A program made the position numbers and the translations under genes. The notes beneath the pieces are model-generated. The model ran no database searches. It had not been told where the DNA came from and saw only the letters and a program-made list of their open reading frames with translations. A stretch of 62,950 nucleotides of DNA, counting the filler. It is 3 parts of 3 records of this genome, joined end to end, with 100 filler letters (N's around TTAATTAATTAA, not from the genome) between each part and the next. Parts side by side here need not be neighbours in the genome. Positions count along the whole stretch, not along the records: positions 41,524 to 62,950 come from SRR22947725_1020; 2 more parts are not named here. The stretch is one strand, 5' to 3'. Below, one piece after another: positions 1 to 62,950 of this stretch. Position 1 is the stretch's first letter; each line of letters opens with the position of its first letter.

Positions 1-1
1 A

Positions 2-199
2 TTTTATATGGCAACTGGTTTTCATGGTTTTCATGTTCTAGTTGGTACAATATTTTTAACTGTATGTTTGTTTAGGGGGCTTAAAGGACATTTTTCACCA
101 GAGCATCATTTTGGTTTTGAGGCTGCTGCATGGTATTGGCATTTTGTTGACGTGGTTTGGTTATTTTTATTTATTTGCATATACTGGTGGGGAGGTTGA
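2..199 (+). CDS. ctaE: Cytochrome c oxidase subunit III, C-terminal part (5' end cut by window edge)
   Basis: Frame is open from position 2. Contains ATGFHGFHV and [17 protein letters not shown], hallmark COX3 C-terminal motifs, and is followed by SURF1 as in alphaproteobacterial cox operons. Confidence 0.95.
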
Positions 200-247
200 T
201 AAGTATAAATTAGTACTTATCAAATAATTGGAGCTTTCAAACAAGTA

Positions 248-1000
248 ATGAACATATATTTCAGGCCAATGTTATGGCCATCAATTGTTTCAGCAATAGT
301 TTTCTTAATTTTGTTATCTTTTGGAACATGGCAAATTAAACGATTATTTTGGAAAGAGGCTTTAATAGAAAGATATTTGTTACAAAGCCAATCTAATCCA
401 ATCAAAGATCAAACTCAATTGAAAAACAATAATGTTGACGAATTTAAATCAATTGAAATTCAAGGATCTTTTTTACATAATAATGAAATATATATTACAG
501 GTAAGACTTTCGAAGGTAATGCAGGCTTCCATGTCATAACCCCTTTTAAACTAAAAAATAACACTGTAATACTAGTTAATAGAGGTTGGGTGTCTGAAGG
601 TTATAGAGACCCTGAAAAGAGAAAATTTAGTTTAATTAAAGATAATATTATTTTGAAGGGTATAATAAGATATCCTCAAAAAAAAGGTTATTTTGTCCCA
701 GAAAACGATGGGAAACAAGGTTTTTGGTTTACAATAAAACCTTTACAAATATTTAATTTTTTAGAACTACGTTTTGATAATTTTATTACAAGTTACTACA
801 TTGACGCATTACGTCAGGGAAAAAAACTAACTCTGCCAATTGGCGTTACAGGTAAACCTAAATTAAGAAATCAACATTTATCATATGCTATAACTTGGTA
901 TGGGTTAGCTTTATCATTGTTGTTTGTATATTTTTCATATCATGTGTCTGTAGGAAGATTGCATTTTAAAAAGAAAGTTTATAATGCTAAATCAGATTAA
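248..1000 (+). CDS. surf1: SURF1 family cytochrome oxidase assembly protein
   Basis: N-terminal TM helix with GTWQIKRLFWK, LVNRGWV motif, C-terminal NQHLSYAITWY plus TM helix; lies next to cox3. Confidence 0.92.
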   Translation: MNIYFRPMLWPSIVSAIVFLILLSFGTWQIKRLFWKEALIERYLLQSQSNPIKDQTQLKNNNVDEFKSIEIQGSFLHNNEIYITGKTFEGNAGFHVITPFKLKNNTVILVNRGWVSEGYRDPEKRKFSLIKDNIILKGIIRYPQKKGYFVPENDGKQGFWFTIKPLQIFNFLELRFDNFITSYYIDALRQGKKLTLPIGVTGKPKLRNQHLSYAITWYGLALSLLFVYFSYHVSVGRLHFKKKVYNAKSD

Positions 1001-2405
1001 ATACTTAAGCACAAGGGGTGGTGAATCTTCGCTCTCATACGAAGATGTTCTCTTATCAGGGTTAGCAAGAGACGGTGGTTTATTTATGCCTGAAGAATGG
1101 CCTAGATTTAGTCTGTCAGATCTTAATGATATGAAAGGCCTTAGTTATGCGGAATTAGCTTGTAAAATTATGAGCCCTTTTATGTCGCCTTGTCTAACTG
1201 AAGATGAAGTCTTAAAAATGTCAGAAGATACTTATTCGAATTTTAATAATCATGATGTGGCGTCATTGCATAAGTTCGAAGATAATTTACATATATTAGA
1301 ATTATTTCATGGTCCAACTTTAGCGTTTAAAGATTATGCTATGCAATTTTTATCTAGAGCTTTTAATAAAGCTCTCCAAAATAAAAACAAAAGAGGAGTT
1401 ATTCTAGGCGCTACTAGTGGTGACACTGGTTCTGCTGCTTTAGAAGCGTTTAAAGGCAAAGAAAATATTGATATTTTTATACTTTTCCCTCACGGAAGGG
1501 TGTCTGAGGTTCAACAAAAACAGATGACTTGGATTAATGAAAAAGGTGCCTATGCACTATCAGTTAAAACAGACTTTGATGGTTGCCAGGAAATAGTCAA
1601 AGACTGTTTTGAAGACTTGACATTTAAAGATCAATATTCTTTGTCAGCTATTAATTCTATAAACTGGGTAAGGCTTTTGCCTCAAATAGTTTATTATTTT
1701 TATTCAGGGTTAAAAGTTGGAGCTCCAGATCAAGAAATTGCTTTTTCAGTTCCTACAGGTAATTTTGGAAACATATTAGCTGGCTGGATGGCTAAAAAAA
1801 TAGGCCTTCCAGTTTCAAAATTAATATGTGGATCAAACCAAAACGATATATTAACAAGGTTTTTTAACAATGGTATAATGGAAAGAAAGAATGTAGTTCC
1901 TTCATTTAGTCCAAGTATGGATATTCAAGTGTCTAGCAATTTTGAAAGATTATTATTTGAAATATGTGATAGAGATCCACTTCGAGTTAAAGAGCAAATG
2001 GACACGTTCAAAAAGACTGGTAGTTTTCAAATTTCACAAAATGAAATGTCAAAAGTAAGTAATTTATTTTCAGCTTACATGGTGTCAAACGATGAAACCT
2101 TAGATATAATTAAAAAAGCATACACAAATTACAATTATATTTTAGATCCGCATAGTGCTGTAGGTTATGGGGCTGCTCAGAAGGCTTTAAATGATAAAAT
2201 AATAAATCATGATATGCCGTTAGTTTCGCTCGCTTGTGCGCATCCTGCTAAGTTTCCAGATATAATAAGCAAAGCTAATAACATTCTACCAGAACTTCCA
2301 CCTCACCTGAAATTTATGATGTCAAGTGAGGAAAAATTTCAAATTATAGATCCAAGCGTCTTAGACGTTCAACATTTTATTAAATCTAATGTGAGACTGA
2401 TATGA
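984..2405 (+). CDS. thrC: Threonine synthase
   Basis: YLSTRG, GLARDGGLFMP, ELFHGPTLAFKD (PLP lysine), ATSGDTG, NSINWVR and VPTGNFGN motifs. Confidence 0.96.
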   Translation: MLNQIKYLSTRGGESSLSYEDVLLSGLARDGGLFMPEEWPRFSLSDLNDMKGLSYAELACKIMSPFMSPCLTEDEVLKMSEDTYSNFNNHDVASLHKFEDNLHILELFHGPTLAFKDYAMQFLSRAFNKALQNKNKRGVILGATSGDTGSAALEAFKGKENIDIFILFPHGRVSEVQQKQMTWINEKGAYALSVKTDFDGCQEIVKDCFEDLTFKDQYSLSAINSINWVRLLPQIVYYFYSGLKVGAPDQEIAFSVPTGNFGNILAGWMAKKIGLPVSKLICGSNQNDILTRFFNNGIMERKNVVPSFSPSMDIQVSSNFERLLFEICDRDPLRVKEQMDTFKKTGSFQISQNEMSKVSNLFSAYMVSNDETLDIIKKAYTNYNYILDPHSAVGYGAAQKALNDKIINHDMPLVSLACAHPAKFPDIISKANNILPELPPHLKFMMSSEEKFQIIDPSVLDVQHFIKSNVRLI

Positions 2406-3658
2406 ACGCAAATTACAAAATTCTAGATACTGGATTAACAGTGATTACAGATCCAATTGATATTAAAAGTACTTCTATTGGTGTGTGGGTTGGAGCTGGA
2501 AGTTCAAAAGAAACTTTAGATCAATGTGGGATTGCTCATATGTTAGAACATATGGCTTTTAAAGGTACTAAAAATAGAAATGCAGAAACAATAGCTAGAG
2601 AGATAGAAGACGTAGGTGGTGATATAAATGCTTATACAAGTAAAGAAGTAACAGCTTACTATTTAAAGGTACTTCATGAAAACACAAAATTAGGTGTTGA
2701 TATTTTATCAGACATAATAAAAAACTCAACATTACCCAAAGATGAAATAGAACGAGAAAGAGGTGTTATAATATCAGAAATTGGACAATCTTTTGACGCT
2801 CCAGACGATAGGGTATTTGAAAATTTTACTTCAACTGCTTTTAAAGATCAATCTATTGGGCGACCTATATTAGGAACAAAAGAAACGGTAAGTAACTTCA
2901 AACAATCTGACCTTGCATCATTTTTTACTAAGCATTATGCCCCTGAAAATATGGTAGTAGTTGCTTCTGGCAATGTTAAATCAGAATGGCTTTATAAAAA
3001 TGTTGAAGAGAAATTTTCGGGTATCAAACATAATTATCAACATACTAAAATCAAAGCTGATTGGAAGACAGGATTTTGTGGTGAGGATAGAGAATTAGAA
3101 CAAACTCAATTAGTTTTAGGTATTGAAGGTTTAAATAATATAGATGTTGATAGGTACTCACTTCGAGCATTAGCAATTATTCTTGGTGGTGGAATGTCCT
3201 CAAGGCTATTTCAAGAGATAAGAGAAAAAAGGGGACTATGTTATTCAATCTTTGCTTTTACTCAGATGCAAATTTCATCAGGTGTGTTTGGTTTTTACGC
3301 AGGAACTTCACCTGAAGATGGAAATAATTTATTAGATGCAAGCTTAAATGAATTGAAAAAAATCAAGAATTCTATTACTGAGTCTGAGCTTCTCAGAGCA
3401 AAAGCTCAAATGCGTTCTGGGTTCATAATGGGTCAAGAAAGTAATAACTCAAGGGCTGAATATTTAGCTAAAAGTATGATTAATTTTAGGAAATTAATAA
3501 CAGCTAAAGAAGTTTTAGAAGAAATAGACAATATATCTATAAGTTCAATTCAAAATGTAATTGATAGATTATTTAGTTCAGCAGAACCTGTTTTATCAGT
3601 AATAGGTCCTAATGCTTCATCTTATGAAAATCTAGATATTATGTCTTTATTACAATAG
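2402..3658 (+). CDS. M16 family zinc peptidase (MPP-like)
   Basis: Inverted zinc motif HMLEH (HXXEH), NAYTS, GGGMSSRLFQEIREKRGLCYSI; ATGA overlap with thrC, the usual alphaproteobacterial synteny. Confidence 0.92.
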   Translation: MNANYKILDTGLTVITDPIDIKSTSIGVWVGAGSSKETLDQCGIAHMLEHMAFKGTKNRNAETIAREIEDVGGDINAYTSKEVTAYYLKVLHENTKLGVDILSDIIKNSTLPKDEIERERGVIISEIGQSFDAPDDRVFENFTSTAFKDQSIGRPILGTKETVSNFKQSDLASFFTKHYAPENMVVVASGNVKSEWLYKNVEEKFSGIKHNYQHTKIKADWKTGFCGEDRELEQTQLVLGIEGLNNIDVDRYSLRALAIILGGGMSSRLFQEIREKRGLCYSIFAFTQMQISSGVFGFYAGTSPEDGNNLLDASLNELKKIKNSITESELLRAKAQMRSGFIMGQESNNSRAEYLAKSMINFRKLITAKEVLEEIDNISISSIQNVIDRLFSSAEPVLSVIGPNASSYENLDIMSLLQ

Positions 3659-3664
3659 AAACAA

Positions 3665-4225
3665 TCAGGCTTTTCCTGAAAAATTTACTAATTTATTGGG
3701 ATCTATACCTATATCAATAAGTGATTTATTCCATAAAGATGTTTTTGTATCTTTATAAAATATTAAATTTTTGTTTGAATTTGTGATTATCCATGAATTT
3801 TGTAATATTTCATTATTAAGTTGTCCTTGATCCCAAACTGCACAACCAAGGAATATCCTTGTGTCTACGGGAGATAAACCATTTGAAACGTCTTTCAAAA
3901 TATCTTCTGAAGTGGTTATACAAACTTCTTCTAAGATTGTTTCAGATGTTTTATACTTTTTTTCATTGGAATGTATTATAAATCCTTGATTAATATGTAC
4001 GGGGCCACCAAAGAAAGTTGTTTCAGTCTTAATATCGGATTTACCATTTATTTTCATTTTTTTTAAAAGTTGTTGTGTATCGAAATTATAAAGAGGTTTA
4101 TTTAATATTAAGCCCATAGTCGCGTAGTTGGAATGTTCACAGATTAAAATAACTGCGTTACGAAACCTTATATCTTCTAAGCCTGGAGAAGCAATTAAAA
4201 GTTTACCTAAGAACTCTTGATCCAT
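3665..4225 (-). CDS. YqgE/AlgH family protein (DUF179)
   Basis: LLIASP, F..AVILICEH, GLILNKP, FFGGPV, W..GQL..EI..NSW and C-terminal GKA pattern. Confidence 0.88.
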   Translation of the reverse strand: MDQEFLGKLLIASPGLEDIRFRNAVILICEHSNYATMGLILNKPLYNFDTQQLLKKMKINGKSDIKTETTFFGGPVHINQGFIIHSNEKKYKTSETILEEVCITTSEDILKDVSNGLSPVDTRIFLGCAVWDQGQLNNEILQNSWIITNSNKNLIFYKDTKTSLWNKSLIDIGIDPNKLVNFSGKA

Positions 4226-4277
4226 ATATGTTATTCCAATAAGTTAATTATATTTAAATAATATCCGAAAAGAAATA

Positions 4278-6260
4278 ATGTACAATCATGTAATTAATTT
4301 GAATTTTAAAAAAACAGTAATCATTTTTCTAAGTTTTATATTTTTTTATATTGTAAATTTGGGTGTTTGTTTTTCTAATGTTCTATTGCCAAATAAATTT
4401 TTTGAAAATAATGAAAATTATAATTTTGTTCAATTTGATCTTTTGTTTGGAAAAAAATACGAGCAAGAACCTTCAAAAATATTATTAGGTTTAAAAGTAA
4501 CATTATCTCCCAAATGGAAAATATATTGGAGAAATCCTGGTGATGCAGGGCTCCCTCCTGAAATAAATACTCAAAGTACTAATAACATTAAATCTGCTGA
4601 TTTGTTGTTTCCATCTCCTAAAAGGTTTAATTTTTACGATATAGAAACTTTTGGTTATGATGAGGAAGTGATTTTTCCTTTGATAATTAAGTCATTAGAT
4701 AACTCTAATAGTATATCAGGTATATTAGAATTAAATGCTCAAGTATGTTCTGAAATTTGTGTTCCAGTTAATCATAAATTTAATTTATCAAACATAAATT
4801 ATTCTAATAATATTTCATCAAGTTTAGAAAAAATTTTGTTGTATAATTCAACAGTTCCAAAACTTCTAAAAAATAATCAGTTAAAACTTATGTCAACCGT
4901 TGTTGAAAATAATAAACTCAAATTAAGTTTTCTTAATGATCTTAACATCAAACCTACTGATATTATTGTTGAAGATATCGAAGGTAATATTTATCAAAAA
5001 CCAATTTATTCATCAAGAAATAAAACTTTAGAAGTAATCATAGATATTAATACGATTAATGCAGATTTTCTAAAAAAATATATAAAATTAACATTTTTAA
5101 CAAACGATATTAGTTATGAAACTATAATTACAAATTCTATAAAATTAAAAAATAACAATCTAGATTATAAAAATAATTCAAATTCAAATTCATATTTAGG
5201 TTTTGAAATAATTGTGATTGCATTCTTAGGCGGTATAATTTTAAATTTTATGCCATGTGTCTTGCCTATACTATCTCTAAAAATGGTTCAGTTAGTTAGT
5301 TATAGAACTATAAAAAAAAATATTTATACGAATAAAATATTTTTTAATATATTAGGAATATTAACGACTTTTTTACTGTTTGCGATAACTGCTCATCTAA
5401 TTAAAACTGCAGGCAATCTGATTGGTTGGGGAATACAATTCCAAAATCCGTATTTCATTTTTTTTATGATTATACTAACATTGTTTTTTTCATTAAATTT
5501 ATTTGGTGTTTTTCAATACTTTATACCGTCAAAAATTTTAACTGTTCTATCTTATAGAAAAGAAGGTTTTATAGGAGATTTTTTAACGGGTATGTCTTTA
5601 ACTCTTTTAGCAACTCCTTGCACAGCGCCTCTTGTTGGAACAGCAATAGGGTTTGCTTTATCAGGAAATGCTGCACAAATTTATACAATTCTTTTGATTA
5701 TGGGAATAGGCTTATCAACCCCGCTCATATTAATATTGGTATTTCCAAAAATAATCTCATTTATTCCAAAACCTGGTAATTGGTTAATTATATTTAAAAA
5801 AATAATGGGTTTGTTGCTTTTGTTAACTACTGTATGGCTTATTAGCATTTTTGTAGAATTGAATAGTAACACAAATAAAAATTCTAAAAATTATAGTGAT
5901 AATGAATTAATAATTAATTGGGATATAGATAATAATTTCAATTTACCAGACGAATTAGTAAAAAAAGGAAATATTGTCTTTGTAGATGTTACGGCTGATT
6001 GGTGTTTAACATGTTTGGTTAATAAAAGTTTAGTTTTAGATACAGAACGAGTAAATCAATTATTTATAGAAAATAATGTTATTACTCTCCGTTTAGATTG
6101 GACAAAGCCGAATGAACATATAAAAAAATTTCTAGTAACTAATGGTCGATTTGGTATTCCATTTAATAAAATGTATGGGCCATCAATAAGTAATGGAAGA
6201 ATTTTACCTGAACTTTTGAGTTTAAAAATAATAAGAGAATATATTGAGATTGCTAAATAA
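4278..6260 (+). CDS. DsbD/ScsB-like protein-disulfide reductase (N-domain, TM domain, thioredoxin domain)
   Basis: WKIYWRNPGDAG and CSEIC in the N-domain, NFMPCVLP and ATPCTAP TM cysteines, ADWCLTC thioredoxin motif; exact start uncertain. Confidence 0.88.
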   Translation: MYNHVINLNFKKTVIIFLSFIFFYIVNLGVCFSNVLLPNKFFENNENYNFVQFDLLFGKKYEQEPSKILLGLKVTLSPKWKIYWRNPGDAGLPPEINTQSTNNIKSADLLFPSPKRFNFYDIETFGYDEEVIFPLIIKSLDNSNSISGILELNAQVCSEICVPVNHKFNLSNINYSNNISSSLEKILLYNSTVPKLLKNNQLKLMSTVVENNKLKLSFLNDLNIKPTDIIVEDIEGNIYQKPIYSSRNKTLEVIIDINTINADFLKKYIKLTFLTNDISYETIITNSIKLKNNNLDYKNNSNSNSYLGFEIIVIAFLGGIILNFMPCVLPILSLKMVQLVSYRTIKKNIYTNKIFFNILGILTTFLLFAITAHLIKTAGNLIGWGIQFQNPYFIFFMIILTLFFSLNLFGVFQYFIPSKILTVLSYRKEGFIGDFLTGMSLTLLATPCTAPLVGTAIGFALSGNAAQIYTILLIMGIGLSTPLILILVFPKIISFIPKPGNWLIIFKKIMGLLLLLTTVWLISIFVELNSNTNKNSKNYSDNELIINWDIDNNFNLPDELVKKGNIVFVDVTADWCLTCLVNKSLVLDTERVNQLFIENNVITLRLDWTKPNEHIKKFLVTNGRFGIPFNKMYGPSISNGRILPELLSLKIIREYIEIAK

Positions 6261-6319
6261 ACTTATTTTAAAATTTTTGTAAATAGTTTAATTATATTAA
6301 TACTATAAGGGGTCATAAA

Positions 6320-6799
6320 ATGTCGATTAAAATTGGAGATAAATTTCCTGAAGGTGTATTTAGAGTAAAAGGTAGTGATGGTATAAAAGAAATTACTACA
6401 GATGAATATTTTGCAAATAAAAAGGTTGTTTTGTTTGCATTGCCAGGAGCGTTTACGCCTACTTGTTCAGCTAAACATTTACCTGGCTTTATTAATAAAG
6501 TTAGTTCATTTATTGATAAGGGTATCTCAAATATTGCATGCATGGCCGTAAATGACCCTCATGTGATGTACGCTTGGGGAGAAGCCAGCGGTGTTGATAA
6601 TAAAATAGACATGTTATCAGACTCTGATTGTTCTGTTGCTGTATCTCTAGGTTTAGACATGGACTTTGGTAAAGTTATGGGGCATAGGTCAAAAAGATTT
6701 GCAATGATAGTTGATGGTAATATTATCACTCACCTTTTTGTAGAGGAAGTTGGAGCCTTTGAAGTTTCATCTGCTGAAAATGTACTTAGTAATTTATAA
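6320..6799 (+). CDS. Peroxiredoxin (Prx5/AHP1 type)
   Basis: PGAFTPTCSAKHLP peroxidatic motif, VNDPHVM, RSKRFAMIV. Confidence 0.93.
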   Translation: MSIKIGDKFPEGVFRVKGSDGIKEITTDEYFANKKVVLFALPGAFTPTCSAKHLPGFINKVSSFIDKGISNIACMAVNDPHVMYAWGEASGVDNKIDMLSDSDCSVAVSLGLDMDFGKVMGHRSKRFAMIVDGNIITHLFVEEVGAFEVSSAENVLSNL

Positions 6800-6819
6800 T
6801 AATCTTTTTATCTTATAAT

Positions 6820-7257
6820 TTAAATATTCATAGCTTTTACAGCAAGTTGGTCTGCAATTTCATTATAATGATTACCTGAGTGTCCTTTAACCCAAAACCA
6901 TTGTACATTATGGAATTGAACTATTTTATCTAGTTCAATCCATAGTTCTTTGTTTGCTACAGGCTTTTTATTGGCAGTTTTCCATCCATTATTTTTCCAA
7001 TTAATTATCCATATATTAATACCATTCTTTACATATTGTGAATCTGTGTATAATTCAATTTCACTTGGTTTATTAATTGATTTAAGAGATTCTATTGTAG
7101 CAGTTAGTTCCATCTTATTATTTGTGGTTACGTTTTCTGCACCAGACAAATATTTTTCTTCACCGGTATTTCGATTTATTAAAACAGCTCCCCATCCACC
7201 TATTCCAGGGTTACCAGAACAAGCACCATCAGTATAAATCTGTAATTTATTATTCAT
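6820..7257 (-). CDS. rnhA: Ribonuclease HI
   Basis: [40 protein letters not shown] (catalytic D/E/D/D). Confidence 0.96.
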
Positions 7258-8237
7258 TTTAGGCTCTCATCATAATTTTGATTAATTACAAGCTGTTTAT
7301 GGTGTCTTAACTTTATTATGTACTCGTTTGGATTTTTAGGAACGACAGAAGCACTTTTAGGAGTATGAACCCAATCGTATAACCTTGTTAGTAAGAACCT
7401 CATTGCAGCTGCCTGACAAAGGAGTGGCAAATAAAATAGTTCTTTTGTACTTAAGTTTCTTAAAGAACAATAACCTTTAATTAATTTATCAAATTTTTTA
7501 TTATTAAATGTTTGATTATCTTCAAAGCACCAAGCGTTTACAGCTATAGCAAGGTCATAAGCAAGGATATCATTACAGGAAAAATAAAAATCTATAACAC
7601 CAGATATTTTATTATCATCAAAAAAAATATTATCTGGGAACAAGTCTGCATGGATAAAGCCTTGAGGTAATGCATTAGGCCAATATTTTTTACAGAAGTT
7701 AAATGAATCTTGTATTTCTTCTAATATATTAGGTTCTATCTTATTTAAAGTACTAGTAGGTATGGTCTCACTACAATTTTTTATTAACTCATCCCAGCCT
7801 GATATTGAAAGTGAATTTTTCCTTCTTCCTTGGAAGTTATTACTTTTAATATGCATAGAGGCCATATAAGAACCTACGTTGAAACAGTCTTCTTTTGTTA
7901 CTATCGTTTTAGATTTCCCATTAAGAAAACTCACTATAATAGCCGGTTTATTTTGTAAATGTTGGAGATAGTTTTCCTGAATATCCATAATAGGGTTTGG
8001 ACAAAGAAACTCTCGACTACTTAAATATTTCATAATATTTATAAAAAAAGGAATATCTTGTTGATCAACTCTTTTTTCAAAAATTGTAAGAATATACTTA
8101 CCTTTTGAAGTTTCTAAATAAAAATTACTATTTTCAATTCCCTCAGTTATTCCATTAAAATGAATTAATGTTCCAATGTTATATAATTTTAGAAAATCAA
8201 TTATTTGTTCTTCATTTAATTTAGTATAAACAGCCAA
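7254..8237 (-). CDS. thrB: Homoserine kinase, type II (APH fold)
   Basis: MAVYT start (TTG), [33 protein letters not shown]; ispH-thrB-rnhA synteny. Confidence 0.93.
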
Positions 8238-8255
8238 TTTTAAATCCTAGTTACT

Positions 8256-9209
8256 TTATCTTAACATTTTAGGTAAATTGAATTTTACATTTTCTTTTGT
8301 CACTTCATGATCTAAGAGATTAACTTCAAAGTTTTTCTTTAGCTTTGATATTAACACTTGAACTAATGTTTCTGGAGCTGATGCTCCTGCTGTTAAACCT
8401 ATATTTGGCGTAGTATGGGCTTCAAAAGTATTGAGAAACTCTTCTAATGTCTCTATGTCTGGTATGAGTTTAGCTACTTTAACACCGTGAGCTATAGCTA
8501 CTTCAACTAATCGCAAAGAATTAGATGAGTTTTTTGCACCAATTACTAAAATTATATCACAAAGTTTAGCCATAGATTTAACAGCAGTTTGCCTATTAGT
8601 AGTAGCGTAACAAATATCTTCAGAGTTAGGTCCCTTAATATCTGGAAATCTTGATTTTAAAATTTTAAGAATTGTTGCCGTGTCATCCAACGAAAGTGTT
8701 GTTTGTGTTGCATAGGCTATTTTTTGGGTTTCTGATACTTTAACATTAAGCGCGTCTTCTTCTGTCTCAATTAAAGTAACAAATTCCTTTGGCACTTGTC
8801 CCATTGTGCCAGTAACTTCAGGATGATTTTTATGACCAACTAGTAAAATATGTCTTCCAAGATTGTAGTGTCTTACCGTTTCATTGTGTACTTTAGTAAC
8901 TAAAGGACATGTTGCATCAATAGATATCATTTTTCTTTGATTAGCCTCATTAATAACAGATTTTGCAACGCCGTGGGCTGAAAATATTATTGGTCTATCA
9001 ACTGGAGCTTCATTAACCTCTTCAACAAATACAGCTCCTATTTTAGCCAAAGAGTTAACCACGTCCTTATTATGAACTATTTCGTGTCTTACATAGACGG
9101 GTGAACCAAATTTTTTAATTGTTTCCTCAACAATTTTTACAGCTCTGTCAACACCAGCACAAAAACCTCTTGGAGATGCTAAATATAAATTTATATTTTG
9201 TTTCTTCAT
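8256..9209 (-). CDS. ispH: 4-hydroxy-3-methylbut-2-enyl diphosphate reductase
   Basis: PRGFCAGV, HEIVHN, DATCPLV, HPEV, ICYATTNRQ, SSNS and TAGASAPE motifs with three Fe-S cysteines. Confidence 0.96.
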   Translation of the reverse strand: MKKQNINLYLASPRGFCAGVDRAVKIVEETIKKFGSPVYVRHEIVHNKDVVNSLAKIGAVFVEEVNEAPVDRPIIFSAHGVAKSVINEANQRKMISIDATCPLVTKVHNETVRHYNLGRHILLVGHKNHPEVTGTMGQVPKEFVTLIETEEDALNVKVSETQKIAYATQTTLSLDDTATILKILKSRFPDIKGPNSEDICYATTNRQTAVKSMAKLCDIILVIGAKNSSNSLRLVEVAIAHGVKVAKLIPDIETLEEFLNTFEAHTTPNIGLTAGASAPETLVQVLISKLKKNFEVNLLDHEVTKENVKFNLPKMLR

Positions 9210-9296
9210 ACATAACTTTTGATGTATTACATTGTATACGTCAATAGAGATTAATGACGTTTTGACTTTTTTATATATATAGGGGTAATTATTTTG

Positions 9297-9722
9297 ATGA
9301 ATCGTTTTATTTTTCCTTTTTTATTAATGTTTTCAGGTTGTTCAACATTTAAGCAGGAAGTTGTAGATTGTCCAAAATTAACTTCACCTAAAAGTGCTGC
9401 TGAAATAATAGCTAAGTCTGAGAACCAGTCACCCGTTTATATTGGAATTAGAGGAATTACAACATACTGTTCGAAGGCTTCCCAACATATTGAGATGAGT
9501 GTGTCTGTAAACATAAGGGCTATTAGAAAAGACATAACCATAGATGATTATGTTCCCCTTAAGTTATCAATTGTGTCTGTTGATAAAGACTTTAATGAGT
9601 ACGATCGCGATGAACTATCATATTCACAATTTTTATTATTAGGAAGCAAAACCGTTGACAGAAAAACTGAGCTTAATCTAGACGTCCCAAGGGATGGAGA
9701 AGTTTTTCTAGGAATCAAATAA
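9297..9722 (+). CDS. Hypothetical lipoprotein
   Basis: Hydrophobic signal ending in a lipobox-like FSGC; fills the gap between ispH and atpF; GGGG RBS-like sequence upstream. No family recognised. Confidence 0.6.
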   Translation: MNRFIFPFLLMFSGCSTFKQEVVDCPKLTSPKSAAEIIAKSENQSPVYIGIRGITTYCSKASQHIEMSVSVNIRAIRKDITIDDYVPLKLSIVSVDKDFNEYDRDELSYSQFLLLGSKTVDRKTELNLDVPRDGEVFLGIK

Positions 9723-9724
9723 TA

Positions 9725-10210
9725 TTAGTTTAAAAAAGATGATTTTATTTGATTTGAAGATTTACTAATAATATTATTATTTTCTTTTTTATCCAAATTA
9801 GATTCTATAAAAACTTTAGAAGATTCTATAATTATAGACCCTGTTATCTTTTTAATATTATTTACAGCCTCTGTTTCTAATGCCATTATTTTTTGCTTAG
9901 CCTGCTCTTCCCTTCGTTTAATTATTTCTGAACAACTAACATTAGCATCTTCTCGAATTTTTTTGGCAGCATCTTGTGCATCCTTAATGATTTGTTCGGC
10001 TTCATTAGAAATATTTTTTTGAGACTGTAAAGATTTTCTTAATTCTTCTAGTGCTTCTTCTTTAAGTGATTTAGCTTCTTTTAATTCATTTTCAATTAAT
10101 AGTGATCTACTATCTAAAATTCCTGTAATTGCTCTACTGGCTTTTCTCCATACCAATGCTATAAAGATTACAAAAGCTATAGCAACCCATGCTGTTTCAT
10201 CAAAATACAT
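9725..10210 (-). CDS. atpF: F0F1 ATP synthase subunit b
   Basis: N-terminal TM helix (ETAWVAIAFVIF) followed by LDSRS and a long charged coiled coil; last gene of the F0 operon. Confidence 0.88.
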   Translation of the reverse strand: MYFDETAWVAIAFVIFIALVWRKASRAITGILDSRSLLIENELKEAKSLKEEALEELRKSLQSQKNISNEAEQIIKDAQDAAKKIREDANVSCSEIIKRREEQAKQKIMALETEAVNNIKKITGSIIIESSKVFIESNLDKKENNNIISKSSNQIKSSFLN

Positions 10211-10212
10211 TT

Positions 10213-10794
10213 TTATTTCTCCGTTAATATGTTTTTAGATGCGGCTTTTACAACTTGTTTGAGATTAGCTTTATCATGATTGATATTTGTAAATTTTTTA
10301 ACTATTTCAATAATTATTTCATCAGCACTATTTACAATGTCAGAAATTATATCTTTCTGTAATTCTTGAATATTTTTGTCGGCCTTAGATATTTTTGAGT
10401 TAATTTTTTTAGCAATGTCATGTTCTGTTTTTTCTATAGATAACTTAGAATCAGACAAAGCTTCATTAATAAGCTTTTGTGATCTAAATTTAATATCTTT
10501 TTGATGATCTATTATTTCTTGTTTAATCTTCTCATTTTCTTGAGTAGACGCTTTTGCCTTAACTAAGTCATTTTGTATATTAGTTTCTCTTAAATTTAAT
10601 ATTGATTTGATATTAGGCGTAACCAAGAAGCTCATCAAAAAGTACCCAATAATTAAAGATATCACTGCCCAAAACATAAGGGATGGATATGTACTTAAAT
10701 CTAATTGAGGAAGTCCAGCCTTTGTATCACTTGCATGAACAATACTTGAACTCATTAAAGTAAAATAAAAAAATAACTTTATAAAGTATGACAT
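10213..10794 (-). CDS. atpF2: F0F1 ATP synthase subunit b'
   Basis: GLPQLD..TYPS.MFW motif typical of alphaproteobacterial b', then TM helix and coiled coil; between atpE and atpF. Confidence 0.87.
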   Translation of the reverse strand: MSYFIKLFFYFTLMSSSIVHASDTKAGLPQLDLSTYPSLMFWAVISLIIGYFLMSFLVTPNIKSILNLRETNIQNDLVKAKASTQENEKIKQEIIDHQKDIKFRSQKLINEALSDSKLSIEKTEHDIAKKINSKISKADKNIQELQKDIISDIVNSADEIIIEIVKKFTNINHDKANLKQVVKAASKNILTEK

Positions 10795-10812
10795 TTAATA
10801 ATCTTTAAATTT

Positions 10813-10842
10813 TTTACCTGCAGTGATTATCCTGCAGGTAAA
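10813..10842 (-). promoter_or_regulatory. Intra-operon stem-loop just downstream of atpE
   Basis: Perfect 11-bp inverted repeat TTTACCTGCAG (10813-10823) / CTGCAGGTAAA (10832-10842) with an 8-nt loop; no U-tract follows on the transcribed minus strand. Confidence 0.7.
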
Positions 10843-10856
10843 GAGTTAAATTAATT

Positions 10857-11084
10857 TTAGAATGTGAAAAGAAGTAGTAAAGCTATAACTAAAGCAAACA
10901 ATGCAACAGCTTCTGTTAATGCAAAACCTAAGATTGCTATTCCAAAAACTTCATTCTTTGCTGCAGGGTTTCTACCAACAGCTGTAACTAATGATGCAAA
11001 AATATTTCCAATTCCTACTCCAACTCCAGCTAACGCAATAACAGCTAATCCTGCTCCTATTAATTTTGCGGCATCCATTTCCAT
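10857..11084 (-). CDS. atpE: F0F1 ATP synthase subunit c
   Basis: [15 protein letters not shown] loop and FALTEA with the ion-binding glutamate; 75 aa hairpin. Confidence 0.97.
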
Positions 11085-11125
11085 TTTTATTTCCTTTCGT
11101 TGATTGATATAATTTTAGTTATGAA

Positions 11126-11869
11126 TTAATGTAAGTGTAATGCATCATGGAGATACATACACGTTAAGATACTAAAAACGTATGCTTGTAAAGCAGCCAC
11201 AAGGAATTCAAGTCCTGTTAATCCTATTACCGCCATTAAAGGCAGAATGGCTCCAACTTTTAATATTCCACTCGCCGATCCCATCATTATTATTAAACCA
11301 GCAAACACTTTCATCATTGTGTGACCGGCAAGCATATTAGCAAACAGCCTAACGGACAGACTTATTGGACGAATAAAATAAGATATGATTTCAATTGGGA
11401 TTAATAGAGGAGCCAATCCAATTGGCACACCTGATGGAAAAAAATAAGTAAAAAATTTAAATCCATGTTTAAATAAAGCAATTATGGTGACACCTAAGAA
11501 TATTATTGCAGCAAGTGTAAAAGTTACTGCTATTTGAGATGTAAAAGTATAACTATATGGAATCATACCCAATAAGTTACCAAACAAAATAAACATAAAA
11601 AGAGTAAATATAAAAGGAAAATAAGCCTGACTTCCTTTTCCAGCATTTTCTTTAACCATATTAGCTACAAACTCATAAGACATTTCTACAAGGGCTTGAA
11701 ATCTATTAGGAACTAAGGACTGTTTTCTAGCACCAAAATATAGGAATCCAGCTGAACCTATAATAGAAAGCATCATAAATAGAGAAGCGTTGGTAAAAGA
11801 TATATCAACACCCATGAGATTTAACTCAAAAAGTGTTTTAATTGTAAATTGTTCTACTGGTGAATTCAT
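11126..11869 (-). CDS. atpB: F0F1 ATP synthase subunit a
   Basis: SPVEQF, NLLGMIPY, RPISLSVRLFANMLAGH (essential Arg), LQAYVF. Confidence 0.97.
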   Translation of the reverse strand: MNSPVEQFTIKTLFELNLMGVDISFTNASLFMMLSIIGSAGFLYFGARKQSLVPNRFQALVEMSYEFVANMVKENAGKGSQAYFPFIFTLFMFILFGNLLGMIPYSYTFTSQIAVTFTLAAIIFLGVTIIALFKHGFKFFTYFFPSGVPIGLAPLLIPIEIISYFIRPISLSVRLFANMLAGHTMMKVFAGLIIMMGSASGILKVGAILPLMAVIGLTGLEFLVAALQAYVFSILTCMYLHDALHLH

Positions 11870-11891
11870 TTTAAACTTCTTTGATTAATAA

Positions 11892-12191
11892 CTAAAAGTA
11901 ACCAATTTTTAAACCCTTACCACTTACAACTCTCCACAAATTCAGAATTCCTGCAGCGCCACCTAGTAGGAAAAAAAGTATTAAGAACCAGGGATTAGTA
12001 TCTAACCAGCTATCTAAGGTCCATCCTATACATCCACCTATTAACAAACCTGCTAATAATTCTGTAGCAACTCTGGAAAAAGTATTTAATAAATTTTGGT
12101 TATTTTCTTTGTTTTCGTTTTTATTTTCCTTTTTTGCTATAGCAGCATTTATTCTATCTGATAATTTATCATTATTATTAAGTAAGCTCAA
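11892..12191 (-). CDS. atpI: AtpZ/AtpI family ATP synthase protein I
   Basis: ELLAGLLIGGCIGWTLDSWLDTNPW...GGAAGILN pattern; first gene of the F0 operon; TTG start. Confidence 0.88.
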   Translation of the reverse strand: MSLLNNNDKLSDRINAAIAKKENKNENKENNQNLLNTFSRVATELLAGLLIGGCIGWTLDSWLDTNPWFLILFFLLGGAAGILNLWRVVSGKGLKIGYF

Positions 12192-12225
12192 ATTATACTC
12201 TCACATACAAGTTATAAGCGTGCTT

Positions 12226-12254
12226 AAACTATTTTGAGCTAGCGAATAAGTCAA
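12226..12254 (-). promoter_or_regulatory. Putative sigma70 promoter of the atpI-B-E-F2-F operon
   Basis: Minus strand reads cTTGACT-N17-TAGTTT (-35 at 12254-12249, -10 at 12231-12226), about 35 nt upstream of atpI. Confidence 0.55.
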
Positions 12255-12282
12255 GAGTTTACTTTATAAAAAATCATTTTCT

Positions 12283-15200
12283 TTAAGCTATATCCCTTAT
12301 TCTAGAAGCTTGTTCTAAATCAACTGATACTAATTTGCTAATTCCTTTTTGCTCCATAGTAACTCCAAAAAGCCTATCCATTTTTGCCATAGTAAGCCTA
12401 TGATGAGTTATAACCATAAAGTATGTATTAGTTTCATCAACAATTTGATTCAACAAATCACAAAATCTTCCTACATTAGTGTCATCAAGTGGTGCGTCAA
12501 CTTCATCTAAAATACAAATTGGAGCTGGGTTACACAAAAAAACTGAAAAAATCAATGAAATTGCAGTTAAAGCTTGTTCACCACCGGATAATAAAGAAAG
12601 AAGTTGCATCTTTTTTCCTGGCGGACTGGCTAAAACTTCAAGGCCAGCTTGAAGAGGATCTTCATTTCCAACTAATCTTAACTCAGCATTGCCACCACCA
12701 AACAATTTTTGAAACAGTTGTTTAAAATTTTCATTAACTTCTTTAAAACTTTCTTTCAATCGTTGTCTTCCTTCTTTATTAAGTTCAAAAATACCACTTC
12801 TGAGCTTTGCAATAGCTTCCTCTAGATCAACTCTTTCTTTGGACATAACTTCAATTTTATTTAGCATTTCATTCATTTCATCTTCTGCTCTGAGATTGAC
12901 AGCACCAAGCGTTTCTCTTTCGTTAAGAAGGCGTTGCAGAGTTTTTTCTAAAGTTTCTATAGATTTAATAGGTTGATCTTCTTCTTTAGTATTTATAAAT
13001 TTATTTAATTCTGTTGATTTCATCTTTAATTTTTCGAAGACACGTTCCTCAATATTTTGAATTTTTGCTTTTGAAAGATTGAGTAAAGCCTCAATTTTTA
13101 TCATTTCTTCTCTAAGCGAAGAAACTACTTTTTCAGCTTCTCTAACTTGTTTGTCAGCATCATTCAAACTTGTTTCATTTTTCACTAATTGGTCAGCGGC
13201 TATATTTCTGTTTGATATAGCCTCTTCAATTTTAATATTTAACTCTACTTCTTTTTTTTCAAAACTCTCAGGAAGTGTTGACAATCTATTTTTCTCATCC
13301 TGGAAAGTTTTAAGTCTTTCTTCAAGAGAGATTAACCTTGTTTTTGCCTCTTCTTCTCTTACTTTCCAATTTTCTTTTTGATGTCCAAGTTGTATTAAAT
13401 TTCTTGATTGGAAACTTTCTTCACTCTTGATTCGTTGTTCAGCAGCCATTGCATCAGTTAATTCATTTCGGCTTTGGTCTGCATTGTTTCTTACTTTCAG
13501 TTCTTCAGCAAGTAAGGAAGGTAAATTAACGGAGTTATTGAATTCTTTTTCAAGTTCACTCAATTCTTCCAAAGACATTCGCTTCGTATTTTTAAGTTCT
13601 TTTATCAATGCTTCAGATGAAAGTAATTTTGATTCAACTTTAGTGTTTTGTAACTCTAGTTGGTTTGATTCTGATATTAAGCTGGATAACTTAACTTGTA
13701 AGTTAGATAAGTCATCTTTATATTTTTTAATATTATTAAAGCATTCATCTAATCTTTTTTCAGATAAAGATTGGTTCTCTTCCAAAGAAGGGAGCTTATT
13801 CTGCAGTAATCTTAATCGTGCTATTTGTTGTAATCTCTCAGAATAACTGTTTTGAACTCCTTGAGGTTGAACAAAACCATCCCATCGCCATAGTCCTCCA
13901 CTAGGAGTAGTTAAAGCTTGACCAAAAGTTAATTTTTTTTGAAGTTTAAAAGCAGTTTCTTTGTTGTTAACAATTCCAACTCCCTTCAAAGCCGTATCTA
14001 GTATAGAAGATTTCGTAATTTTAGTAACTATAGGTATAACGCTTTCTGGTAATGAGGCTGGTGATATAGTTTTAAAATCATCTCTCCAGTAAGTAGTATT
14101 TTCTGTGGATTGATCATCAGATAGAATTGGTGCAAGTAGCGTTTCTCCTAATACTGAACCTATAGCCTCCTCAAGGTTATTAATATTACCAATAGTTTTT
14201 TCTAAGGTATTACTATTTAGGGTGTCACGACCTAATAATGTTGAAAGTGAATCAAACTCTAAATTGACTTTGTTAAACTCAAAAACCGCAGTGTTTTTTT
14301 CTTCTATTAATCTAGTTTCTAACTTTTCTAATTTTTCTAATTCAACTTTATACCCATCATTTAATTGATTATTTTCCTGAATAAGTTTCTTTAGATTAAT
14401 TATTTTTTCTTTATCTAATTTAAATCTATTCTTGTCATCTTCTATGTTAAAGTTAGCTAATTGATTTTGTGTAACCTCAATTTTTTGTTTTAAATTGTTT
14501 ATACGCTTTTCTAAATCTGATTTATCAGACTTTATTGAATATATTTCAGAAGTAATGGTAGACAACTTGTCATCGGCTGCATCAGATATGCTTCTTAGCT
14601 TTTTAACCAAATCTGTTGCTTTGGTAATTTTTGTTGAAAAGTTTTCACTATCTTCTTTTAAGTTTTTTTCTTCAGTTAATAGGGTTGAAAGTGATTTTTT
14701 TGCATCTTCTTTTATTTCAGACTCGCGTGCAATATCATTATTAATTAAATTGATCTGGTTTATAATATTTTGCAGAGCGTTTTGTGCAGAAGATTTTTCT
14801 TCATCTAATTTTATTTTTGTAATATTTAAAGTCTGTAAAGTTGCAGCTTTTTCTGCCTCATCCTTTTTTAGATCTGGAATTTTATTAGCCAAGTGTAACT
14901 GGGATTTGATGTGTTCAGCAACCTTGATTTGTCCTTGACTAACATTTTCATTAGCTTTTTTTAATTGGATGTCCAAATCATTTGCTTCTTTTTTGGCGTT
15001 ATTCATTAGATTAAAAAATAAAGTTGCCTCGGCTTTTCTTATCCTTTCACCAACGGACCTGTACCTAGCAGCTTTCCTGCCTTGCTTTTCTAATTCTATT
15101 AACTGTTCTTTATATGTTTGTTCTATATCAGATAATCTATCTAGATTATCACTTGCTCCTTTTAACTTAAGTTCAGCTTCATGCCGTCTACTATGTAAAC

Positions 15201-15714
15201 CTTTAATATTTGCAGCTTCTTCTAGTATTACTCTTCTATCTTCTGGATTAGAATCTATAATCTGTGCAATTCTCCCTTGGCCAACTATGCCAGAAGAGCG
15301 AGCTCCCGTTCCATTGTCAGCAAAGATTAGTTGTATATCTCTAGCTCTGACTTGTTTGCCATTAACTCTGTAAACTGAGCCCTTTTCACGTTCTATTTTA
15401 CGAGTTATTTCAATTTCGTCATAATGATTAAAAATTGCAGGTGCTTTTTTTTCAGAGTTATCTAATTTGATACTAACTTCTGCAAAATTTCTTGAGGGCC
15501 TCTCATTTGTTCCAGAAAAAATAACATCATCCATTCCATCTCCGCGCATTTGTCGTGCAGAGTTTTCACCCATGATCCATTTGATAGCTTCTACTATATT
15601 CGACTTACCACAACCATTAGGTCCTACTACTCCAGTTAAACCCACATTCATTTGAATTTCAGTAGGTTCTAAAAATGATTTAAACCCAGAAATTCTAACA
15701 GATTGGAATTTCAT
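12283..15714 (-). CDS. smc: Chromosome segregation protein SMC
   Basis: Walker A GPNGCGKSN, long coiled coils with a central hinge (G.LWRWDG), LSGGE signature, Walker B/D-loop ILDEVDAPLD. Confidence 0.96.
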   Translation of the reverse strand: MKFQSVRISGFKSFLEPTEIQMNVGLTGVVGPNGCGKSNIVEAIKWIMGENSARQMRGDGMDDVIFSGTNERPSRNFAEVSIKLDNSEKKAPAIFNHYDEIEITRKIEREKGSVYRVNGKQVRARDIQLIFADNGTGARSSGIVGQGRIAQIIDSNPEDRRVILEEAANIKGLHSRRHEAELKLKGASDNLDRLSDIEQTYKEQLIELEKQGRKAARYRSVGERIRKAEATLFFNLMNNAKKEANDLDIQLKKANENVSQGQIKVAEHIKSQLHLANKIPDLKKDEAEKAATLQTLNITKIKLDEEKSSAQNALQNIINQINLINNDIARESEIKEDAKKSLSTLLTEEKNLKEDSENFSTKITKATDLVKKLRSISDAADDKLSTITSEIYSIKSDKSDLEKRINNLKQKIEVTQNQLANFNIEDDKNRFKLDKEKIINLKKLIQENNQLNDGYKVELEKLEKLETRLIEEKNTAVFEFNKVNLEFDSLSTLLGRDTLNSNTLEKTIGNINNLEEAIGSVLGETLLAPILSDDQSTENTTYWRDDFKTISPASLPESVIPIVTKITKSSILDTALKGVGIVNNKETAFKLQKKLTFGQALTTPSGGLWRWDGFVQPQGVQNSYSERLQQIARLRLLQNKLPSLEENQSLSEKRLDECFNNIKKYKDDLSNLQVKLSSLISESNQLELQNTKVESKLLSSEALIKELKNTKRMSLEELSELEKEFNNSVNLPSLLAEELKVRNNADQSRNELTDAMAAEQRIKSEESFQSRNLIQLGHQKENWKVREEEAKTRLISLEERLKTFQDEKNRLSTLPESFEKKEVELNIKIEEAISNRNIAADQLVKNETSLNDADKQVREAEKVVSSLREEMIKIEALLNLSKAKIQNIEERVFEKLKMKSTELNKFINTKEEDQPIKSIETLEKTLQRLLNERETLGAVNLRAEDEMNEMLNKIEVMSKERVDLEEAIAKLRSGIFELNKEGRQRLKESFKEVNENFKQLFQKLFGGGNAELRLVGNEDPLQAGLEVLASPPGKKMQLLSLLSGGEQALTAISLIFSVFLCNPAPICILDEVDAPLDDTNVGRFCDLLNQIVDETNTYFMVITHHRLTMAKMDRLFGVTMEQKGISKLVSVDLEQASRIRDIA

Positions 15715-15730
15715 TATTTATTCCTTTGAT

Positions 15731-16369
15731 TTATGAATTCTTTGCTTTTACTAATTTTAGAAGTCTGGTTTCAAATTCTTTGAATGATAGTGCTCCAGAA
15801 ATTTTGTGTTCATTGTTGATAATAAATGTTGGAGTAGATTCTACATTAAAACTTTTAGATTCCTTTTCCATTCTATCAATAATATCTTGCATAAGAGGTA
15901 TGTTTTTGGTTATTTCATCAAATTTCTTTGAAGAAACTCCAAATAATTTTGCTATGGAATACAACTCTTCTAGAGGTTTGTTTGAATATGCCCACTGCTT
16001 TTGTTTTTCTAATAAAATGTCTACAGCTTTAATATAACCTTCGCTAGTCGGTAACGATCTTACAAGGGCTGCTGCAATAACAGCTAATCTATCAAGTGGG
16101 TAGTCTATTAATTCTAATTGAATCTTTCCTTTATCAATATATTTATCCTTAAGTTTAGGCAAAGTGTTTTTATGAAAATTAGCACAGTGCCCGCAAGTTA
16201 ATGAAAAGAACTCTTTAATTTTAATTGGTGCTTCATTTGAACCTAATAATTGTGACCGCATCATATGATTGGTGTTGGATTGATCAGATAGGACGACTTT
16301 TGGAAAAGTACTTAAAGCGAGAACCCCTAACATTAATTCTCTTCTTTTGATCATAAACATTTCATTCAC
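15731..16369 (-). CDS. DsbA-like thioredoxin-fold protein
   Basis: CGHC active site, STPTF cis-Pro loop, RR-type signal peptide; usual smc-DsbA-DUF721-mutY synteny. Confidence 0.88.
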   Translation of the reverse strand: MNEMFMIKRRELMLGVLALSTFPKVVLSDQSNTNHMMRSQLLGSNEAPIKIKEFFSLTCGHCANFHKNTLPKLKDKYIDKGKIQLELIDYPLDRLAVIAAALVRSLPTSEGYIKAVDILLEKQKQWAYSNKPLEELYSIAKLFGVSSKKFDEITKNIPLMQDIIDRMEKESKSFNVESTPTFIINNEHKISGALSFKEFETRLLKLVKAKNS

Positions 16370-16441
16370 AATACTAGCCTTTCTAATAAATTTTGAATTT
16401 TAAATCTTATACACTAAATATAATATATTAAAATAAGAGTT

Positions 16442-16900
16442 TTATTCAGAAATATTATTTTTTAGTTTCCATGACATTTCAAATTTTTGCATTGCTAATT
16501 TAAGTTCTCCATCAGGCAATGTGTTTGAAACAAAATTATTTTTATCAATTAAAGTATTCTTTAACATTTGATCATTATCATCATTAATATGAATATAACC
16601 TAAATCTGTTTGTACGATTTTGACTTTCATAATTGCTTTAAACCCAAAGCGAGAATTAATTTGGTTTAAAAAAAACGGAATTGCATGTTGTATTTCAGGG
16701 CCAAAACCATTTTGTACTTTTATAATTATTTGACCATCACTGTTTTTATTTTTATCAAATTTAATTTTATCTGGAAATGTTACATCAGCATACTGCCCAG
16801 CTATATTTTTCCAATTTAAAAAAATGTGAGTTTGAATAGCTCCCAATCTGCTTACACTCTTATCAACAATATTTTCAGTAATTTTTACTAGTGGTTTCAT
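16442..16900 (-). CDS. DUF721/DciA family protein
   Basis: W..IAG, P.KI, EIQH...INSRFG..AI..VKIVQ pattern; divergent from mutY as is common in Alphaproteobacteria. Confidence 0.75.
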   Translation of the reverse strand: MKPLVKITENIVDKSVSRLGAIQTHIFLNWKNIAGQYADVTFPDKIKFDKNKNSDGQIIIKVQNGFGPEIQHAIPFFLNQINSRFGFKAIMKVKIVQTDLGYIHINDDNDQMLKNTLIDKNNFVSNTLPDGELKLAMQKFEMSWKLKNNISE

Positions 16901-16964
16901 TTTTTAAAATCATAAAGTGATTAATTAATTTTTTTAATAATTCATATCATATATACATACATTT

Positions 16965-18068
16965 ATGACTGAGAAAAATGAAGATAAATATAAACAGTTT
17001 TCTAATAAATTATTAGATTGGTATGATATTAGAAGGAGAATTTTGCCCTGGAGAGCAGCCCCAGGCGAAATATCAAACCCATATTTTGTTTTATTGTCCG
17101 AAATAATGTTACAACAAACTGTAGTTGTAACGGTTATTCCATATTTCATTAGATTTGTTAAGAAATGGCCAACGATAAATCAACTTGCTCAAGCTGATTT
17201 TAATGAAATAGCATCTTTATGGGCTGGTTTAGGTTATTATAGAAGAGCAAAAAATTTGCATGAGACAGCAAAAATTATTTCTACAAAACACAATGGATTA
17301 ATCCCCAATAATAAAGAAGTTTTACTGTCATTCCCAGGTGTTGGTGAATATACTGCTACAGCAATTATGGCAATTGCATTTGACAAAAAAGCAAATGTTG
17401 TAGATGGAAACATAGAAAGGATTTTTTCAAGGTTATATAAAATAGAAGAACCTTTAGAACACTCTAAAAAAAAAATTAGAATTTTGTCTAATAAGTATTT
17501 GCCTTGCAATAGAAATGGAGATTATGCTCAATCTCTTATGGACCTAGGGTCTTTAGTATGCATTCCTAGGGCTCCAAGATGTAAAAGTTGCCCAGTTATT
17601 TTTACATGTAAATTAGGAGGTAGAGCGGAGGCTGGCCTATATCCAAAAAGATTACCAAAAAAAAGTAAGAAGCAAAGATATGGAATATTTTATTTATTAA
17701 TTGATAATGAAGGATCTGTTTTATTTAGAACTAATAAAAACGAACGATTATTTGCTAATATGGACGTTTTACCTTCTGTTGGTTGGAATGGAGAAAAAGA
17801 AAACTTTAAAACCTCTCCTAAAATAATTTCAAAAGATTTAGCCTTATTCAATCTCGATTGGGAAATATTGGAAACAAAGATTAACCATGTTTTCACTCAT
17901 TTTAAATTAGATTGTACAGTAGTTTTTTTTAGAATTAATAAGAAAATGACTAAAAATTTGTTGATAAATAAAGAATACAGGTTTGTTAAGAAAAAAGATT
18001 TTAATCAATTAGCAATACCAAGTTTGATAAACAAAATACTGACAACTTTTGAAGATAAAATTTATTAA
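16965..18068 (+). CDS. mutY: A/G-specific adenine glycosylase
   Basis: [22 protein letters not shown], Hh[13 protein letters not shown], Fe-S motif C-x6-C-x2-C-x5-C, HVFTHF. Confidence 0.96.
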
Positions 18069-19679
18069 TCAATGCTTAAAGTGTCGAATAGATGTGAAAA
18101 CCATTACTAGGCCTCTCTCATCTGCTGCAGCAATTACATCTTTATCCTTAATTGATCCTCCTGGTTGGATCACAGCTGTAGCACCAGCGTCAGCTGCTGC
18201 AATTAAACCATCTGGAAAAGGAAAAAAAGCGTCACTAGCTACAACACTTCCTATTGTTAGTGGTTCATTTAAGTTAGCAAAAGTTGCTGATTTTTTTGCT
18301 TTTTCATTAGCAATGTTTGTAGAGTCAATTCTGCTCATTTGTCCGGCACCAATTCCTGCGGTTTGCAAATTCTTTGCATAGATTATCGCATTTGATTTTG
18401 TGTGTTTTGCTACTTTCCAAGCAAAAAGAAGATCATTGATTTGATCTTCATTAGGTAACTTTTTAGTAACAACTTTTAAGTCTTCTTTTTTAAGAATATG
18501 ATTGTCTCTAGTTTGTACAAGCATACCCCCGGATATAGATTTCATGCTAAAGCCGTTATCCATTGGGTTTGGTATTTTGCCAGACTTTAATATTCTTACG
18601 TTTGGTTTGTCAGCAAAAATCTTCAGCGCTTCATCGGTAACAGTAGGTGCAATAATAACTTCTAGAAATAGTGATTTCATCTTTTCAGCCAAATCAGCTT
18701 TTAGTTCTCTATTCATAGCGACAATTCCACCAAATGCACTTATAGGGTCAGTTTGAAGAGCATTTTCCCATGCTAAATTTATATTTAAGTTTTCAGAAAC
18801 TCCACATGGATTTGCGTGTTTTATAATTGCAATAGCTGGTAGCTCAAATTCACTTATAAGTTCAAAAGCAGCGTCTGAATCATTTATATTATTATATGAA
18901 AGTTCTTTTCCATGTAACTTTTGTGACTGAGCAGCTCCTATTCTTGTATCAGCAGTTTTATAAAATGCTGCATGTTGGTGTGGGTTTTCACCATATCTCA
19001 TTGATAAACTTTTTTGTAATTCTATAGATATTGTTTCAGGAAGTTGGGGAGTGTATTCTTTATATTCACTAAACCAATTAGAAATTTCTAAATCATATTG
19101 ATTAGTTAATTTAAAGGCTTTCCCAGCAAGATATTTTCTGAAATTGTATGTAGTAGATCCATTATGTTTTAACTGATTTGTTAATTCTGTATAATCATTA
19201 GTGTCAGTTATGACTGAAACAAATTCATGGTTTTTAGCCCCAGCCCTTATCATTGCGGGTCCACCGATATCAATATTTTCTATGATTTTGGAGTTATCAT
19301 GAGTTTTTTTAACAGTTTCTGTGAACTTATATAAATTGATAATTAATAAATCAATTTCAACAATATTATGTTCCTGCATCTTTTTTATATGATTAGCATT
19401 ATTCCTTCTTCCAAGAATTCCACCATGGATATTAGGGTGTAACGTTTTTACTCTTCCATTTAGTATTTCTGGAAAACCAGTTTCTTCTGAAACATCCTTT
19501 ACTAATATTCCATTTTCTTCGAGAAATTTTGCGGTTCCTCCTGTAGATAAAATTTCTATGTTGTGACTAATTAACTCTCTTGCGAGTATATCAATCCCAT
19601 TTTTGTCAGTAACGGATATAAGAGCTCTTTTTATTTTTGTGTCATTAACAAAAGTTTTATTTTCAAATGTTTCATTCAT
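18069..19679 (-). CDS. purH: Bifunctional AICAR transformylase/IMP cyclohydrolase
   Basis: [55 protein letters not shown]. Confidence 0.97.
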
Positions 19680-19753
19680 ATTTTTAACCAGTCTATAATT
19701 TAAGTAAGTTATGTGTGAGATAGTTTCTTTTGGTTATTAAAGTCAATTAAAAT

Positions 19754-21298
19754 TTATTTTTGTAATGTCAATAACCAATCACATGAAATTGTTTTATAAG
19801 CTCTAATTTTTTCAAGATTTAAAGTAATGATTATTTGTTTGCATTTTACCAAACCTTCTGGAGTAAACATAACAGAATCTTGACTGATAAGATTTTGATT
19901 GCCAGCATATAATTTCCATACAAAGCCCTTTTTATGATTTAATAATATCGAACCGTCTCTGGTTTTTATTAGATCAATGTCAGGATAAACATGAAAGCGT
20001 ATATTAGCACTTTTGGGAGTAGAACCAATGTTATCGACATTGATTATTTCGTCTCTTCCTTTTATTTCTAATGTTTTTTTACCAATATATATTTGCCTTC
20101 TATGAAAAACTCCATACATCAATTCATATCCAGAGTGTGTTGCGTCTAATAATTTTCCATCTTTAGTTGTTCCGTATTTTATATTAAATACTTTTGTTTT
20201 TCGATGGCCAGAAAGATCAATATTATTACGATCATCGATATTTAACGTTGAGTGAGCAGCGGATGAAGCTAAAGAGTTTTTTTCATATCTTAAATTTGAA
20301 TTAACTAACTCTCCTAAATTAGAAATTATTTTTTGTTTTTGATAAAAAAATTCAAAAGCAAATAAACTTGCTTTTGAATCATTGCTAGTATTTTTTTTTG
20401 ACCCAATATCCACTAATATTACTGAATTGACATTTGACATCCTACAAAACCCTGTGTCCTCCGCTATATCAAAAGTTTTATTCTTGAATCCGACTCTCTC
20501 TAAGGTCTGTTTTATAATATTTTTTGAAACTAATGATCCCCCATGAAACCATGAGAAACAACCATTTGGCATTTGAATACTTCGGCAAAATTCGCCCATT
20601 TTAATAGTTTTTTTGTGTAAATTTGCTGCATCTACATTTTTTAAAATTGCTACTACAGATCTTATTTCAATTAAATGTCTTAACAGTTCTATTTGAAGTA
20701 CAGGGCTTCTAGTTTTATGACCTCCATCAGGGTTAATCAAAAATTGAAGTTCATAATCTAATAAACCTAACAAATCTTTTATGTTTATTATTTCTGGGTA
20801 TAAAATTGATTGCCCAACAATTATACCTTTTATTATTATTATTTTTTCAAGATGCTCTTTGGAATCTATCAATTTTAATTCAAGATATTTCGTTTGCAAA
20901 GCAATAGAGTTTAGGAGTTTCTTTTGAAAATCAAGTTTACCACTTTCAGCAAACCATGAATAGTTAAAGCTCCAAGAAGTTATTCTTGAAACTATAGCCT
21001 TAGCTCTAAACTCTTTAGATAATAAATTATAATTTGCATCTATCCAGTTTTCTACTAAAGATCGAGTCATCGCTCTTGCTTGGACGCTACCTTCGGATTT
21101 CAGATCCCTTAAAAATTCAAATTTATTAAAGTCTAATGATACTTTAGGAGTTAATTTTCCATTTATTATTTTTTGTCCGTTTTCTATATTTCCTTGCCAA
21201 CTATCAGTTAATTTTCTAATTGGGGATTGAAATTCAGGCACTTTTAGTTTTTGTTTTAAGAAATAATTATTAGTAATCAAGTTTAAGCTATTAAACAT
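19754..21298 (-). CDS. Heparinase II/III-like family protein (alphaproteobacterial, function unknown)
   Basis: DGGH..RSP, AAHSTL, HSGY, HRRQ and RFH motifs; position between rsmB and purH. Start moved to the ATG at 21298, just after the rsmB stop. Confidence 0.75.
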   Translation of the reverse strand: MFNSLNLITNNYFLKQKLKVPEFQSPIRKLTDSWQGNIENGQKIINGKLTPKVSLDFNKFEFLRDLKSEGSVQARAMTRSLVENWIDANYNLLSKEFRAKAIVSRITSWSFNYSWFAESGKLDFQKKLLNSIALQTKYLELKLIDSKEHLEKIIIIKGIIVGQSILYPEIINIKDLLGLLDYELQFLINPDGGHKTRSPVLQIELLRHLIEIRSVVAILKNVDAANLHKKTIKMGEFCRSIQMPNGCFSWFHGGSLVSKNIIKQTLERVGFKNKTFDIAEDTGFCRMSNVNSVILVDIGSKKNTSNDSKASLFAFEFFYQKQKIISNLGELVNSNLRYEKNSLASSAAHSTLNIDDRNNIDLSGHRKTKVFNIKYGTTKDGKLLDATHSGYELMYGVFHRRQIYIGKKTLEIKGRDEIINVDNIGSTPKSANIRFHVYPDIDLIKTRDGSILLNHKKGFVWKLYAGNQNLISQDSVMFTPEGLVKCKQIIITLNLEKIRAYKTISCDWLLTLQK

Positions 21299-21302
21299 CA
21301 AC

Positions 21303-22682
21303 TTATTTATCCATTCTAAGTAATGAGACAAAAAAACCATCAGAACCGTTCGTGACATTACTCGATTTAAAATTTAAACTATTTGGTAGAATTCTGACAA
21401 AGCCCTCTTTTGTAACGCAATTTTCTAACATAGGGTAATCATTAGTAGTGAACGGAACAATTGAAAATTTATTTTGCTCTAATAAAAATTTTTCTATTCG
21501 GCGTTCACCTTCGATTTTTTGAAGAGAGCAGGTTATATACATAATGAATCCATTATTATTTAATATATTAGCTGCATTCTTTAAAATGTTATCTTGAATT
21601 AAAATTAAATCATCAAGGTTATTCGGTGCAGGTTTTAAAAAAATATCTGGGTTTTTTCTAATGGTTCCTGTGGCTGAACAGGGAGCATCAATTAAAATAA
21701 CATCAGGTTTAAGTTTTGGAGTATAATTTTCAGCATCAACAATCATAAGATCTGGATTAAATTTTAAACGTTTCATATTATCAATAAAAATTTTGGAACG
21801 AGATCTACTTCTTTCAATTGATGTTACATTTAATTTGTTATCTAAAAGCTGAGCAGTTTTACCTCCAGGAGCACAACATAGGTCTAAGACCCTTAAGGAA
21901 TTTAGCTTGTTCATAAAATAATATTTTAATTTTAACAATAATAAGTTACATGGAATTTGAGATGCTGCATCTTGTACCCACCATTTTCCGTCTGTGTACC
22001 CAGGTAAATTTTCTACAGGTTCATTAAGATTACATCTTAAAACGTTTGGAAAAATTTCTTCTCCTAGAAGTTGTAATTTAAATTTTTGTTTGTCAGTTGC
22101 AGTCATTCTATTTGATATTACAATATCAATTGGAGGAGGGTTCATTGCTATATTAATTATTTCTTCAACATTTTTTTCGCCATATGATGATACCCAACTC
22201 TTAAAAAGCCAATCAGGTAAATTATATTTTTCTTTAGGTAAAAGCTCAAACCATTGCTCTTCATTATTAAGCATGCTTCTTAAAAGTCCATTTACTAGTT
22301 TGGATTGGTTTTCTCCGCCGAATTTTCTTGCTTGGTTGACAGCGTCATTTAATACTGCGTATGGAGCTGTTTTAAGCCATATTAATTGGGTGGTAGCAAT
22401 AGTAAGGATACCGTTTAAATATCTGTTTCTTTTCTTAATCCCAAACTTTGAATATTTATTATAAATAAATTGTGCCTGTTTATGTCTTCGAATTGATGTG
22501 TTTAAGATTAGATAAACAAAAGACCTGTCTCGTTTATCCAATCTATTAAAATCATAAGAGTTATTAATAATGTCATCTAGTTTTTTATATTTGTAAAAAA
22601 TTAAAATCCATATTTCTAATGCAATTAATCTTGAGTTTTTAGTTGGTTTTATTTCAACATGATTAAAATTAGCTTTAGCCAA
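21303..22682 (-). CDS. rsmB: RsmB/Sun-type RNA m5C methyltransferase with NusB-like N-domain
   Basis: WWVQDAAS, DLCCAPGGKT (SAM binding), DAPCSATG and YITCSL (two catalytic Cys), DGFF. Confidence 0.88.
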   Translation of the reverse strand: MAKANFNHVEIKPTKNSRLIALEIWILIFYKYKKLDDIINNSYDFNRLDKRDRSFVYLILNTSIRRHKQAQFIYNKYSKFGIKKRNRYLNGILTIATTQLIWLKTAPYAVLNDAVNQARKFGGENQSKLVNGLLRSMLNNEEQWFELLPKEKYNLPDWLFKSWVSSYGEKNVEEIINIAMNPPPIDIVISNRMTATDKQKFKLQLLGEEIFPNVLRCNLNEPVENLPGYTDGKWWVQDAASQIPCNLLLLKLKYYFMNKLNSLRVLDLCCAPGGKTAQLLDNKLNVTSIERSRSRSKIFIDNMKRLKFNPDLMIVDAENYTPKLKPDVILIDAPCSATGTIRKNPDIFLKPAPNNLDDLILIQDNILKNAANILNNNGFIMYITCSLQKIEGERRIEKFLLEQNKFSIVPFTTNDYPMLENCVTKEGFVRILPNSLNFKSSNVTNGSDGFFVSLLRMDK

Positions 22683-22763
22683 AATTGTGACCTTGTATTT
22701 GTTTGAATAAGTATATTATATCAAGTATAATTTAATTAGTTGATAATTAGAAAGTATATACAT

Positions 22764-22949
22764 ATGGATCAAGAAATTTCAAAAATAAACACACAAAAAG
22801 AGAAAAAATATTCAAATGATGAGTCCTTAAAAGACCCCAAAACTATTAAAAGTAAAGAAATCATTTTTAAAGAGCGAGGCGGACCTAAGGGCCTTGAACC
22901 TACCAGGTATGGAGATTGGGAAAAATCTGGAAGATGTTCAGATTTTTAG
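22764..22949 (+). CDS. DUF1674 (SDHAF4-like) small protein
   Basis: C-terminal ERGGPKGLEPTRYGDWEKSGRCSDF is the family signature; ATG at 22764 chosen as start. Confidence 0.9.
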   Translation: MDQEISKINTQKEKKYSNDESLKDPKTIKSKEIIFKERGGPKGLEPTRYGDWEKSGRCSDF

Positions 22950-22963
22950 TCTAATTTAAAAAA

Positions 22964-23311
22964 ATGAATGAATTAAAATCAGAAATTATAATCAAGGCTG
23001 GTATACGGACTGCAGAACAAAACTTTTCTAATGCTTATATTACCAAGAGAGGTGACAGTGATGCAGGGGCAATATTTGTTAAAATTGATACTTTAGATGG
23101 ATATGCCAAACTTTATTCAAGAAATCTTGTATATGATTTTGATAAAAACAAGGATTTAATTCGATTTGAAGATTTATACCCAAATAAAAAGATAGGGATA
23201 GAAGATATTGACTCAAGGATTACTAAAGAAATTTCAATTGATAGAGATTGTTGGATCGTAGAAATTGAAGATAAAAATGGTTTTAATCCTTTTCATAATT
23301 TAGACGGTTAG
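22964..23311 (+). CDS. DUF1491 family protein
   Basis: LKSEI, KRGD.DAGAIFVK and D.DCWIVEIED motifs. Confidence 0.85.
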   Translation: MNELKSEIIIKAGIRTAEQNFSNAYITKRGDSDAGAIFVKIDTLDGYAKLYSRNLVYDFDKNKDLIRFEDLYPNKKIGIEDIDSRITKEISIDRDCWIVEIEDKNGFNPFHNLDG

Positions 23312-24316
23312 CCTATCTATAAGTTCGTTTCGGTTATACAATCCTAAATAATTAGCTTTCAATTTTAGTATACCATTAACATGTTTTAACATAGGTGTAG
23401 GAATATCAAGTTTAGTTCCAATCTCAATTATTGCACTCATTATAGGATCAATTTCAAGAGGTCTTTTTAACTCAATGTCTTGTCTTGTAGAAGGCTTGTG
23501 GCCAATAATTGAAGCTGCTCCGTTGATCCTATTTTCAATTGATATATTAAATTTTGCTCCAACTGCCTCTCCTACTTTTTGGCATTCTTCCATTAGATTT
23601 TGAATTAAAAGTCTTGAGCTTGGGTCATTTCCTAAAATGTCTAGACTTGCACCAGTTATGGCGCTTAATGGATTGAAAGAGCAATTTCCCCATAACTTAA
23701 TCCAAATTTCGTCTCTTAACTGTTTTTTTTGAGGTGCTTTTAACCCTCCACTGATAAGTAAGCAAGATAAGGTTTTTAATCTTTCAGAATTTACTTCGCT
23801 AGGTTCACCAAGACTAAATCGATTGCCTTCGATATGTTTTATAACACCTGGTTTTTCAATCTCACAAGCTGGATAAACCACACAACCTATGGCACGTTTA
23901 GGATTAATTGTATCCCAGATAAGACCATTTGGATCAACTGAGTCTATATGAGTATTTTCTAACTTTGTGCCTGAATTGGCTTTGTAAAAATACCACCAAG
24001 GAATACCATTGACTGCGGATATAACTGCTGTTTTTTCCTTTAAAAGGGGTTTTAAATTTTTGACAATACCGGTTATCGCATGTGCTTTAACAGCAATTAT
24101 TATATAATCTTGTGTGGGTAATTCACCTGGGTTTTCAGTCACTTTTAGGTGAAATGTTTCAGAACCAGTTTTAGAGATCAAAGTTAGTCCATTTTTTTCA
24201 ATGGCCTCTTTATGAGGTCCTCTTGCAATTAAAGAAACATTGGCGCCTGCTTTGCTTAGACAACAGCCAAGATATCCTCCAATAGCTCCAGCACCATAAA
24301 CACATATATTAATCAT
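23300..24316 (-). CDS. Ketopantoate reductase-family oxidoreductase, probably PanE2-type oxalyl-CoA reductase
   Basis: GAGAIGG Rossmann motif, NGIPWWYF, GCVVYPA, IWIKLWGN, STRQD...LEID; 10 nt downstream of an oxalate-CoA-ligase-like gene. Confidence 0.75.
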   Translation of the reverse strand: MINICVYGAGAIGGYLGCCLSKAGANVSLIARGPHKEAIEKNGLTLISKTGSETFHLKVTENPGELPTQDYIIIAVKAHAITGIVKNLKPLLKEKTAVISAVNGIPWWYFYKANSGTKLENTHIDSVDPNGLIWDTINPKRAIGCVVYPACEIEKPGVIKHIEGNRFSLGEPSEVNSERLKTLSCLLISGGLKAPQKKQLRDEIWIKLWGNCSFNPLSAITGASLDILGNDPSSRLLIQNLMEECQKVGEAVGAKFNISIENRINGAASIIGHKPSTRQDIELKRPLEIDPIMSAIIEIGTKLDIPTPMLKHVNGILKLKANYLGLYNRNELIDRLTV

Positions 24317-24325
24317 TTTAAATCC

Positions 24326-25846
24326 CTATTCTAAACCTAGTTTGTCAGCCAATCCAATCCGCTGTAACTTACCAGTAGCTCCTTTTGGTATTTCATCTAA
24401 AAAGCAAATATATTTTGGGATTTTGAAATCGGCAAGGTGTTGACGCGCATATTCTTTTAATTCTTTTTCTGTGCATTGAAAACCATTTTTTAGGACTAAT
24501 GCGACACCTATAGCTTCACCAAGCAACTTATCTTTAACTCCAAAAGTTACTACTTGTTCAATAGCGTCATGTTCCATGAGAATATTGTCAATTTCTAGTG
24601 GTGATACTTTTTCCCCACCACGATTAATGATTTCTTTTAACCGACCAGAAATTTTCAGATAGCCGTCTTTATCAAAAAAACCTTGATCTCCAGTTCGAAA
24701 CCAGCCATCAGTAAATGATGACTTATTAGCTTCTTCATTATCTTCATAACCAAGCATTACATTATCTCCGCGTATACAAACTTCTCCTTCTGAACCAGAT
24801 TTGAGTTTATTTCCGTCTATGTCCATTATACAAACGTCAGGGCCAGCAGGTTTACCTACGAAACCAGCTTTTTGAATTTCAGGAGGAATAGGGTTTGATG
24901 TCATTTGATGAGTTGCCTCTGTCATGCCATAAGCCTCAATTACAGGCGTTTTAAAAACTTCTATAAGTTCTTCAAAAACAGCAGGTGGAAGAGAAGCTGA
25001 CGAAGACCTTATAAATCTTAGTGATAGATTCTTAGCCTGTTCCATATTTTTTTTTGCACGCATTAATATTCCTTGATGCATTGTAGGAACGCCAGAGTAC
25101 CAAGATATATTTTCTTTTTTAGCTTTGTCTAAAAAGCTCAGAGCATTAAATCCAACACTAGTGTAAACAGATGCACCAGCGTACATTGATGAACTTAAAA
25201 TTGCTATAAGACCATGAATATGAAAAAGAGGCATGATATTATAACAATGGTCGTTAGAAGTTAAATTTAATGTTTCTGCTATATTCATTGCCGATGAATA
25301 TATATTTTTATTTGTAAGAGGAACAACTTTTGGCCTAGATGTTGTTCCTGATGTATGAAGAACTAATGCCTCGTCTTCTTCTTCTGATACCTCAAAACTT
25401 TTTGTAGAATTATATAAATTAAAAATTCCAGCTGGTGCTGCTTCGTTCCTTTTAATTTCACATATTTCTATTCCCAATTTATTTGCTGCTGCAACAACTG
25501 GATTAGAGCTATCTTTTTCTACTATAACAATTTTAGGTTTTAGATCTTCTAAATAGAACTCATATTCATTAAGTTTGTAAGATGGATTTAACGGAGCAGC
25601 AGACATATAACTTGAAACAGCTAAAAAGGCAGTTGCCATTTCTGGACCATTAGGTAAAACTATTGCTGCTCTATCTGTTTTAAGCACTCCATTTCCTGAT
25701 AATTGACTAGAAATATTATAAACATGTTTTTTTAATTCTGAAAATTTTATGGGTTGATTGTCATCTGAAGTAATAGCAATATCATCATCTTTATTATTAT
25801 TTATTAAGTCACGTAAAGTTTTCTTCATTTTAAAAAAGCCCAACAT
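24326..25846 (-). CDS. Acyl-CoA synthetase of the oxalate-CoA ligase (AAE3/Pcs60/Oxs) type
   Basis: LHTSGTTSRPK.VPLT, PLFHIHGL, WYSGVPTMHQ, LRFIRSSSASL, EAYGMTEATHQMTSNP, ATGKLQR; start could instead be the ATG at 25828. Confidence 0.78.
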   Translation of the reverse strand: MLGFFKMKKTLRDLINNNKDDDIAITSDDNQPIKFSELKKHVYNISSQLSGNGVLKTDRAAIVLPNGPEMATAFLAVSSYMSAAPLNPSYKLNEYEFYLEDLKPKIVIVEKDSSNPVVAAANKLGIEICEIKRNEAAPAGIFNLYNSTKSFEVSEEEDEALVLHTSGTTSRPKVVPLTNKNIYSSAMNIAETLNLTSNDHCYNIMPLFHIHGLIAILSSSMYAGASVYTSVGFNALSFLDKAKKENISWYSGVPTMHQGILMRAKKNMEQAKNLSLRFIRSSSASLPPAVFEELIEVFKTPVIEAYGMTEATHQMTSNPIPPEIQKAGFVGKPAGPDVCIMDIDGNKLKSGSEGEVCIRGDNVMLGYEDNEEANKSSFTDGWFRTGDQGFFDKDGYLKISGRLKEIINRGGEKVSPLEIDNILMEHDAIEQVVTFGVKDKLLGEAIGVALVLKNGFQCTEKELKEYARQHLADFKIPKYICFLDEIPKGATGKLQRIGLADKLGLE

Positions 25847-25983
25847 TTCAATTTAAAATTAAATTTAACAACTAAAATATTTAAAGTGCAAATTAAATTA
25901 TATCTAAAAATATTTATTAAATAGACTTAAAAAGAAAAGAGGCTATACAGTCCTATTGCTTATTAATTTTTAGAGATTTTGAT

Positions 25984-26817
25984 ATGTTTAATGATATGCT
26001 TTTATCAGAATTACTTATTTACTTGGTGGGTCTAATCAGCACTGGTATTGTAGCAGGATTAATTGCAGGCCTATTTGGTGTAGGTGGTGGTATTGTAATT
26101 GTTCCTATTTTATTTTGGATATTTACTTCTTTAAATTTTCCAGATGAAATATTAATGCATATGGCCATTGGTTCATCTTTAATCACAATTATTCCCACTT
26201 CGATTGCTTCAGCCAGAGCACACTATAATAGGGGATCAATAGATATTGACGTATTAAAAAAATGGGGGTTTGGAATATTTTTAGGAGCTCTTTTAGGAGG
26301 TTTTTCAGGAAAATTTTTTAGTGCAAATGAACTCAAATATGTGTTTGCATTTATTGCATTTATTGTTGCTTTAAACATGTTCTTAAAAAATCCTTTGATA
26401 TTGAGTAATAGACTGCCTAAATCAAAAATTATTAATACGTTCATATCTTATATTATTGGATTTATGTCATCTTTAATGGGTGTCGGAGCAGGAACTATAG
26501 GGGTTCCTTCTTTAGTTGCGTTGTCTATTCCAATACATAGGGCTATTGGGACAGCTGCTGCGCTAGGTTTGTTTATATCTATCCCAGCCACTTTCGGTTT
26601 AGCCTTCTCGGGTTTCGATGTACCTAATAGACCTCCAATGAGTATAGGTTACGTCAATTTAATAGCATTTTTAATAATGTTTCCCTTAACTGTCTTTTTT
26701 GCGCCACTAGGTGTAAAAATTGCTCATCTTATAAATCAGAGAACGTTAAAAATTATCTTTGGTATTTTCTTAATAATCACATCAACAAAAATGTTAATAT
26801 CAATATTGTTTCAATAA
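25984..26817 (+). CDS. TauE/SafE (TSUP) family permease
   Basis: GLFGVGGGIVIVP and GVGAGTIGVP repeated motifs, about 8 TM helices, AIGTAA. Confidence 0.88.
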   Translation: MFNDMLLSELLIYLVGLISTGIVAGLIAGLFGVGGGIVIVPILFWIFTSLNFPDEILMHMAIGSSLITIIPTSIASARAHYNRGSIDIDVLKKWGFGIFLGALLGGFSGKFFSANELKYVFAFIAFIVALNMFLKNPLILSNRLPKSKIINTFISYIIGFMSSLMGVGAGTIGVPSLVALSIPIHRAIGTAAALGLFISIPATFGLAFSGFDVPNRPPMSIGYVNLIAFLIMFPLTVFFAPLGVKIAHLINQRTLKIIFGIFLIITSTKMLISILFQ

Positions 26818-28302
26818 AAATTTTGAAGCTGGCGTAAGTTCTTCATCTTCTTTGTTGTTTTCAATTTTTAATGCTAGTTTTTTTCCAATTTCTACCCCCC
26901 ATTGATCAAAGCTATTTATGTTCCATATAAAACCTGACGCTATTGTTATATTTTCGTAAAGAGCTATTAGTTTGCCAATTGAAAAAGGATTGTTTTTTTG
27001 CCAACTTATAATTGTTGAAGGTCGTCCCCCGAGAAAGTTTTTGTTTTTGTTGATTAGGTTGAAGCTTCCTTTAGCTAGAGTGTCAGCTTGAGCTAATGCA
27101 TTTGTTATTAAATACCTGTGGTTTTTAATTTTTTCTTTGGTCGTTTGTTTATTTGAGTTTTGAAGTGGGAGTAAAATATCTAGGGGTATGATTTCTAAAC
27201 CCTGATGAAGAAATTGAAAAAAACTATGCTGAGCGGTAGTTCCAACCTCACCCCAAATTAGAGGACTTGCAGCCATTATTAATTCTTCACCTTCAATATC
27301 AACCCCTTTTCCATTACTTTCCATCTCTAATTGTTGAGCCCACGAAGGTAGTTTTGCAAGCCTGTTGCTGTATGGAACAATACAATGACTGTTGCGGTTA
27401 AGAAAATTTCGATTCCAAACCCGCAATAAGGCTAAAATAATCGGAATATTGTTTTCTATATCTTCATTAATGAAGTGTTCATCCATCATTCTAGCGCCAT
27501 ATAAAAAATCTTTAAAATTATTCTCTCCAATGCTTAACATGATTGGCATGGCTACTGATGACCATAAAGAATATCTCCCTCCAATATTTTCAGAAAAATA
27601 GAATATATTTTCATTGTTAAAGCCCCATTTAATTGCCTTATCAATAGAGGATGTTATTGCTACCATTGAATCGTTTATTGTTTTGTTTGCTACGGACAGC
27701 CAATTTTTAGCGACTTTAGCGTTTTCTAATGTTTCTAAAGTACCAAAACTCTTAGATGTTATTATAAACAGAGTTTTTAAAGGATTACATTTTTCTAGAA
27801 CATCGCTTATATTGGTTGGATCAATATTCGAAACATAAAAAATTTCAGGTCCTTGATGAAAATCTTTTAATGCTTGATTAATCATCATTGGACCCAAGTC
27901 TGATCCGCCAATACCAACATTAACAATGTATTCAAATTTTTTTGAGGTTAAAATACTATTTGTAAACGTAACTAGCTTCTCCCATTCTTGTGTATTAAAC
28001 CTTTCAACTTTTCGAAGGTTCAAATGGTCTACAGATCTATTTTCTGAAAAATTTATTTTTGAACCTGAGTTCATTGCCTTTATTTTTTCTTTTATATTAG
28101 ATTTTTTAGCAAGTTTTATCAGGTCATCTTTGATTTCTTTGTCTAGTGATTGTCTGGTAATATCAACATTTAGATCGCCAAGATTAAATTGAAAATCATT
28201 TAACCGGTCTTCGTCTGAAAGTAATTTATTAATGTTTTTAAAATCTTTATATTTTAGTTTTTCATTCAGAGTTTTTGTGATTGGGTTTTTAGCTAATTGC
28301 AT
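26800..28302 (-). CDS. pgi: Glucose-6-phosphate isomerase
   Basis: GIGGSDLGP, SKSF.T.ET, GGRYSLWS, QQLEMESNGK, QHSFFQ, FDQWGVEIGK. Confidence 0.95.
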   Translation of the reverse strand: MQLAKNPITKTLNEKLKYKDFKNINKLLSDEDRLNDFQFNLGDLNVDITRQSLDKEIKDDLIKLAKKSNIKEKIKAMNSGSKINFSENRSVDHLNLRKVERFNTQEWEKLVTFTNSILTSKKFEYIVNVGIGGSDLGPMMINQALKDFHQGPEIFYVSNIDPTNISDVLEKCNPLKTLFIITSKSFGTLETLENAKVAKNWLSVANKTINDSMVAITSSIDKAIKWGFNNENIFYFSENIGGRYSLWSSVAMPIMLSIGENNFKDFLYGARMMDEHFINEDIENNIPIILALLRVWNRNFLNRNSHCIVPYSNRLAKLPSWAQQLEMESNGKGVDIEGEELIMAASPLIWGEVGTTAQHSFFQFLHQGLEIIPLDILLPLQNSNKQTTKEKIKNHRYLITNALAQADTLAKGSFNLINKNKNFLGGRPSTIISWQKNNPFSIGKLIALYENITIASGFIWNINSFDQWGVEIGKKLALKIENNKEDEELTPASKFLLKQY

Positions 28303-28390
28303 ATTTTTATTAATACTTGTTGTTTAATCTGTTATTACATTGATAAAAATTTATACCATAATTATATGATAAATAGGATACAAAATCGTC

Positions 28391-28813
28391 ATGAGCTTTA
28401 AATCAATAAATATTTTTTTTAATTTTTTAATTTTTGTATTCATGACTTCTCCAAGTACCGCAAGTTCTATAAAATTTAATGGTCTTGTCCTTTCTAATTT
28501 TTGGATTAAGGAAACAATTGGAAATCACAAAATAACTTCAGGTTACTTAACTATTGAAAATAAGAATAATTTTGATGAATATTTAGAGTCAGTAGCTTCT
28601 GAAATATCAGAGAAAACTCAATTACATAATATGGTTGTTAAAAATGATATTATGAAGATGGAAAATCTTAATAACGGAATAGTTATTAAAGCTAAATCTA
28701 AAATAGATTTAAAACCTGGAAATTACCATATTATGTTCATGAAATTACACAATCCTCTGAAAATTAACAATAAATATAAAGTAACTTTAAAGTTTAAAAA
28801 TGCTGGCGCTGTT
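28391..28813 (+). CDS. Copper chaperone PCu(A)C, 3' end truncated at contig end
   Basis: Signal peptide; copper ligands in QLHNM...MKM...PGNYHIMF; runs into the N spacer. Confidence 0.85.
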
Positions 28814-28913
28814 NNNNNNNNNNNNNNNNNNNNNNNNNNNNNNNNNNNNNNNNNNNNTTAATTAATTAANNNNNNNNNNNNNNNNNNNNNNNNNNNNNNN
28901 NNNNNNNNNNNNN
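28814..28913. other. Artificial contig-joining spacer
   Basis: 44 N + TTAATTAATTAA (stops in all six frames) + 44 N; genes on both sides are truncated and base composition jumps across it. Confidence 0.97.
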
Positions 28914-31241
28914 CGGACATTCCAGCAGGCGCAAGGCTGGTCACGGGTCAATGGCGAAAAGGCCATTGTTCTTGATGTTCGCAAACGGGTGGGGTCTAAC
29001 GTCATTGAAGTGGTTGAGGCGGCGCGTGCGATAATCGATGCTGCTGCCCCACAAATTAGCCCCGAAGTCAAAGTCAGCTATTTGTTTGATGATTCAAAAC
29101 AGGTTCGCAATCTGCTTCGCGACCTTGGAAATAATGTTGGTGCAGCGGTCATCATCGTGATGGTTGTTGTGCTTGCCACTTTGGGGCTTCGTAATGCAAC
29201 CCTTGTTGGTCTTGCCATTCCCGGGTCGTTCTTTGTTGGCATCACGGCGCTAAATGCGCTTGGCATCACGATGAATATCGTCGTTTTATTTTCGCTGATT
29301 CTTGTTGCTGGAATGCTCGTTGATGGGGTGATTGTCACCACCGAATATGCTGACCGGCAAATCGCCATGGGGAAAAACCGGCGCGAGGCCTATAAGCTTG
29401 GCGCGCAACGCATGGCATGGCCGATTATTTCATCAACGATCACCACCTTGATGGTGTTTATGCCGCTTTTATTCTGGCCAGGCATTGTTGGGCAATTCAT
29501 GCAATATCTGCCAATGACGGTGATTGCAGTGCTGACCGCATCATTGCTGATGGCGCTAATTTTCATTCCGGTACTTGGTGGTTTTATTGGCAAAAAGCGC
29601 ATTGATTTAACTGCGATTTCAGCAACGGCACCGCGATTTTATCGGGCAGTTTTGAAATTTGCTATCCACCGGCCAGCCATCGTGATGGTCAGTGTTGTTG
29701 GGTTTATGGTTGTGTCTTTTTATGGTTATGCTTCAGCTGGTCTTGGTGTGTCTTTCTTTCCTGATATCGAGCCGGATCAAGCACAAGTGCAAGTGCTGGC
29801 GCGCGGCGATCTGTCAGCCAAAGAACGTGATAAGCTGGTTAAAACTGCTGAAGACAGCATTTTGGCGCAACCCGGGATTCGTGATTTCTATGGTAAATCT
29901 TTCCGGTCGGGCGGCGCTGGTAATCAGGCACCGCGTGATTCGGTTGGCACGATCCGTACCGTTTTCGCCGATTGGCAAGAGCGTGACAAGGCTGAGGTAT
30001 TGATTGATCAGATGCGGGCGCGTGTTACCGCGCTTGCCGGTGCCAATTATAATATCCAAAAACAGCAGCAAGGCCCAGGGTCATCCCAGCCAATCCGTAT
30101 TGATATTGTTGGCATTTCGCTTGATGAGATTGGCACGGCGACAAGCGACATGATTACCAGAATGAATAAAATCGGTGGTTTCATTGATGTGACTGACAGT
30201 CGTCCTTTGCCCGGAACCGAATGGTCGCTTGTCACTGATCGCGACGCCGCCAGCCGTCATGGTGTTTCAATTTCTGGCCTTGGCATGATGATTAAAATGC
30301 TGACCCGCGGCATGCGCATTTCAGATTACCGGCCAGATGATTCAGAAGGCGAGCTGGATGTCGTCATGCGCTTTATGGGCGACCAGCGCAACCTTGACCG
30401 GCTAAAAGAATTGCGCGTGCCAACAATTGATGGATCTTATGTGCCGCTTTCGGTTTTTGCCAGCCTCGAACCACGCATCAAAGGCGGTGATATCGAACGC
30501 AAAGATGGCCAACGTTACATGTATATCAAATCAAACGTCAAAACTGGCTTGTTGCCAGCCGACATGTTCGAAAAATTGCGCCAGTCTTTGGCGGAGAATC
30601 CGATCAAGGGTAGGGTTGATATCCAATTTGGTGGCGAGGGTGAAGATATTGCCGAAACCCGGAACTTTCTTGGCAAGGCATTTGGCATTTCACTGTTATT
30701 GATGGTGATCGTGCTGATGGTTCAGTTTAATTCGGGCTGGCAGGCGATTGTCACAATGTCGGCAATCATCTTATCGACAGGCGGGGTGTTCTTGGGGCTG
30801 TGGATTAGTGGCCGCCCCTTTGGCATTGTCATGTCGGGTCTTGGCGTGATCGCGCTTGCCGGTATTGTGGTGAATAATAATATTGTTTTGATCGATACGT
30901 TTAATGAATATCGCAAACGTGGCTATTCTCCTGCTGAGTCGGCATTTCGGTCAGGGCTGGTTCGTTTCCGGCCAGTTATTTTGACCGCGATTACGACAAT
31001 TCTCGGTTTGATTCCGATGGTGTTTGAAATGACCATTATTTTGGTTGATAGGGAAATTCTGATTGGAGCGCCATCATCACAATGGTGGACACAGCTTTCA
31101 AGCACGATTGCTGGCGGCCTGACCTTTGCCACCATGCTCACTTTGGTGGCAACGCCGGCAATGCTGGTTCTTGGTGCAAAGTTGCCAGTTCTACTTGGCA
31201 ATGGCGCACGCTTTTTCCAGCGTCAGCCGAAATCGGCATAA
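28914..31241 (+). CDS. RND (AcrB/AcrD/AcrF family) efflux permease, 5' truncated
   Basis: Frame is open from the contig start. GMLVDGVIVTTE (TM4), SSTITT, GIVVNNNIVLID (TM10), RFRPVILTAITT (TM11). Confidence 0.92.
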   Translation, partial: RTFQQAQGWSRVNGEKAIVLDVRKRVGSNVIEVVEAARAIIDAAAPQISPEVKVSYLFDDSKQVRNLLRDLGNNVGAAVIIVMVVVLATLGLRNATLVGLAIPGSFFVGITALNALGITMNIVVLFSLILVAGMLVDGVIVTTEYADRQIAMGKNRREAYKLGAQRMAWPIISSTITTLMVFMPLLFWPGIVGQFMQYLPMTVIAVLTASLLMALIFIPVLGGFIGKKRIDLTAISATAPRFYRAVLKFAIHRPAIVMVSVVGFMVVSFYGYASAGLGVSFFPDIEPDQAQVQVLARGDLSAKERDKLVKTAEDSILAQPGIRDFYGKSFRSGGAGNQAPRDSVGTIRTVFADWQERDKAEVLIDQMRARVTALAGANYNIQKQQQGPGSSQPIRIDIVGISLDEIGTATSDMITRMNKIGGFIDVTDSRPLPGTEWSLVTDRDAASRHGVSISGLGMMIKMLTRGMRISDYRPDDSEGELDVVMRFMGDQRNLDRLKELRVPTIDGSYVPLSVFASLEPRIKGGDIERKDGQRYMYIKSNVKTGLLPADMFEKLRQSLAENPIKGRVDIQFGGEGEDIAETRNFLGKAFGISLLLMVIVLMVQFNSGWQAIVTMSAIILSTGGVFLGLWISGRPFGIVMSGLGVIALAGIVVNNNIVLIDTFNEYRKRGYSPAESAFRSGLVRFRPVILTAITTILGLIPMVFEMTIILVDREILIGAPSSQWWTQLSSTIAGGLTFATMLTLVATPAMLVLGAKLPVLLGNGARFFQRQPKSA

Positions 31242-31259
31242 ATCTGCTTTTGATGTGTT

Positions 31260-32621
31260 CTAGCCGCGAATGATAGCCTCGCTTGCAGCGGCGATCGCTA
31301 ACAGTGTGCGATCATGTTGACGTGATCCGATAAGCGAAACGCCAACAGGGCCGGTATCCGCCGCATGGCAGGGAATGGTGATTGTTGGGCGGTCAAGATA
31401 GTTAGAGATGGCCGTATTGCGAAGGCATTTGGCATTTTGCGTGGTCTTGGCTTCAATATCGCTAAGCGATGATAAGGCTGGTGGCAGCGCTGGCGATGTT
31501 GGCAGGATAAGCGCGTCAAAGCCCCGAACAGCCGTTTGCACGGCCGCCCATATCCGTTTGCGTGTGTTGAACATTTCAATATATTCACTTGCCAGAATAT
31601 CCTTTCCGCCTTGAATGCGAAAGGCGATCAACGGGTCATATTGTTCGCCCTTGCCAGATTCAAGATTTGATTGATGAAGATGATAGGCCTCGGCAGCAAC
31701 AATGCTTTTGGTGTTGTTGCTCGGGCGCAAGGCTTCGATTTCGGCGAGGGTAATATCGCTGATAACGGCTCCCGCAGAAGATAACCGCTCAATTGCTGCG
31801 GCAAAGCTGCTTGCGACATGCGGGTCAAGATCTTCAAATAGATATCCCTTTGGGAGGGCAAGCCGAAGGCCTTTTAACGCAAAAGGCGCCTCATCTTCGC
31901 CCGATCCACCAGCCATTAAACTATCTAAAATGGCGCAGCAAGATACCGTATTTGCCATTGGGCCGGCTGCGTCAAATGACCGAGATAGCGGGAAAATACC
32001 ATCAGATGGCATTCGTGTTGTTGTTGGTTTCAGGCCGACAATGCCGCAAAAGGCGGCTGGGGCGCGGGTTGATCCGCCAGTATCTGATCCAATCGTTGCT
32101 GGCGCCATGCCATCGCTGATTGAAACGGCGCTTCCAGATGATGACCCCCCAGCCACACGGCCTTTGGTGATGTCATTCGGATCGCGTTCAAACGGGCAAC
32201 GCGCATCACCATAATGGACATTGGTGCCAAGCCCGGAAAAGGCAAATTCGGTCATATTGGTGCGGCCAATTACGATAAATCCGGCCGCCTTTAATCGGGC
32301 TAGAACCGTTGCGTCACTGCTTGCCGGGGCGGCATCTTGCAAAATCTTTGATCCGGCGCGGGTGATAATGCCAGCCTCGTCAAAAAGATCTTTGATCGAC
32401 AGAGGAATCCCGGCAAAGGCCGGAAGGCTCCATCCCTGTTTGCGGGCATGATCAACGGCATCAGCCTCTCTGCGCGCGCGGTCGTGATAGACTTTGATAA
32501 AGCTTCGCTGACCCTCGCCATTTGGGTCATCAATCGTGGCCAAACAATCTTCGACAAGTGCGCGGGCGCCTTGTGAACCGGTTTGAAGCTGGGCGGCGAG
32601 GTCTTTTAGGGAATAGGTCAT
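31260..32621 (-). CDS. Amidase signature family enzyme
   Basis: IKDLFD (Lys), GRTNMTEFA, GGSSSGSA and GSDTGGS.R.PAAFCG (Ser-cisSer-Lys triad); substrate unknown. Confidence 0.9.
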   Translation of the reverse strand: MTYSLKDLAAQLQTGSQGARALVEDCLATIDDPNGEGQRSFIKVYHDRARREADAVDHARKQGWSLPAFAGIPLSIKDLFDEAGIITRAGSKILQDAAPASSDATVLARLKAAGFIVIGRTNMTEFAFSGLGTNVHYGDARCPFERDPNDITKGRVAGGSSSGSAVSISDGMAPATIGSDTGGSTRAPAAFCGIVGLKPTTTRMPSDGIFPLSRSFDAAGPMANTVSCCAILDSLMAGGSGEDEAPFALKGLRLALPKGYLFEDLDPHVASSFAAAIERLSSAGAVISDITLAEIEALRPSNNTKSIVAAEAYHLHQSNLESGKGEQYDPLIAFRIQGGKDILASEYIEMFNTRKRIWAAVQTAVRGFDALILPTSPALPPALSSLSDIEAKTTQNAKCLRNTAISNYLDRPTITIPCHAADTGPVGVSLIGSRQHDRTLLAIAAASEAIIRG

Positions 32622-32780
32622 GATAAGATATGGCTTTGCTGAAGGGAAAAATCATGTAATTTCTGACGCGAAGGGGACTTTGTGAATCGCACTTGTATTT
32701 GGCAAGTTTATTATGCCATCGTTTTGTGAGGCAAGATGTAAAAACAAAAAGGCCGATTTGGCCTGTTAAAGGGGATCATT

Positions 32781-33890
32781 ATGAAAACACGCGCCGCAGT
32801 TGCAGTGGCAGCAGGCAAGCCGCTGGAAGTTATGGAAGTTGATCTTGAAGGGCCGCGCCAAGGTGAGGTGCTGGTTGAAATCATGGCAACTGGTATTTGT
32901 CATACGGATGAATTTACCCTGTCAGGGGCTGATCCTGAAGGAATGTTTCCGGCCATTCTAGGCCATGAGGGGGCAGGGATTGTTCGTGAGATCGGCGCTG
33001 GCGTAACCAGTGTTGCGGTTGGCGATCATGTGATCCCGCTTTATACGCCTGAATGCCGCGAATGTGATTACTGTCTTCATCCGAAAACCAACCTTTGTCA
33101 GGCCATCCGCATCACTCAAGGCCAAGGGGTGATGCCTGATGGCACCAGTCGTTTTTCGCTAAAAGGCAAACCGATCCTGCATTATATGGGAACATCGACC
33201 TTTTCAAATTATACCGTTCTGCCGGAAATCGCGCTTGCCAAGGTGAATAAGGCCGCGCCATTTGACAAGATTTGCTATATCGGGTGTGGCGTTACAACTG
33301 GCATTGGCGCGGTGATTAACACCGCCAAGGCTGAACTGGGCTGCGTTGCGGTGGTATTTGGGCTTGGCGGTATCGGGCTAAATGTGATCCAGGGACTTCG
33401 CATGATTGGCGCGCGGATGATCGTTGGCGTTGATATGAATGACAGCAAAAAAGCCTGGGGCGAAAAATTTGGCATGACGCATTTTGTCAATCCGTCAAAA
33501 ATCAAAGGTGATCTTGTTGGCCATCTTGTTGAATTGACGGGTGGCGGTGCTGATTATTCATTTGAATGTATTGGCAATGTCGAGGTTATGCGTCAAGCGC
33601 TTGAATGTGCGCATAAAGGATGGGGTGAGTCGATCATAATTGGCGTTGCTGGTGCTGGTCAGGAAATTAGCACCCGCCCGTTTCAATTGGTGACCGGGCG
33701 AAGCTGGCGTGGCACGGCCTTTGGTGGTGCCCGTGGCCGAACCGATGTGCCAAAAATTGTCGATTGGTATATGGATGGCAAGATCGATATCGACCCAATG
33801 ATTACCCACACGCTGTCGCTTGATGAAATCAATTCGGGATTTGACCTAATGCATGCTGGCGACTCAATTCGCTCGGTTGTGGTGTATTAA
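32781..33890 (+). CDS. frmA: S-(hydroxymethyl)glutathione dehydrogenase (class III ADH)
   Basis: GICHTD, GHEGAG, structural-Zn CRECDYC..PKTNLC, GCGVTTG, TRPFQLVTGR, GTAFGG; GGGGA RBS. Confidence 0.96.
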   Translation: MKTRAAVAVAAGKPLEVMEVDLEGPRQGEVLVEIMATGICHTDEFTLSGADPEGMFPAILGHEGAGIVREIGAGVTSVAVGDHVIPLYTPECRECDYCLHPKTNLCQAIRITQGQGVMPDGTSRFSLKGKPILHYMGTSTFSNYTVLPEIALAKVNKAAPFDKICYIGCGVTTGIGAVINTAKAELGCVAVVFGLGGIGLNVIQGLRMIGARMIVGVDMNDSKKAWGEKFGMTHFVNPSKIKGDLVGHLVELTGGGADYSFECIGNVEVMRQALECAHKGWGESIIIGVAGAGQEISTRPFQLVTGRSWRGTAFGGARGRTDVPKIVDWYMDGKIDIDPMITHTLSLDEINSGFDLMHAGDSIRSVVVY

Positions 33891-34001
33891 TGGGTAAAGG
33901 TGCGACTAACTGATCGCAGCCAAAAAACGCCTTTGATCGGAAATTTGCGTTTTGAAACCCTAATGCCTCTTTAGCGGCGTAAATATCGAGACAGTGGAGG
34001 C

Positions 34002-35180
34002 ATGATGGCACCAGCATTTTTGAAGGCCGAATATGATAATCGGTTGCGCCGTGTCCGCCATGTGATGCGAGATCGTGGTCTTGACGCCGTCATTATTGGT
34101 GACCCGTCAAATATAAACTGGCTATGTGGTTATGACGCTTGGTCTTTTTATACGCCGCAAATGATGCTTATCGATCTTGATCACGGCCCGTTCTGGATGG
34201 GGCGCGAAATGGATGCAGGTGCCGCCCGCTTTACCACCTATCTAAAGACCGATCAAATCATCCCCTATCCTGAAACTTTGGTTCAACGCCCCGATACGCA
34301 TCCGACGGCGTTTCTGGCCGACTGGATGGCAAAGGCTGGTTTTGCCAATGCAAAAATTGGCTATGAAAGTGATGTTTATTATTTATCGCCGCGTGCGCTT
34401 GCCGGTTTGCAGGGCGGGATGCCAAAGGTGGTTTGGGTTGATGCTGATCTACTGGTCAATTGGGTTCGGCTTGTCAAAAGTGAAGCCGAAATTGCCGTTA
34501 TGCGAGAGGCGGCGCGCATTGCCGAAATAGCAATGCAAACCGCATGGGATGGGGCGCGCCCCGGTGTGCGGCAATGCGATCTGATGGCCGATGTGATTGC
34601 AGCGCAAATTCGCGGCACCCCCGAATTTGGTGGCGACCAGACCGCAATTCACCCTTTAATATTGGCTGGTGAGGCTGCGTCAACCGCGCATCCGCTTTGG
34701 AATGATAACGTTCTTGAAGATGGGCAGACCGTGGCATTTGAACTTGGCGGTTGCCGAAAACGCTATAATGTTGGGCTGGCGCGAACCGTGCATCTTGGCA
34801 TGCCGTCACAGAAGCTTCAAGAAACCGCAAAGGCGGTTGAAGAAGGCATGAATGCGGTAATGGCGGCTTTGCGTGCTGATGTGTTTGCTGGTGATGTTCA
34901 TACGGCATGGCAAAAGGTACTTGATCGTTATGGGCTGGAAAAGAAAAGCCGTATTGGCTATTCGATTGGCGCTGCCTATGCCCCTGATTGGGGCGAACAT
35001 ACGCTTAGTTTCCGGCCAGATGAAAAAGTGCTGGTTCCCGAAAATGCCGTTGTTCATATTATTCTTGGCATGTGGATGGATGGCTGGGGAATGGAGCTCA
35101 GCGAGACCTTGCATGTGAATAAAACCGGTTGTGACAAGCTGGCGGATTTTCCACAGCATGTTCATCTGGTGCAGCGATGA
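34002..35180 (+). CDS. M24-fold hydrolase, ectoine hydrolase DoeA/EutD-like
   Basis: DPSNINWLCGYDAWSFY, LVNWVR..KS, FGGD, AH..W, FELGG, GYSIG..YAPDWGE, G.W..GWGMEL.E, all resembling DoeA/EutD; the metal-binding D/D/H residues of aminopeptidase P are replaced. Confidence 0.78.
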   Translation: MMAPAFLKAEYDNRLRRVRHVMRDRGLDAVIIGDPSNINWLCGYDAWSFYTPQMMLIDLDHGPFWMGREMDAGAARFTTYLKTDQIIPYPETLVQRPDTHPTAFLADWMAKAGFANAKIGYESDVYYLSPRALAGLQGGMPKVVWVDADLLVNWVRLVKSEAEIAVMREAARIAEIAMQTAWDGARPGVRQCDLMADVIAAQIRGTPEFGGDQTAIHPLILAGEAASTAHPLWNDNVLEDGQTVAFELGGCRKRYNVGLARTVHLGMPSQKLQETAKAVEEGMNAVMAALRADVFAGDVHTAWQKVLDRYGLEKKSRIGYSIGAAYAPDWGEHTLSFRPDEKVLVPENAVVHIILGMWMDGWGMELSETLHVNKTGCDKLADFPQHVHLVQR

Positions 35181-36352
35181 CTGACCGGCTTGCCGCTGCT
35201 GAGGTACTTTTGGCCAATCTTGTTGGTTTTGCCTCGATAAGCGGCCAGCCAAATGGCAATATTGTCAATTACATCAAAACCTATCTTGAGTCCTACGGGG
35301 TCATTGTGCATCTTGATTCGCATGAAGATGGGCAAAGATTCAATCTGTTTGCCAGCATTGGCCCACAAATTGATGGCGGCATTTTATTGTCGGGTCATCT
35401 CGATGTCGTGCCAGCTAATCCGGCAGGCTGGTCGCGTGATCCGTTTGTTTTGCACAAACAGGATGGGCGGCTTTACGGCCGCGGCGCGGTTGATATGAAA
35501 GGGTTTCTGGCGATTGTGCTGGCGATGGTGCCTGCCTTTCAAGAGGCGGCAAGCCAGCTTGCCAAGCCAGTGCATCTTGCCTTTACCTTTGATGAAGAGG
35601 TTGGCAGTTTTGGCGCTGCGCAAATGCCGTCGATGATGGATCGGCTCGGTGTTAAACCGGCGATTGCCGTGGTTGGCGAGCCAACCGGCATGAAACCATT
35701 TATTGGCCATAAGGGCGGGCTTGAACTGATTGCCGATATTCGTGGAACGGCGGGTCATGCCTCTGATCCGCGTGGCACGGTTAATACGCTCTATTACGCG
35801 GCGCGGCTGATTAGCCATCTTGAGGATAAGGCGCGATCATTGGCAATTCAGCCACGGCATGACACGCCGTTTGACCCGCCCTATACCACCATTTCGGTTG
35901 GTCATATCAAAGGCGGTGAGGCGCGAAACATCATTGCCGATCATTGCCGTTTTCTGTGGGAAATACGCCCGCTTCCAGAAGATGATCCCTACGCGATTCT
36001 TGATGAAATCCAGCAATTTGTTAACAATGAGCTATTGCCGGAAATGCAGTCAATCCACGCTGATGCTGGCATCAATCTGATTGTCGAATCATGGTGTCCG
36101 GGCATGCAGGCGCGGGCTGGTTCACTGGCGGCCAATCTGGTGGCACGGCTTTGGACAAATGAAATGCCCGATGTGGTGTCTTTTGGAACTGATGGCGGGC
36201 ATTTTCAGGCGGCAGGGATTGAAACGATTGTGTTTGGGCCGGGCGGTATGGCGCAAATGCATCAGCCTGACGAATTTATCGAAGTGACGGCGCTTGCTGA
36301 TGGGCTGGGGTTTCTTGACCGGCTTTTAACGCATATGAAAGCGCCGCTTTAA
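35177..36352 (+). CDS. argE: ArgE-type (M20A) N-acetyl-amino-acid deacetylase
   Basis: SGHLDVVP, GRGAVDMKG, DEEVG, GEPT, HQPDEF; ATGA overlap with the DoeA-like gene. True substrate uncertain. Confidence 0.8.
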   Translation: MTDRLAAAEVLLANLVGFASISGQPNGNIVNYIKTYLESYGVIVHLDSHEDGQRFNLFASIGPQIDGGILLSGHLDVVPANPAGWSRDPFVLHKQDGRLYGRGAVDMKGFLAIVLAMVPAFQEAASQLAKPVHLAFTFDEEVGSFGAAQMPSMMDRLGVKPAIAVVGEPTGMKPFIGHKGGLELIADIRGTAGHASDPRGTVNTLYYAARLISHLEDKARSLAIQPRHDTPFDPPYTTISVGHIKGGEARNIIADHCRFLWEIRPLPEDDPYAILDEIQQFVNNELLPEMQSIHADAGINLIVESWCPGMQARAGSLAANLVARLWTNEMPDVVSFGTDGGHFQAAGIETIVFGPGGMAQMHQPDEFIEVTALADGLGFLDRLLTHMKAPL

Positions 36353-36364
36353 AGGGGATCGCCA

Positions 36365-37246
36365 ATGCAGTTTCGCCATATCCTGATCGCCCTGATCGTG
36401 CCGCTGACATGGGGTTTTGGCTTCACTTTTGCCAAGGCTGGGCTTGGGCATTTTCCGCCATTGCTGTTAATGGGTATGCGGTTTGTGCTGGCGGCATTCT
36501 TGCTGGCATGGTTTGTACCCCTGCCACGTGGGCATTTTTGGACCTTGTGTTGGATTTCATTTATCGCCGCGACATTGCAATATGGACTTACTTTTTCTGG
36601 TTTGGCGCTGATGGCCGCAACGCCAGCTGTGTTGTTGGTGCAAAGCGAGGTGATTTTTGGCGTTATTATCGCCGCCATTCTTCTTGGCGAGCGGCCAAGT
36701 CTTCGGCAGATTCTTGGCATTGTCATGGCGTCTTGCGGGGTTGTTGTCATTCTTGGTGCGCCTGCATTGGAGGGGCAATGGCTTGGCATCGGACTGGTGC
36801 TGTCAGGGGCGCTTGTTTGGGCATTTGGTCAGGTTCTGATCCGCCGCCTCGACGGGGCTTTGGGCGGGTTTCAGCTTACCGCGTGGATTGGGGTTATGGC
36901 CGGTCCACAAATGCTGCTGGCATCATGTCTGATTGATGGCAATCCGCTACCTGCCATTCAGGCAGCGCCAATCGAGGCATGGCTTACGGTGATCTATCTT
37001 GGCGTGGTGATGACCGCGATTGGCTATTCGGCTTGGTATTATGTGCTGGCGCGTTATCCGGTGCCAATGGTGATGCCGGTCTTGCTTTTGTTGCCGGTTG
37101 CGGCAATTTTTGGCGCTGTGACGATGCTTGGTGAGGTGCCTGACCCTATGGTTCTTGCTGGTGGTATGTTGGTGATCTTTGGTGTTGGCGTGGTGGTGGT
37201 TGAACCGGCATATCTGCTGGCTTGGTGGCGCAAAAAAACCGGCTAG
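36365..37246 (+). CDS. EamA/DMT family transporter
   Basis: About 10 TM helices in two repeats, WG..F...K, PPLL....RF, LGERP; 12 nt after argE. Confidence 0.88.
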   Translation: MQFRHILIALIVPLTWGFGFTFAKAGLGHFPPLLLMGMRFVLAAFLLAWFVPLPRGHFWTLCWISFIAATLQYGLTFSGLALMAATPAVLLVQSEVIFGVIIAAILLGERPSLRQILGIVMASCGVVVILGAPALEGQWLGIGLVLSGALVWAFGQVLIRRLDGALGGFQLTAWIGVMAGPQMLLASCLIDGNPLPAIQAAPIEAWLTVIYLGVVMTAIGYSAWYYVLARYPVPMVMPVLLLLPVAAIFGAVTMLGEVPDPMVLAGGMLVIFGVGVVVVEPAYLLAWWRKKTG

Positions 37247-37317
37247 ACCCAAATCGGGTCATGCCGGTTTTCAAGTACCAAGCAATCATCTGTTTGGGTT
37301 TATATGCTTTGCCCTGA

Positions 37318-38511
37318 TCATGCGCCGGTAAAGGCCTGCAATCCGGTTTGCGCCCGTCCCAGAATAAGCGCATGAACGTCATGCGTGCCTTCATAGGTAT
37401 TGACTGTTTCCAGATTAATCATGTGCCGCATGATGTGATATTCCTCGGCAATGCCATTGCCGCCATGCATGTCGCGTGATGTCCGCGCAATGGTTAGCGC
37501 CTTGCCACAATTATTGCGCTTGATCAGCGAAATATTTTCCGGTGCGCAATTATTCTCGTCAAGTAAGCGGCCGACCCGAAGTGCGGCTTGCAGCCCGAGA
37601 GTGATTTCGGTTTGCATATCGGCAAGCTTTAGCTGGATAAGCTGATTGGCGGCAAGAGGCCGGTTAAACTGCTTGCGATCAAGCGTATATTGACGCGCCG
37701 CGTGCCAGCAGAATTCAGAAGCGCCCATCACCCCCCAAGCAATGCCATAGCGGGCTTTGTTCAGGCAGGAAAACGGCCCTTTTAATCCGCTAACATGCGG
37801 TAAAAGATTATCCTCAGACACAAAGGCATTATCCATCTGGATCGAACCAGTAACCGATGCCCGGAGCGACAGCTTGCCCTCAATTTTGGGTGTGCTAAAG
37901 CCGCTGCCAGCCGTTTCACGCTCGACGATAAAGCCGCGGATCGCGCCATCAAGCTTTGCCCAGATAATGGCGATATCGGCATAGGGTGCGTTTGAGATCC
38001 AGGTTTTCGACCCTGACAAATGATAGCCACCATCGGTTTTGACCGCCTTGGTTGCCATGCCGCCCGGGTCTGATCCGAAGTCGGGCTCGGTTAGTCCAAA
38101 ACAGCCAACCATCTCGCCTGTTGCCAATTTTGGCAGGAATTTATGTTTCTGTGCGTCACTGCCAAAACTAAAGATCGGATGCATGACAAGTGATGATTGA
38201 ACCGACATGGCTGAACGATAGCCAGAATCGACCCGTTCAATCTCGCGAGCAGCAAGACCATAGGCAACATGATTGACGCCAGCGCCGCCAAATTCTTCGG
38301 GGATTGTCGAACCAAGAAGGCCAAGCGCGCCCATATCTCTCAGCAAAGCTGGATCAAACGCCTCATCGCGGAAATCGCCAATGACGCGTGGCATCAGAAT
38401 GTCATCGGCAAATGCCTTGGCGGCATCGCGAACCATACGTTCTTCATCGCTTAGCTGTGCCTCAAGGAAAAAAGGATCGTCCCACTGGAATTGTGGCTTT
38501 GATGAGGTCAT
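37318..38511 (-). CDS. gcdH: Glutaryl-CoA dehydrogenase
   Basis: F.WDDPF....[53 protein letters not shown]. Confidence 0.92.
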
Positions 38512-38769
38512 GTCTCTGTCCTTAGAAATCGGGTTTAATCGTCGAAAATTAATGGCAAACCTAACCTATTTCAAAAGGGTTTGTCATCGTTTTATCAGCT
38601 ATATTTTGACGCAGGTGGGAAAAATATGATCGGTTGGCGTCACTGGATGTTGGGCATGGGGCTGGTGAATGGCTTGTAATTTGATGTTATTTTCATTAGA
38701 CAAGCCTAACAAAGCGGCAAGGTTGCGCGAAATACCCGCATGAATTCACCATGATTGGGACTGGATAAA

Positions 38770-39426
38770 ATGACTGATGATCTGATAATCGCCCCGTCGA
38801 TTTTGGCCGCTGATTTCAGCCGGATTGGTGATGAGGTGAAAGCTGTTGATGCGGCAGGTGCCGACTGGATTCACCTTGATGTCATGGATGGTCATTTCGT
38901 GCCAAACCTGACCTTTGGCCCGCCTTTGATCAAGGCTTTGCGGCCGCACAGTCAGAAATGTTTTGATACGCATCTTATGGTGTCAAACCCTGATGGGTTA
39001 TTGGCCGAATATGCCGCTGCCGGATCGGATATTATTACCGTTCATGCCGAAGCCTGCCCGCATCTTGACCGCAGTCTAAGCCATATCCGCGAGCTTGGTT
39101 GTAAAGCTGGTGTTTCGGTGAATCCGCATACGCCGATTGACGGTTTGCAGCATGTTCTTGATCGGTTGGATCTTATCCTTGTGATGACGGTCAATCCCGG
39201 ATTTGGGGGGCAAAGCTTTATCAATGCCATGATCGACAAGATTGCTGCCACCAAAGCGATGATTGGCAATCGTCCGATCACCATCGAGGTTGATGGCGGC
39301 GTCACGGCGGATAATGCTGGCAAGGTGGTGGCCGCAGGTGCGCGCGCACTTGTTGCCGGTTCGGCCGTATTTAAAGGCGCATCCTATGCCGAAAATATCG
39401 CGGCAATTCGCGCTGCGGCGGAGTGA
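38770..39426 (+). CDS. rpe: Ribulose-phosphate 3-epimerase
   Basis: [49 protein letters not shown] at 38770 chosen as start. Confidence 0.96.
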
Positions 39427-39516
39427 TTTCGCATTGCCAATGGAATGTCAGTGATCAGGGGCGTGCTTTGACGCCCCGAACGGGCTTGTCATCGCTTTCG
39501 ACCATGGAGAAACCAA

Positions 39517-40491
39517 ATGGGGTTATTAATTGACGGAAGCTGGTCAACGGCTTGGTATGATATCGAAAAAACCGATGGCAAATTTGTTCGTGAAGATGCT
39601 GGATTCCGCCATTGGATAACGGCAGATGGCGCAGCTGGGCCAACCGGTAAGGCTGGTTTTAAAGCCGAGTCGGGGCGCTATCATCTTTATGTGTCTCATG
39701 CTTGCCCTTGGGCGCACCGAACGATGATTTTCCGGCACCTAAAGGCGCTCGATGCGCATATTTCGGTTTCGGTTGTGCATCCGCTGATGTTGGATAATGG
39801 CTGGAGCTTTGGCACCGATGAATTTGCCACTGGCGACACGCTCTATCAAAGTGATTTTCTTTATCAAATTTACCAGAAATCCAAACCCGATGTGACGAGC
39901 CGGGTGACGGTGCCGGTTTTATGGGACAAGCAAACTGAACAGATTGTTTCGAATGAATCATCAGAAATTATTCGCATGTTCAATTCGGCATTTGATGCGA
40001 TTACCGGCAATCGGCTGGATTTCTGGCCAGCGGCAAGCCGCACCGCCATCGAGACGATCAATGATGATATTTATCAGCATATCAATAATGGCGTCTATCG
40101 CGCTGGATTTGCGACAAAGGCACCGGCTTATGATGAGGCGGTAACGGATCTGTTTGACGCGCTTGACCGGATCGAGGCGCGTTTGGGCGAAAACCGTTAT
40201 CTTCTTGGCGATGAAATCACCGAGGCAGATTGGCGGCTTTTCACCACATTGGTTCGGTTTGACCCGGTCTATGTTGGCCATTTCAAATGCAATTTACGGC
40301 GTATTGCCGATTATCCGGCCTTGTCCGGTTATCTTCGCGAGCTATATCAAATGCCCGGGATCACCGAAACGGTGGTGATGCCACATATCAAAACACATTA
40401 TTATGCAAGTCACCGCAACCTGAACCCGATGGGCATTGTGCCAAAAGGCCCCATTCTTGATTTTCTAACGCCGCATGGACGCCAGCGCTAA
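39517..40491 (+). CDS. yqjG: Glutathionyl-hydroquinone reductase (Xi/omega-like GST)
   Basis: CPWAHR active site, TVPVLWDK, NESSEI, NNGVY, RFDPVY..HFKCN, HYY.SH. Confidence 0.92.
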   Translation: MGLLIDGSWSTAWYDIEKTDGKFVREDAGFRHWITADGAAGPTGKAGFKAESGRYHLYVSHACPWAHRTMIFRHLKALDAHISVSVVHPLMLDNGWSFGTDEFATGDTLYQSDFLYQIYQKSKPDVTSRVTVPVLWDKQTEQIVSNESSEIIRMFNSAFDAITGNRLDFWPAASRTAIETINDDIYQHINNGVYRAGFATKAPAYDEAVTDLFDALDRIEARLGENRYLLGDEITEADWRLFTTLVRFDPVYVGHFKCNLRRIADYPALSGYLRELYQMPGITETVVMPHIKTHYYASHRNLNPMGIVPKGPILDFLTPHGRQR

Positions 40492-41423
40492 TCGCTCTGC
40501 GGCGCAGGTGGTGCTGTTTTCTTGCGGCGCGGGTCTATGCCAAGATGCGCCTCGCCTCGTTCGGCGGCAAGTCGCATCTGTTTTTGCCGTTCGGCAAATC
40601 GCGCTGCGCGATCAGGATCAAGGTCAGGTTTGCAATGTGGACAGCTAATGCCGTCTTCAAAATCGGGATGTGCCAGATCATCGGCCGATAGCGGCATTCG
40701 GCAAGCATGACACATATCATAGCTTCCGGGCTGTAAATCATGATCAACCGCCACGCGCCCGTCAAAAACGAAACATTCGCCTTGCCATTGGCTGTCGGCA
40801 ACGGGGACATCTTCAAGATATTTCAAAATGCCGCCCTTTAGATGATAGACCTCGTCAAAGCCCATATCTTGCATCAGCGCGCTGGCTTTTTCGCAGCGAA
40901 TGCCGCCAGTGCAATACATTGCAATTTTCTTGGGACGCCGGTCGGCAGGCTGATTGGCAAGCGAATGCGCCCATTTGGGAAATTCGCGAAAATTTGTTGT
41001 CATGGGATCGATCGCGCCAGCAAACATGCCAATCGCGGTTTCATAGCTATTGCGGGTGTCAACAAGGAAAACATCTGGGCCGGCAATCAAGTCGTTCCAA
41101 TCTTTTGGGTCAACATAGGTTCCGGTGCTTTTGGCCGGATTGATCTCAGGGCATCCCATTGTCACAATTTCGTGCTTGGGACGCACTTTCATCCGCAGGA
41201 AGGGCTGATCAGGGCTAAATGAAAATTTTAGCGATAATTGATCAAACCGGCCATCCGCCTCTAGCCAATTCAAAAATCGCGTCATGCCGTCCCGCGGTGC
41301 GGCAATCGTGCCGTTGATACCTTCTTCGGCCAAAAGAATCGTGCCAAGAATCTGGTTTTTATCGCAAAGCTGCTGCAAGGTCTGGCGCAGCCCGTCGATA
41401 TCGTCAAGCGAGACAAATTTATA
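40488..41423 (-). CDS. trhO: Rhodanese-domain tRNA hydroxylation protein TrhO (UPF0176), 5' truncated
   Basis: Frame extends to the contig end (YKFVSLDD...); EGINGT, DTRN.YE..IG.F, YCTGGIRCEKA, GGILKY, CFVFD.RV. Confidence 0.9.
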   Translation of the reverse strand, partial: YKFVSLDDIDGLRQTLQQLCDKNQILGTILLAEEGINGTIAAPRDGMTRFLNWLEADGRFDQLSLKFSFSPDQPFLRMKVRPKHEIVTMGCPEINPAKSTGTYVDPKDWNDLIAGPDVFLVDTRNSYETAIGMFAGAIDPMTTNFREFPKWAHSLANQPADRRPKKIAMYCTGGIRCEKASALMQDMGFDEVYHLKGGILKYLEDVPVADSQWQGECFVFDGRVAVDHDLQPGSYDMCHACRMPLSADDLAHPDFEDGISCPHCKPDLDPDRAARFAERQKQMRLAAERGEAHLGIDPRRKKTAPPAPQSD

Positions 41424-41523
41424 NNNNNNNNNNNNNNNNNNNNNNNNNNNNNNNNNNNNNNNNNNNNTTAATTAATTAANNNNNNNNNNNNNNNNNNNNN
41501 NNNNNNNNNNNNNNNNNNNNNNN
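41424..41523. other. Artificial contig-joining spacer
   Basis: Identical in structure to 28814-28913; truncated genes and a composition shift on both sides. Confidence 0.97.
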
Positions 41524-42093
41524 TTTTACAATATATATAAATTGATTTGCTAAGGGTGGAAGAATGCGGCGAATAGCTTGTGGTAAAATTACATAACGCA
41601 TCGTTTGAATATAATTGAGACCAATTGAATGGGCTGCTTCTTTTTGACCTTTTGCAATTGATTGAATGCCTGCGCGATAAATTTCAGCTGTAAATGCACT
41701 GTCAGAAATTGCTAAAGTAATTACTGCCCCCCAAAAGGGATCAATAGGTATATTTATTCCCATAGATCTAAATATTATTGGAAGGCCATAGAAAACCCAA
41801 AATAACATTGGCAATAATGGAATAGATCTAATTAATTCAACATAAATCCTATTTACTATTCGCCATCCTTTTTTTGAAGATTGTCCTGGCAAAGCAATTA
41901 TAAGACCGAGGTTAATTGATATAAAGGCAGCTACAATAGAGATAAGAATAGTATTCCCAATCCCTGAGACTAAAAATTTTATATTAATCCATCCTGATGG
42001 CGTAGTTGGATTTATAACATACCAACCCCATATGTCTGAAGAACATCCAGCTAATGCTAGGCAAGTAAAACATAAAATAAGAATTTTTTTCAT
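41524..42093 (-). CDS. Polar amino acid (HisM/GlnP-type) ABC permease, 3' truncated, with an N-terminal lipobox
   Basis: YVELIRSIP, AFTAEIYRAGIQSI..GQ.EAA.SIG (EAA loop), ILPQAIRRILPP.ANQF. Confidence 0.9.
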
Positions 42094-42100
42094 TTTGAAC

Positions 42101-42844
42101 TTAATGTTTTAAAATTTGATTTAAAAAAGTTTTACAACGCTCTGTCTTAGGAGATCTAAAGAATTCTTCAGTAGTATTTTGTTCTACAATTTTTCCTTTA
42201 TCCATAAAAAGAACTTTATCTGCTACTTTCCGTGCAAAGCCCATTTCATGGGTCACGACAATCATAGTCATTCCGTCGTTTGCAAGCTCAACCATTACAT
42301 CAAGTACTTCAGATATCATTTCTGGATCTAAAGAAGATGTTGGTTCATCAAATAACATAACCTTAGGTTCCATGCAGAGAGATCTTGCTATTGCGACACG
42401 TTGTTGTTGTCCACCTGAAAGCTGAGCAGGCATTTTATTTGCTTGGTCTGGAATATCAACTCTTTCTAAATAATGCATTGCTATTTTGACAGCTTCATCA
42501 CGATTTTTATGCCGTGTTTTCATGGGCCCTAATATTAAATTCTCCAATACATTTATATGGGGAAAAAGATTAAATTGTTGAAATACCATTCCTATATTTC
42601 CTTGGATAGAATTAGCCGATTTTTCACTATTAGTTAATTCTTTTCCGTATAAAGATATAAAACCGCTTTGGTGTTTCTCAAGTTTATTAATGCAACGAAC
42701 CACAGTAGACTTCCCTGAACCAGATGGTCCACAAATTACTACTTTCTCCCCGGTTTCTACTTTTAAATTAATATCTTTAAGTACATGAAATTTATCAAAC
42801 CATTTGTTCACATTAATTAATTCTATTGCAGTAGTTTGCATCAT
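42101..42844 (-). CDS. Polar amino acid ABC transporter ATP-binding protein (GlnQ-like)
   Basis: [37 protein letters not shown]. Confidence 0.95.
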
Positions 42845-42941
42845 TTACCTGTAGATTATATTTTACTTATATGGATATAGAGCTACTTTAAATTAATCCA
42901 ATGCTTCAACAAGCATATAAACGAATATTCAGGAGAATAAG

Positions 42942-43712
42942 ATGAATAAATATTTTAAAGCAGCAGCAATAGCTATTCTTGGAATGACATTGACTGGCGC
43001 AGCAAATGCGCAATCTGCCTTAAATGAAATACTTAGTTCTGGCGTCTTAAAAGTTGGGACGACTGGTGATTGGAATCCTATGACAGTTCGTGATCCAGCA
43101 ACGAACAGTTACAAAGGTTTTGATATTGATATTATGGAAGAGCTGGCCAAAGATTTAGGTGTCGAAGTCGAATTCGTACCAACAGATTGGAAAACACTAG
43201 TCAATGGTGTTGTTGCAGGGCAGTATCATATTACTGGTTCAGCTTCAATTTCACCAGCAAGGATGAAAGCAGCAGGATTTTCTGAAAGCTATATCTCTGT
43301 TGAAATAGTACCATTTACTGCGAAAGAAAATGCAGGAAAATTTGATGGGCATGAAGCAATTAACCAAACAGGAGTAAAAGTAGCCACAACACTTGGTACT
43401 ACATTTGAGAAACTTGTAAGAACGTGGTATCCTAACGCTGATATTAAAGTTGTTGAAGCGCCGGCGCGTGGATATCAAGAAGTGCTAGCTGGTAGAGCTG
43501 ATGTGTTTATCACATCAAATATTGAAGGCTCAACACTTGAAGAGAAATTTGGAGTAGCCCGCGTAAGTAACGCTGAAGCTCGCTCTCCAACACCAATAGC
43601 AATGCTTTTGCCACAAACAGATCAAGTCTGGATCAATTATGTTAATAATTGGGTAAAAGTTAAAGAAGCAAAAGGTTTTTTTGAAGCAAACAAAGCTAAA
43701 TGGGGTCTATAA
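42942..43712 (+). CDS. Family 3 solute-binding protein of the SAR11_1068/cyclohexadienyl dehydratase-related clade
   Basis: Sec signal ending ANA; GTTGDWNP, ATTLGT, PARGYQEVLAGRAD, DQVW..YVN.W; AGGAGA RBS. Confidence 0.82.
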   Translation: MNKYFKAAAIAILGMTLTGAANAQSALNEILSSGVLKVGTTGDWNPMTVRDPATNSYKGFDIDIMEELAKDLGVEVEFVPTDWKTLVNGVVAGQYHITGSASISPARMKAAGFSESYISVEIVPFTAKENAGKFDGHEAINQTGVKVATTLGTTFEKLVRTWYPNADIKVVEAPARGYQEVLAGRADVFITSNIEGSTLEEKFGVARVSNAEARSPTPIAMLLPQTDQVWINYVNNWVKVKEAKGFFEANKAKWGL

Positions 43713-43719
43713 AATTATT

Positions 43720-43755
43720 AATCTGGCAGAATATTTATGTTCTGCCAGATTTTTA
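43720..43755. terminator. Intrinsic terminator, probably bidirectional, between convergent SBP and stcD genes
   Basis: AATCTGGCAGAA (43720-43731) / TTCTGCCAGATT (43740-43751) inverted repeat with a T run on the right and A-rich sequence on the left. Confidence 0.8.
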
Positions 43756-45798
43756 TAAGTCTTTTACCAACCTTAACGCATCATAAATTGCTGCGTGAGT
43801 GTTGCGTGAAGATACAGCGTCTCCAATTCTAAATAATTGGAATTTACCACTATTATTTTTTGTTATTTTTTGCACATCGCCATTAATTAATGCATCATAA
43901 TCGACAGCACCATAATTCTTACTCTTAGGTTTCAATTCAAAATACAGATCATCCAATGGCATTGTTCCATAATTAACTATTATTTGATCATATTTTTTTT
44001 CTTCTACATATTCACTATAATCAGTACCAATTTTAGCTGTTAGTTTGTTACCTGTAAGCATTACATCTAACAGCCGGTGGGTAACTGTAAAAGTTACATC
44101 TTTCTTTTGAAGTGATCGCATATATGGAGTGAGGTTCATTGCCATAATTTCGGGGGAAAAAGTTCGGTCTGGTGTCATAACTTCAACTTTTGAACCTGAA
44201 TTTGCAGCAATTTCTGCCGCTTGGAGTGCTGGGTGATCGCCACTTTCATCGTAAATTAGTATATTCTCTGCGGGCTTTATATCACCTGAAATTATATCCC
44301 ATGTACTTATAACATAATTTGCGTCTTTCTTACTTTCAAACAGTTCTAAATTTGGCAATCCACCTGTTGCTATAATAACAATGTCTGGGTTTAAAGAAAT
44401 AATGTCGTCAGCCTCTGCCCAATTATTGAATTTAAATTCAACACTTCGGGCTGCACACTGTGCCATGCGCCAGTCAATGATTGATATCATTTCTCGTCTG
44501 CGTGGACTTTTTGCAGTTAGGCGAATTTGCCCACCTGGATCTGATTGGGCTTCGAAAACAACAACTTCATGACCACGTTCTGCTGCGACTCGCGCTGATT
44601 CTAAACCTGCTGGGCCTGCTCCAACAATTACAATTTTTTTTAATTCTATAGCGGGAGTAATCTCATGTGGCATTGTAAGCTCACGGCCAGTCGCAGGATT
44701 ATGAATACATAATGCGTCTCCAGCTTGATATATACGATCTAAACAATAAGTTGCACCAACACACGGCCTGATATCACCTTCACGGCCTTCAATAATTTTT
44801 TTCACAATATGAGGGTCGGCCATATGTGCTCGTGTCATTCCAACCATATCAAGTAAGTTATTTTCAATAGCATGGCGTGCAGTCGAAACATCTGGAATTC
44901 GTGAAGCGTGGAAAGTTGGCATACCTGTTAATTTCTTAACTTCACCAGCAAAATCTAAATGTGGAGCGCTAGGCATTCCTTGAACTGGTATTACATCAGT
45001 AAGGTCTGCATCTGTGTGAATTCGGCCACGTATAATATTTAAAAAATCTAATTGACCAGTTTCAGATAGTCTCTTTGAAATATCCAAACCATCTTTTGCT
45101 GTTAGTCCACCCTTTTTTGCTTCATCAGCCGTATATCTAAATCCTATAATAAACTCTTTACCAACACGATTTCTAACAGCATTTAAAACATCCAAAGGAA
45201 ATTGCATCCGGTTTTCTAATGTATCAGCTCCATAAGGACCAGCAAGATCGTTAGTCAGTGGTGACCAAAATTGATCTAACAAATGGCCATAAACTTGTAA
45301 TTCTATACCATCCATTCCGCCTGCTTTCATCCTCTCAGCAGCATCTGCAAAGTCATTAATGATACGATCAATATCCCAATCTTCAATTAGCTTTGGAAAT
45401 GCTCTGTGTGCAGGTTCCCGATGCTTTGATGATGAGACTACTGGTAGCCAATCATGTTTATTCCAGCTTGTCCGTCGTCCTAAATGTGTTAATTGGATCA
45501 TGACTGCACAACCATGTTGATGGCATCCATCTGTTAAATTTTGGATCCAGGGGACGACTTCGTCTTTATATGCCAACACATTGTTAAAAACTGGTGGACT
45601 ATCTTTGGAAACTGCTGCAGAGCCTGCGGTCATTGCTAACGCAACTCCAGCTTTTGCACGCTCTTCATGATAAGCTCTATAGCGTTCCTTTGGCATACCA
45701 TCTTCCGGGTATGCCGGTTCATGACTTGTTGTCATGATACGATTCTTTAATATTAAGTTTTTAAGCTTAAAAGGCTGGAGTAATGGATCTTTTGACAT
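43753..45798 (-). CDS. stcD: NADH:flavin oxidoreductase, N-methylproline demethylase StcD/HpbA type
   Basis: DPLLQP..LK.L.L.NRI..T.HEPAYPEDGMPKERYRAY, QLTHLGRRT, RPCVGATYCLDRIY (Fe-S), GAGPAG, RIGDAV..RNTHAAIYDALRL; closely follows the recalled S. meliloti StcD sequence. Confidence 0.82.
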   Translation of the reverse strand: MSKDPLLQPFKLKNLILKNRIMTTSHEPAYPEDGMPKERYRAYHEERAKAGVALAMTAGSAAVSKDSPPVFNNVLAYKDEVVPWIQNLTDGCHQHGCAVMIQLTHLGRRTSWNKHDWLPVVSSSKHREPAHRAFPKLIEDWDIDRIINDFADAAERMKAGGMDGIELQVYGHLLDQFWSPLTNDLAGPYGADTLENRMQFPLDVLNAVRNRVGKEFIIGFRYTADEAKKGGLTAKDGLDISKRLSETGQLDFLNIIRGRIHTDADLTDVIPVQGMPSAPHLDFAGEVKKLTGMPTFHASRIPDVSTARHAIENNLLDMVGMTRAHMADPHIVKKIIEGREGDIRPCVGATYCLDRIYQAGDALCIHNPATGRELTMPHEITPAIELKKIVIVGAGPAGLESARVAAERGHEVVVFEAQSDPGGQIRLTAKSPRRREMISIIDWRMAQCAARSVEFKFNNWAEADDIISLNPDIVIIATGGLPNLELFESKKDANYVISTWDIISGDIKPAENILIYDESGDHPALQAAEIAANSGSKVEVMTPDRTFSPEIMAMNLTPYMRSLQKKDVTFTVTHRLLDVMLTGNKLTAKIGTDYSEYVEEKKYDQIIVNYGTMPLDDLYFELKPKSKNYGAVDYDALINGDVQKITKNNSGKFQLFRIGDAVSSRNTHAAIYDALRLVKDL

Positions 45799-45955
45799 TT
45801 AAAACCTCTTTAAAAAATTGAGATTAATTATTAAAAGTGTAATCAAACTTTTAAATATGTCTATTGTTAATGTTAAAACTAAATATGCTAAGATATGAAT
45901 TTTTATATAAAATATAATAAACATTTGTCTTGATGAAATATAAATTTAGAAGAAA

Positions 45956-47089
45956 TTATCTGTTAGATTGAACCTGAGCCCATAAATCTCCAATCTCACA
46001 AAGTATTCCTCTTTGAGGGCCTTCTTCACTTTCTACCATAACTTCAGCACCAACATAAGCATTTGATGCCTTAATCATAGCAAATCCTATATTGCCGCCA
46101 TAATCAGGTGAAAAAACAGCAGAAGTAATTATTCCTACATTTTTACCTTCTATTGATACTTTTTTCGGCATTGTTAGTGGTGGCATTTTTGAACCATCAA
46201 TCTCAATACCCATTAAACGTTTTTTTATCCCAACTTTACGCTGTTTTTGCAACGCCGCTTTACCAATAAAATCAACTTCTGAGTCTAAAGAGACATATTT
46301 TTCTAAACCAATTTCTAATGGTGTGTCCTCTCTATTCATATCATTTCCGTATGAAAGAAGGCCAGCTTCAACTCTTTCAATTAAGTTTGGGCAACCGGCT
46401 CGGATGTTATATTTTTTACCTTTTGCCCATATTGCATCCCATAATTCTTCACCAAGGTTCGTATCGTCTAAATAAATTTCAAATCCACCCTGTTTTGACC
46501 ATCCGGACCGGGCAATATTCAACATATGACCTCTGAATGAAAATGCTTTAAAATGAAAGAACTTTACTTCTCGTATTTCTTCGCCAAAAACATCCGCCAT
46601 TAAATCATCTGCAAATGGTCCTTGAATTGCCAGTGGCGAAACATCAGGTTCACATATATCTACGTTTAAACCTAATCCTATAGCTATTCCTTGCACCCAT
46701 AATAGTAGGTCACTATCAGATATAGAAAACCAATATTTATTTTCTGCTAATCTTAATGCAATAGGATCATTGATAATGGCCCCATTTTGGTCGCAAATTG
46801 GAGCATAATAACAACGTCCAACTTTAGCATTAGTTAAATCTCTTGCGGATATCATACAAGCTAACTTATGAGCATCTGGTCCTAGCAACTGAACTTGACG
46901 CTCAACAGATACATCCCAAATTTGGACGTATTCTTTTAAATGTTTATAGTCCTCTTGTAAACTTTCAAAGACTGTTGCCAGTAACATGTGGTTGTAAACT
47001 GTATACCCAGTGACGCCTAATGCTGACACGCGTGAAGTGAAAGGCGTTGCTCGCAAACGTCGCGAAGGAAAAAGCAATGAACCAGACAT
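45956..47089 (-). CDS. dmdA: Dimethylsulfoniopropionate demethylase (GcvT family)
   Basis: FPSRR.R.TPF, YTVYNHMLL, WDV..ERQV, EPDVSPLA.QGP, ARSGWSKQGGFEIY, AGCPN.IERVE.GLLSYGNDM, matching recalled Roseobacter/SAR11 DmdA rather than GcvT. Confidence 0.88.
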   Translation of the reverse strand: MSGSLLFPSRRLRATPFTSRVSALGVTGYTVYNHMLLATVFESLQEDYKHLKEYVQIWDVSVERQVQLLGPDAHKLACMISARDLTNAKVGRCYYAPICDQNGAIINDPIALRLAENKYWFSISDSDLLLWVQGIAIGLGLNVDICEPDVSPLAIQGPFADDLMADVFGEEIREVKFFHFKAFSFRGHMLNIARSGWSKQGGFEIYLDDTNLGEELWDAIWAKGKKYNIRAGCPNLIERVEAGLLSYGNDMNREDTPLEIGLEKYVSLDSEVDFIGKAALQKQRKVGIKKRLMGIEIDGSKMPPLTMPKKVSIEGKNVGIITSAVFSPDYGGNIGFAMIKASNAYVGAEVMVESEEGPQRGILCEIGDLWAQVQSNR

Positions 47090-47160
47090 TAATGAACCTC
47101 ACAAAATGCATTTGAATATATTTTTGTTTTAATATGTATAAATCAAACCAGTATTTCTTT

Positions 47161-47190
47161 TTGCGACTTTTTTAGGGTCGCCTTCGACTT
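47161..47190 (-). promoter_or_regulatory. Candidate AraC/GlxA (GATR)-type operator upstream of dmdA
   Basis: Minus strand AAGTCG-N15-AAGTCG direct repeat with 21-bp period (plus-strand CGACTT at 47164 and 47185), plus an overlapping GCGAC/GTCGC inverted repeat, in otherwise AT-rich DNA. Confidence 0.4.
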
Positions 47191-47340
47191 AACAATGGCC
47201 TGTATTATTTCCATTTATCCAATTAAAAGCTTCGATCAATTGTAACGTTAGGTCACTTTATAAACAAAAATGCTAGGTCTCTTGACATAATGTGCTTATA
47301 GTCGGAATTCGTATGATAAATGAGTTAATAGGAGTATACT

Positions 47341-48636
47341 ATGACAGGTGATTATAAATTTGATACCCTCAGTTTGCATGCTGGTTTTACCCCAGATGAT
47401 CGCCATGGATCTGCTGCAGTTCCAATTCATCAAACAACCTCATATGTTTTTAAAAATACAGAACACGCTGCAGCACTATATAATCTAGAAATAGGTGGTC
47501 ATTTATATTCGCGCATATCAAATCCTACAGTTGCGGTACTTGAACAACGTGTTGCAGCCTTAGATGAAGGTATAGGTGCTGTTGCAACATCATCTGGTAT
47601 GTCGGCGTTATTTGTAACTGTACTGGCACTATGTTCTGCCGGTGACCATATAGTATCATCATCTCAAATGTATGGTGCTAATATAAACTTATTTCAGCAC
47701 ACGTTATCAAGATATGGAATTACGACAACATTTGTTGCTCCAAATAAGCCTGAAGCTTTTGCCGAGGCTATTCAAGAAAACACAAAAATGGTTTTTGGAG
47801 AAGTAATAGGCAATCCAGGTCTTGATATCATGGATATTACGCGTGTTGGTAAAATTGCTAATGATGCGGGTGTGCCGTTGGTTATTGATGCAACATTTAA
47901 TACGCCATATTTACTAAAACCATTAAAAAACGGAGCTAATATTGTTATACATTCTCTAACTAAGTGGATGGGTGGCCATGGTGTAGCGCTAGGAGGAATA
48001 GTTGTTGATGGTGGTAATTTTGATTGGGGTCAGAATGACCGATTTCCAACTTTAACTGAATCACATTTTGGCTTCCAAGGAGTAAATTTGTATGAAGAGT
48101 TTGGACCAGCTGCTTTCATTAATCGTGTACGAACTGAAGGTATGTATAATGTAGGACCATGCTTGTCTCCAACAAACGCTTTCCACTTAATTCAAGGGAT
48201 AGAAACTCTAGGGTTACGTATGGATCGTCACATGAAAAATACTGAAAAAATGTTAAATTTTTTATCTGAACATGAAGCTATTTCTTGGGTAAAACATCCA
48301 ACTTTGCCTAACCATCCTGATTATGAAGTTGCCAAGCGTCTTATGCCAAAAGGTTCTGGTTCTGTTATTGCATGTGGCTTAAAAGGTGGGCGACAAGCAG
48401 GCCAAACTTTTATTGAAAGCGTTCAAGTTGCATCCCATTTAGCGAATGTAGGTGATGCAAAAACTTTAGTTATTCATCCAGGTTCTACTACTCAAAGTCA
48501 TTTGAGCCCCGAGGCAATGAAGGCAGCTGGATTAACTGATGATATGTTAAGAATTTCTGTTGGATTAGAAGATTTTGATGATTTGAAATCAGACTTTGAA
48601 CAGGCATTAAGTCGCGCGTCTAAAGCCAGGGGTTAA
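47341..48636 (+). CDS. metY: O-acetylhomoserine aminocarboxypropyltransferase (sulfhydrylase)
   Basis: FDTLSLHAG, PIHQTTSYVF, YSRISNPT, SSGMSA, HSLTKWMGGHG (PLP Lys), HLANVGDAKTLVIHP, RISVGLE; AGGAG RBS. Confidence 0.88.
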   Translation: MTGDYKFDTLSLHAGFTPDDRHGSAAVPIHQTTSYVFKNTEHAAALYNLEIGGHLYSRISNPTVAVLEQRVAALDEGIGAVATSSGMSALFVTVLALCSAGDHIVSSSQMYGANINLFQHTLSRYGITTTFVAPNKPEAFAEAIQENTKMVFGEVIGNPGLDIMDITRVGKIANDAGVPLVIDATFNTPYLLKPLKNGANIVIHSLTKWMGGHGVALGGIVVDGGNFDWGQNDRFPTLTESHFGFQGVNLYEEFGPAAFINRVRTEGMYNVGPCLSPTNAFHLIQGIETLGLRMDRHMKNTEKMLNFLSEHEAISWVKHPTLPNHPDYEVAKRLMPKGSGSVIACGLKGGRQAGQTFIESVQVASHLANVGDAKTLVIHPGSTTQSHLSPEAMKAAGLTDDMLRISVGLEDFDDLKSDFEQALSRASKARG

Positions 48637-48639
48637 TTC

Positions 48640-49437
48640 ATGAAAATTAATTTAAACAATGAAATAATTTTTGCTTCAACGGGTGGTAGGGTTTTTGAAC
48701 CAAAAATGGATCCTTTATGGTTCATACATGGTTCAGGACAAAGCCACCTTTCTTTTATTCTTCAAGGACGGTTTTTTGCAAACCGTGGTTGGCCTGTTAT
48801 TGCAGCAGATATGCCATCTCATGGTTTGTCAAATGGAATAGCTTTAATGTCTATTGAAGCTATGTCTGATTGGCAAATAGCTTTGATGGATCAATTAGAT
48901 GTAGAGAAAGTTCAAATCGTTGGACATTCTCAAGGTGGTCTAATTGGTTTGGATATGGCGCATCGTTATCCTAATCGTGTTTCACAATTATCATTGGTTG
49001 CGACTGCTTTATCAATTCCTGTTAATGCTGGATTAATTGAAATGGCAAAAAATAAAGAGCAGTCTGCAATTGATGCTATGATTGATTGGGGCCATGGCCC
49101 TGAAGGGCACAATCACGATAACACTATGCCAGGCCAAAACCATCTAAATTTTGGAGTGCAGCTAATGGCTGCGAATAAAGTAGGAGCTTTATATGCTGAT
49201 CTTAAGGCTTGTGTTGATTATACTAATGGTAATCTTGCAGCAAATGAAATTAAATTACCTGTGCAACTTATTCTTGCCCAAAAAGATAAGATGACACCTA
49301 TGAAATCTGGGCTCAAGGCAGCTGAAGCGTTAAGGACAGATAACATTACCATAGTTGAAAATGCTGGCCATATGTTGCCCTCAGAGCACCCTGAAGATGT
49401 TAACCGGGCATTGCGCTCATTTTTTATTAAGAGTTGA
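48640..49437 (+). CDS. Alpha/beta fold hydrolase
   Basis: IHGSG oxyanion loop, GHSQGG nucleophile elbow, D in KDKMTP, H in AGHM; 3 nt after metY. Confidence 0.9.
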   Translation: MKINLNNEIIFASTGGRVFEPKMDPLWFIHGSGQSHLSFILQGRFFANRGWPVIAADMPSHGLSNGIALMSIEAMSDWQIALMDQLDVEKVQIVGHSQGGLIGLDMAHRYPNRVSQLSLVATALSIPVNAGLIEMAKNKEQSAIDAMIDWGHGPEGHNHDNTMPGQNHLNFGVQLMAANKVGALYADLKACVDYTNGNLAANEIKLPVQLILAQKDKMTPMKSGLKAAEALRTDNITIVENAGHMLPSEHPEDVNRALRSFFIKS

Positions 49438-49440
49438 AAT

Positions 49441-51774
49441 ATGTCAGAATTTAAACGAATTGCAGTAATTGGTGCAGGCACTATGGGGAGTGGTATTGCA
49501 GCCCAAATTGCAAATGCTGGACACAAAGTTCTATTGATGGATTTGCCCCGAGATGATGATCCACTTGGAGTATTGAAAGATGCAAAAGTACGACTTTTAA
49601 AGTCTGACCCTCCTGCGCTGGTTCATAAATCTCGTATTGATCTAATTGAAGTTGGTAATATTCGAGATGACTTTAACAAATTGGCAAACTGTGATTGGAT
49701 TGTTGAAGCAGTTGTAGAGCGCTTAGATATTAAAAAAGATTTATATAAACGACTTAATGAAGTTATAAATCCTAATTGTGTTGTAACCTCTAATACATCG
49801 ACAATACCAATTTCTTTGTTGGTTGAAGATATGCCTAAAGATTTTCAGAAACGATTTGCTATTACGCATTATTTTAACCCAGTTCGATACATGCGTTTAC
49901 TAGAGCTCGTTCGCGGTGCAAATACTGATGAAAAAATAATGGACCAACTGGCAGATTATAATGACCGGGTCATGGGTAAAGGTGTTGTTAGGTGCAATGA
50001 TACTCCTGGGTTTTTAGGAAATAGAGTAGGTGTATTTGCCCTTCAAGTTGGAATGGATGAAGCTTCAAGAAATAAACTTACTGTTGAAGAAGCTGATGCT
50101 TTAATGGGTAGGCCAATGGGCATACCTAAAACTGGTGTTTTTGGATTATACGATCTGATTGGTATCGATTTGATGTCTGATGTAGTAAACACTCTAGGCG
50201 ATATCCTTCCAGAAGATGATTTGTTTCATGAAGTTGGCACATTAAATAATCCTGTAATGCCCCTAATTAGAGATATGATCAAAAATGGATTTACAGGTGA
50301 TAAAGGTGCAGGTGGGTTTTATCGAATAGAAAGCAATACAAATTGTGCGGTTGATTTGAACAATGGTAAAATACGCCTTCGGCAGAAGACTTTGCCAATA
50401 AGCGCTCAGAAAGCTGCTGATGCACAAGCTGCTGGGGGCGAAACTCTAACAATTATGATAAGTGGCTCTGATAACCATGCAACCTTTTGTAAACGTTTTC
50501 TAGCTCGTACTTTAGCTTATGCTGCAGATCTAATTCCAGCAGTAACATCTAGCCCTCAAGATATTGATGATGCAATGAAGTTAGGTTTTAATTGGGTCCG
50601 TGGCCCATTCGAATTGATTGATGCTTTAGGGGCTGATGTAGTTTCAAAATTAATTGAAGAGGTAGGTTTAACTGTACCAAAAGCTATATCTTTAAGTGAA
50701 GAAACAGGACCGTTTTATTCTGTGAATAAATCTAGTTTAAATGTATTAAATTTTGAAGATAATATATTTTATTCACCTGTTGTTTTACCTGAAAATACAA
50801 TTCGTTTTCATATGACTAAACAAACTATGATACCATTATTAACTAATTCCGCTGCTAGCTTGTACGAGTTAAAAGGAAATTTGCGATTACTTGAATTCCA
50901 TTCTAAGGCGAATGCACTCACGGCTAAATCTATGGAAATAGTTCTTGCAGCAGCTAAAAACCATGGTGATGGTATTATAGTTCACAATGATGCACAGCAT
51001 TTCTCCGCAGGAGTTGATTTAAATCGTTTTCGCTCATTTATTGAGGCTTCTGACTGGAAAGGAATTGATGAATTTCTAAATAGTTTTCAACAATCTGTTA
51101 AAGCTCTTAAGTATTCGCCTGTACCAGTTATTGGTGCACCTTCTGGATTATCTATTGGTGGTGGTTTTGAAGTTTTAGCGCATTGTGATAAACTTATTGC
51201 ACATACAAATACAGTTTTTGGATTGGTTGAGACTGGGGTTGGTGTTGTGCCTGGTGGGGGTGGAGTTAAAGAAACTTTATTACGTTGGCATCAAGCAACA
51301 GGAGATTGGGGAAAAGCTTCTTGGAATACATGGATGCAAATTGGTTATGGGCAAATTGGTACAAGTCCTGATCTTTCAGCTCGGATGCAATATTATCTAA
51401 AAGATAGAGATATTGAAGTTCTTAACCGTGATAAATTAATGCATATAGCTATTACTGAGATGACAAAATTACAAAAAGAATATTTACCACCAATTGAACC
51501 AGTTTTCGAACTTCCTGGATCTGCTATGATTAAAAAAATGTCTGACTTTATGCAAGATGGAATAAATAAAGGTTTATTTTTTCCTCATGATAAAACAGTA
51601 GCAATGCAAGTTGCTGAAATTGTAGTTAACAGCGCTGACGAAAATACTATTACTGTATCTGAACAAGATATGTATAATCGAGAGCGACGTGCATTTTTAA
51701 ATTTGGCAAAAACACCAGAGACTATTGCTCGCATTTCCAGTCTATTGGATACTGGTGAAGCTATAAGAAATTAG
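49441..51774 (+). CDS. FadN-like 3-hydroxyacyl-CoA dehydrogenase/enoyl-CoA hydratase fusion
   Basis: GAGTMG, EAVVE, SNTS, HYFNPVRYM.L.E dehydrogenase motifs; C-terminal crotonase with FSAGVDL, GGGFE and LVETGVGVVPGGGG. Confidence 0.9.
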   Translation: MSEFKRIAVIGAGTMGSGIAAQIANAGHKVLLMDLPRDDDPLGVLKDAKVRLLKSDPPALVHKSRIDLIEVGNIRDDFNKLANCDWIVEAVVERLDIKKDLYKRLNEVINPNCVVTSNTSTIPISLLVEDMPKDFQKRFAITHYFNPVRYMRLLELVRGANTDEKIMDQLADYNDRVMGKGVVRCNDTPGFLGNRVGVFALQVGMDEASRNKLTVEEADALMGRPMGIPKTGVFGLYDLIGIDLMSDVVNTLGDILPEDDLFHEVGTLNNPVMPLIRDMIKNGFTGDKGAGGFYRIESNTNCAVDLNNGKIRLRQKTLPISAQKAADAQAAGGETLTIMISGSDNHATFCKRFLARTLAYAADLIPAVTSSPQDIDDAMKLGFNWVRGPFELIDALGADVVSKLIEEVGLTVPKAISLSEETGPFYSVNKSSLNVLNFEDNIFYSPVVLPENTIRFHMTKQTMIPLLTNSAASLYELKGNLRLLEFHSKANALTAKSMEIVLAAAKNHGDGIIVHNDAQHFSAGVDLNRFRSFIEASDWKGIDEFLNSFQQSVKALKYSPVPVIGAPSGLSIGGGFEVLAHCDKLIAHTNTVFGLVETGVGVVPGGGGVKETLLRWHQATGDWGKASWNTWMQIGYGQIGTSPDLSARMQYYLKDRDIEVLNRDKLMHIAITEMTKLQKEYLPPIEPVFELPGSAMIKKMSDFMQDGINKGLFFPHDKTVAMQVAEIVVNSADENTITVSEQDMYNRERRAFLNLAKTPETIARISSLLDTGEAIRN

Positions 51775-51783
51775 GGGGCTATA

Positions 51784-53385
51784 ATGAGCATTTATGACGA
51801 TTTTGAAAAAAACTCTGCAAACTACGCTGCATTATCGCCGCTTTCGTTTATAAAACGCACTGCATTAATGTTTCCAGATCGTGATGCCGTAATCTATGGA
51901 AATCGTAATTATAGCTGGTCGCAATTATACAAACGGTCAATTCAATTAGCATCTGCGTTGAATAAGAATGGTGTTGGGAAAGGTGACACAGTTGCAATAC
52001 TCGCCGCTAATACTCCTGAAATGATTGAAGCGCATTTTGGCATTCCTATGTCGGGGGCTATTTTAAATACTATAAATACCCGGTTAGACACTGATACTAT
52101 TTCATATATCCTTGGTCATGGAGAAGCTAAGGTTTTTATTGTTGACGGTGAACTTGCCCCTCAGGCAGCAGATGCCATTAAAGGTCGAGATATACTTGTA
52201 GTTGATATTGCTGATTTGCAAGACAATCCAAATCCAAACCGGATTGGCACAATTGATTATTCTGATTTTATTAAATTAGGTGATGAAAGTGCAAAATGGG
52301 AAATGCCCACAGATGAATGGGATGCAATTGCACTAAACTATACCTCAGGCTCGACAGGCCGCCCTAAAGGCGTTGTTTATCACCACCGGGGTGCTTATTT
52401 GATGTCTATGGGAGTAATTGCTGATTGGGGATTACCAAGGCATCCAAAATACCTTTATACAGTTCCGTTATTTCACTGTAATGGATGGTGCCATGGATGG
52501 GCTATGGCTGCTTTGGCTGGAACTATTGTATGTACGCGCGCTATTACACCTGCAGTCATTTATAACGCAATTAGTGAATACGGCATCACGCATTTTGGAG
52601 GTGCACCAATAGTTTTAGGAATGATTTTAAATGCAAATGATAATGATCGAAAAAATTTCGCTTATACAGTAAATGTAATGACTGCAGGTGCACCACCTCC
52701 AGCCGCAGTTTTAGAAGGCATTGAAAATCTTGGCTTTAATGTTACGCAAGTTTATGGGTTAACTGAAACTTATGGACACACAGTAATGTCTACTTGGAAT
52801 AGTGATTGGGATGATTTGCCGCAAGATCAACGTGCAATAATGAAATCACGACAAGGCGCAGGAATGGTTCATACTGATGGCTTGCGTGTAGTTGATACCA
52901 ACGGAATAGATGTACCAGCAGATGGTGAAACATTTGGAGAAATATTAATCCGTGGCAATACTGTCATGAAGGGATATTTGAAAAACCCAAAAGCAACATC
53001 TGAAGCTTTTGCAGATGGCTGGTTTAGATCTGAAGATTTAGCCGTAATGCATTCAAATGGTTATGTTGAAGTTAAGGATAGATTAAAAGACATAATTATA
53101 TCAGGTGGTGAGAATATTTCATCTGTTGAAGTCGAAGGAATTTTACATCGACATGAGGCTGTGGCTTTAGCTGCTGTTGTCGCAATGAAAGATGAAAAGT
53201 GGGGTGAAGTGCCTTGTGCTTTCATTGAATTAAAAGATGGAAAATCTGTAACTGAAAATGAAATTATATCTTTTTGCCGTGATCATCTTGCTGGTTTTAA
53301 ACGCCCTAAAAGGGTTATATTTGGAGTGCTCCCAAAAACTGCAACAGGTAAGATTCAGAAATATGAATTAAGAAACAATATTTGA
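51784..53385 (+). CDS. dmdB: Acyl-CoA synthetase, DmdB-like (3-methylmercaptopropionate-CoA ligase)
   Basis: NY..LSPLSF, NYTSGSTGRPKGVVYHHRG.YL, PLFHCNGW, GGAPIVL, YGLTETYGH, SGGENISS; resembles recalled SAR11/Roseobacter DmdB and sits in a dmdA neighbourhood. Confidence 0.68.
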   Translation: MSIYDDFEKNSANYAALSPLSFIKRTALMFPDRDAVIYGNRNYSWSQLYKRSIQLASALNKNGVGKGDTVAILAANTPEMIEAHFGIPMSGAILNTINTRLDTDTISYILGHGEAKVFIVDGELAPQAADAIKGRDILVVDIADLQDNPNPNRIGTIDYSDFIKLGDESAKWEMPTDEWDAIALNYTSGSTGRPKGVVYHHRGAYLMSMGVIADWGLPRHPKYLYTVPLFHCNGWCHGWAMAALAGTIVCTRAITPAVIYNAISEYGITHFGGAPIVLGMILNANDNDRKNFAYTVNVMTAGAPPPAAVLEGIENLGFNVTQVYGLTETYGHTVMSTWNSDWDDLPQDQRAIMKSRQGAGMVHTDGLRVVDTNGIDVPADGETFGEILIRGNTVMKGYLKNPKATSEAFADGWFRSEDLAVMHSNGYVEVKDRLKDIIISGGENISSVEVEGILHRHEAVALAAVVAMKDEKWGEVPCAFIELKDGKSVTENEIISFCRDHLAGFKRPKRVIFGVLPKTATGKIQKYELRNNI

Positions 53386-53422
53386 TTTAACCTCCAAGAC
53401 TGGTCCTGAAATTTTATTTTAG

Positions 53423-54208
53423 TTATTTGCCTTTCCAAACTGGTTTGCGCTTTTCTGAAAATGCTTTTGCACCTTCAAGTTGATCCTCTGATGTATAAAG
53501 AGTTTTCACAGTGGGAAGCTCACTTGATGTTATAGTGTTTAATGCATCCTGAAACTTCATGTTCTCGGCTTCACGAACAACTTCTTTAATTGCAGCGTAA
53601 ACTAAAGGTGGACCAGCGGCCAATATTTTAGCCATATTTCGGGCTTCTTCCATTAATGTTTCTGCAGGATGAATTTGATTTATTAATCCCCAACGTGCAG
53701 CTTCTTCTGCATCTATCCACCTTCCTGTAAATAGCATTTCCATTGCAATATGATAAGGAATACGCTTTGGTAACTTTATTGAAGCTGCATCTGCAACTGT
53801 TCCTGAGTTTATTTCTGGTAAAGCAAATTGGGCATGCTCTGCAGAAAGAATAATGTCTGCAGATAATGCCAGCTCTAATCCGCCTCCACAACAAATGCCA
53901 TTTACTGCAGCAATAACGGGTTTGTTTAGATTTTTTAATTCTTGAAGTCCACCAAAACCACCTTGGCCATAATCACCGTCTACTTCGTCACCATCTGCAG
54001 CAGCTTTCAAATCCCATCCTGGGCAGAAAAATTTTGGACCAGCACCTGTAATAATAGCTACACGGAGTTCCGGATTATCTCTAAAACTTGCAAAAACATC
54101 TCCCATAATTCTACTTGTTTTTAGGTCTATGGCATTAGCTTTTGGCCGATCTAAAATGACTTCTAAAACATGACCATCTTGTATTGTTTTGATTGGACTT
54201 TCAGTCAT
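53423..54208 (-). CDS. caiD: Carnitinyl-CoA dehydratase/crotonobetainyl-CoA hydratase (CaiD/BcoD type)
   Basis: LDRPKANAID, FFCPGWDLKAAA.G...D.DYG.GGFGG, GGGLEL, ALPE, SEDQLEG..AF.EKR; last gene of the carnitine operon. Confidence 0.85.
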   Translation of the reverse strand: MTESPIKTIQDGHVLEVILDRPKANAIDLKTSRIMGDVFASFRDNPELRVAIITGAGPKFFCPGWDLKAAADGDEVDGDYGQGGFGGLQELKNLNKPVIAAVNGICCGGGLELALSADIILSAEHAQFALPEINSGTVADAASIKLPKRIPYHIAMEMLFTGRWIDAEEAARWGLINQIHPAETLMEEARNMAKILAAGPPLVYAAIKEVVREAENMKFQDALNTITSSELPTVKTLYTSEDQLEGAKAFSEKRKPVWKGK

Positions 54209-56237
54209 TTTTTTCTCCTATTTTTATTAATGCATCAGCTACAATGGCATCTAATTCTCTACACATGAGTGGGTTAATTTCAACTTCTGATATTTTCCCA
54301 TGATTTGAAATAACAAAATTTTGAACATTCTGAATTGTTTTTAATATGCTATCTATGTTGGGAGATGGTGCTCCTCTATATCCTAAAAACAATGGCCACA
54401 TTTTGAGTGTTTTTAGTGATTTTAAAATGTCTTCATTATTTGCTGGTATTAATAAAGAAACTTTATCATCAAATATTTCGGTAAGCTTTCCTCCTGAAGC
54501 AATGGTTAAAACATAACCATGAGCTTCATCTAAAACTACTCCAATTAACAATTCTAATAAACTATCATTAATCATCTTTTCTATTAAAAATGTTTCGCTT
54601 GGCATAATTTTTGCAGCATTAAGAATATCTGTTTGATTTTGTAAATTTAATGCAACAAGTCCTGCTTCGGTCTTATGGGCGCTACCTTCGCCTTTTAATA
54701 CAACTGGATACCCAATTTCATTTGCAGTATTTTTGATATCTTCATAATTAGATACAGTCTGTAAAATTGGTAGTTGGATATCAAATTCCCCAAGCATTTT
54801 TTTTGCTGTGGCTTCAGTTAATACTTTTGCATTTAATGGAATGATTGGCGGCAAAATGTTCTTAGATTTCATTTTTGAATATGTTGCGAATTTGGCAATG
54901 GAATCTAAAGCACTTTCGATACCCCCAAATGGAATAATACCTTTTTCTAATAGTTCTTTTGCAATCGTTTCTGGTAAAGTATCTGAAATGGAACCAACAA
55001 CTCCAATCTGGCATCCTGTTTTGTTTTTGGCTTCAACAAGAGAAGGGATGACATCAACCCACATTTGTGGATTACATCGATCAGTGCGTGGAAAGTCTAA
55101 AACTAATAAACCAATGCAGTTTGAGTCTTTTAGTGCAGCAATAAAAGTTTGAGTCATTGCCTCCCAATTACCCCAAATATAAGTATGGTAATCCAATGGA
55201 TTTGCTAATTTTACCATTTTTCCCAAAGTATTTCGCAACCTTGAAGATTGATTTTCGCTTAGTGGTGGGAAATTAATTCCAACTGCCTGACCTATGTCAG
55301 CCATCAAGCTTGCTTCACCTCCAGAACATGACATTGATAAGACGTTATTATTTGGTTGCTCCCCAACTACATGAGCTAATTTTAATGTTTCTAAAAATGT
55401 AGTTAGATTTTGTATTTGAACCACACCCAAACGACTGAATAAAGCAGTTGCGCCAGCGTTACTTCCAGCGATCGATGCAGTATGGGAAATTGTTGCAGCT
55501 CGAGCCTGATCAGAGCTTCCAACTTTTAATATAATTATGGGTTTTCCTAGATTATTGGCAATCTGTACCATTCTTTCAAATTCAACAACATCTTTAATCC
55601 CTTCAATGTGAAGCCCTAAAGCTGTTACACGTGGATCTTTCAAGAATTCAGCAGCCATTTCTGCTAAGCTGACCTGAGCTTGATTTCCAACAGAGGAAAT
55701 AAAAGCAATTGGTAGCCCTCGTGTTTGCATTGTTAAATTAATAGCAATATTAGAAGATTGAGTAATAATGGCTACGCCAGTTTCTACTCGCTCGCCACCA
55801 TGTTGATCTGGCCACAATAGTGACCCATCAAGGTAATTTATAAATCCATAACAATTCGGACCCAAGATAGCCATTTCACCTGCAGCCAATAATAATTGAT
55901 GTTCCAAATCAGCACTTTTTGCATCTTCAGATACTGACTCTGAAAACCCACTAGCAAAACAAACAGCACCTTTGGCTTTTATGGAATTTAATGATTTTAT
56001 TACTTCAATTGTTGTAAATCTATTCACGCCCACGAAACTTGCATCTGGTCCGTATGGAAGATCTTCCACCGTTTTGAAACAGGAAATTCCATTGATCTCA
56101 TTACGTTTTGGATGAACTGCCCATATTGATCCTTGAAAATCCATTTTTTTGCATTGTTCAATAACATTTTCGCACCATGATCCACCGCCTATTACGGCAA
56201 TAGATTTGGGATGTAATAGGCTTCCAAGGTTATTCAT
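54201..56237 (-). CDS. NDP-forming acyl-CoA synthetase (fused alpha-beta), probable gamma-butyrobetainyl-CoA synthetase
   Basis: PKSIAVIG, CFASGF.E, GPNCYG, TQSSN, SHTASIAG (phospho-His), SCSGGEA, NPLDY, HKTE.G.V, EINPL. Confidence 0.8.
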   Translation of the reverse strand: MNNLGSLLHPKSIAVIGGGSWCENVIEQCKKMDFQGSIWAVHPKRNEINGISCFKTVEDLPYGPDASFVGVNRFTTIEVIKSLNSIKAKGAVCFASGFSESVSEDAKSADLEHQLLLAAGEMAILGPNCYGFINYLDGSLLWPDQHGGERVETGVAIITQSSNIAINLTMQTRGLPIAFISSVGNQAQVSLAEMAAEFLKDPRVTALGLHIEGIKDVVEFERMVQIANNLGKPIIILKVGSSDQARAATISHTASIAGSNAGATALFSRLGVVQIQNLTTFLETLKLAHVVGEQPNNNVLSMSCSGGEASLMADIGQAVGINFPPLSENQSSRLRNTLGKMVKLANPLDYHTYIWGNWEAMTQTFIAALKDSNCIGLLVLDFPRTDRCNPQMWVDVIPSLVEAKNKTGCQIGVVGSISDTLPETIAKELLEKGIIPFGGIESALDSIAKFATYSKMKSKNILPPIIPLNAKVLTEATAKKMLGEFDIQLPILQTVSNYEDIKNTANEIGYPVVLKGEGSAHKTEAGLVALNLQNQTDILNAAKIMPSETFLIEKMINDSLLELLIGVVLDEAHGYVLTIASGGKLTEIFDDKVSLLIPANNEDILKSLKTLKMWPLFLGYRGAPSPNIDSILKTIQNVQNFVISNHGKISEVEINPLMCRELDAIVADALIKIGEKND

Positions 56238-57398
56238 TTACGCACCCAATGGGCGTAGTAATTCACGACTGATTATATGACGCTGAATTTCAGATGTCCC
56301 ATCCCAGATACGTTCTACTCGAGCATCTCTCCAAAACCGTTCAATAGGAAAATCATCCATTAAACCCATCCCACCAAATATTTGCAATGTTTTATCAGTT
56401 ACACTTGCTAAAGTCTCTGAAGCAAATACTTTTGCACTTGCTATTTCTCGATTTGACGGTTGTCCTTGATCAAGCATCCAAGCAGATTTTAATGTCAATA
56501 AATCTGCAGCATCTATATCTGTTATCATGTCAGCAATTTGAAAGCCTACTCCCTGGAATTTTCCAATTGCTTGCCCAAATTGTTTTCGTTCTGCAGCATA
56601 ATTAAGTGCATAATCAAAGCATCTTCTAGCTCGGCCAACTGAAAATGCTGCAACTGTTATTCTTGTTGCATAAAGCCATTCATTCATAACGGCAAAGCCC
56701 CCATCAATTTCGCCTAAAACAGCCTCTTTAGGTAAACGACAATTATCAAAGTCTAATATGCAATTTTTATATCCCTTATGGCTAACTGAATTGTATCCGT
56801 TTCGAACTTCAAAGCCTTTTGTTCCGCGATCTACAAGAAATGTAGTAATCCGTTTTTTTGGACCTCGCGGCGTTTCATCAACACCAGTTGCTACAAATAC
56901 TATGAAGAAATCAGCATGTTCAGCACCAGATATAAAGTGTTTTGATCCATTAAGTATCCAATCTGAACCATCAGATACAGCGTTGCATTTCATTCCACGA
57001 ACATCACTTCCTGCATCTGGTTCAGTCATGGCCAATGCATCTGTGATCTCACCTTTTACAGCTGGTAGAAGATAGCGCTCTATTTGTTCATCACGACACG
57101 CCATAAGTATATTTTGAGGTCTTCCAAAAAAATGAGTTAACGCCATAGAGCCTCTTCCAAGTTCTCTTTCAACAAGTGTAAAATCAAGATGATTTAAACC
57201 TGCACCACCTACACTTTCAGGAAAGTTACAGGCATAAAAACCTAAATCTAAAACTTTTTGTTTTATTGATTGGCCTAACTCTAGAGGAACATTTCCAGTT
57301 CGCTCTACTTCAGCTTCATGCGGGTAAATTTCTTTTTCAACAAAATTACGTACAGTATCAACAATCATTTCTTGCTCTTGCGATAATCCAAAATTCAT
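56238..57398 (-). CDS. Acyl-CoA dehydrogenase, probable gamma-butyrobetainyl-CoA dehydrogenase
   Basis: AMTEPDAGSD, NGSKHFIS, RKQFGQAI, QIFGGMG, RIWDGTSEIQR; translationally coupled within the carnitine operon. Confidence 0.85.
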   Translation of the reverse strand: MNFGLSQEQEMIVDTVRNFVEKEIYPHEAEVERTGNVPLELGQSIKQKVLDLGFYACNFPESVGGAGLNHLDFTLVERELGRGSMALTHFFGRPQNILMACRDEQIERYLLPAVKGEITDALAMTEPDAGSDVRGMKCNAVSDGSDWILNGSKHFISGAEHADFFIVFVATGVDETPRGPKKRITTFLVDRGTKGFEVRNGYNSVSHKGYKNCILDFDNCRLPKEAVLGEIDGGFAVMNEWLYATRITVAAFSVGRARRCFDYALNYAAERKQFGQAIGKFQGVGFQIADMITDIDAADLLTLKSAWMLDQGQPSNREIASAKVFASETLASVTDKTLQIFGGMGLMDDFPIERFWRDARVERIWDGTSEIQRHIISRELLRPLGA

Positions 57399-58831
57399 TG
57401 TCTTTTCCCCCTTGGATCTTCAAATTTGCTATGAGCAGTTGCAATTCTTTCTAAATTGGCAAGAACATCTTTTCGTGGTTCACATGCACGCCTTGTTTCT
57501 AGACTAACATGAATTAGCATTTGTTCCCCAGTCGCCATCAAAGTGCCATCATCACCAAACATTTGGTGGAATAAGCGCATTTTTTTTCCTTCTCCCAGTA
57601 GAATATATGATTTCACATGAATGTGTGATCCTGCATGAGTCTCAGCTAAAAACTTAATTGCAATGTCTACGGTAAAATAGCTTAATCCAGATGCAATGTA
57701 AGCTTCATTTGCCCCCACCGTTTTCATAACTATATCAGCAGCATCAGAAAAAATTTGTCCGTATCTGCTTTCATTCATATGTCCATTATAGTCTGTCCAA
57801 TCGTTTGGAATAACTCTACTGATGGTGGTAATGGGCTCCTTATATTCTGAAGGCAATTCTGGTTTTATTGTTTGTTCGTGTTTATTAATTAAAGCACCTG
57901 CAGCAGTATTTTCATTTTTTAATGAACGAAGAATTGCAATCAAATTGTTATCACGTAATCTCTCTAGTTCCCGAATAGATTTGTGCCCTGATTGTGTATC
58001 AGATTGGTTAGCAATCTGCTCAATTAACTCATCAGTAAGTTCAGGAACGTCCATAAGTTTTGTCCAAGGCCATTGTAAACATGGACCAAATTGAGAGATG
58101 AAATGTGCCATTCCTTCTTCTCCACCGGCTATCCTGTAGGTTTCGAATAATCCCATTTGAGCCCATCGCAAACCAAAGCCATATCGAATGGCATCATCTA
58201 TTTCTTGGGTTGTGGCAATTCCATCTTTTATGAGCCATAAACCTTCGCGCCAAACAGCTTCTAAAAATCTATCTGCGATATGTGCATCAATTTCTTTTCT
58301 AACGTGTAATGGGAACATTCCTAAGGAAGTTAATATTTCTTTTGCTTTATTTATAATAGCTTCTGAATTTGCAGGGGACGGAACTAACTCAATTAATGGT
58401 AATAAATAAACTGGATTAAAAGGGTGTGTGACAATAATTGAATCAGGTCTTACGGATTCTTCTTGAAGTTCTGATGGTTTGAACCCTGATGTTGAGGAGC
58501 CAATAACTGCATCAGAGGATGCATGACTTATTATTTCATTAAATACTTTATGTTTGAGATCCAATCTCTCGGGCACACTTTCTTGGATCCATGTAGCACC
58601 ATCAACTGCATCTTTTATATTTTCACAAAACTTAAGTGATCCTTCTGGTGGTAAATTTATATCGTATAACATTGGCAAAGCATGCCGTGCATTTTCCAGA
58701 ATTGCTTTTATTTTGCGCTCAGATTCAGGATCTGGATCATATAAATTTACATCCCATCCATTAAGCAAAAACCTTGCAAGCCAGCCTCCACCTATGACAC
58801 CACCACCAATTATTGCTGCTAATTTTTTCAT
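57395..58831 (-). CDS. lcdH: L-carnitine 3-dehydrogenase fused to a hotdog thioesterase (CdhA-CdhB fusion)
   Basis: GGGVIGGGW, QESVPE, SSTSGF.PS, HPFNPVYLLPL.E, GLRWAQMG; C-terminal WTDYNGHMNESRY thioesterase domain. Confidence 0.88.
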   Translation of the reverse strand: MKKLAAIIGGGVIGGGWLARFLLNGWDVNLYDPDPESERKIKAILENARHALPMLYDINLPPEGSLKFCENIKDAVDGATWIQESVPERLDLKHKVFNEIISHASSDAVIGSSTSGFKPSELQEESVRPDSIIVTHPFNPVYLLPLIELVPSPANSEAIINKAKEILTSLGMFPLHVRKEIDAHIADRFLEAVWREGLWLIKDGIATTQEIDDAIRYGFGLRWAQMGLFETYRIAGGEEGMAHFISQFGPCLQWPWTKLMDVPELTDELIEQIANQSDTQSGHKSIRELERLRDNNLIAILRSLKNENTAAGALINKHEQTIKPELPSEYKEPITTISRVIPNDWTDYNGHMNESRYGQIFSDAADIVMKTVGANEAYIASGLSYFTVDIAIKFLAETHAGSHIHVKSYILLGEGKKMRLFHQMFGDDGTLMATGEQMLIHVSLETRRACEPRKDVLANLERIATAHSKFEDPRGKRQ

Positions 58832-58867
58832 CTTATTCTCATTTTTTAAATTCAGATTTCTTTAATT

Positions 58868-59632
58868 CTAAGTAATAGACTCTGTGTGCCCATCAACGGC
58901 TAAAGCTTGGCCAGATATTTTTATTCCAGAAGGACTGTCTAAAAAGTGTATCATATTAGCGATATCATCTGCAGTTACCCAAGTCTTCAAGGATACGGCA
59001 GAGACATAATCATCGCGGACCTTTTGTTCATCAACACCTCTAGCATTGGCTTCATTTTGTACTACTTGGTCCATGCGATTACCTTCTACAGCACCAGGAC
59101 ATATGCAATTTACTCGAATGCCATCGCTCCCCATTTCCATCGCTAATGTTTTTGTTAATCCTACAATTCCCCATTTTGCTACTGCATATGGACTACGATA
59201 TGGGTACCCGAACAATCCTGCAGTTGATGACAAAAGAATTACTAAACCAGATTTGTTTTTGCGCATATGTTTTGCGGCCCATCGAACTAATAAAAAAGTA
59301 CCGTCCAATGTTGTGGCGAGTGTAGTTTTCCAATCTGAATAATTTAAATTTTCAATTAAAGATGCAGGACCACCTATGCCTGCACCAGCGATTACTACAT
59401 CTACACCATTTAAAAATTCATCACATGCGTTAAAAAAATTATCCATTTCTTTTTCATCAGTTACATTTGCACAAATAGCCAATGAATTGGGGTAATTATT
59501 CTTAAATTCTTGGATCGCATTTGGATCAATATCGCAAATTGCTACTTTTGCGCCCGCTGCAAGGTAATTTTTTGCTATAACTAAACCAATCCCTGCAGCT
59601 CCTGCAGTTATGACTACTCGCTTTTCATTCAT
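58868..59632 (-). CDS. Short-chain dehydrogenase/reductase (classical SDR, likely NAD-dependent)
   Basis: TAGAAGIG, acidic CDID, SS, YAVAK (YxxxK), VNCICPG. Confidence 0.92.
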   Translation of the reverse strand: MNEKRVVITAGAAGIGLVIAKNYLAAGAKVAICDIDPNAIQEFKNNYPNSLAICANVTDEKEMDNFFNACDEFLNGVDVVIAGAGIGGPASLIENLNYSDWKTTLATTLDGTFLLVRWAAKHMRKNKSGLVILLSSTAGLFGYPYRSPYAVAKWGIVGLTKTLAMEMGSDGIRVNCICPGAVEGNRMDQVVQNEANARGVDEQKVRDDYVSAVSLKTWVTADDIANMIHFLDSPSGIKISGQALAVDGHTESIT

Positions 59633-60537
59633 TTTGGTAACCGTTTTACTAAATTTAGTTTTTTACGAGTTTCTTCAGGGTTCATGATAGAACTACCCAT
59701 AGCTTCTATTATTGTTACAGCGCGTTCCACTAATGCCTCATTGGTAGCTAATTGGCCCTTCGCCAACCATAGATTATCTTCTAAACCAACACGCACATTT
59801 CCACCTGCTAAAATTGATGCTGCTACATATGGTAATTCATTGCGGCCAATGGAAAATGCAGACCAGTTCCAATCATTTGGTACATTGTTCACCATAGCCA
59901 TGAATGTATTTAAATCATCCGGAGCACCCCAAGGTATACCCATGCATAATTGAACAAGTGCTGGAGATTTTAGTATTCCTTTTTCTACTAAATTTTTGGC
60001 TAGCCATAAATGCCCAGTATCAAATGCTTCAATTTCTGGCTTTACCCCAAAGCTTTCCATCATCGACCCCATGGCTTCCAACATTCCAGGAGTATTTGTC
60101 ATCACATAGTCTGCTTCTGCAAAGTTCATTGTTCCACAATCTAGGGTACAAATTTCGGGCAAACATTCGGCTATATGTGCTACGCGATCTTCTGCACTCG
60201 CCATATCTGTTGAATTCGAAAGTGGTAATGGACTGTCTGGAGTTCCAAAAACCATATCACCACCCATACCTGCTGTAAGATTTAGAATCATATCAACCTC
60301 AGAGTCTCTAATTCGGTCAGTGACTTCCCGATAAAGCTTTAAGTCTCGTGATGGCACACCTGTTTCAGGATCCCTGACATGGCAATGAACAATTGCAGCG
60401 CCAGCTTTTGCAGCTGCTATAGCACTTTCAGCGATTTCTTTTGGGCTTCTTGGCACATGAGGGCTTCGGTCCTGTGAGCTTCCAGAGCCAGTAATTGCGC
60501 AAGTGATGAATACTTTTGAGTTCATTGATAGGGGCAT
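59629..60537 (-). CDS. cdhC: Beta-keto acid cleavage enzyme (BKACE), 3-dehydrocarnitine cleavage type
   Basis: CAITG, HCHVRDP (metal His), NLTAGMGGD, PEIEAFD, VRVGLEDN; first gene of the carnitine operon. Confidence 0.85.
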   Translation of the reverse strand: MPLSMNSKVFITCAITGSGSSQDRSPHVPRSPKEIAESAIAAAKAGAAIVHCHVRDPETGVPSRDLKLYREVTDRIRDSEVDMILNLTAGMGGDMVFGTPDSPLPLSNSTDMASAEDRVAHIAECLPEICTLDCGTMNFAEADYVMTNTPGMLEAMGSMMESFGVKPEIEAFDTGHLWLAKNLVEKGILKSPALVQLCMGIPWGAPDDLNTFMAMVNNVPNDWNWSAFSIGRNELPYVAASILAGGNVRVGLEDNLWLAKGQLATNEALVERAVTIIEAMGSSIMNPEETRKKLNLVKRLPK

Positions 60538-60612
60538 AATAATATCCTTTGATTATTATAAATTATCGTAATCCTCTTGCATTAAGTATGTATGCACTAT
60601 TAGACATAATAT

Positions 60613-61569
60613 ATGCACAATTTACCAACGCACAAATCTTTTCCCATTACTATCGATTTTTTAGTTTATGATCGGTTTTCAAATCATTGTATGGCAAACT
60701 GTTTGGAGCCTTTCAGAGCAGCAAACACCCTAAGCGCAAATAATGTTTATGAATGGAACTTTGTAACACTTGATGGATTATCTGTTCAAAGCTCTAGTGA
60801 ATTGACACTAATGCCAGATCAAAAGTTTGGTGAAACTAAACGAGCAGATTTTTTATTTATTATAGCTTCATATGATTTTCGCAGACATGATAGTGTGGCT
60901 TCAAGGCGAGCACTTCGAGCAGCAATGAAGCGATATAAAAATATTTTAGGATTAGATTCGGGTCCATGGATGATGGCTGGGGCTGGTATACTAGATAATC
61001 ATCGTGCAACAACACATTGGGATATCATTGATGAATTTTCTGAAGAATTTGTAGAGGTTAATGTAGAACGTCAAAAATATATTTTTGATGGGCATATAGG
61101 GACTTGTGGAGGAGGAATGGCTGCTTTCGACTTAAGTCTATCAATTATAAGAGAAATTAATGGTGTCACAGTTGCATTGGATGTTGCTTCTATATTTTTA
61201 AGTGGAACTAATTTACCTCAAGAATATAGAGCAAATACTGTTTCTAAGATTCAAGAAGTACAAAAAGCTTTGGAAATAATGCATGAAAACATTGAAGACA
61301 TCTTAACAATACCGAATATTGCAAACAAAATTGGTATTAGTTCCAAACAATTGCATAGATTTTTTCTAAAAGACCTAGCCCAGTCACCAAAGCAAGTTTA
61401 TTTGAATACAAGATTGTCATTTGGTCGGCATCTATTGCAAGCAACACAAAAACCTATCAATGAAGTTGCCTTAAGGTCTGGTTATGAAAATGTCAGTGCT
61501 TTCTCTCGTGCTTTCAAAACGCGTTTTGATAAAACTCCTAGTGACTATAGAAATCATTTTTTAAGTTAG
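60613..61569 (+). CDS. cdhR: GlxA/GATR family AraC regulator (CdhR-like)
   Basis: N-terminal DJ-1/GATase-like domain (EPFRAAN, ATTHW, TCGGG) and C-terminal AraC HTH (VALRSGY..VSAFSRAFK.RF..TPS.YR); divergent from the carnitine operon. Confidence 0.75.
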   Translation: MHNLPTHKSFPITIDFLVYDRFSNHCMANCLEPFRAANTLSANNVYEWNFVTLDGLSVQSSSELTLMPDQKFGETKRADFLFIIASYDFRRHDSVASRRALRAAMKRYKNILGLDSGPWMMAGAGILDNHRATTHWDIIDEFSEEFVEVNVERQKYIFDGHIGTCGGGMAAFDLSLSIIREINGVTVALDVASIFLSGTNLPQEYRANTVSKIQEVQKALEIMHENIEDILTIPNIANKIGISSKQLHRFFLKDLAQSPKQVYLNTRLSFGRHLLQATQKPINEVALRSGYENVSAFSRAFKTRFDKTPSDYRNHFLS

Positions 61570-62780
61570 CGAAAATCTTTTGGTTTAATATTGTAGCGAG
61601 CCAAACGGTCATAAAAAGTTTTACGAGGCAAGCCTAATTTGGTTGATGCTAATGCTGCTTTACCTTTTGTTTTTCTGAGTGTTTCACATAATACTAAAGC
61701 TTCAAAATTATAAAGTTGATCTGCTAGAGTTTCCTCTTCTTTTGGATAGGAAAGGCCAATCTTAAGTAAAAATTTTCGTGCAAAGGTACGAAGTTGTGGA
61801 ATATTCCCCTCCCAACTTTTTGACATAATTTCTGCGTATATTTTTTGAGGAATATTTGGCATATCTAAATTTAAGTTTCTAACCTCTTGTCTAAGAACCT
61901 GCTCAAATAATATTGGTAAATCTTTACGTCTTGTACGTAAGTTTGGTATTGATATTTCTACTGGTTCTAAAGCTTCAAATAATTTTTTGATTTTTATATC
62001 TTCAGTTAATTTCAAAAATGGTAGTCTGCTTGAGATAAGTATTCGTATATCCTGGTTGTGGATTATAATACTTTTTAATACTTCATAATCACTTTCTTTA
62101 GCTAAATGAAGTGATTGTATAGACAGGTTCATTACATTTTTTGATTTAAGTATTTTATCTAGAGAATTTGTTGATGAGGCAAAATTATGAGATCTAAATA
62201 TTGTATTTTCTCTACCTAATGTATGAAGTGTAAATGCTGCAAGTTTTTTACCTACACCTTCTTCACCAGAAATTAGGATGTGTGATGATATTGGCCCAAG
62301 TTTTCTTAATAAATTTTGTAAAGTTTTACTTGGTTTTGATTGGCCAGGAAAATTTAATACAGCTGGATCGTTTCGTTGAATTTCTCGTTCTAACTTTCGT
62401 TTTTGCAGTATGATATTTCTATATTCAAAAGCACGATGAATTGTTTCCATAAGCTTATCTCTTGGGCAAGGTTTTTCTAAGAAATCATAGGCGCCACTTT
62501 TAAGTGCCTTTAATGCCATTGGAACATCTGCTTCTCCTGTAAGCATTATTGTTGGCAACTCATTATCTACAGATTGCACATGGGATAAAACGTCAAAGCC
62601 ATCGTTTATGGGCATTCGGATATCAGATATAATGATCCCTGGAAAATTTGCACGAATGTTTCGTTTAGCCTGCATCAGACTATTTGCTGCAATAACTATA
62701 ATATCTTCAAGGTCTAAGGTTTGAGCTAAGGATACTCGCATTGCATCATCGTCTTCAATTAAAATGACTTGTTTGTTCAT
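61566..62780 (-). CDS. dctD: DctD/NtrC-like response regulator with a degenerate AAA+ domain
   Basis: Receiver EDD...SDIRMP...LTG...EKP; GEEGVGK; W.GN..QLR; Fis-type HTH LGLPRKTFYDRL. Confidence 0.75.
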   Translation of the reverse strand: MNKQVILIEDDDAMRVSLAQTLDLEDIIVIAANSLMQAKRNIRANFPGIIISDIRMPINDGFDVLSHVQSVDNELPTIMLTGEADVPMALKALKSGAYDFLEKPCPRDKLMETIHRAFEYRNIILQKRKLEREIQRNDPAVLNFPGQSKPSKTLQNLLRKLGPISSHILISGEEGVGKKLAAFTLHTLGRENTIFRSHNFASSTNSLDKILKSKNVMNLSIQSLHLAKESDYEVLKSIIIHNQDIRILISSRLPFLKLTEDIKIKKLFEALEPVEISIPNLRTRRKDLPILFEQVLRQEVRNLNLDMPNIPQKIYAEIMSKSWEGNIPQLRTFARKFLLKIGLSYPKEEETLADQLYNFEALVLCETLRKTKGKAALASTKLGLPRKTFYDRLARYNIKPKDFR

Positions 62781-62950
62781 GACAACATTTTACCATCAAA
62801 TTTACGAAGTTTAATTATGAACTCTGCACCACCAGATTTGCGATTTTTACAATTCATTTCTCCACCAAAACTTCCCACAATTCCATATGAAATTGAAAGA
62901 CCTAAGCCCATACCTTTGCTCGAACCAATTTCTTTTGTACTGTAAAATGG
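62777..62950 (-). CDS. Sensor histidine kinase (DctB-like), C-terminal HATPase end, 5' cut by window edge
   Basis: Hand translation PFYSTKEIGSSKGMGLGLSISYGIVGSFGG...GGAEF...LS* shows F and G2 boxes; ATGA overlap with dctD. Too short to appear in the ORF track. Confidence 0.88.
   Translation of the reverse strand, partial: PFYSTKEIGSSKGMGLGLSISYGIVGSFGGEMNCKNRKSGGAEFIIKLRKFDGKMLS

Follow-up and report, generated by a model that had tools for sequence, protein, structure and literature searches.

A metY–hydrolase–fadN–ligase unit divergent from dmdA in a marine roseobacter: a candidate module for late DMSP demethylation and methanethiol capture

In a marine roseobacter, the DMSP demethylase gene dmdA stands divergent from a tightly packed metY–hydrolase–fadN–ligase unit, which we are somewhat inclined to read as a conserved module, present in RNA libraries, for the later steps of DMSP demethylation and the capture of methanethiol as methionine. 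The direct observations are the identities of the genes, the intactness of their catalytic residues, a gene order that is conserved, and presence in RNA libraries. Whether sulfur is retained in the food web or lost as gas depends on DMSP demethylation. According to PMC6850173, most of the DMSP flux in the ocean is believed to pass through it, and its last step is attributed in PMC5395565 to DmdD, absent from most DmdA-bearing bacteria, or to a side activity of AcuH. The cluster supplies two widely conserved candidates for this step, a FadN-type fusion and a serine hydrolase, both physically tied to MetY, to which methanethiol capture is ascribed. We found no published description of metY–hydrolase–FadN together with dmdA; Fig. 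S8 in the supplement of PMC6383258 and Table S2 in that of PMC10746254 might show such clusters.

The window, by which we mean the whole stretch analyzed (62,950 nucleotides), consists of three contigs joined by N spacers at 28814–28913 and 41424–41523. The five genes fall wholly inside the third (41524–62950), which corresponds to Amylibacter MAG contig L005 with 1 mismatch in 21175. Genome G001, considered as kin of the finding, matches the first joined contig only (94–98%) and was thus rejected. On the minus strand, dmdA (45956..47089) encodes a demethylase of 377 aa. Beyond an AT-rich divergent intergenic region of 251 bp (47090..47340), with AGGAG 8 nt ahead of the metY ATG, four plus-strand genes follow: metY (47341..48636), for an O-acetylhomoserine aminocarboxypropyltransferase of 431 aa in the hydrolase-linked class; an alpha/beta-fold serine hydrolase of 265 aa (48640..49437) from an uncharacterized MetY-accompanying family; a FadN-type fusion of 777 aa (49441..51774) with an N-terminal 3-hydroxyacyl-CoA dehydrogenase and a C-terminal crotonase; and a PRK08162-type AMP-forming acyl-CoA ligase of 533 aa (51784..53385), a candidate MMPA-CoA ligase. 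The ORFs exactly match the layout given in an earlier note on this DNA, with the 251-bp region followed by gaps of 3, 3 and 9 nt, and, as also described there, neither a thiolase nor an acyl-CoA dehydrogenase is among those of the four-gene unit. Searches of the window found no tRNA and no Rfam family; the best E value in the intergenic region was 0.53, nothing of note, and therefore no recognized SAM riboswitch lies there. The gene 3' of dmdA encodes an OYE/FadH-like flavoenzyme.

By curated family score, the product of dmdA is DmdA (NF009133, 516.7 bits, cut-off 410), with GCV_T (PF01571, 116.5 bits) and GCV_T_C (PF08669, 42 bits) domains and a predicted tetrahydrofolate-dependent DMSP demethylase activity. 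The ligase had been called dmdB, a name that is not supported as it stands: it falls short of the curated DmdB equivalog NF005426 (295.5 bits, cut-off 822) and belongs to the PRK08162 family (NF006020, 819.7 bits, cut-off 677). Against 6ihk, which we take to be R. lacuscaerulensis DmdB, it reached only 219 bits. A DmdB-function name occurs only as an automatic UniRef name of the Paramylibacter orthologue. NF005426-type DmdB passed the cut-off in 57 of 301 sampled Alphaproteobacteria and in none of G002–G005, which leaves PRK08162 ligases as the sole candidates found in those genomes. Relatives of the ligase lie directly beside dmdA and/or DmdC-type genes on several contigs (L104, L168, L174, L176 and others): on L104, a ligase with 798 bits on the PRK08162 model directly follows dmdA, and on L168 one with 867.5 bits adjoins dmdA (587 bits) and a DmdC-like gene. 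Ligases 69–70% identical to that of the window were present on contigs related to a Porticoccaceae-labeled protein.

The FadN-type protein combines 3HCDH_N (156 bits), 3HCDH (77 bits) and ECH_1 (49 bits) domains, the last as a partial domain at residues 489–609 (49.3 bits vs 27). His143 and Glu155 are present in the dehydrogenase domain. As the earlier note had stated, the crotonase domain has both catalytic Glu, namely Glu577 (GGGFE577) and Glu597 (VE597TG), and the pair aligns with two other crotonases. The protein shares the crotonase fold and two Glu by which DmdD and AcuH are structurally recognized, and may have a corresponding activity on MTA-CoA. Its best-scoring model, NF052272 (Bacillus/Staphylococcus FadN/FadB), aligned over residues 5–777 with 424.8 bits, below the cut-off of 999, which leaves it outside that family. 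Among 88 alphaproteobacterial FadN homologues, only the 5 with at least 56% identity adjoin metY–hydrolase; the generic ones (35–42% identity, 83/88 genomes) are never beside metY. Judged from sequence, the FadN-type protein belongs to a specialized marine subfamily tied to metY. G002 and G003 also encode a classical FadB/J-type protein of ~740 aa, the window-type FadN being an extra paralogue.

MetY passed NF006004 narrowly (638.8 bits, cut-off 636) and TIGR01326 with 562.6 bits (cut-off 495.1), and its S205-T207-K208 is invariant in 32 of 32 aligned sequences, which together place it in the MetY family; Lys208 is presumably the PLP-binding lysine. The hydrolase carries generic alpha/beta names only in Pfam, NCBIfam and Atlas. 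Its structure model (pLDDT 95.7) has short-acyl esterases, perhydrolases and an enol-lactonase as nearest folds (TM 0.85, identity at most 24%), and no function could be read from these sequence and fold searches. The Ser-Asp-His triad was rightly described as intact: all 37 of the 37 relatives in the alignment keep Ser97-Asp216-His244 unchanged, along with H36, H61, S64, W78, C191 and E249. A role as homoserine O-acetyltransferase was considered and is weakened, given 26.8 vs 500 bits on MetX TIGR01392, with a match to the nucleophile elbow only, and a MetA or MetX-like gene already present in all 5 genomes tested. In the 301 sampled Alphaproteobacteria, the hydrolase occurs in 77 genomes and adjoins metY in 70 of them. 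Of 31 pairs, 30 have a gene gap no larger than 30 nt and 18 have overlapping genes. Since 61 of the 77 are without a DmdA over the cut-off, the metY–hydrolase pair has a DMSP-independent role. The proposal that the hydrolase replaces DmdD therefore does not stand as written: the first association of the hydrolase is with MetY, and it is no more than a possible stand-in for DmdD. It is also the reciprocal best match of the hydrolase in low-GC dmd clusters (5/5 genomes, 137–188 bits, next-best match in those genomes at most 53 bits), and together the triad, the adjacency to metY or dmd genes and the reciprocal best matches place it in an unnamed MetY-associated family.

A binding model of MetY with the hydrolase scored 0.77 in three runs, and the best of 3 controls scored 0.00. 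Among solved complexes 51 of 78 attain 0.77, and among mismatched pairs 2 of 108 do. Contact agreement was at least 94% and partner pLDDT at least 91, and the model suggests that the hydrolase probably docks on MetY. The modeled interface uses MetY residues 44–81, which we take to be the region where subunits of such enzymes meet, so that a docking site left open in the monomer model may be false. If the hydrolase binds MetY, it would be a new methionine-synthesis accessory, present beside metY in 70 of 301 sampled Alphaproteobacteria.

Gene order is what links the unit to DMSP. We surveyed 80 genomic loci with this FadN subfamily, with denominators that vary and tallies that are not independent events, since related genomes share labels by descent. 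The hydrolase lies directly upstream of fadN in 62 of 75 loci, metY and the hydrolase together in 61 of 72, and the next gene downstream is that of the ligase in 34 of 72. Within 4.8 kb, 24 of 70 loci have a dmdA-like gene; a DmdC-type dehydrogenase is adjacent in 14 of 80, and 6 of 80 clusters start with an acuI-family gene, ahead of dmdA. Three arrangements recur. In Amylibacter and Paramylibacter, dmdA is divergent from the module; in MAGs L025 and L030 (labeled Alphaproteobacteria and Puniceispirillales), the order is acuI–dmdA–metY–hydrolase–fadN–ligase on one strand, with dmdA at 379–401 bits, just below the cut-off; and in Granulosicoccus (L045, L050) and Halioglobus (L056), both Gammaproteobacteria, it is mscS–dmdA–fadN, with dmdA at 438–444 bits. 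The suggested linkage of dmdA and the unit is thereby borne out, as ties to DMSP demethylation genes appear in several lineages and arrangements. Among metagenome contigs, 7 of 16 metY–hydrolase–fadN loci also carry a DmdC-like gene, and 8 low-GC loci combine a DmdC-like gene, ligase and hydrolase, 7 of them with dmdA. These low-GC contigs and their reciprocal best hydrolase fit the SAR11-type hydrolase beside dmdA and dmdB that the earlier note described. No genuine SAR11 genome was identified; three small DmdA-positive genomes, G264, G097 and G035, had 36–50% GC.

In the pathway that we favor, DmdA would make MMPA and the PRK08162 ligase would convert it to MMPA-CoA. A DmdC-type dehydrogenase, encoded at another place in this genome, and within the cluster in other lineages, would make methylthioacryloyl-CoA; FadN and the serine hydrolase would accomplish methanethiol release and C3-CoA processing, as DmdD/AcuH do in model strains; and MetY, probably with the hydrolase docked, would condense methanethiol with O-acetylhomoserine. 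We infer all substrates after DmdA, and likewise whether the FadN crotonase or the hydrolase releases methanethiol. DmdC, a long acyl-CoA dehydrogenase with a PF12806 C-terminal domain, was not found in the four-gene unit. The proxy for the host genome is G002, which holds the identical contig and is a MAG, so that a gene not found there is not thereby absent. It encodes a DmdC-type dehydrogenase of 592 aa (G002:C7) and further crotonases; the best solved match of the dehydrogenase is 6ijc (427.8 bits), which we take to be Roseovarius DmdC. The reported lack of dmdC and dmdD therefore holds for the operon alone. Another cluster, lrp–dmdA-like–crotonase–PRK08162 ligase, is present in G002 and G003 as a second one; it could be the real MMPA route and counts against the favored pathway. 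In a quick ligase tree, the ligase of this second cluster fell nearer to those of the low-GC dmd clusters; the rooting of that tree is unreliable, its NF005426-type sequences join on a branch of length 4.7, and two poorly extracted outgroup ORFs, L189 and L192, have long branches.

The chemistry might serve methionine rather than DMSP, in that the module would recycle methionine-derived thioether acids: MMPA from methionine transamination or salvage would be activated and broken down, MetY would recapture the methanethiol, and DmdA would be one of several feeders. The metY–hydrolase pairs in 61 genomes without DmdA over the cut-off speak for this, as do the 46 of 70 FadN loci with enough flank that have no dmdA-like gene nearby, Planktomarina-labeled ones included. 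According to PMC5395565, DmdB and DmdC are far commoner than DmdA, and methionine degradation is a source of MMPA. Against it, the specialized FadN stands beside metY–hydrolase in 5 of the 301 Alphaproteobacteria and all 5 have a dmdA match (over the cut-off in 4 and adjacent in 4; overall 22/301), and the module has physical links with dmdA and acuI across the three arrangements. We consider this unlikely as the account of the locus; it uses the same chemistry and so widens the main explanation more than it contradicts it.

DMSP cleavage offers another use for the same genes. FadN and the ligase would handle acrylate or 3-hydroxypropionate (acrylate to acryloyl-CoA, 3-hydroxypropionyl-CoA and 3-oxopropionyl-CoA), and metY–hydrolase would be an unrelated methionine-synthesis pair, upstream by chance. 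Both the hydratase and the dehydrogenase of FadN are complete, six loci have clusters that start with an acuI-family gene, and AcuH-type hydratases act on acryloyl-CoA (PMC5395565). Although no acyl-CoA dehydrogenase is required for acrylate, DmdC-type genes are neighbors of 14 of 80 genomic and 7 of 16 metagenome loci; fadN follows metY–hydrolase in 61 of 72 loci, and low-GC contigs without metY place the same hydrolase family between ligase and dmdA. We rate it as rather unlikely. That an ordinary beta-oxidation operon (FadN plus FadD) lies by chance near methionine biosynthesis and dmdA is very improbable: the domains are arranged as in Bacillus/Staphylococcus FadN/FadB, with NF052272 as best model, and the ligase also scores, less well, on the long-chain subfamily NF004837 (445 vs 476), but the unit has no thiolase or dehydrogenase, a classical FadB/J-type protein is encoded elsewhere, FadN adjoins metY always in the subfamily of at least 56% identity (5/5) and never among generic homologues (83/88), and linkage to dmdA, dmdC or acuI recurs.

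Within the favored pathway, methanethiol might never be freed, a bolder version that we hold to be quite improbable. The FadN crotonase would hydrate methylthioacryloyl-CoA to a hemithioacetal, which its dehydrogenase would oxidize, by analogy with glutathione-dependent formaldehyde dehydrogenase, to an S-methyl thioester of malonyl-CoA; the hydrolase, its lid docked on MetY, would cleave the thioester and pass methanethiol straight to MetY. Methionine, malonyl-CoA and NADH would then be the products, in place of acetaldehyde, CO2 and volatile methanethiol. In a reductive variant, the hydrolase would release methanethiol, and FadN and AcuI would take 3-oxopropionyl-CoA to propionyl-CoA.

As in the DmdA–DmdB–DmdC–DmdD/AcuH pathway of Ruegeria pomeroyi and R. 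lacuscaerulensis (PMC5395565, PMC6850173), the locus has DmdA, an adjacent CoA ligase and a crotonase with both Glu, and the closest genome has a DmdC-type dehydrogenase; unlike there, the ligase is PRK08162 and not NF005426, the hydratase forms one protein with a 3-hydroxyacyl-CoA dehydrogenase, and a serine hydrolase and MetY are built in. SAR92 strains and Pelagibacter HTCC1062 are reported to have the cluster order dmdA–acuH–dmdB–dmdC, DMSP-induced in HTCC2207 (PMC10746254). Low-GC contigs L168–L170 and L181 resemble these in that a DmdC-like gene, PRK08162 ligase, hydrolase and dmdA follow each other closely, and differ in having the hydrolase, not a crotonase, between dmdA and ligase. 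Their ligase and hydrolase are 52–53% and 31–32% identical to those of the window, which, unlike them, adds metY and the FadN fusion and has dmdC elsewhere. In roseobacters, acuI lies 3' of dmdA in 24 of 26 cases, HTCC2255 being a named exception (Todd et al. 2012, PMC3338564). Here too dmdA anchors a DMSP unit, and acuI precedes it in six loci, but the dmdA of the window has the OYE/FadH-like gene 3' and a divergent partner unit. With Bacillus/Staphylococcus FadN/FadB (NF052272), the fusion shares domain order and full-length alignment, and differs in its lack of fadA/fadE partners and its distinct marine metY-tied subfamily. Pelagibacter has no DmdD orthologues according to PMC5069961, which also ascribes to MetY the condensation of methanethiol with O-acetylhomoserine; in an isotope study of Ruegeria, direct capture supplied only 33–50% of methionine (PMC7157515). 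The MetY-class enzyme of the window is likewise placed to take DMSP methanethiol, whereas metY of the organisms in those two papers is not described, in the available text, as linked to dmd genes or a partner hydrolase.

Fourteen RNA runs from 6 studies contain 80–96% of the stretch's words. RNA-library contigs from 4 studies cover the unit and bridge the metY/hydrolase, hydrolase/fadN and fadN/ligase junctions; DNA may be present in such libraries, and these contigs are no proof that the genes are transcribed or share one transcript. One contig of run X6 (45933–47097) spans dmdA, with adapter sequence at both ends. Positions 47174–47330 were left uncovered in X1, X2 and X6, and X5 crosses the intergenic region; the coverage gap in three of four runs is a weak hint of divergent transcription.

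A convergent operon that the earlier note did not mention begins 38 nt past the ligase stop. It encodes a CaiD-like crotonase (53423–54208), an ADP-forming acyl-CoA synthetase, an acyl-CoA dehydrogenase of the short type (386 aa, 56238–57398) and a carnitine 3-dehydrogenase. The crotonase scored 127.7 bits against the solved structure 5xzd, presumably AcuH.

The unit comprises four tightly packed plus-strand genes, metY (47341–48636), an alpha/beta-hydrolase gene (48640–49437), a FadN-type gene (49441–51774) and an acyl-CoA ligase gene (51784–53385), separated by 3, 3 and 9 nt, with dmdA (45956–47089, minus strand) divergent across a 251-bp intergenic region. These five open reading frames and their spacings match the earlier note exactly. 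DmdA scored 516.7 bits on the NCBI equivalog model (cut-off 410), MetY passed NF006004 narrowly (638.8 vs 636 bits) and TIGR01326 clearly (562.6 vs 495.1), and the hydrolase received only generic alpha/beta-hydrolase names. The 777-aa FadN-type protein joins an N-terminal 3-hydroxyacyl-CoA dehydrogenase (His143/Glu155) to a C-terminal crotonase domain. Both active sites read as intact from the sequence alone proved so: the crotonase domain has Glu at both catalytic positions (Glu577, Glu597), and the hydrolase triad Ser97-Asp216-His244 was invariant in 37/37 aligned relatives, as were H36, H61, S64, W78, C191 and E249.

The unit lies wholly on the third contig (41524–62950). The three contigs (GC ~30%, ~50% and ~37%) seem to come from different organisms, pointing to a mixed bin: the first is 94–98% identical to genome G001, the second starts within an AcrB gene, at profile position 288, and the third differs from contig L005 of an uncultured Amylibacter MAG (G002) by 1 mismatch in 21175 bases. 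The spacers between them (28814–28913 and 41424–41523) each consist of 44 N, 12 bases and 44 N. G002 and HTCC2255 (G003), whose FadN protein is 94% identical, served as proxies for the parent genome. In the unrelated G001 (30% GC), an acyl-CoA ligase, metY, the hydrolase and an acyl-CoA ligase stand in a row (L099, G001:C1:1935000–1954900), near a divergent pair formed by a PRK08162 ligase (818 bits) and a long acyl-CoA dehydrogenase of 569 aa.

The FadN of the unit is a specialised paralogue. Proteins of this type occurred in 88 of 301 Alphaproteobacteria sampled around G003 (one genome in the tally, G045, is flagged unpublished), and only 5 of the 88, those at least 56% identical, had the gene beside metY–hydrolase; the other 83 (35–42%) had it elsewhere. 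All five genomes with a metY-linked FadN contained a dmdA match, four above the cut-off and four adjoining the cluster; the fifth match, at 378.6 bits, adjoins it. G002 and G003 additionally encode a classical FadB/J-type protein of ~740 aa. Among the 80 best genomic loci encoding this FadN, with denominators counting loci with enough flank, the hydrolase lay directly upstream in 62/75, metY plus hydrolase in 61/72, and a ligase at least 55% identical directly downstream in 34/72. Linkage to dmdA in other genomes, on which the earlier reading depended, was recovered: the unit is joined to DMSP genes, with a dmdA-like gene within 4.8 kb in 24/70 loci. A DmdC-like long acyl-CoA dehydrogenase (50–57% identical to that of G002) adjoined 14 of the 80 loci and an acuI-family gene 6 of them. 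The layouts vary: in Amylibacter and Paramylibacter dmdA is divergent from the unit; L025 and L030, two MAGs labelled Alphaproteobacteria and Puniceispirillales, carry acuI-dmdA-metY-hydrolase-fadN-ligase on a single strand (DmdA 379–401 bits, just below the cut-off), and Granulosicoccus and Halioglobus, which we take to be Gammaproteobacteria, have mscS-dmdA-fadN (DmdA 438–444 bits). Because the arrangements vary across lineages, they argue against simple inheritance of one layout.

The ligase, named dmdB in the earlier note, falls outside the curated DmdB family (295.5 bits on NF005426, against a cut-off of 822) and belongs instead to the PRK08162 subfamily (819.7 vs 677). Its best solved relative was a Thermus long-chain ligase (261 bits); 6ihk, presumably the DmdB of Ruegeria lacuscaerulensis, scored 219 bits. 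The curated family was found above cut-off in 57/301 of the sampled Alphaproteobacteria, and no such DmdB was found in G002–G005. In several lineages (L104, L168, L174, L176 and others), PRK08162 ligases directly adjoin dmdA or DmdC-type genes. A quick ligase tree with SH-aLRT support placed the window's protein in a supported 11-row clade. Its other members are ligases of metY clusters at loci labelled Paracoccaceae, SAR116 and Puniceispirillales, and the ligases, 69–70% identical to the window's, of contigs related to a protein labelled Porticoccaceae. 'DmdB' is thus a fair functional guess from genomic context rather than a statement of family membership.

That dmdC is lacking holds for the four-gene unit but not for the proxy genomes, both of which encode a 592-aa DmdC-type dehydrogenase elsewhere (best solved match 6ijc, which we take to be the Roseovarius DmdC, 427.8 bits). 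Both also carry a second cluster (L101, G002:C26, 7249–11645; G003:C1:759386–763428) consisting of lrp, a dmdA-like paralogue (382 bits, under the cut-off), a PRK08139 crotonase and a second PRK08162 ligase (882 bits). This is the dmdA-acuH-dmdB order reported for SAR92 strains (PMC10746254). Two small MAFFT alignments placed Gln and Gly in the two catalytic-Glu columns of this crotonase, and likewise in its relative in metagenome contig L162, so the cluster's enzyme may not be a plain hydratase. Directly after the unit's ligase, an opposite-strand, convergent operon (53423–58831, minus strand), not mentioned in the earlier note, encodes a CaiD-like crotonase (below its cut-off at 324 bits), an acyl-CoA synthetase of the ADP-forming type, an acyl-CoA dehydrogenase of 386 aa and a carnitine 3-dehydrogenase (729.8 vs 592 bits); it resembles a catabolic unit of the carnitine type, kept only in the closest relatives (L005–L010, L014). 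Metagenome contig L161 carries a ligase and a DmdC-like gene followed, on the opposite strand, by the CaiD-like crotonase and dehydrogenase of this operon. On the other flank, 157 nt 3' of dmdA, lies a gene for a 681-aa OYE/FadH-like flavoenzyme (43753–45798, minus strand), absent from this position in HTCC2255 (L007) and neighbored by a polar-amino-acid/ectoine-type ABC transporter (41524–43712). In roseobacters, by contrast, acuI occupies the position 3' of dmdA in 24/26 cases according to Todd 2012 (PMC3338564).

The hydrolase is a MetY partner. Of the 301 Alphaproteobacteria, 77 had one clear homologue, and by coordinate comparison it lay less than 500 nt from the best metY homologue in 70. 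Five of the seven exceptions (G053, G077, G084, G086, G089, G104 and G255) rank among the six weakest matches, and in one the genes are split across short contigs. Where metY/hydrolase pairs were measured, the genes overlapped in 18/31 and were at most 30 nt apart in 30/31. DmdA exceeded its cut-off in only 16 of the 77 hydrolase genomes; conversely, the hydrolase was present in 16/22 DmdA-positive genomes vs 61/279 others, a contrast inflated by shared descent. MetY proteins of the 301 genomes fell into two classes (the tally includes one genome flagged unpublished, G245, and nothing else here depends on it or on G045): those 52–96% identical to the window's almost always preceded the hydrolase, and those 43–48% identical had none alongside and often co-occurred with the first in the same genome. 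A homoserine acetyltransferase role for the hydrolase is unlikely because a MetA or MetX-like gene is already present in 5/5 genomes tested. The hydrolase model (pLDDT 95.7) has a fold similar to those of short-acyl esterases, perhydrolases and an enol-lactonase (TM ~0.85, at most 24% identity). Modelled together, MetY and the hydrolase gave a binding score of 0.77 in each of three runs, a mark reached by 51/78 solved complexes and 2/108 mismatched pairs, and the best of three controls scored 0.00; contact agreement was at least 94% and partner pLDDT at least 91. The predicted interface sets the hydrolase lid (149–178) against MetY 44–81, 224–228 and 247–264. As region 44–81 presumably forms part of the subunit interface in this enzyme family, the modelled site may be occupied in the MetY tetramer.

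A scan of metagenome contigs around relatives of the ligase yielded further forms of the module. One-strand metY-hydrolase-fadN-ligase-dmdC rows occurred in L167, L173, L174 and L187, and a DmdC-like gene was present in 7/16 loci with metY-hydrolase-fadN. Eight low-GC loci (26–32% GC) held DmdC-like, ligase and hydrolase genes in a tight row, ended by dmdA in 7/8; in one, L168, DmdA scored 587 bits and the ligase 867 bits on PRK08162. The fullest form seen was a seven-gene row in three of these loci, L157, L162 and L166 (30–31% GC): FadN-type, DmdC-like, PRK08162 ligase, a 149-aa open reading frame without family, PRK08139 crotonase, hydrolase and dmdA. Because the hydrolase of low-GC dmd clusters, with no metY nearby, matched a metY-linked hydrolase best by far in 5/5 genomes, the two are a single family, placed next to metY in some loci and flanked by ligase and dmdA in others.

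Since the known DMSP demethylation pathway provides its frame, we regard the unit as a variant of that pathway, departing from it in the ligase family, the fused hydratase-dehydrogenase, and the built-in hydrolase and MetY. In the likeliest scheme, DmdA would form MMPA, the ligase would convert it to MMPA-CoA, and a DmdC-type dehydrogenase would yield methylthioacryloyl-CoA. Methanethiol would then be released by the crotonase domain of FadN, the hydrolase or both, and MetY would fix it onto O-acetylhomoserine. All roles downstream of DmdA are inferred. For the releasing step, where the earlier note had proposed either enzyme, or both, in place of DmdD, low-GC rows that hold no crotonase gene (L168–L170, L181) favor the hydrolase, and the gammaproteobacterial dmdA-fadN pairs favor FadN. 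The two may also act sequentially, for example through hydration, hemithioacetal oxidation and then thioester cleavage, or with release first and 3-oxopropionyl-CoA then reduced towards acryloyl-CoA and AcuI. The literature searched, whose supplements may hold relevant gene maps, contained no description of this cluster that we could find.

Across 14 RNA runs from six studies, 80–96% of the stretch's sampled words were present. Contigs from four runs in four studies covered 43700–54300 completely and bridged the metY/hydrolase, hydrolase/fadN and fadN/ligase junctions, although such contigs prove neither transcription, strand nor a single transcript, and these libraries may contain DNA. The dmdA–metY intergenic region was crossed by no contig in three runs and by one in run X5. 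A contig from run X6 contained dmdA alone (45933–47097) with adapter sequence at either end; should both ends be genuine, dmdA is transcribed on its own, with a leader of ~8 nt.
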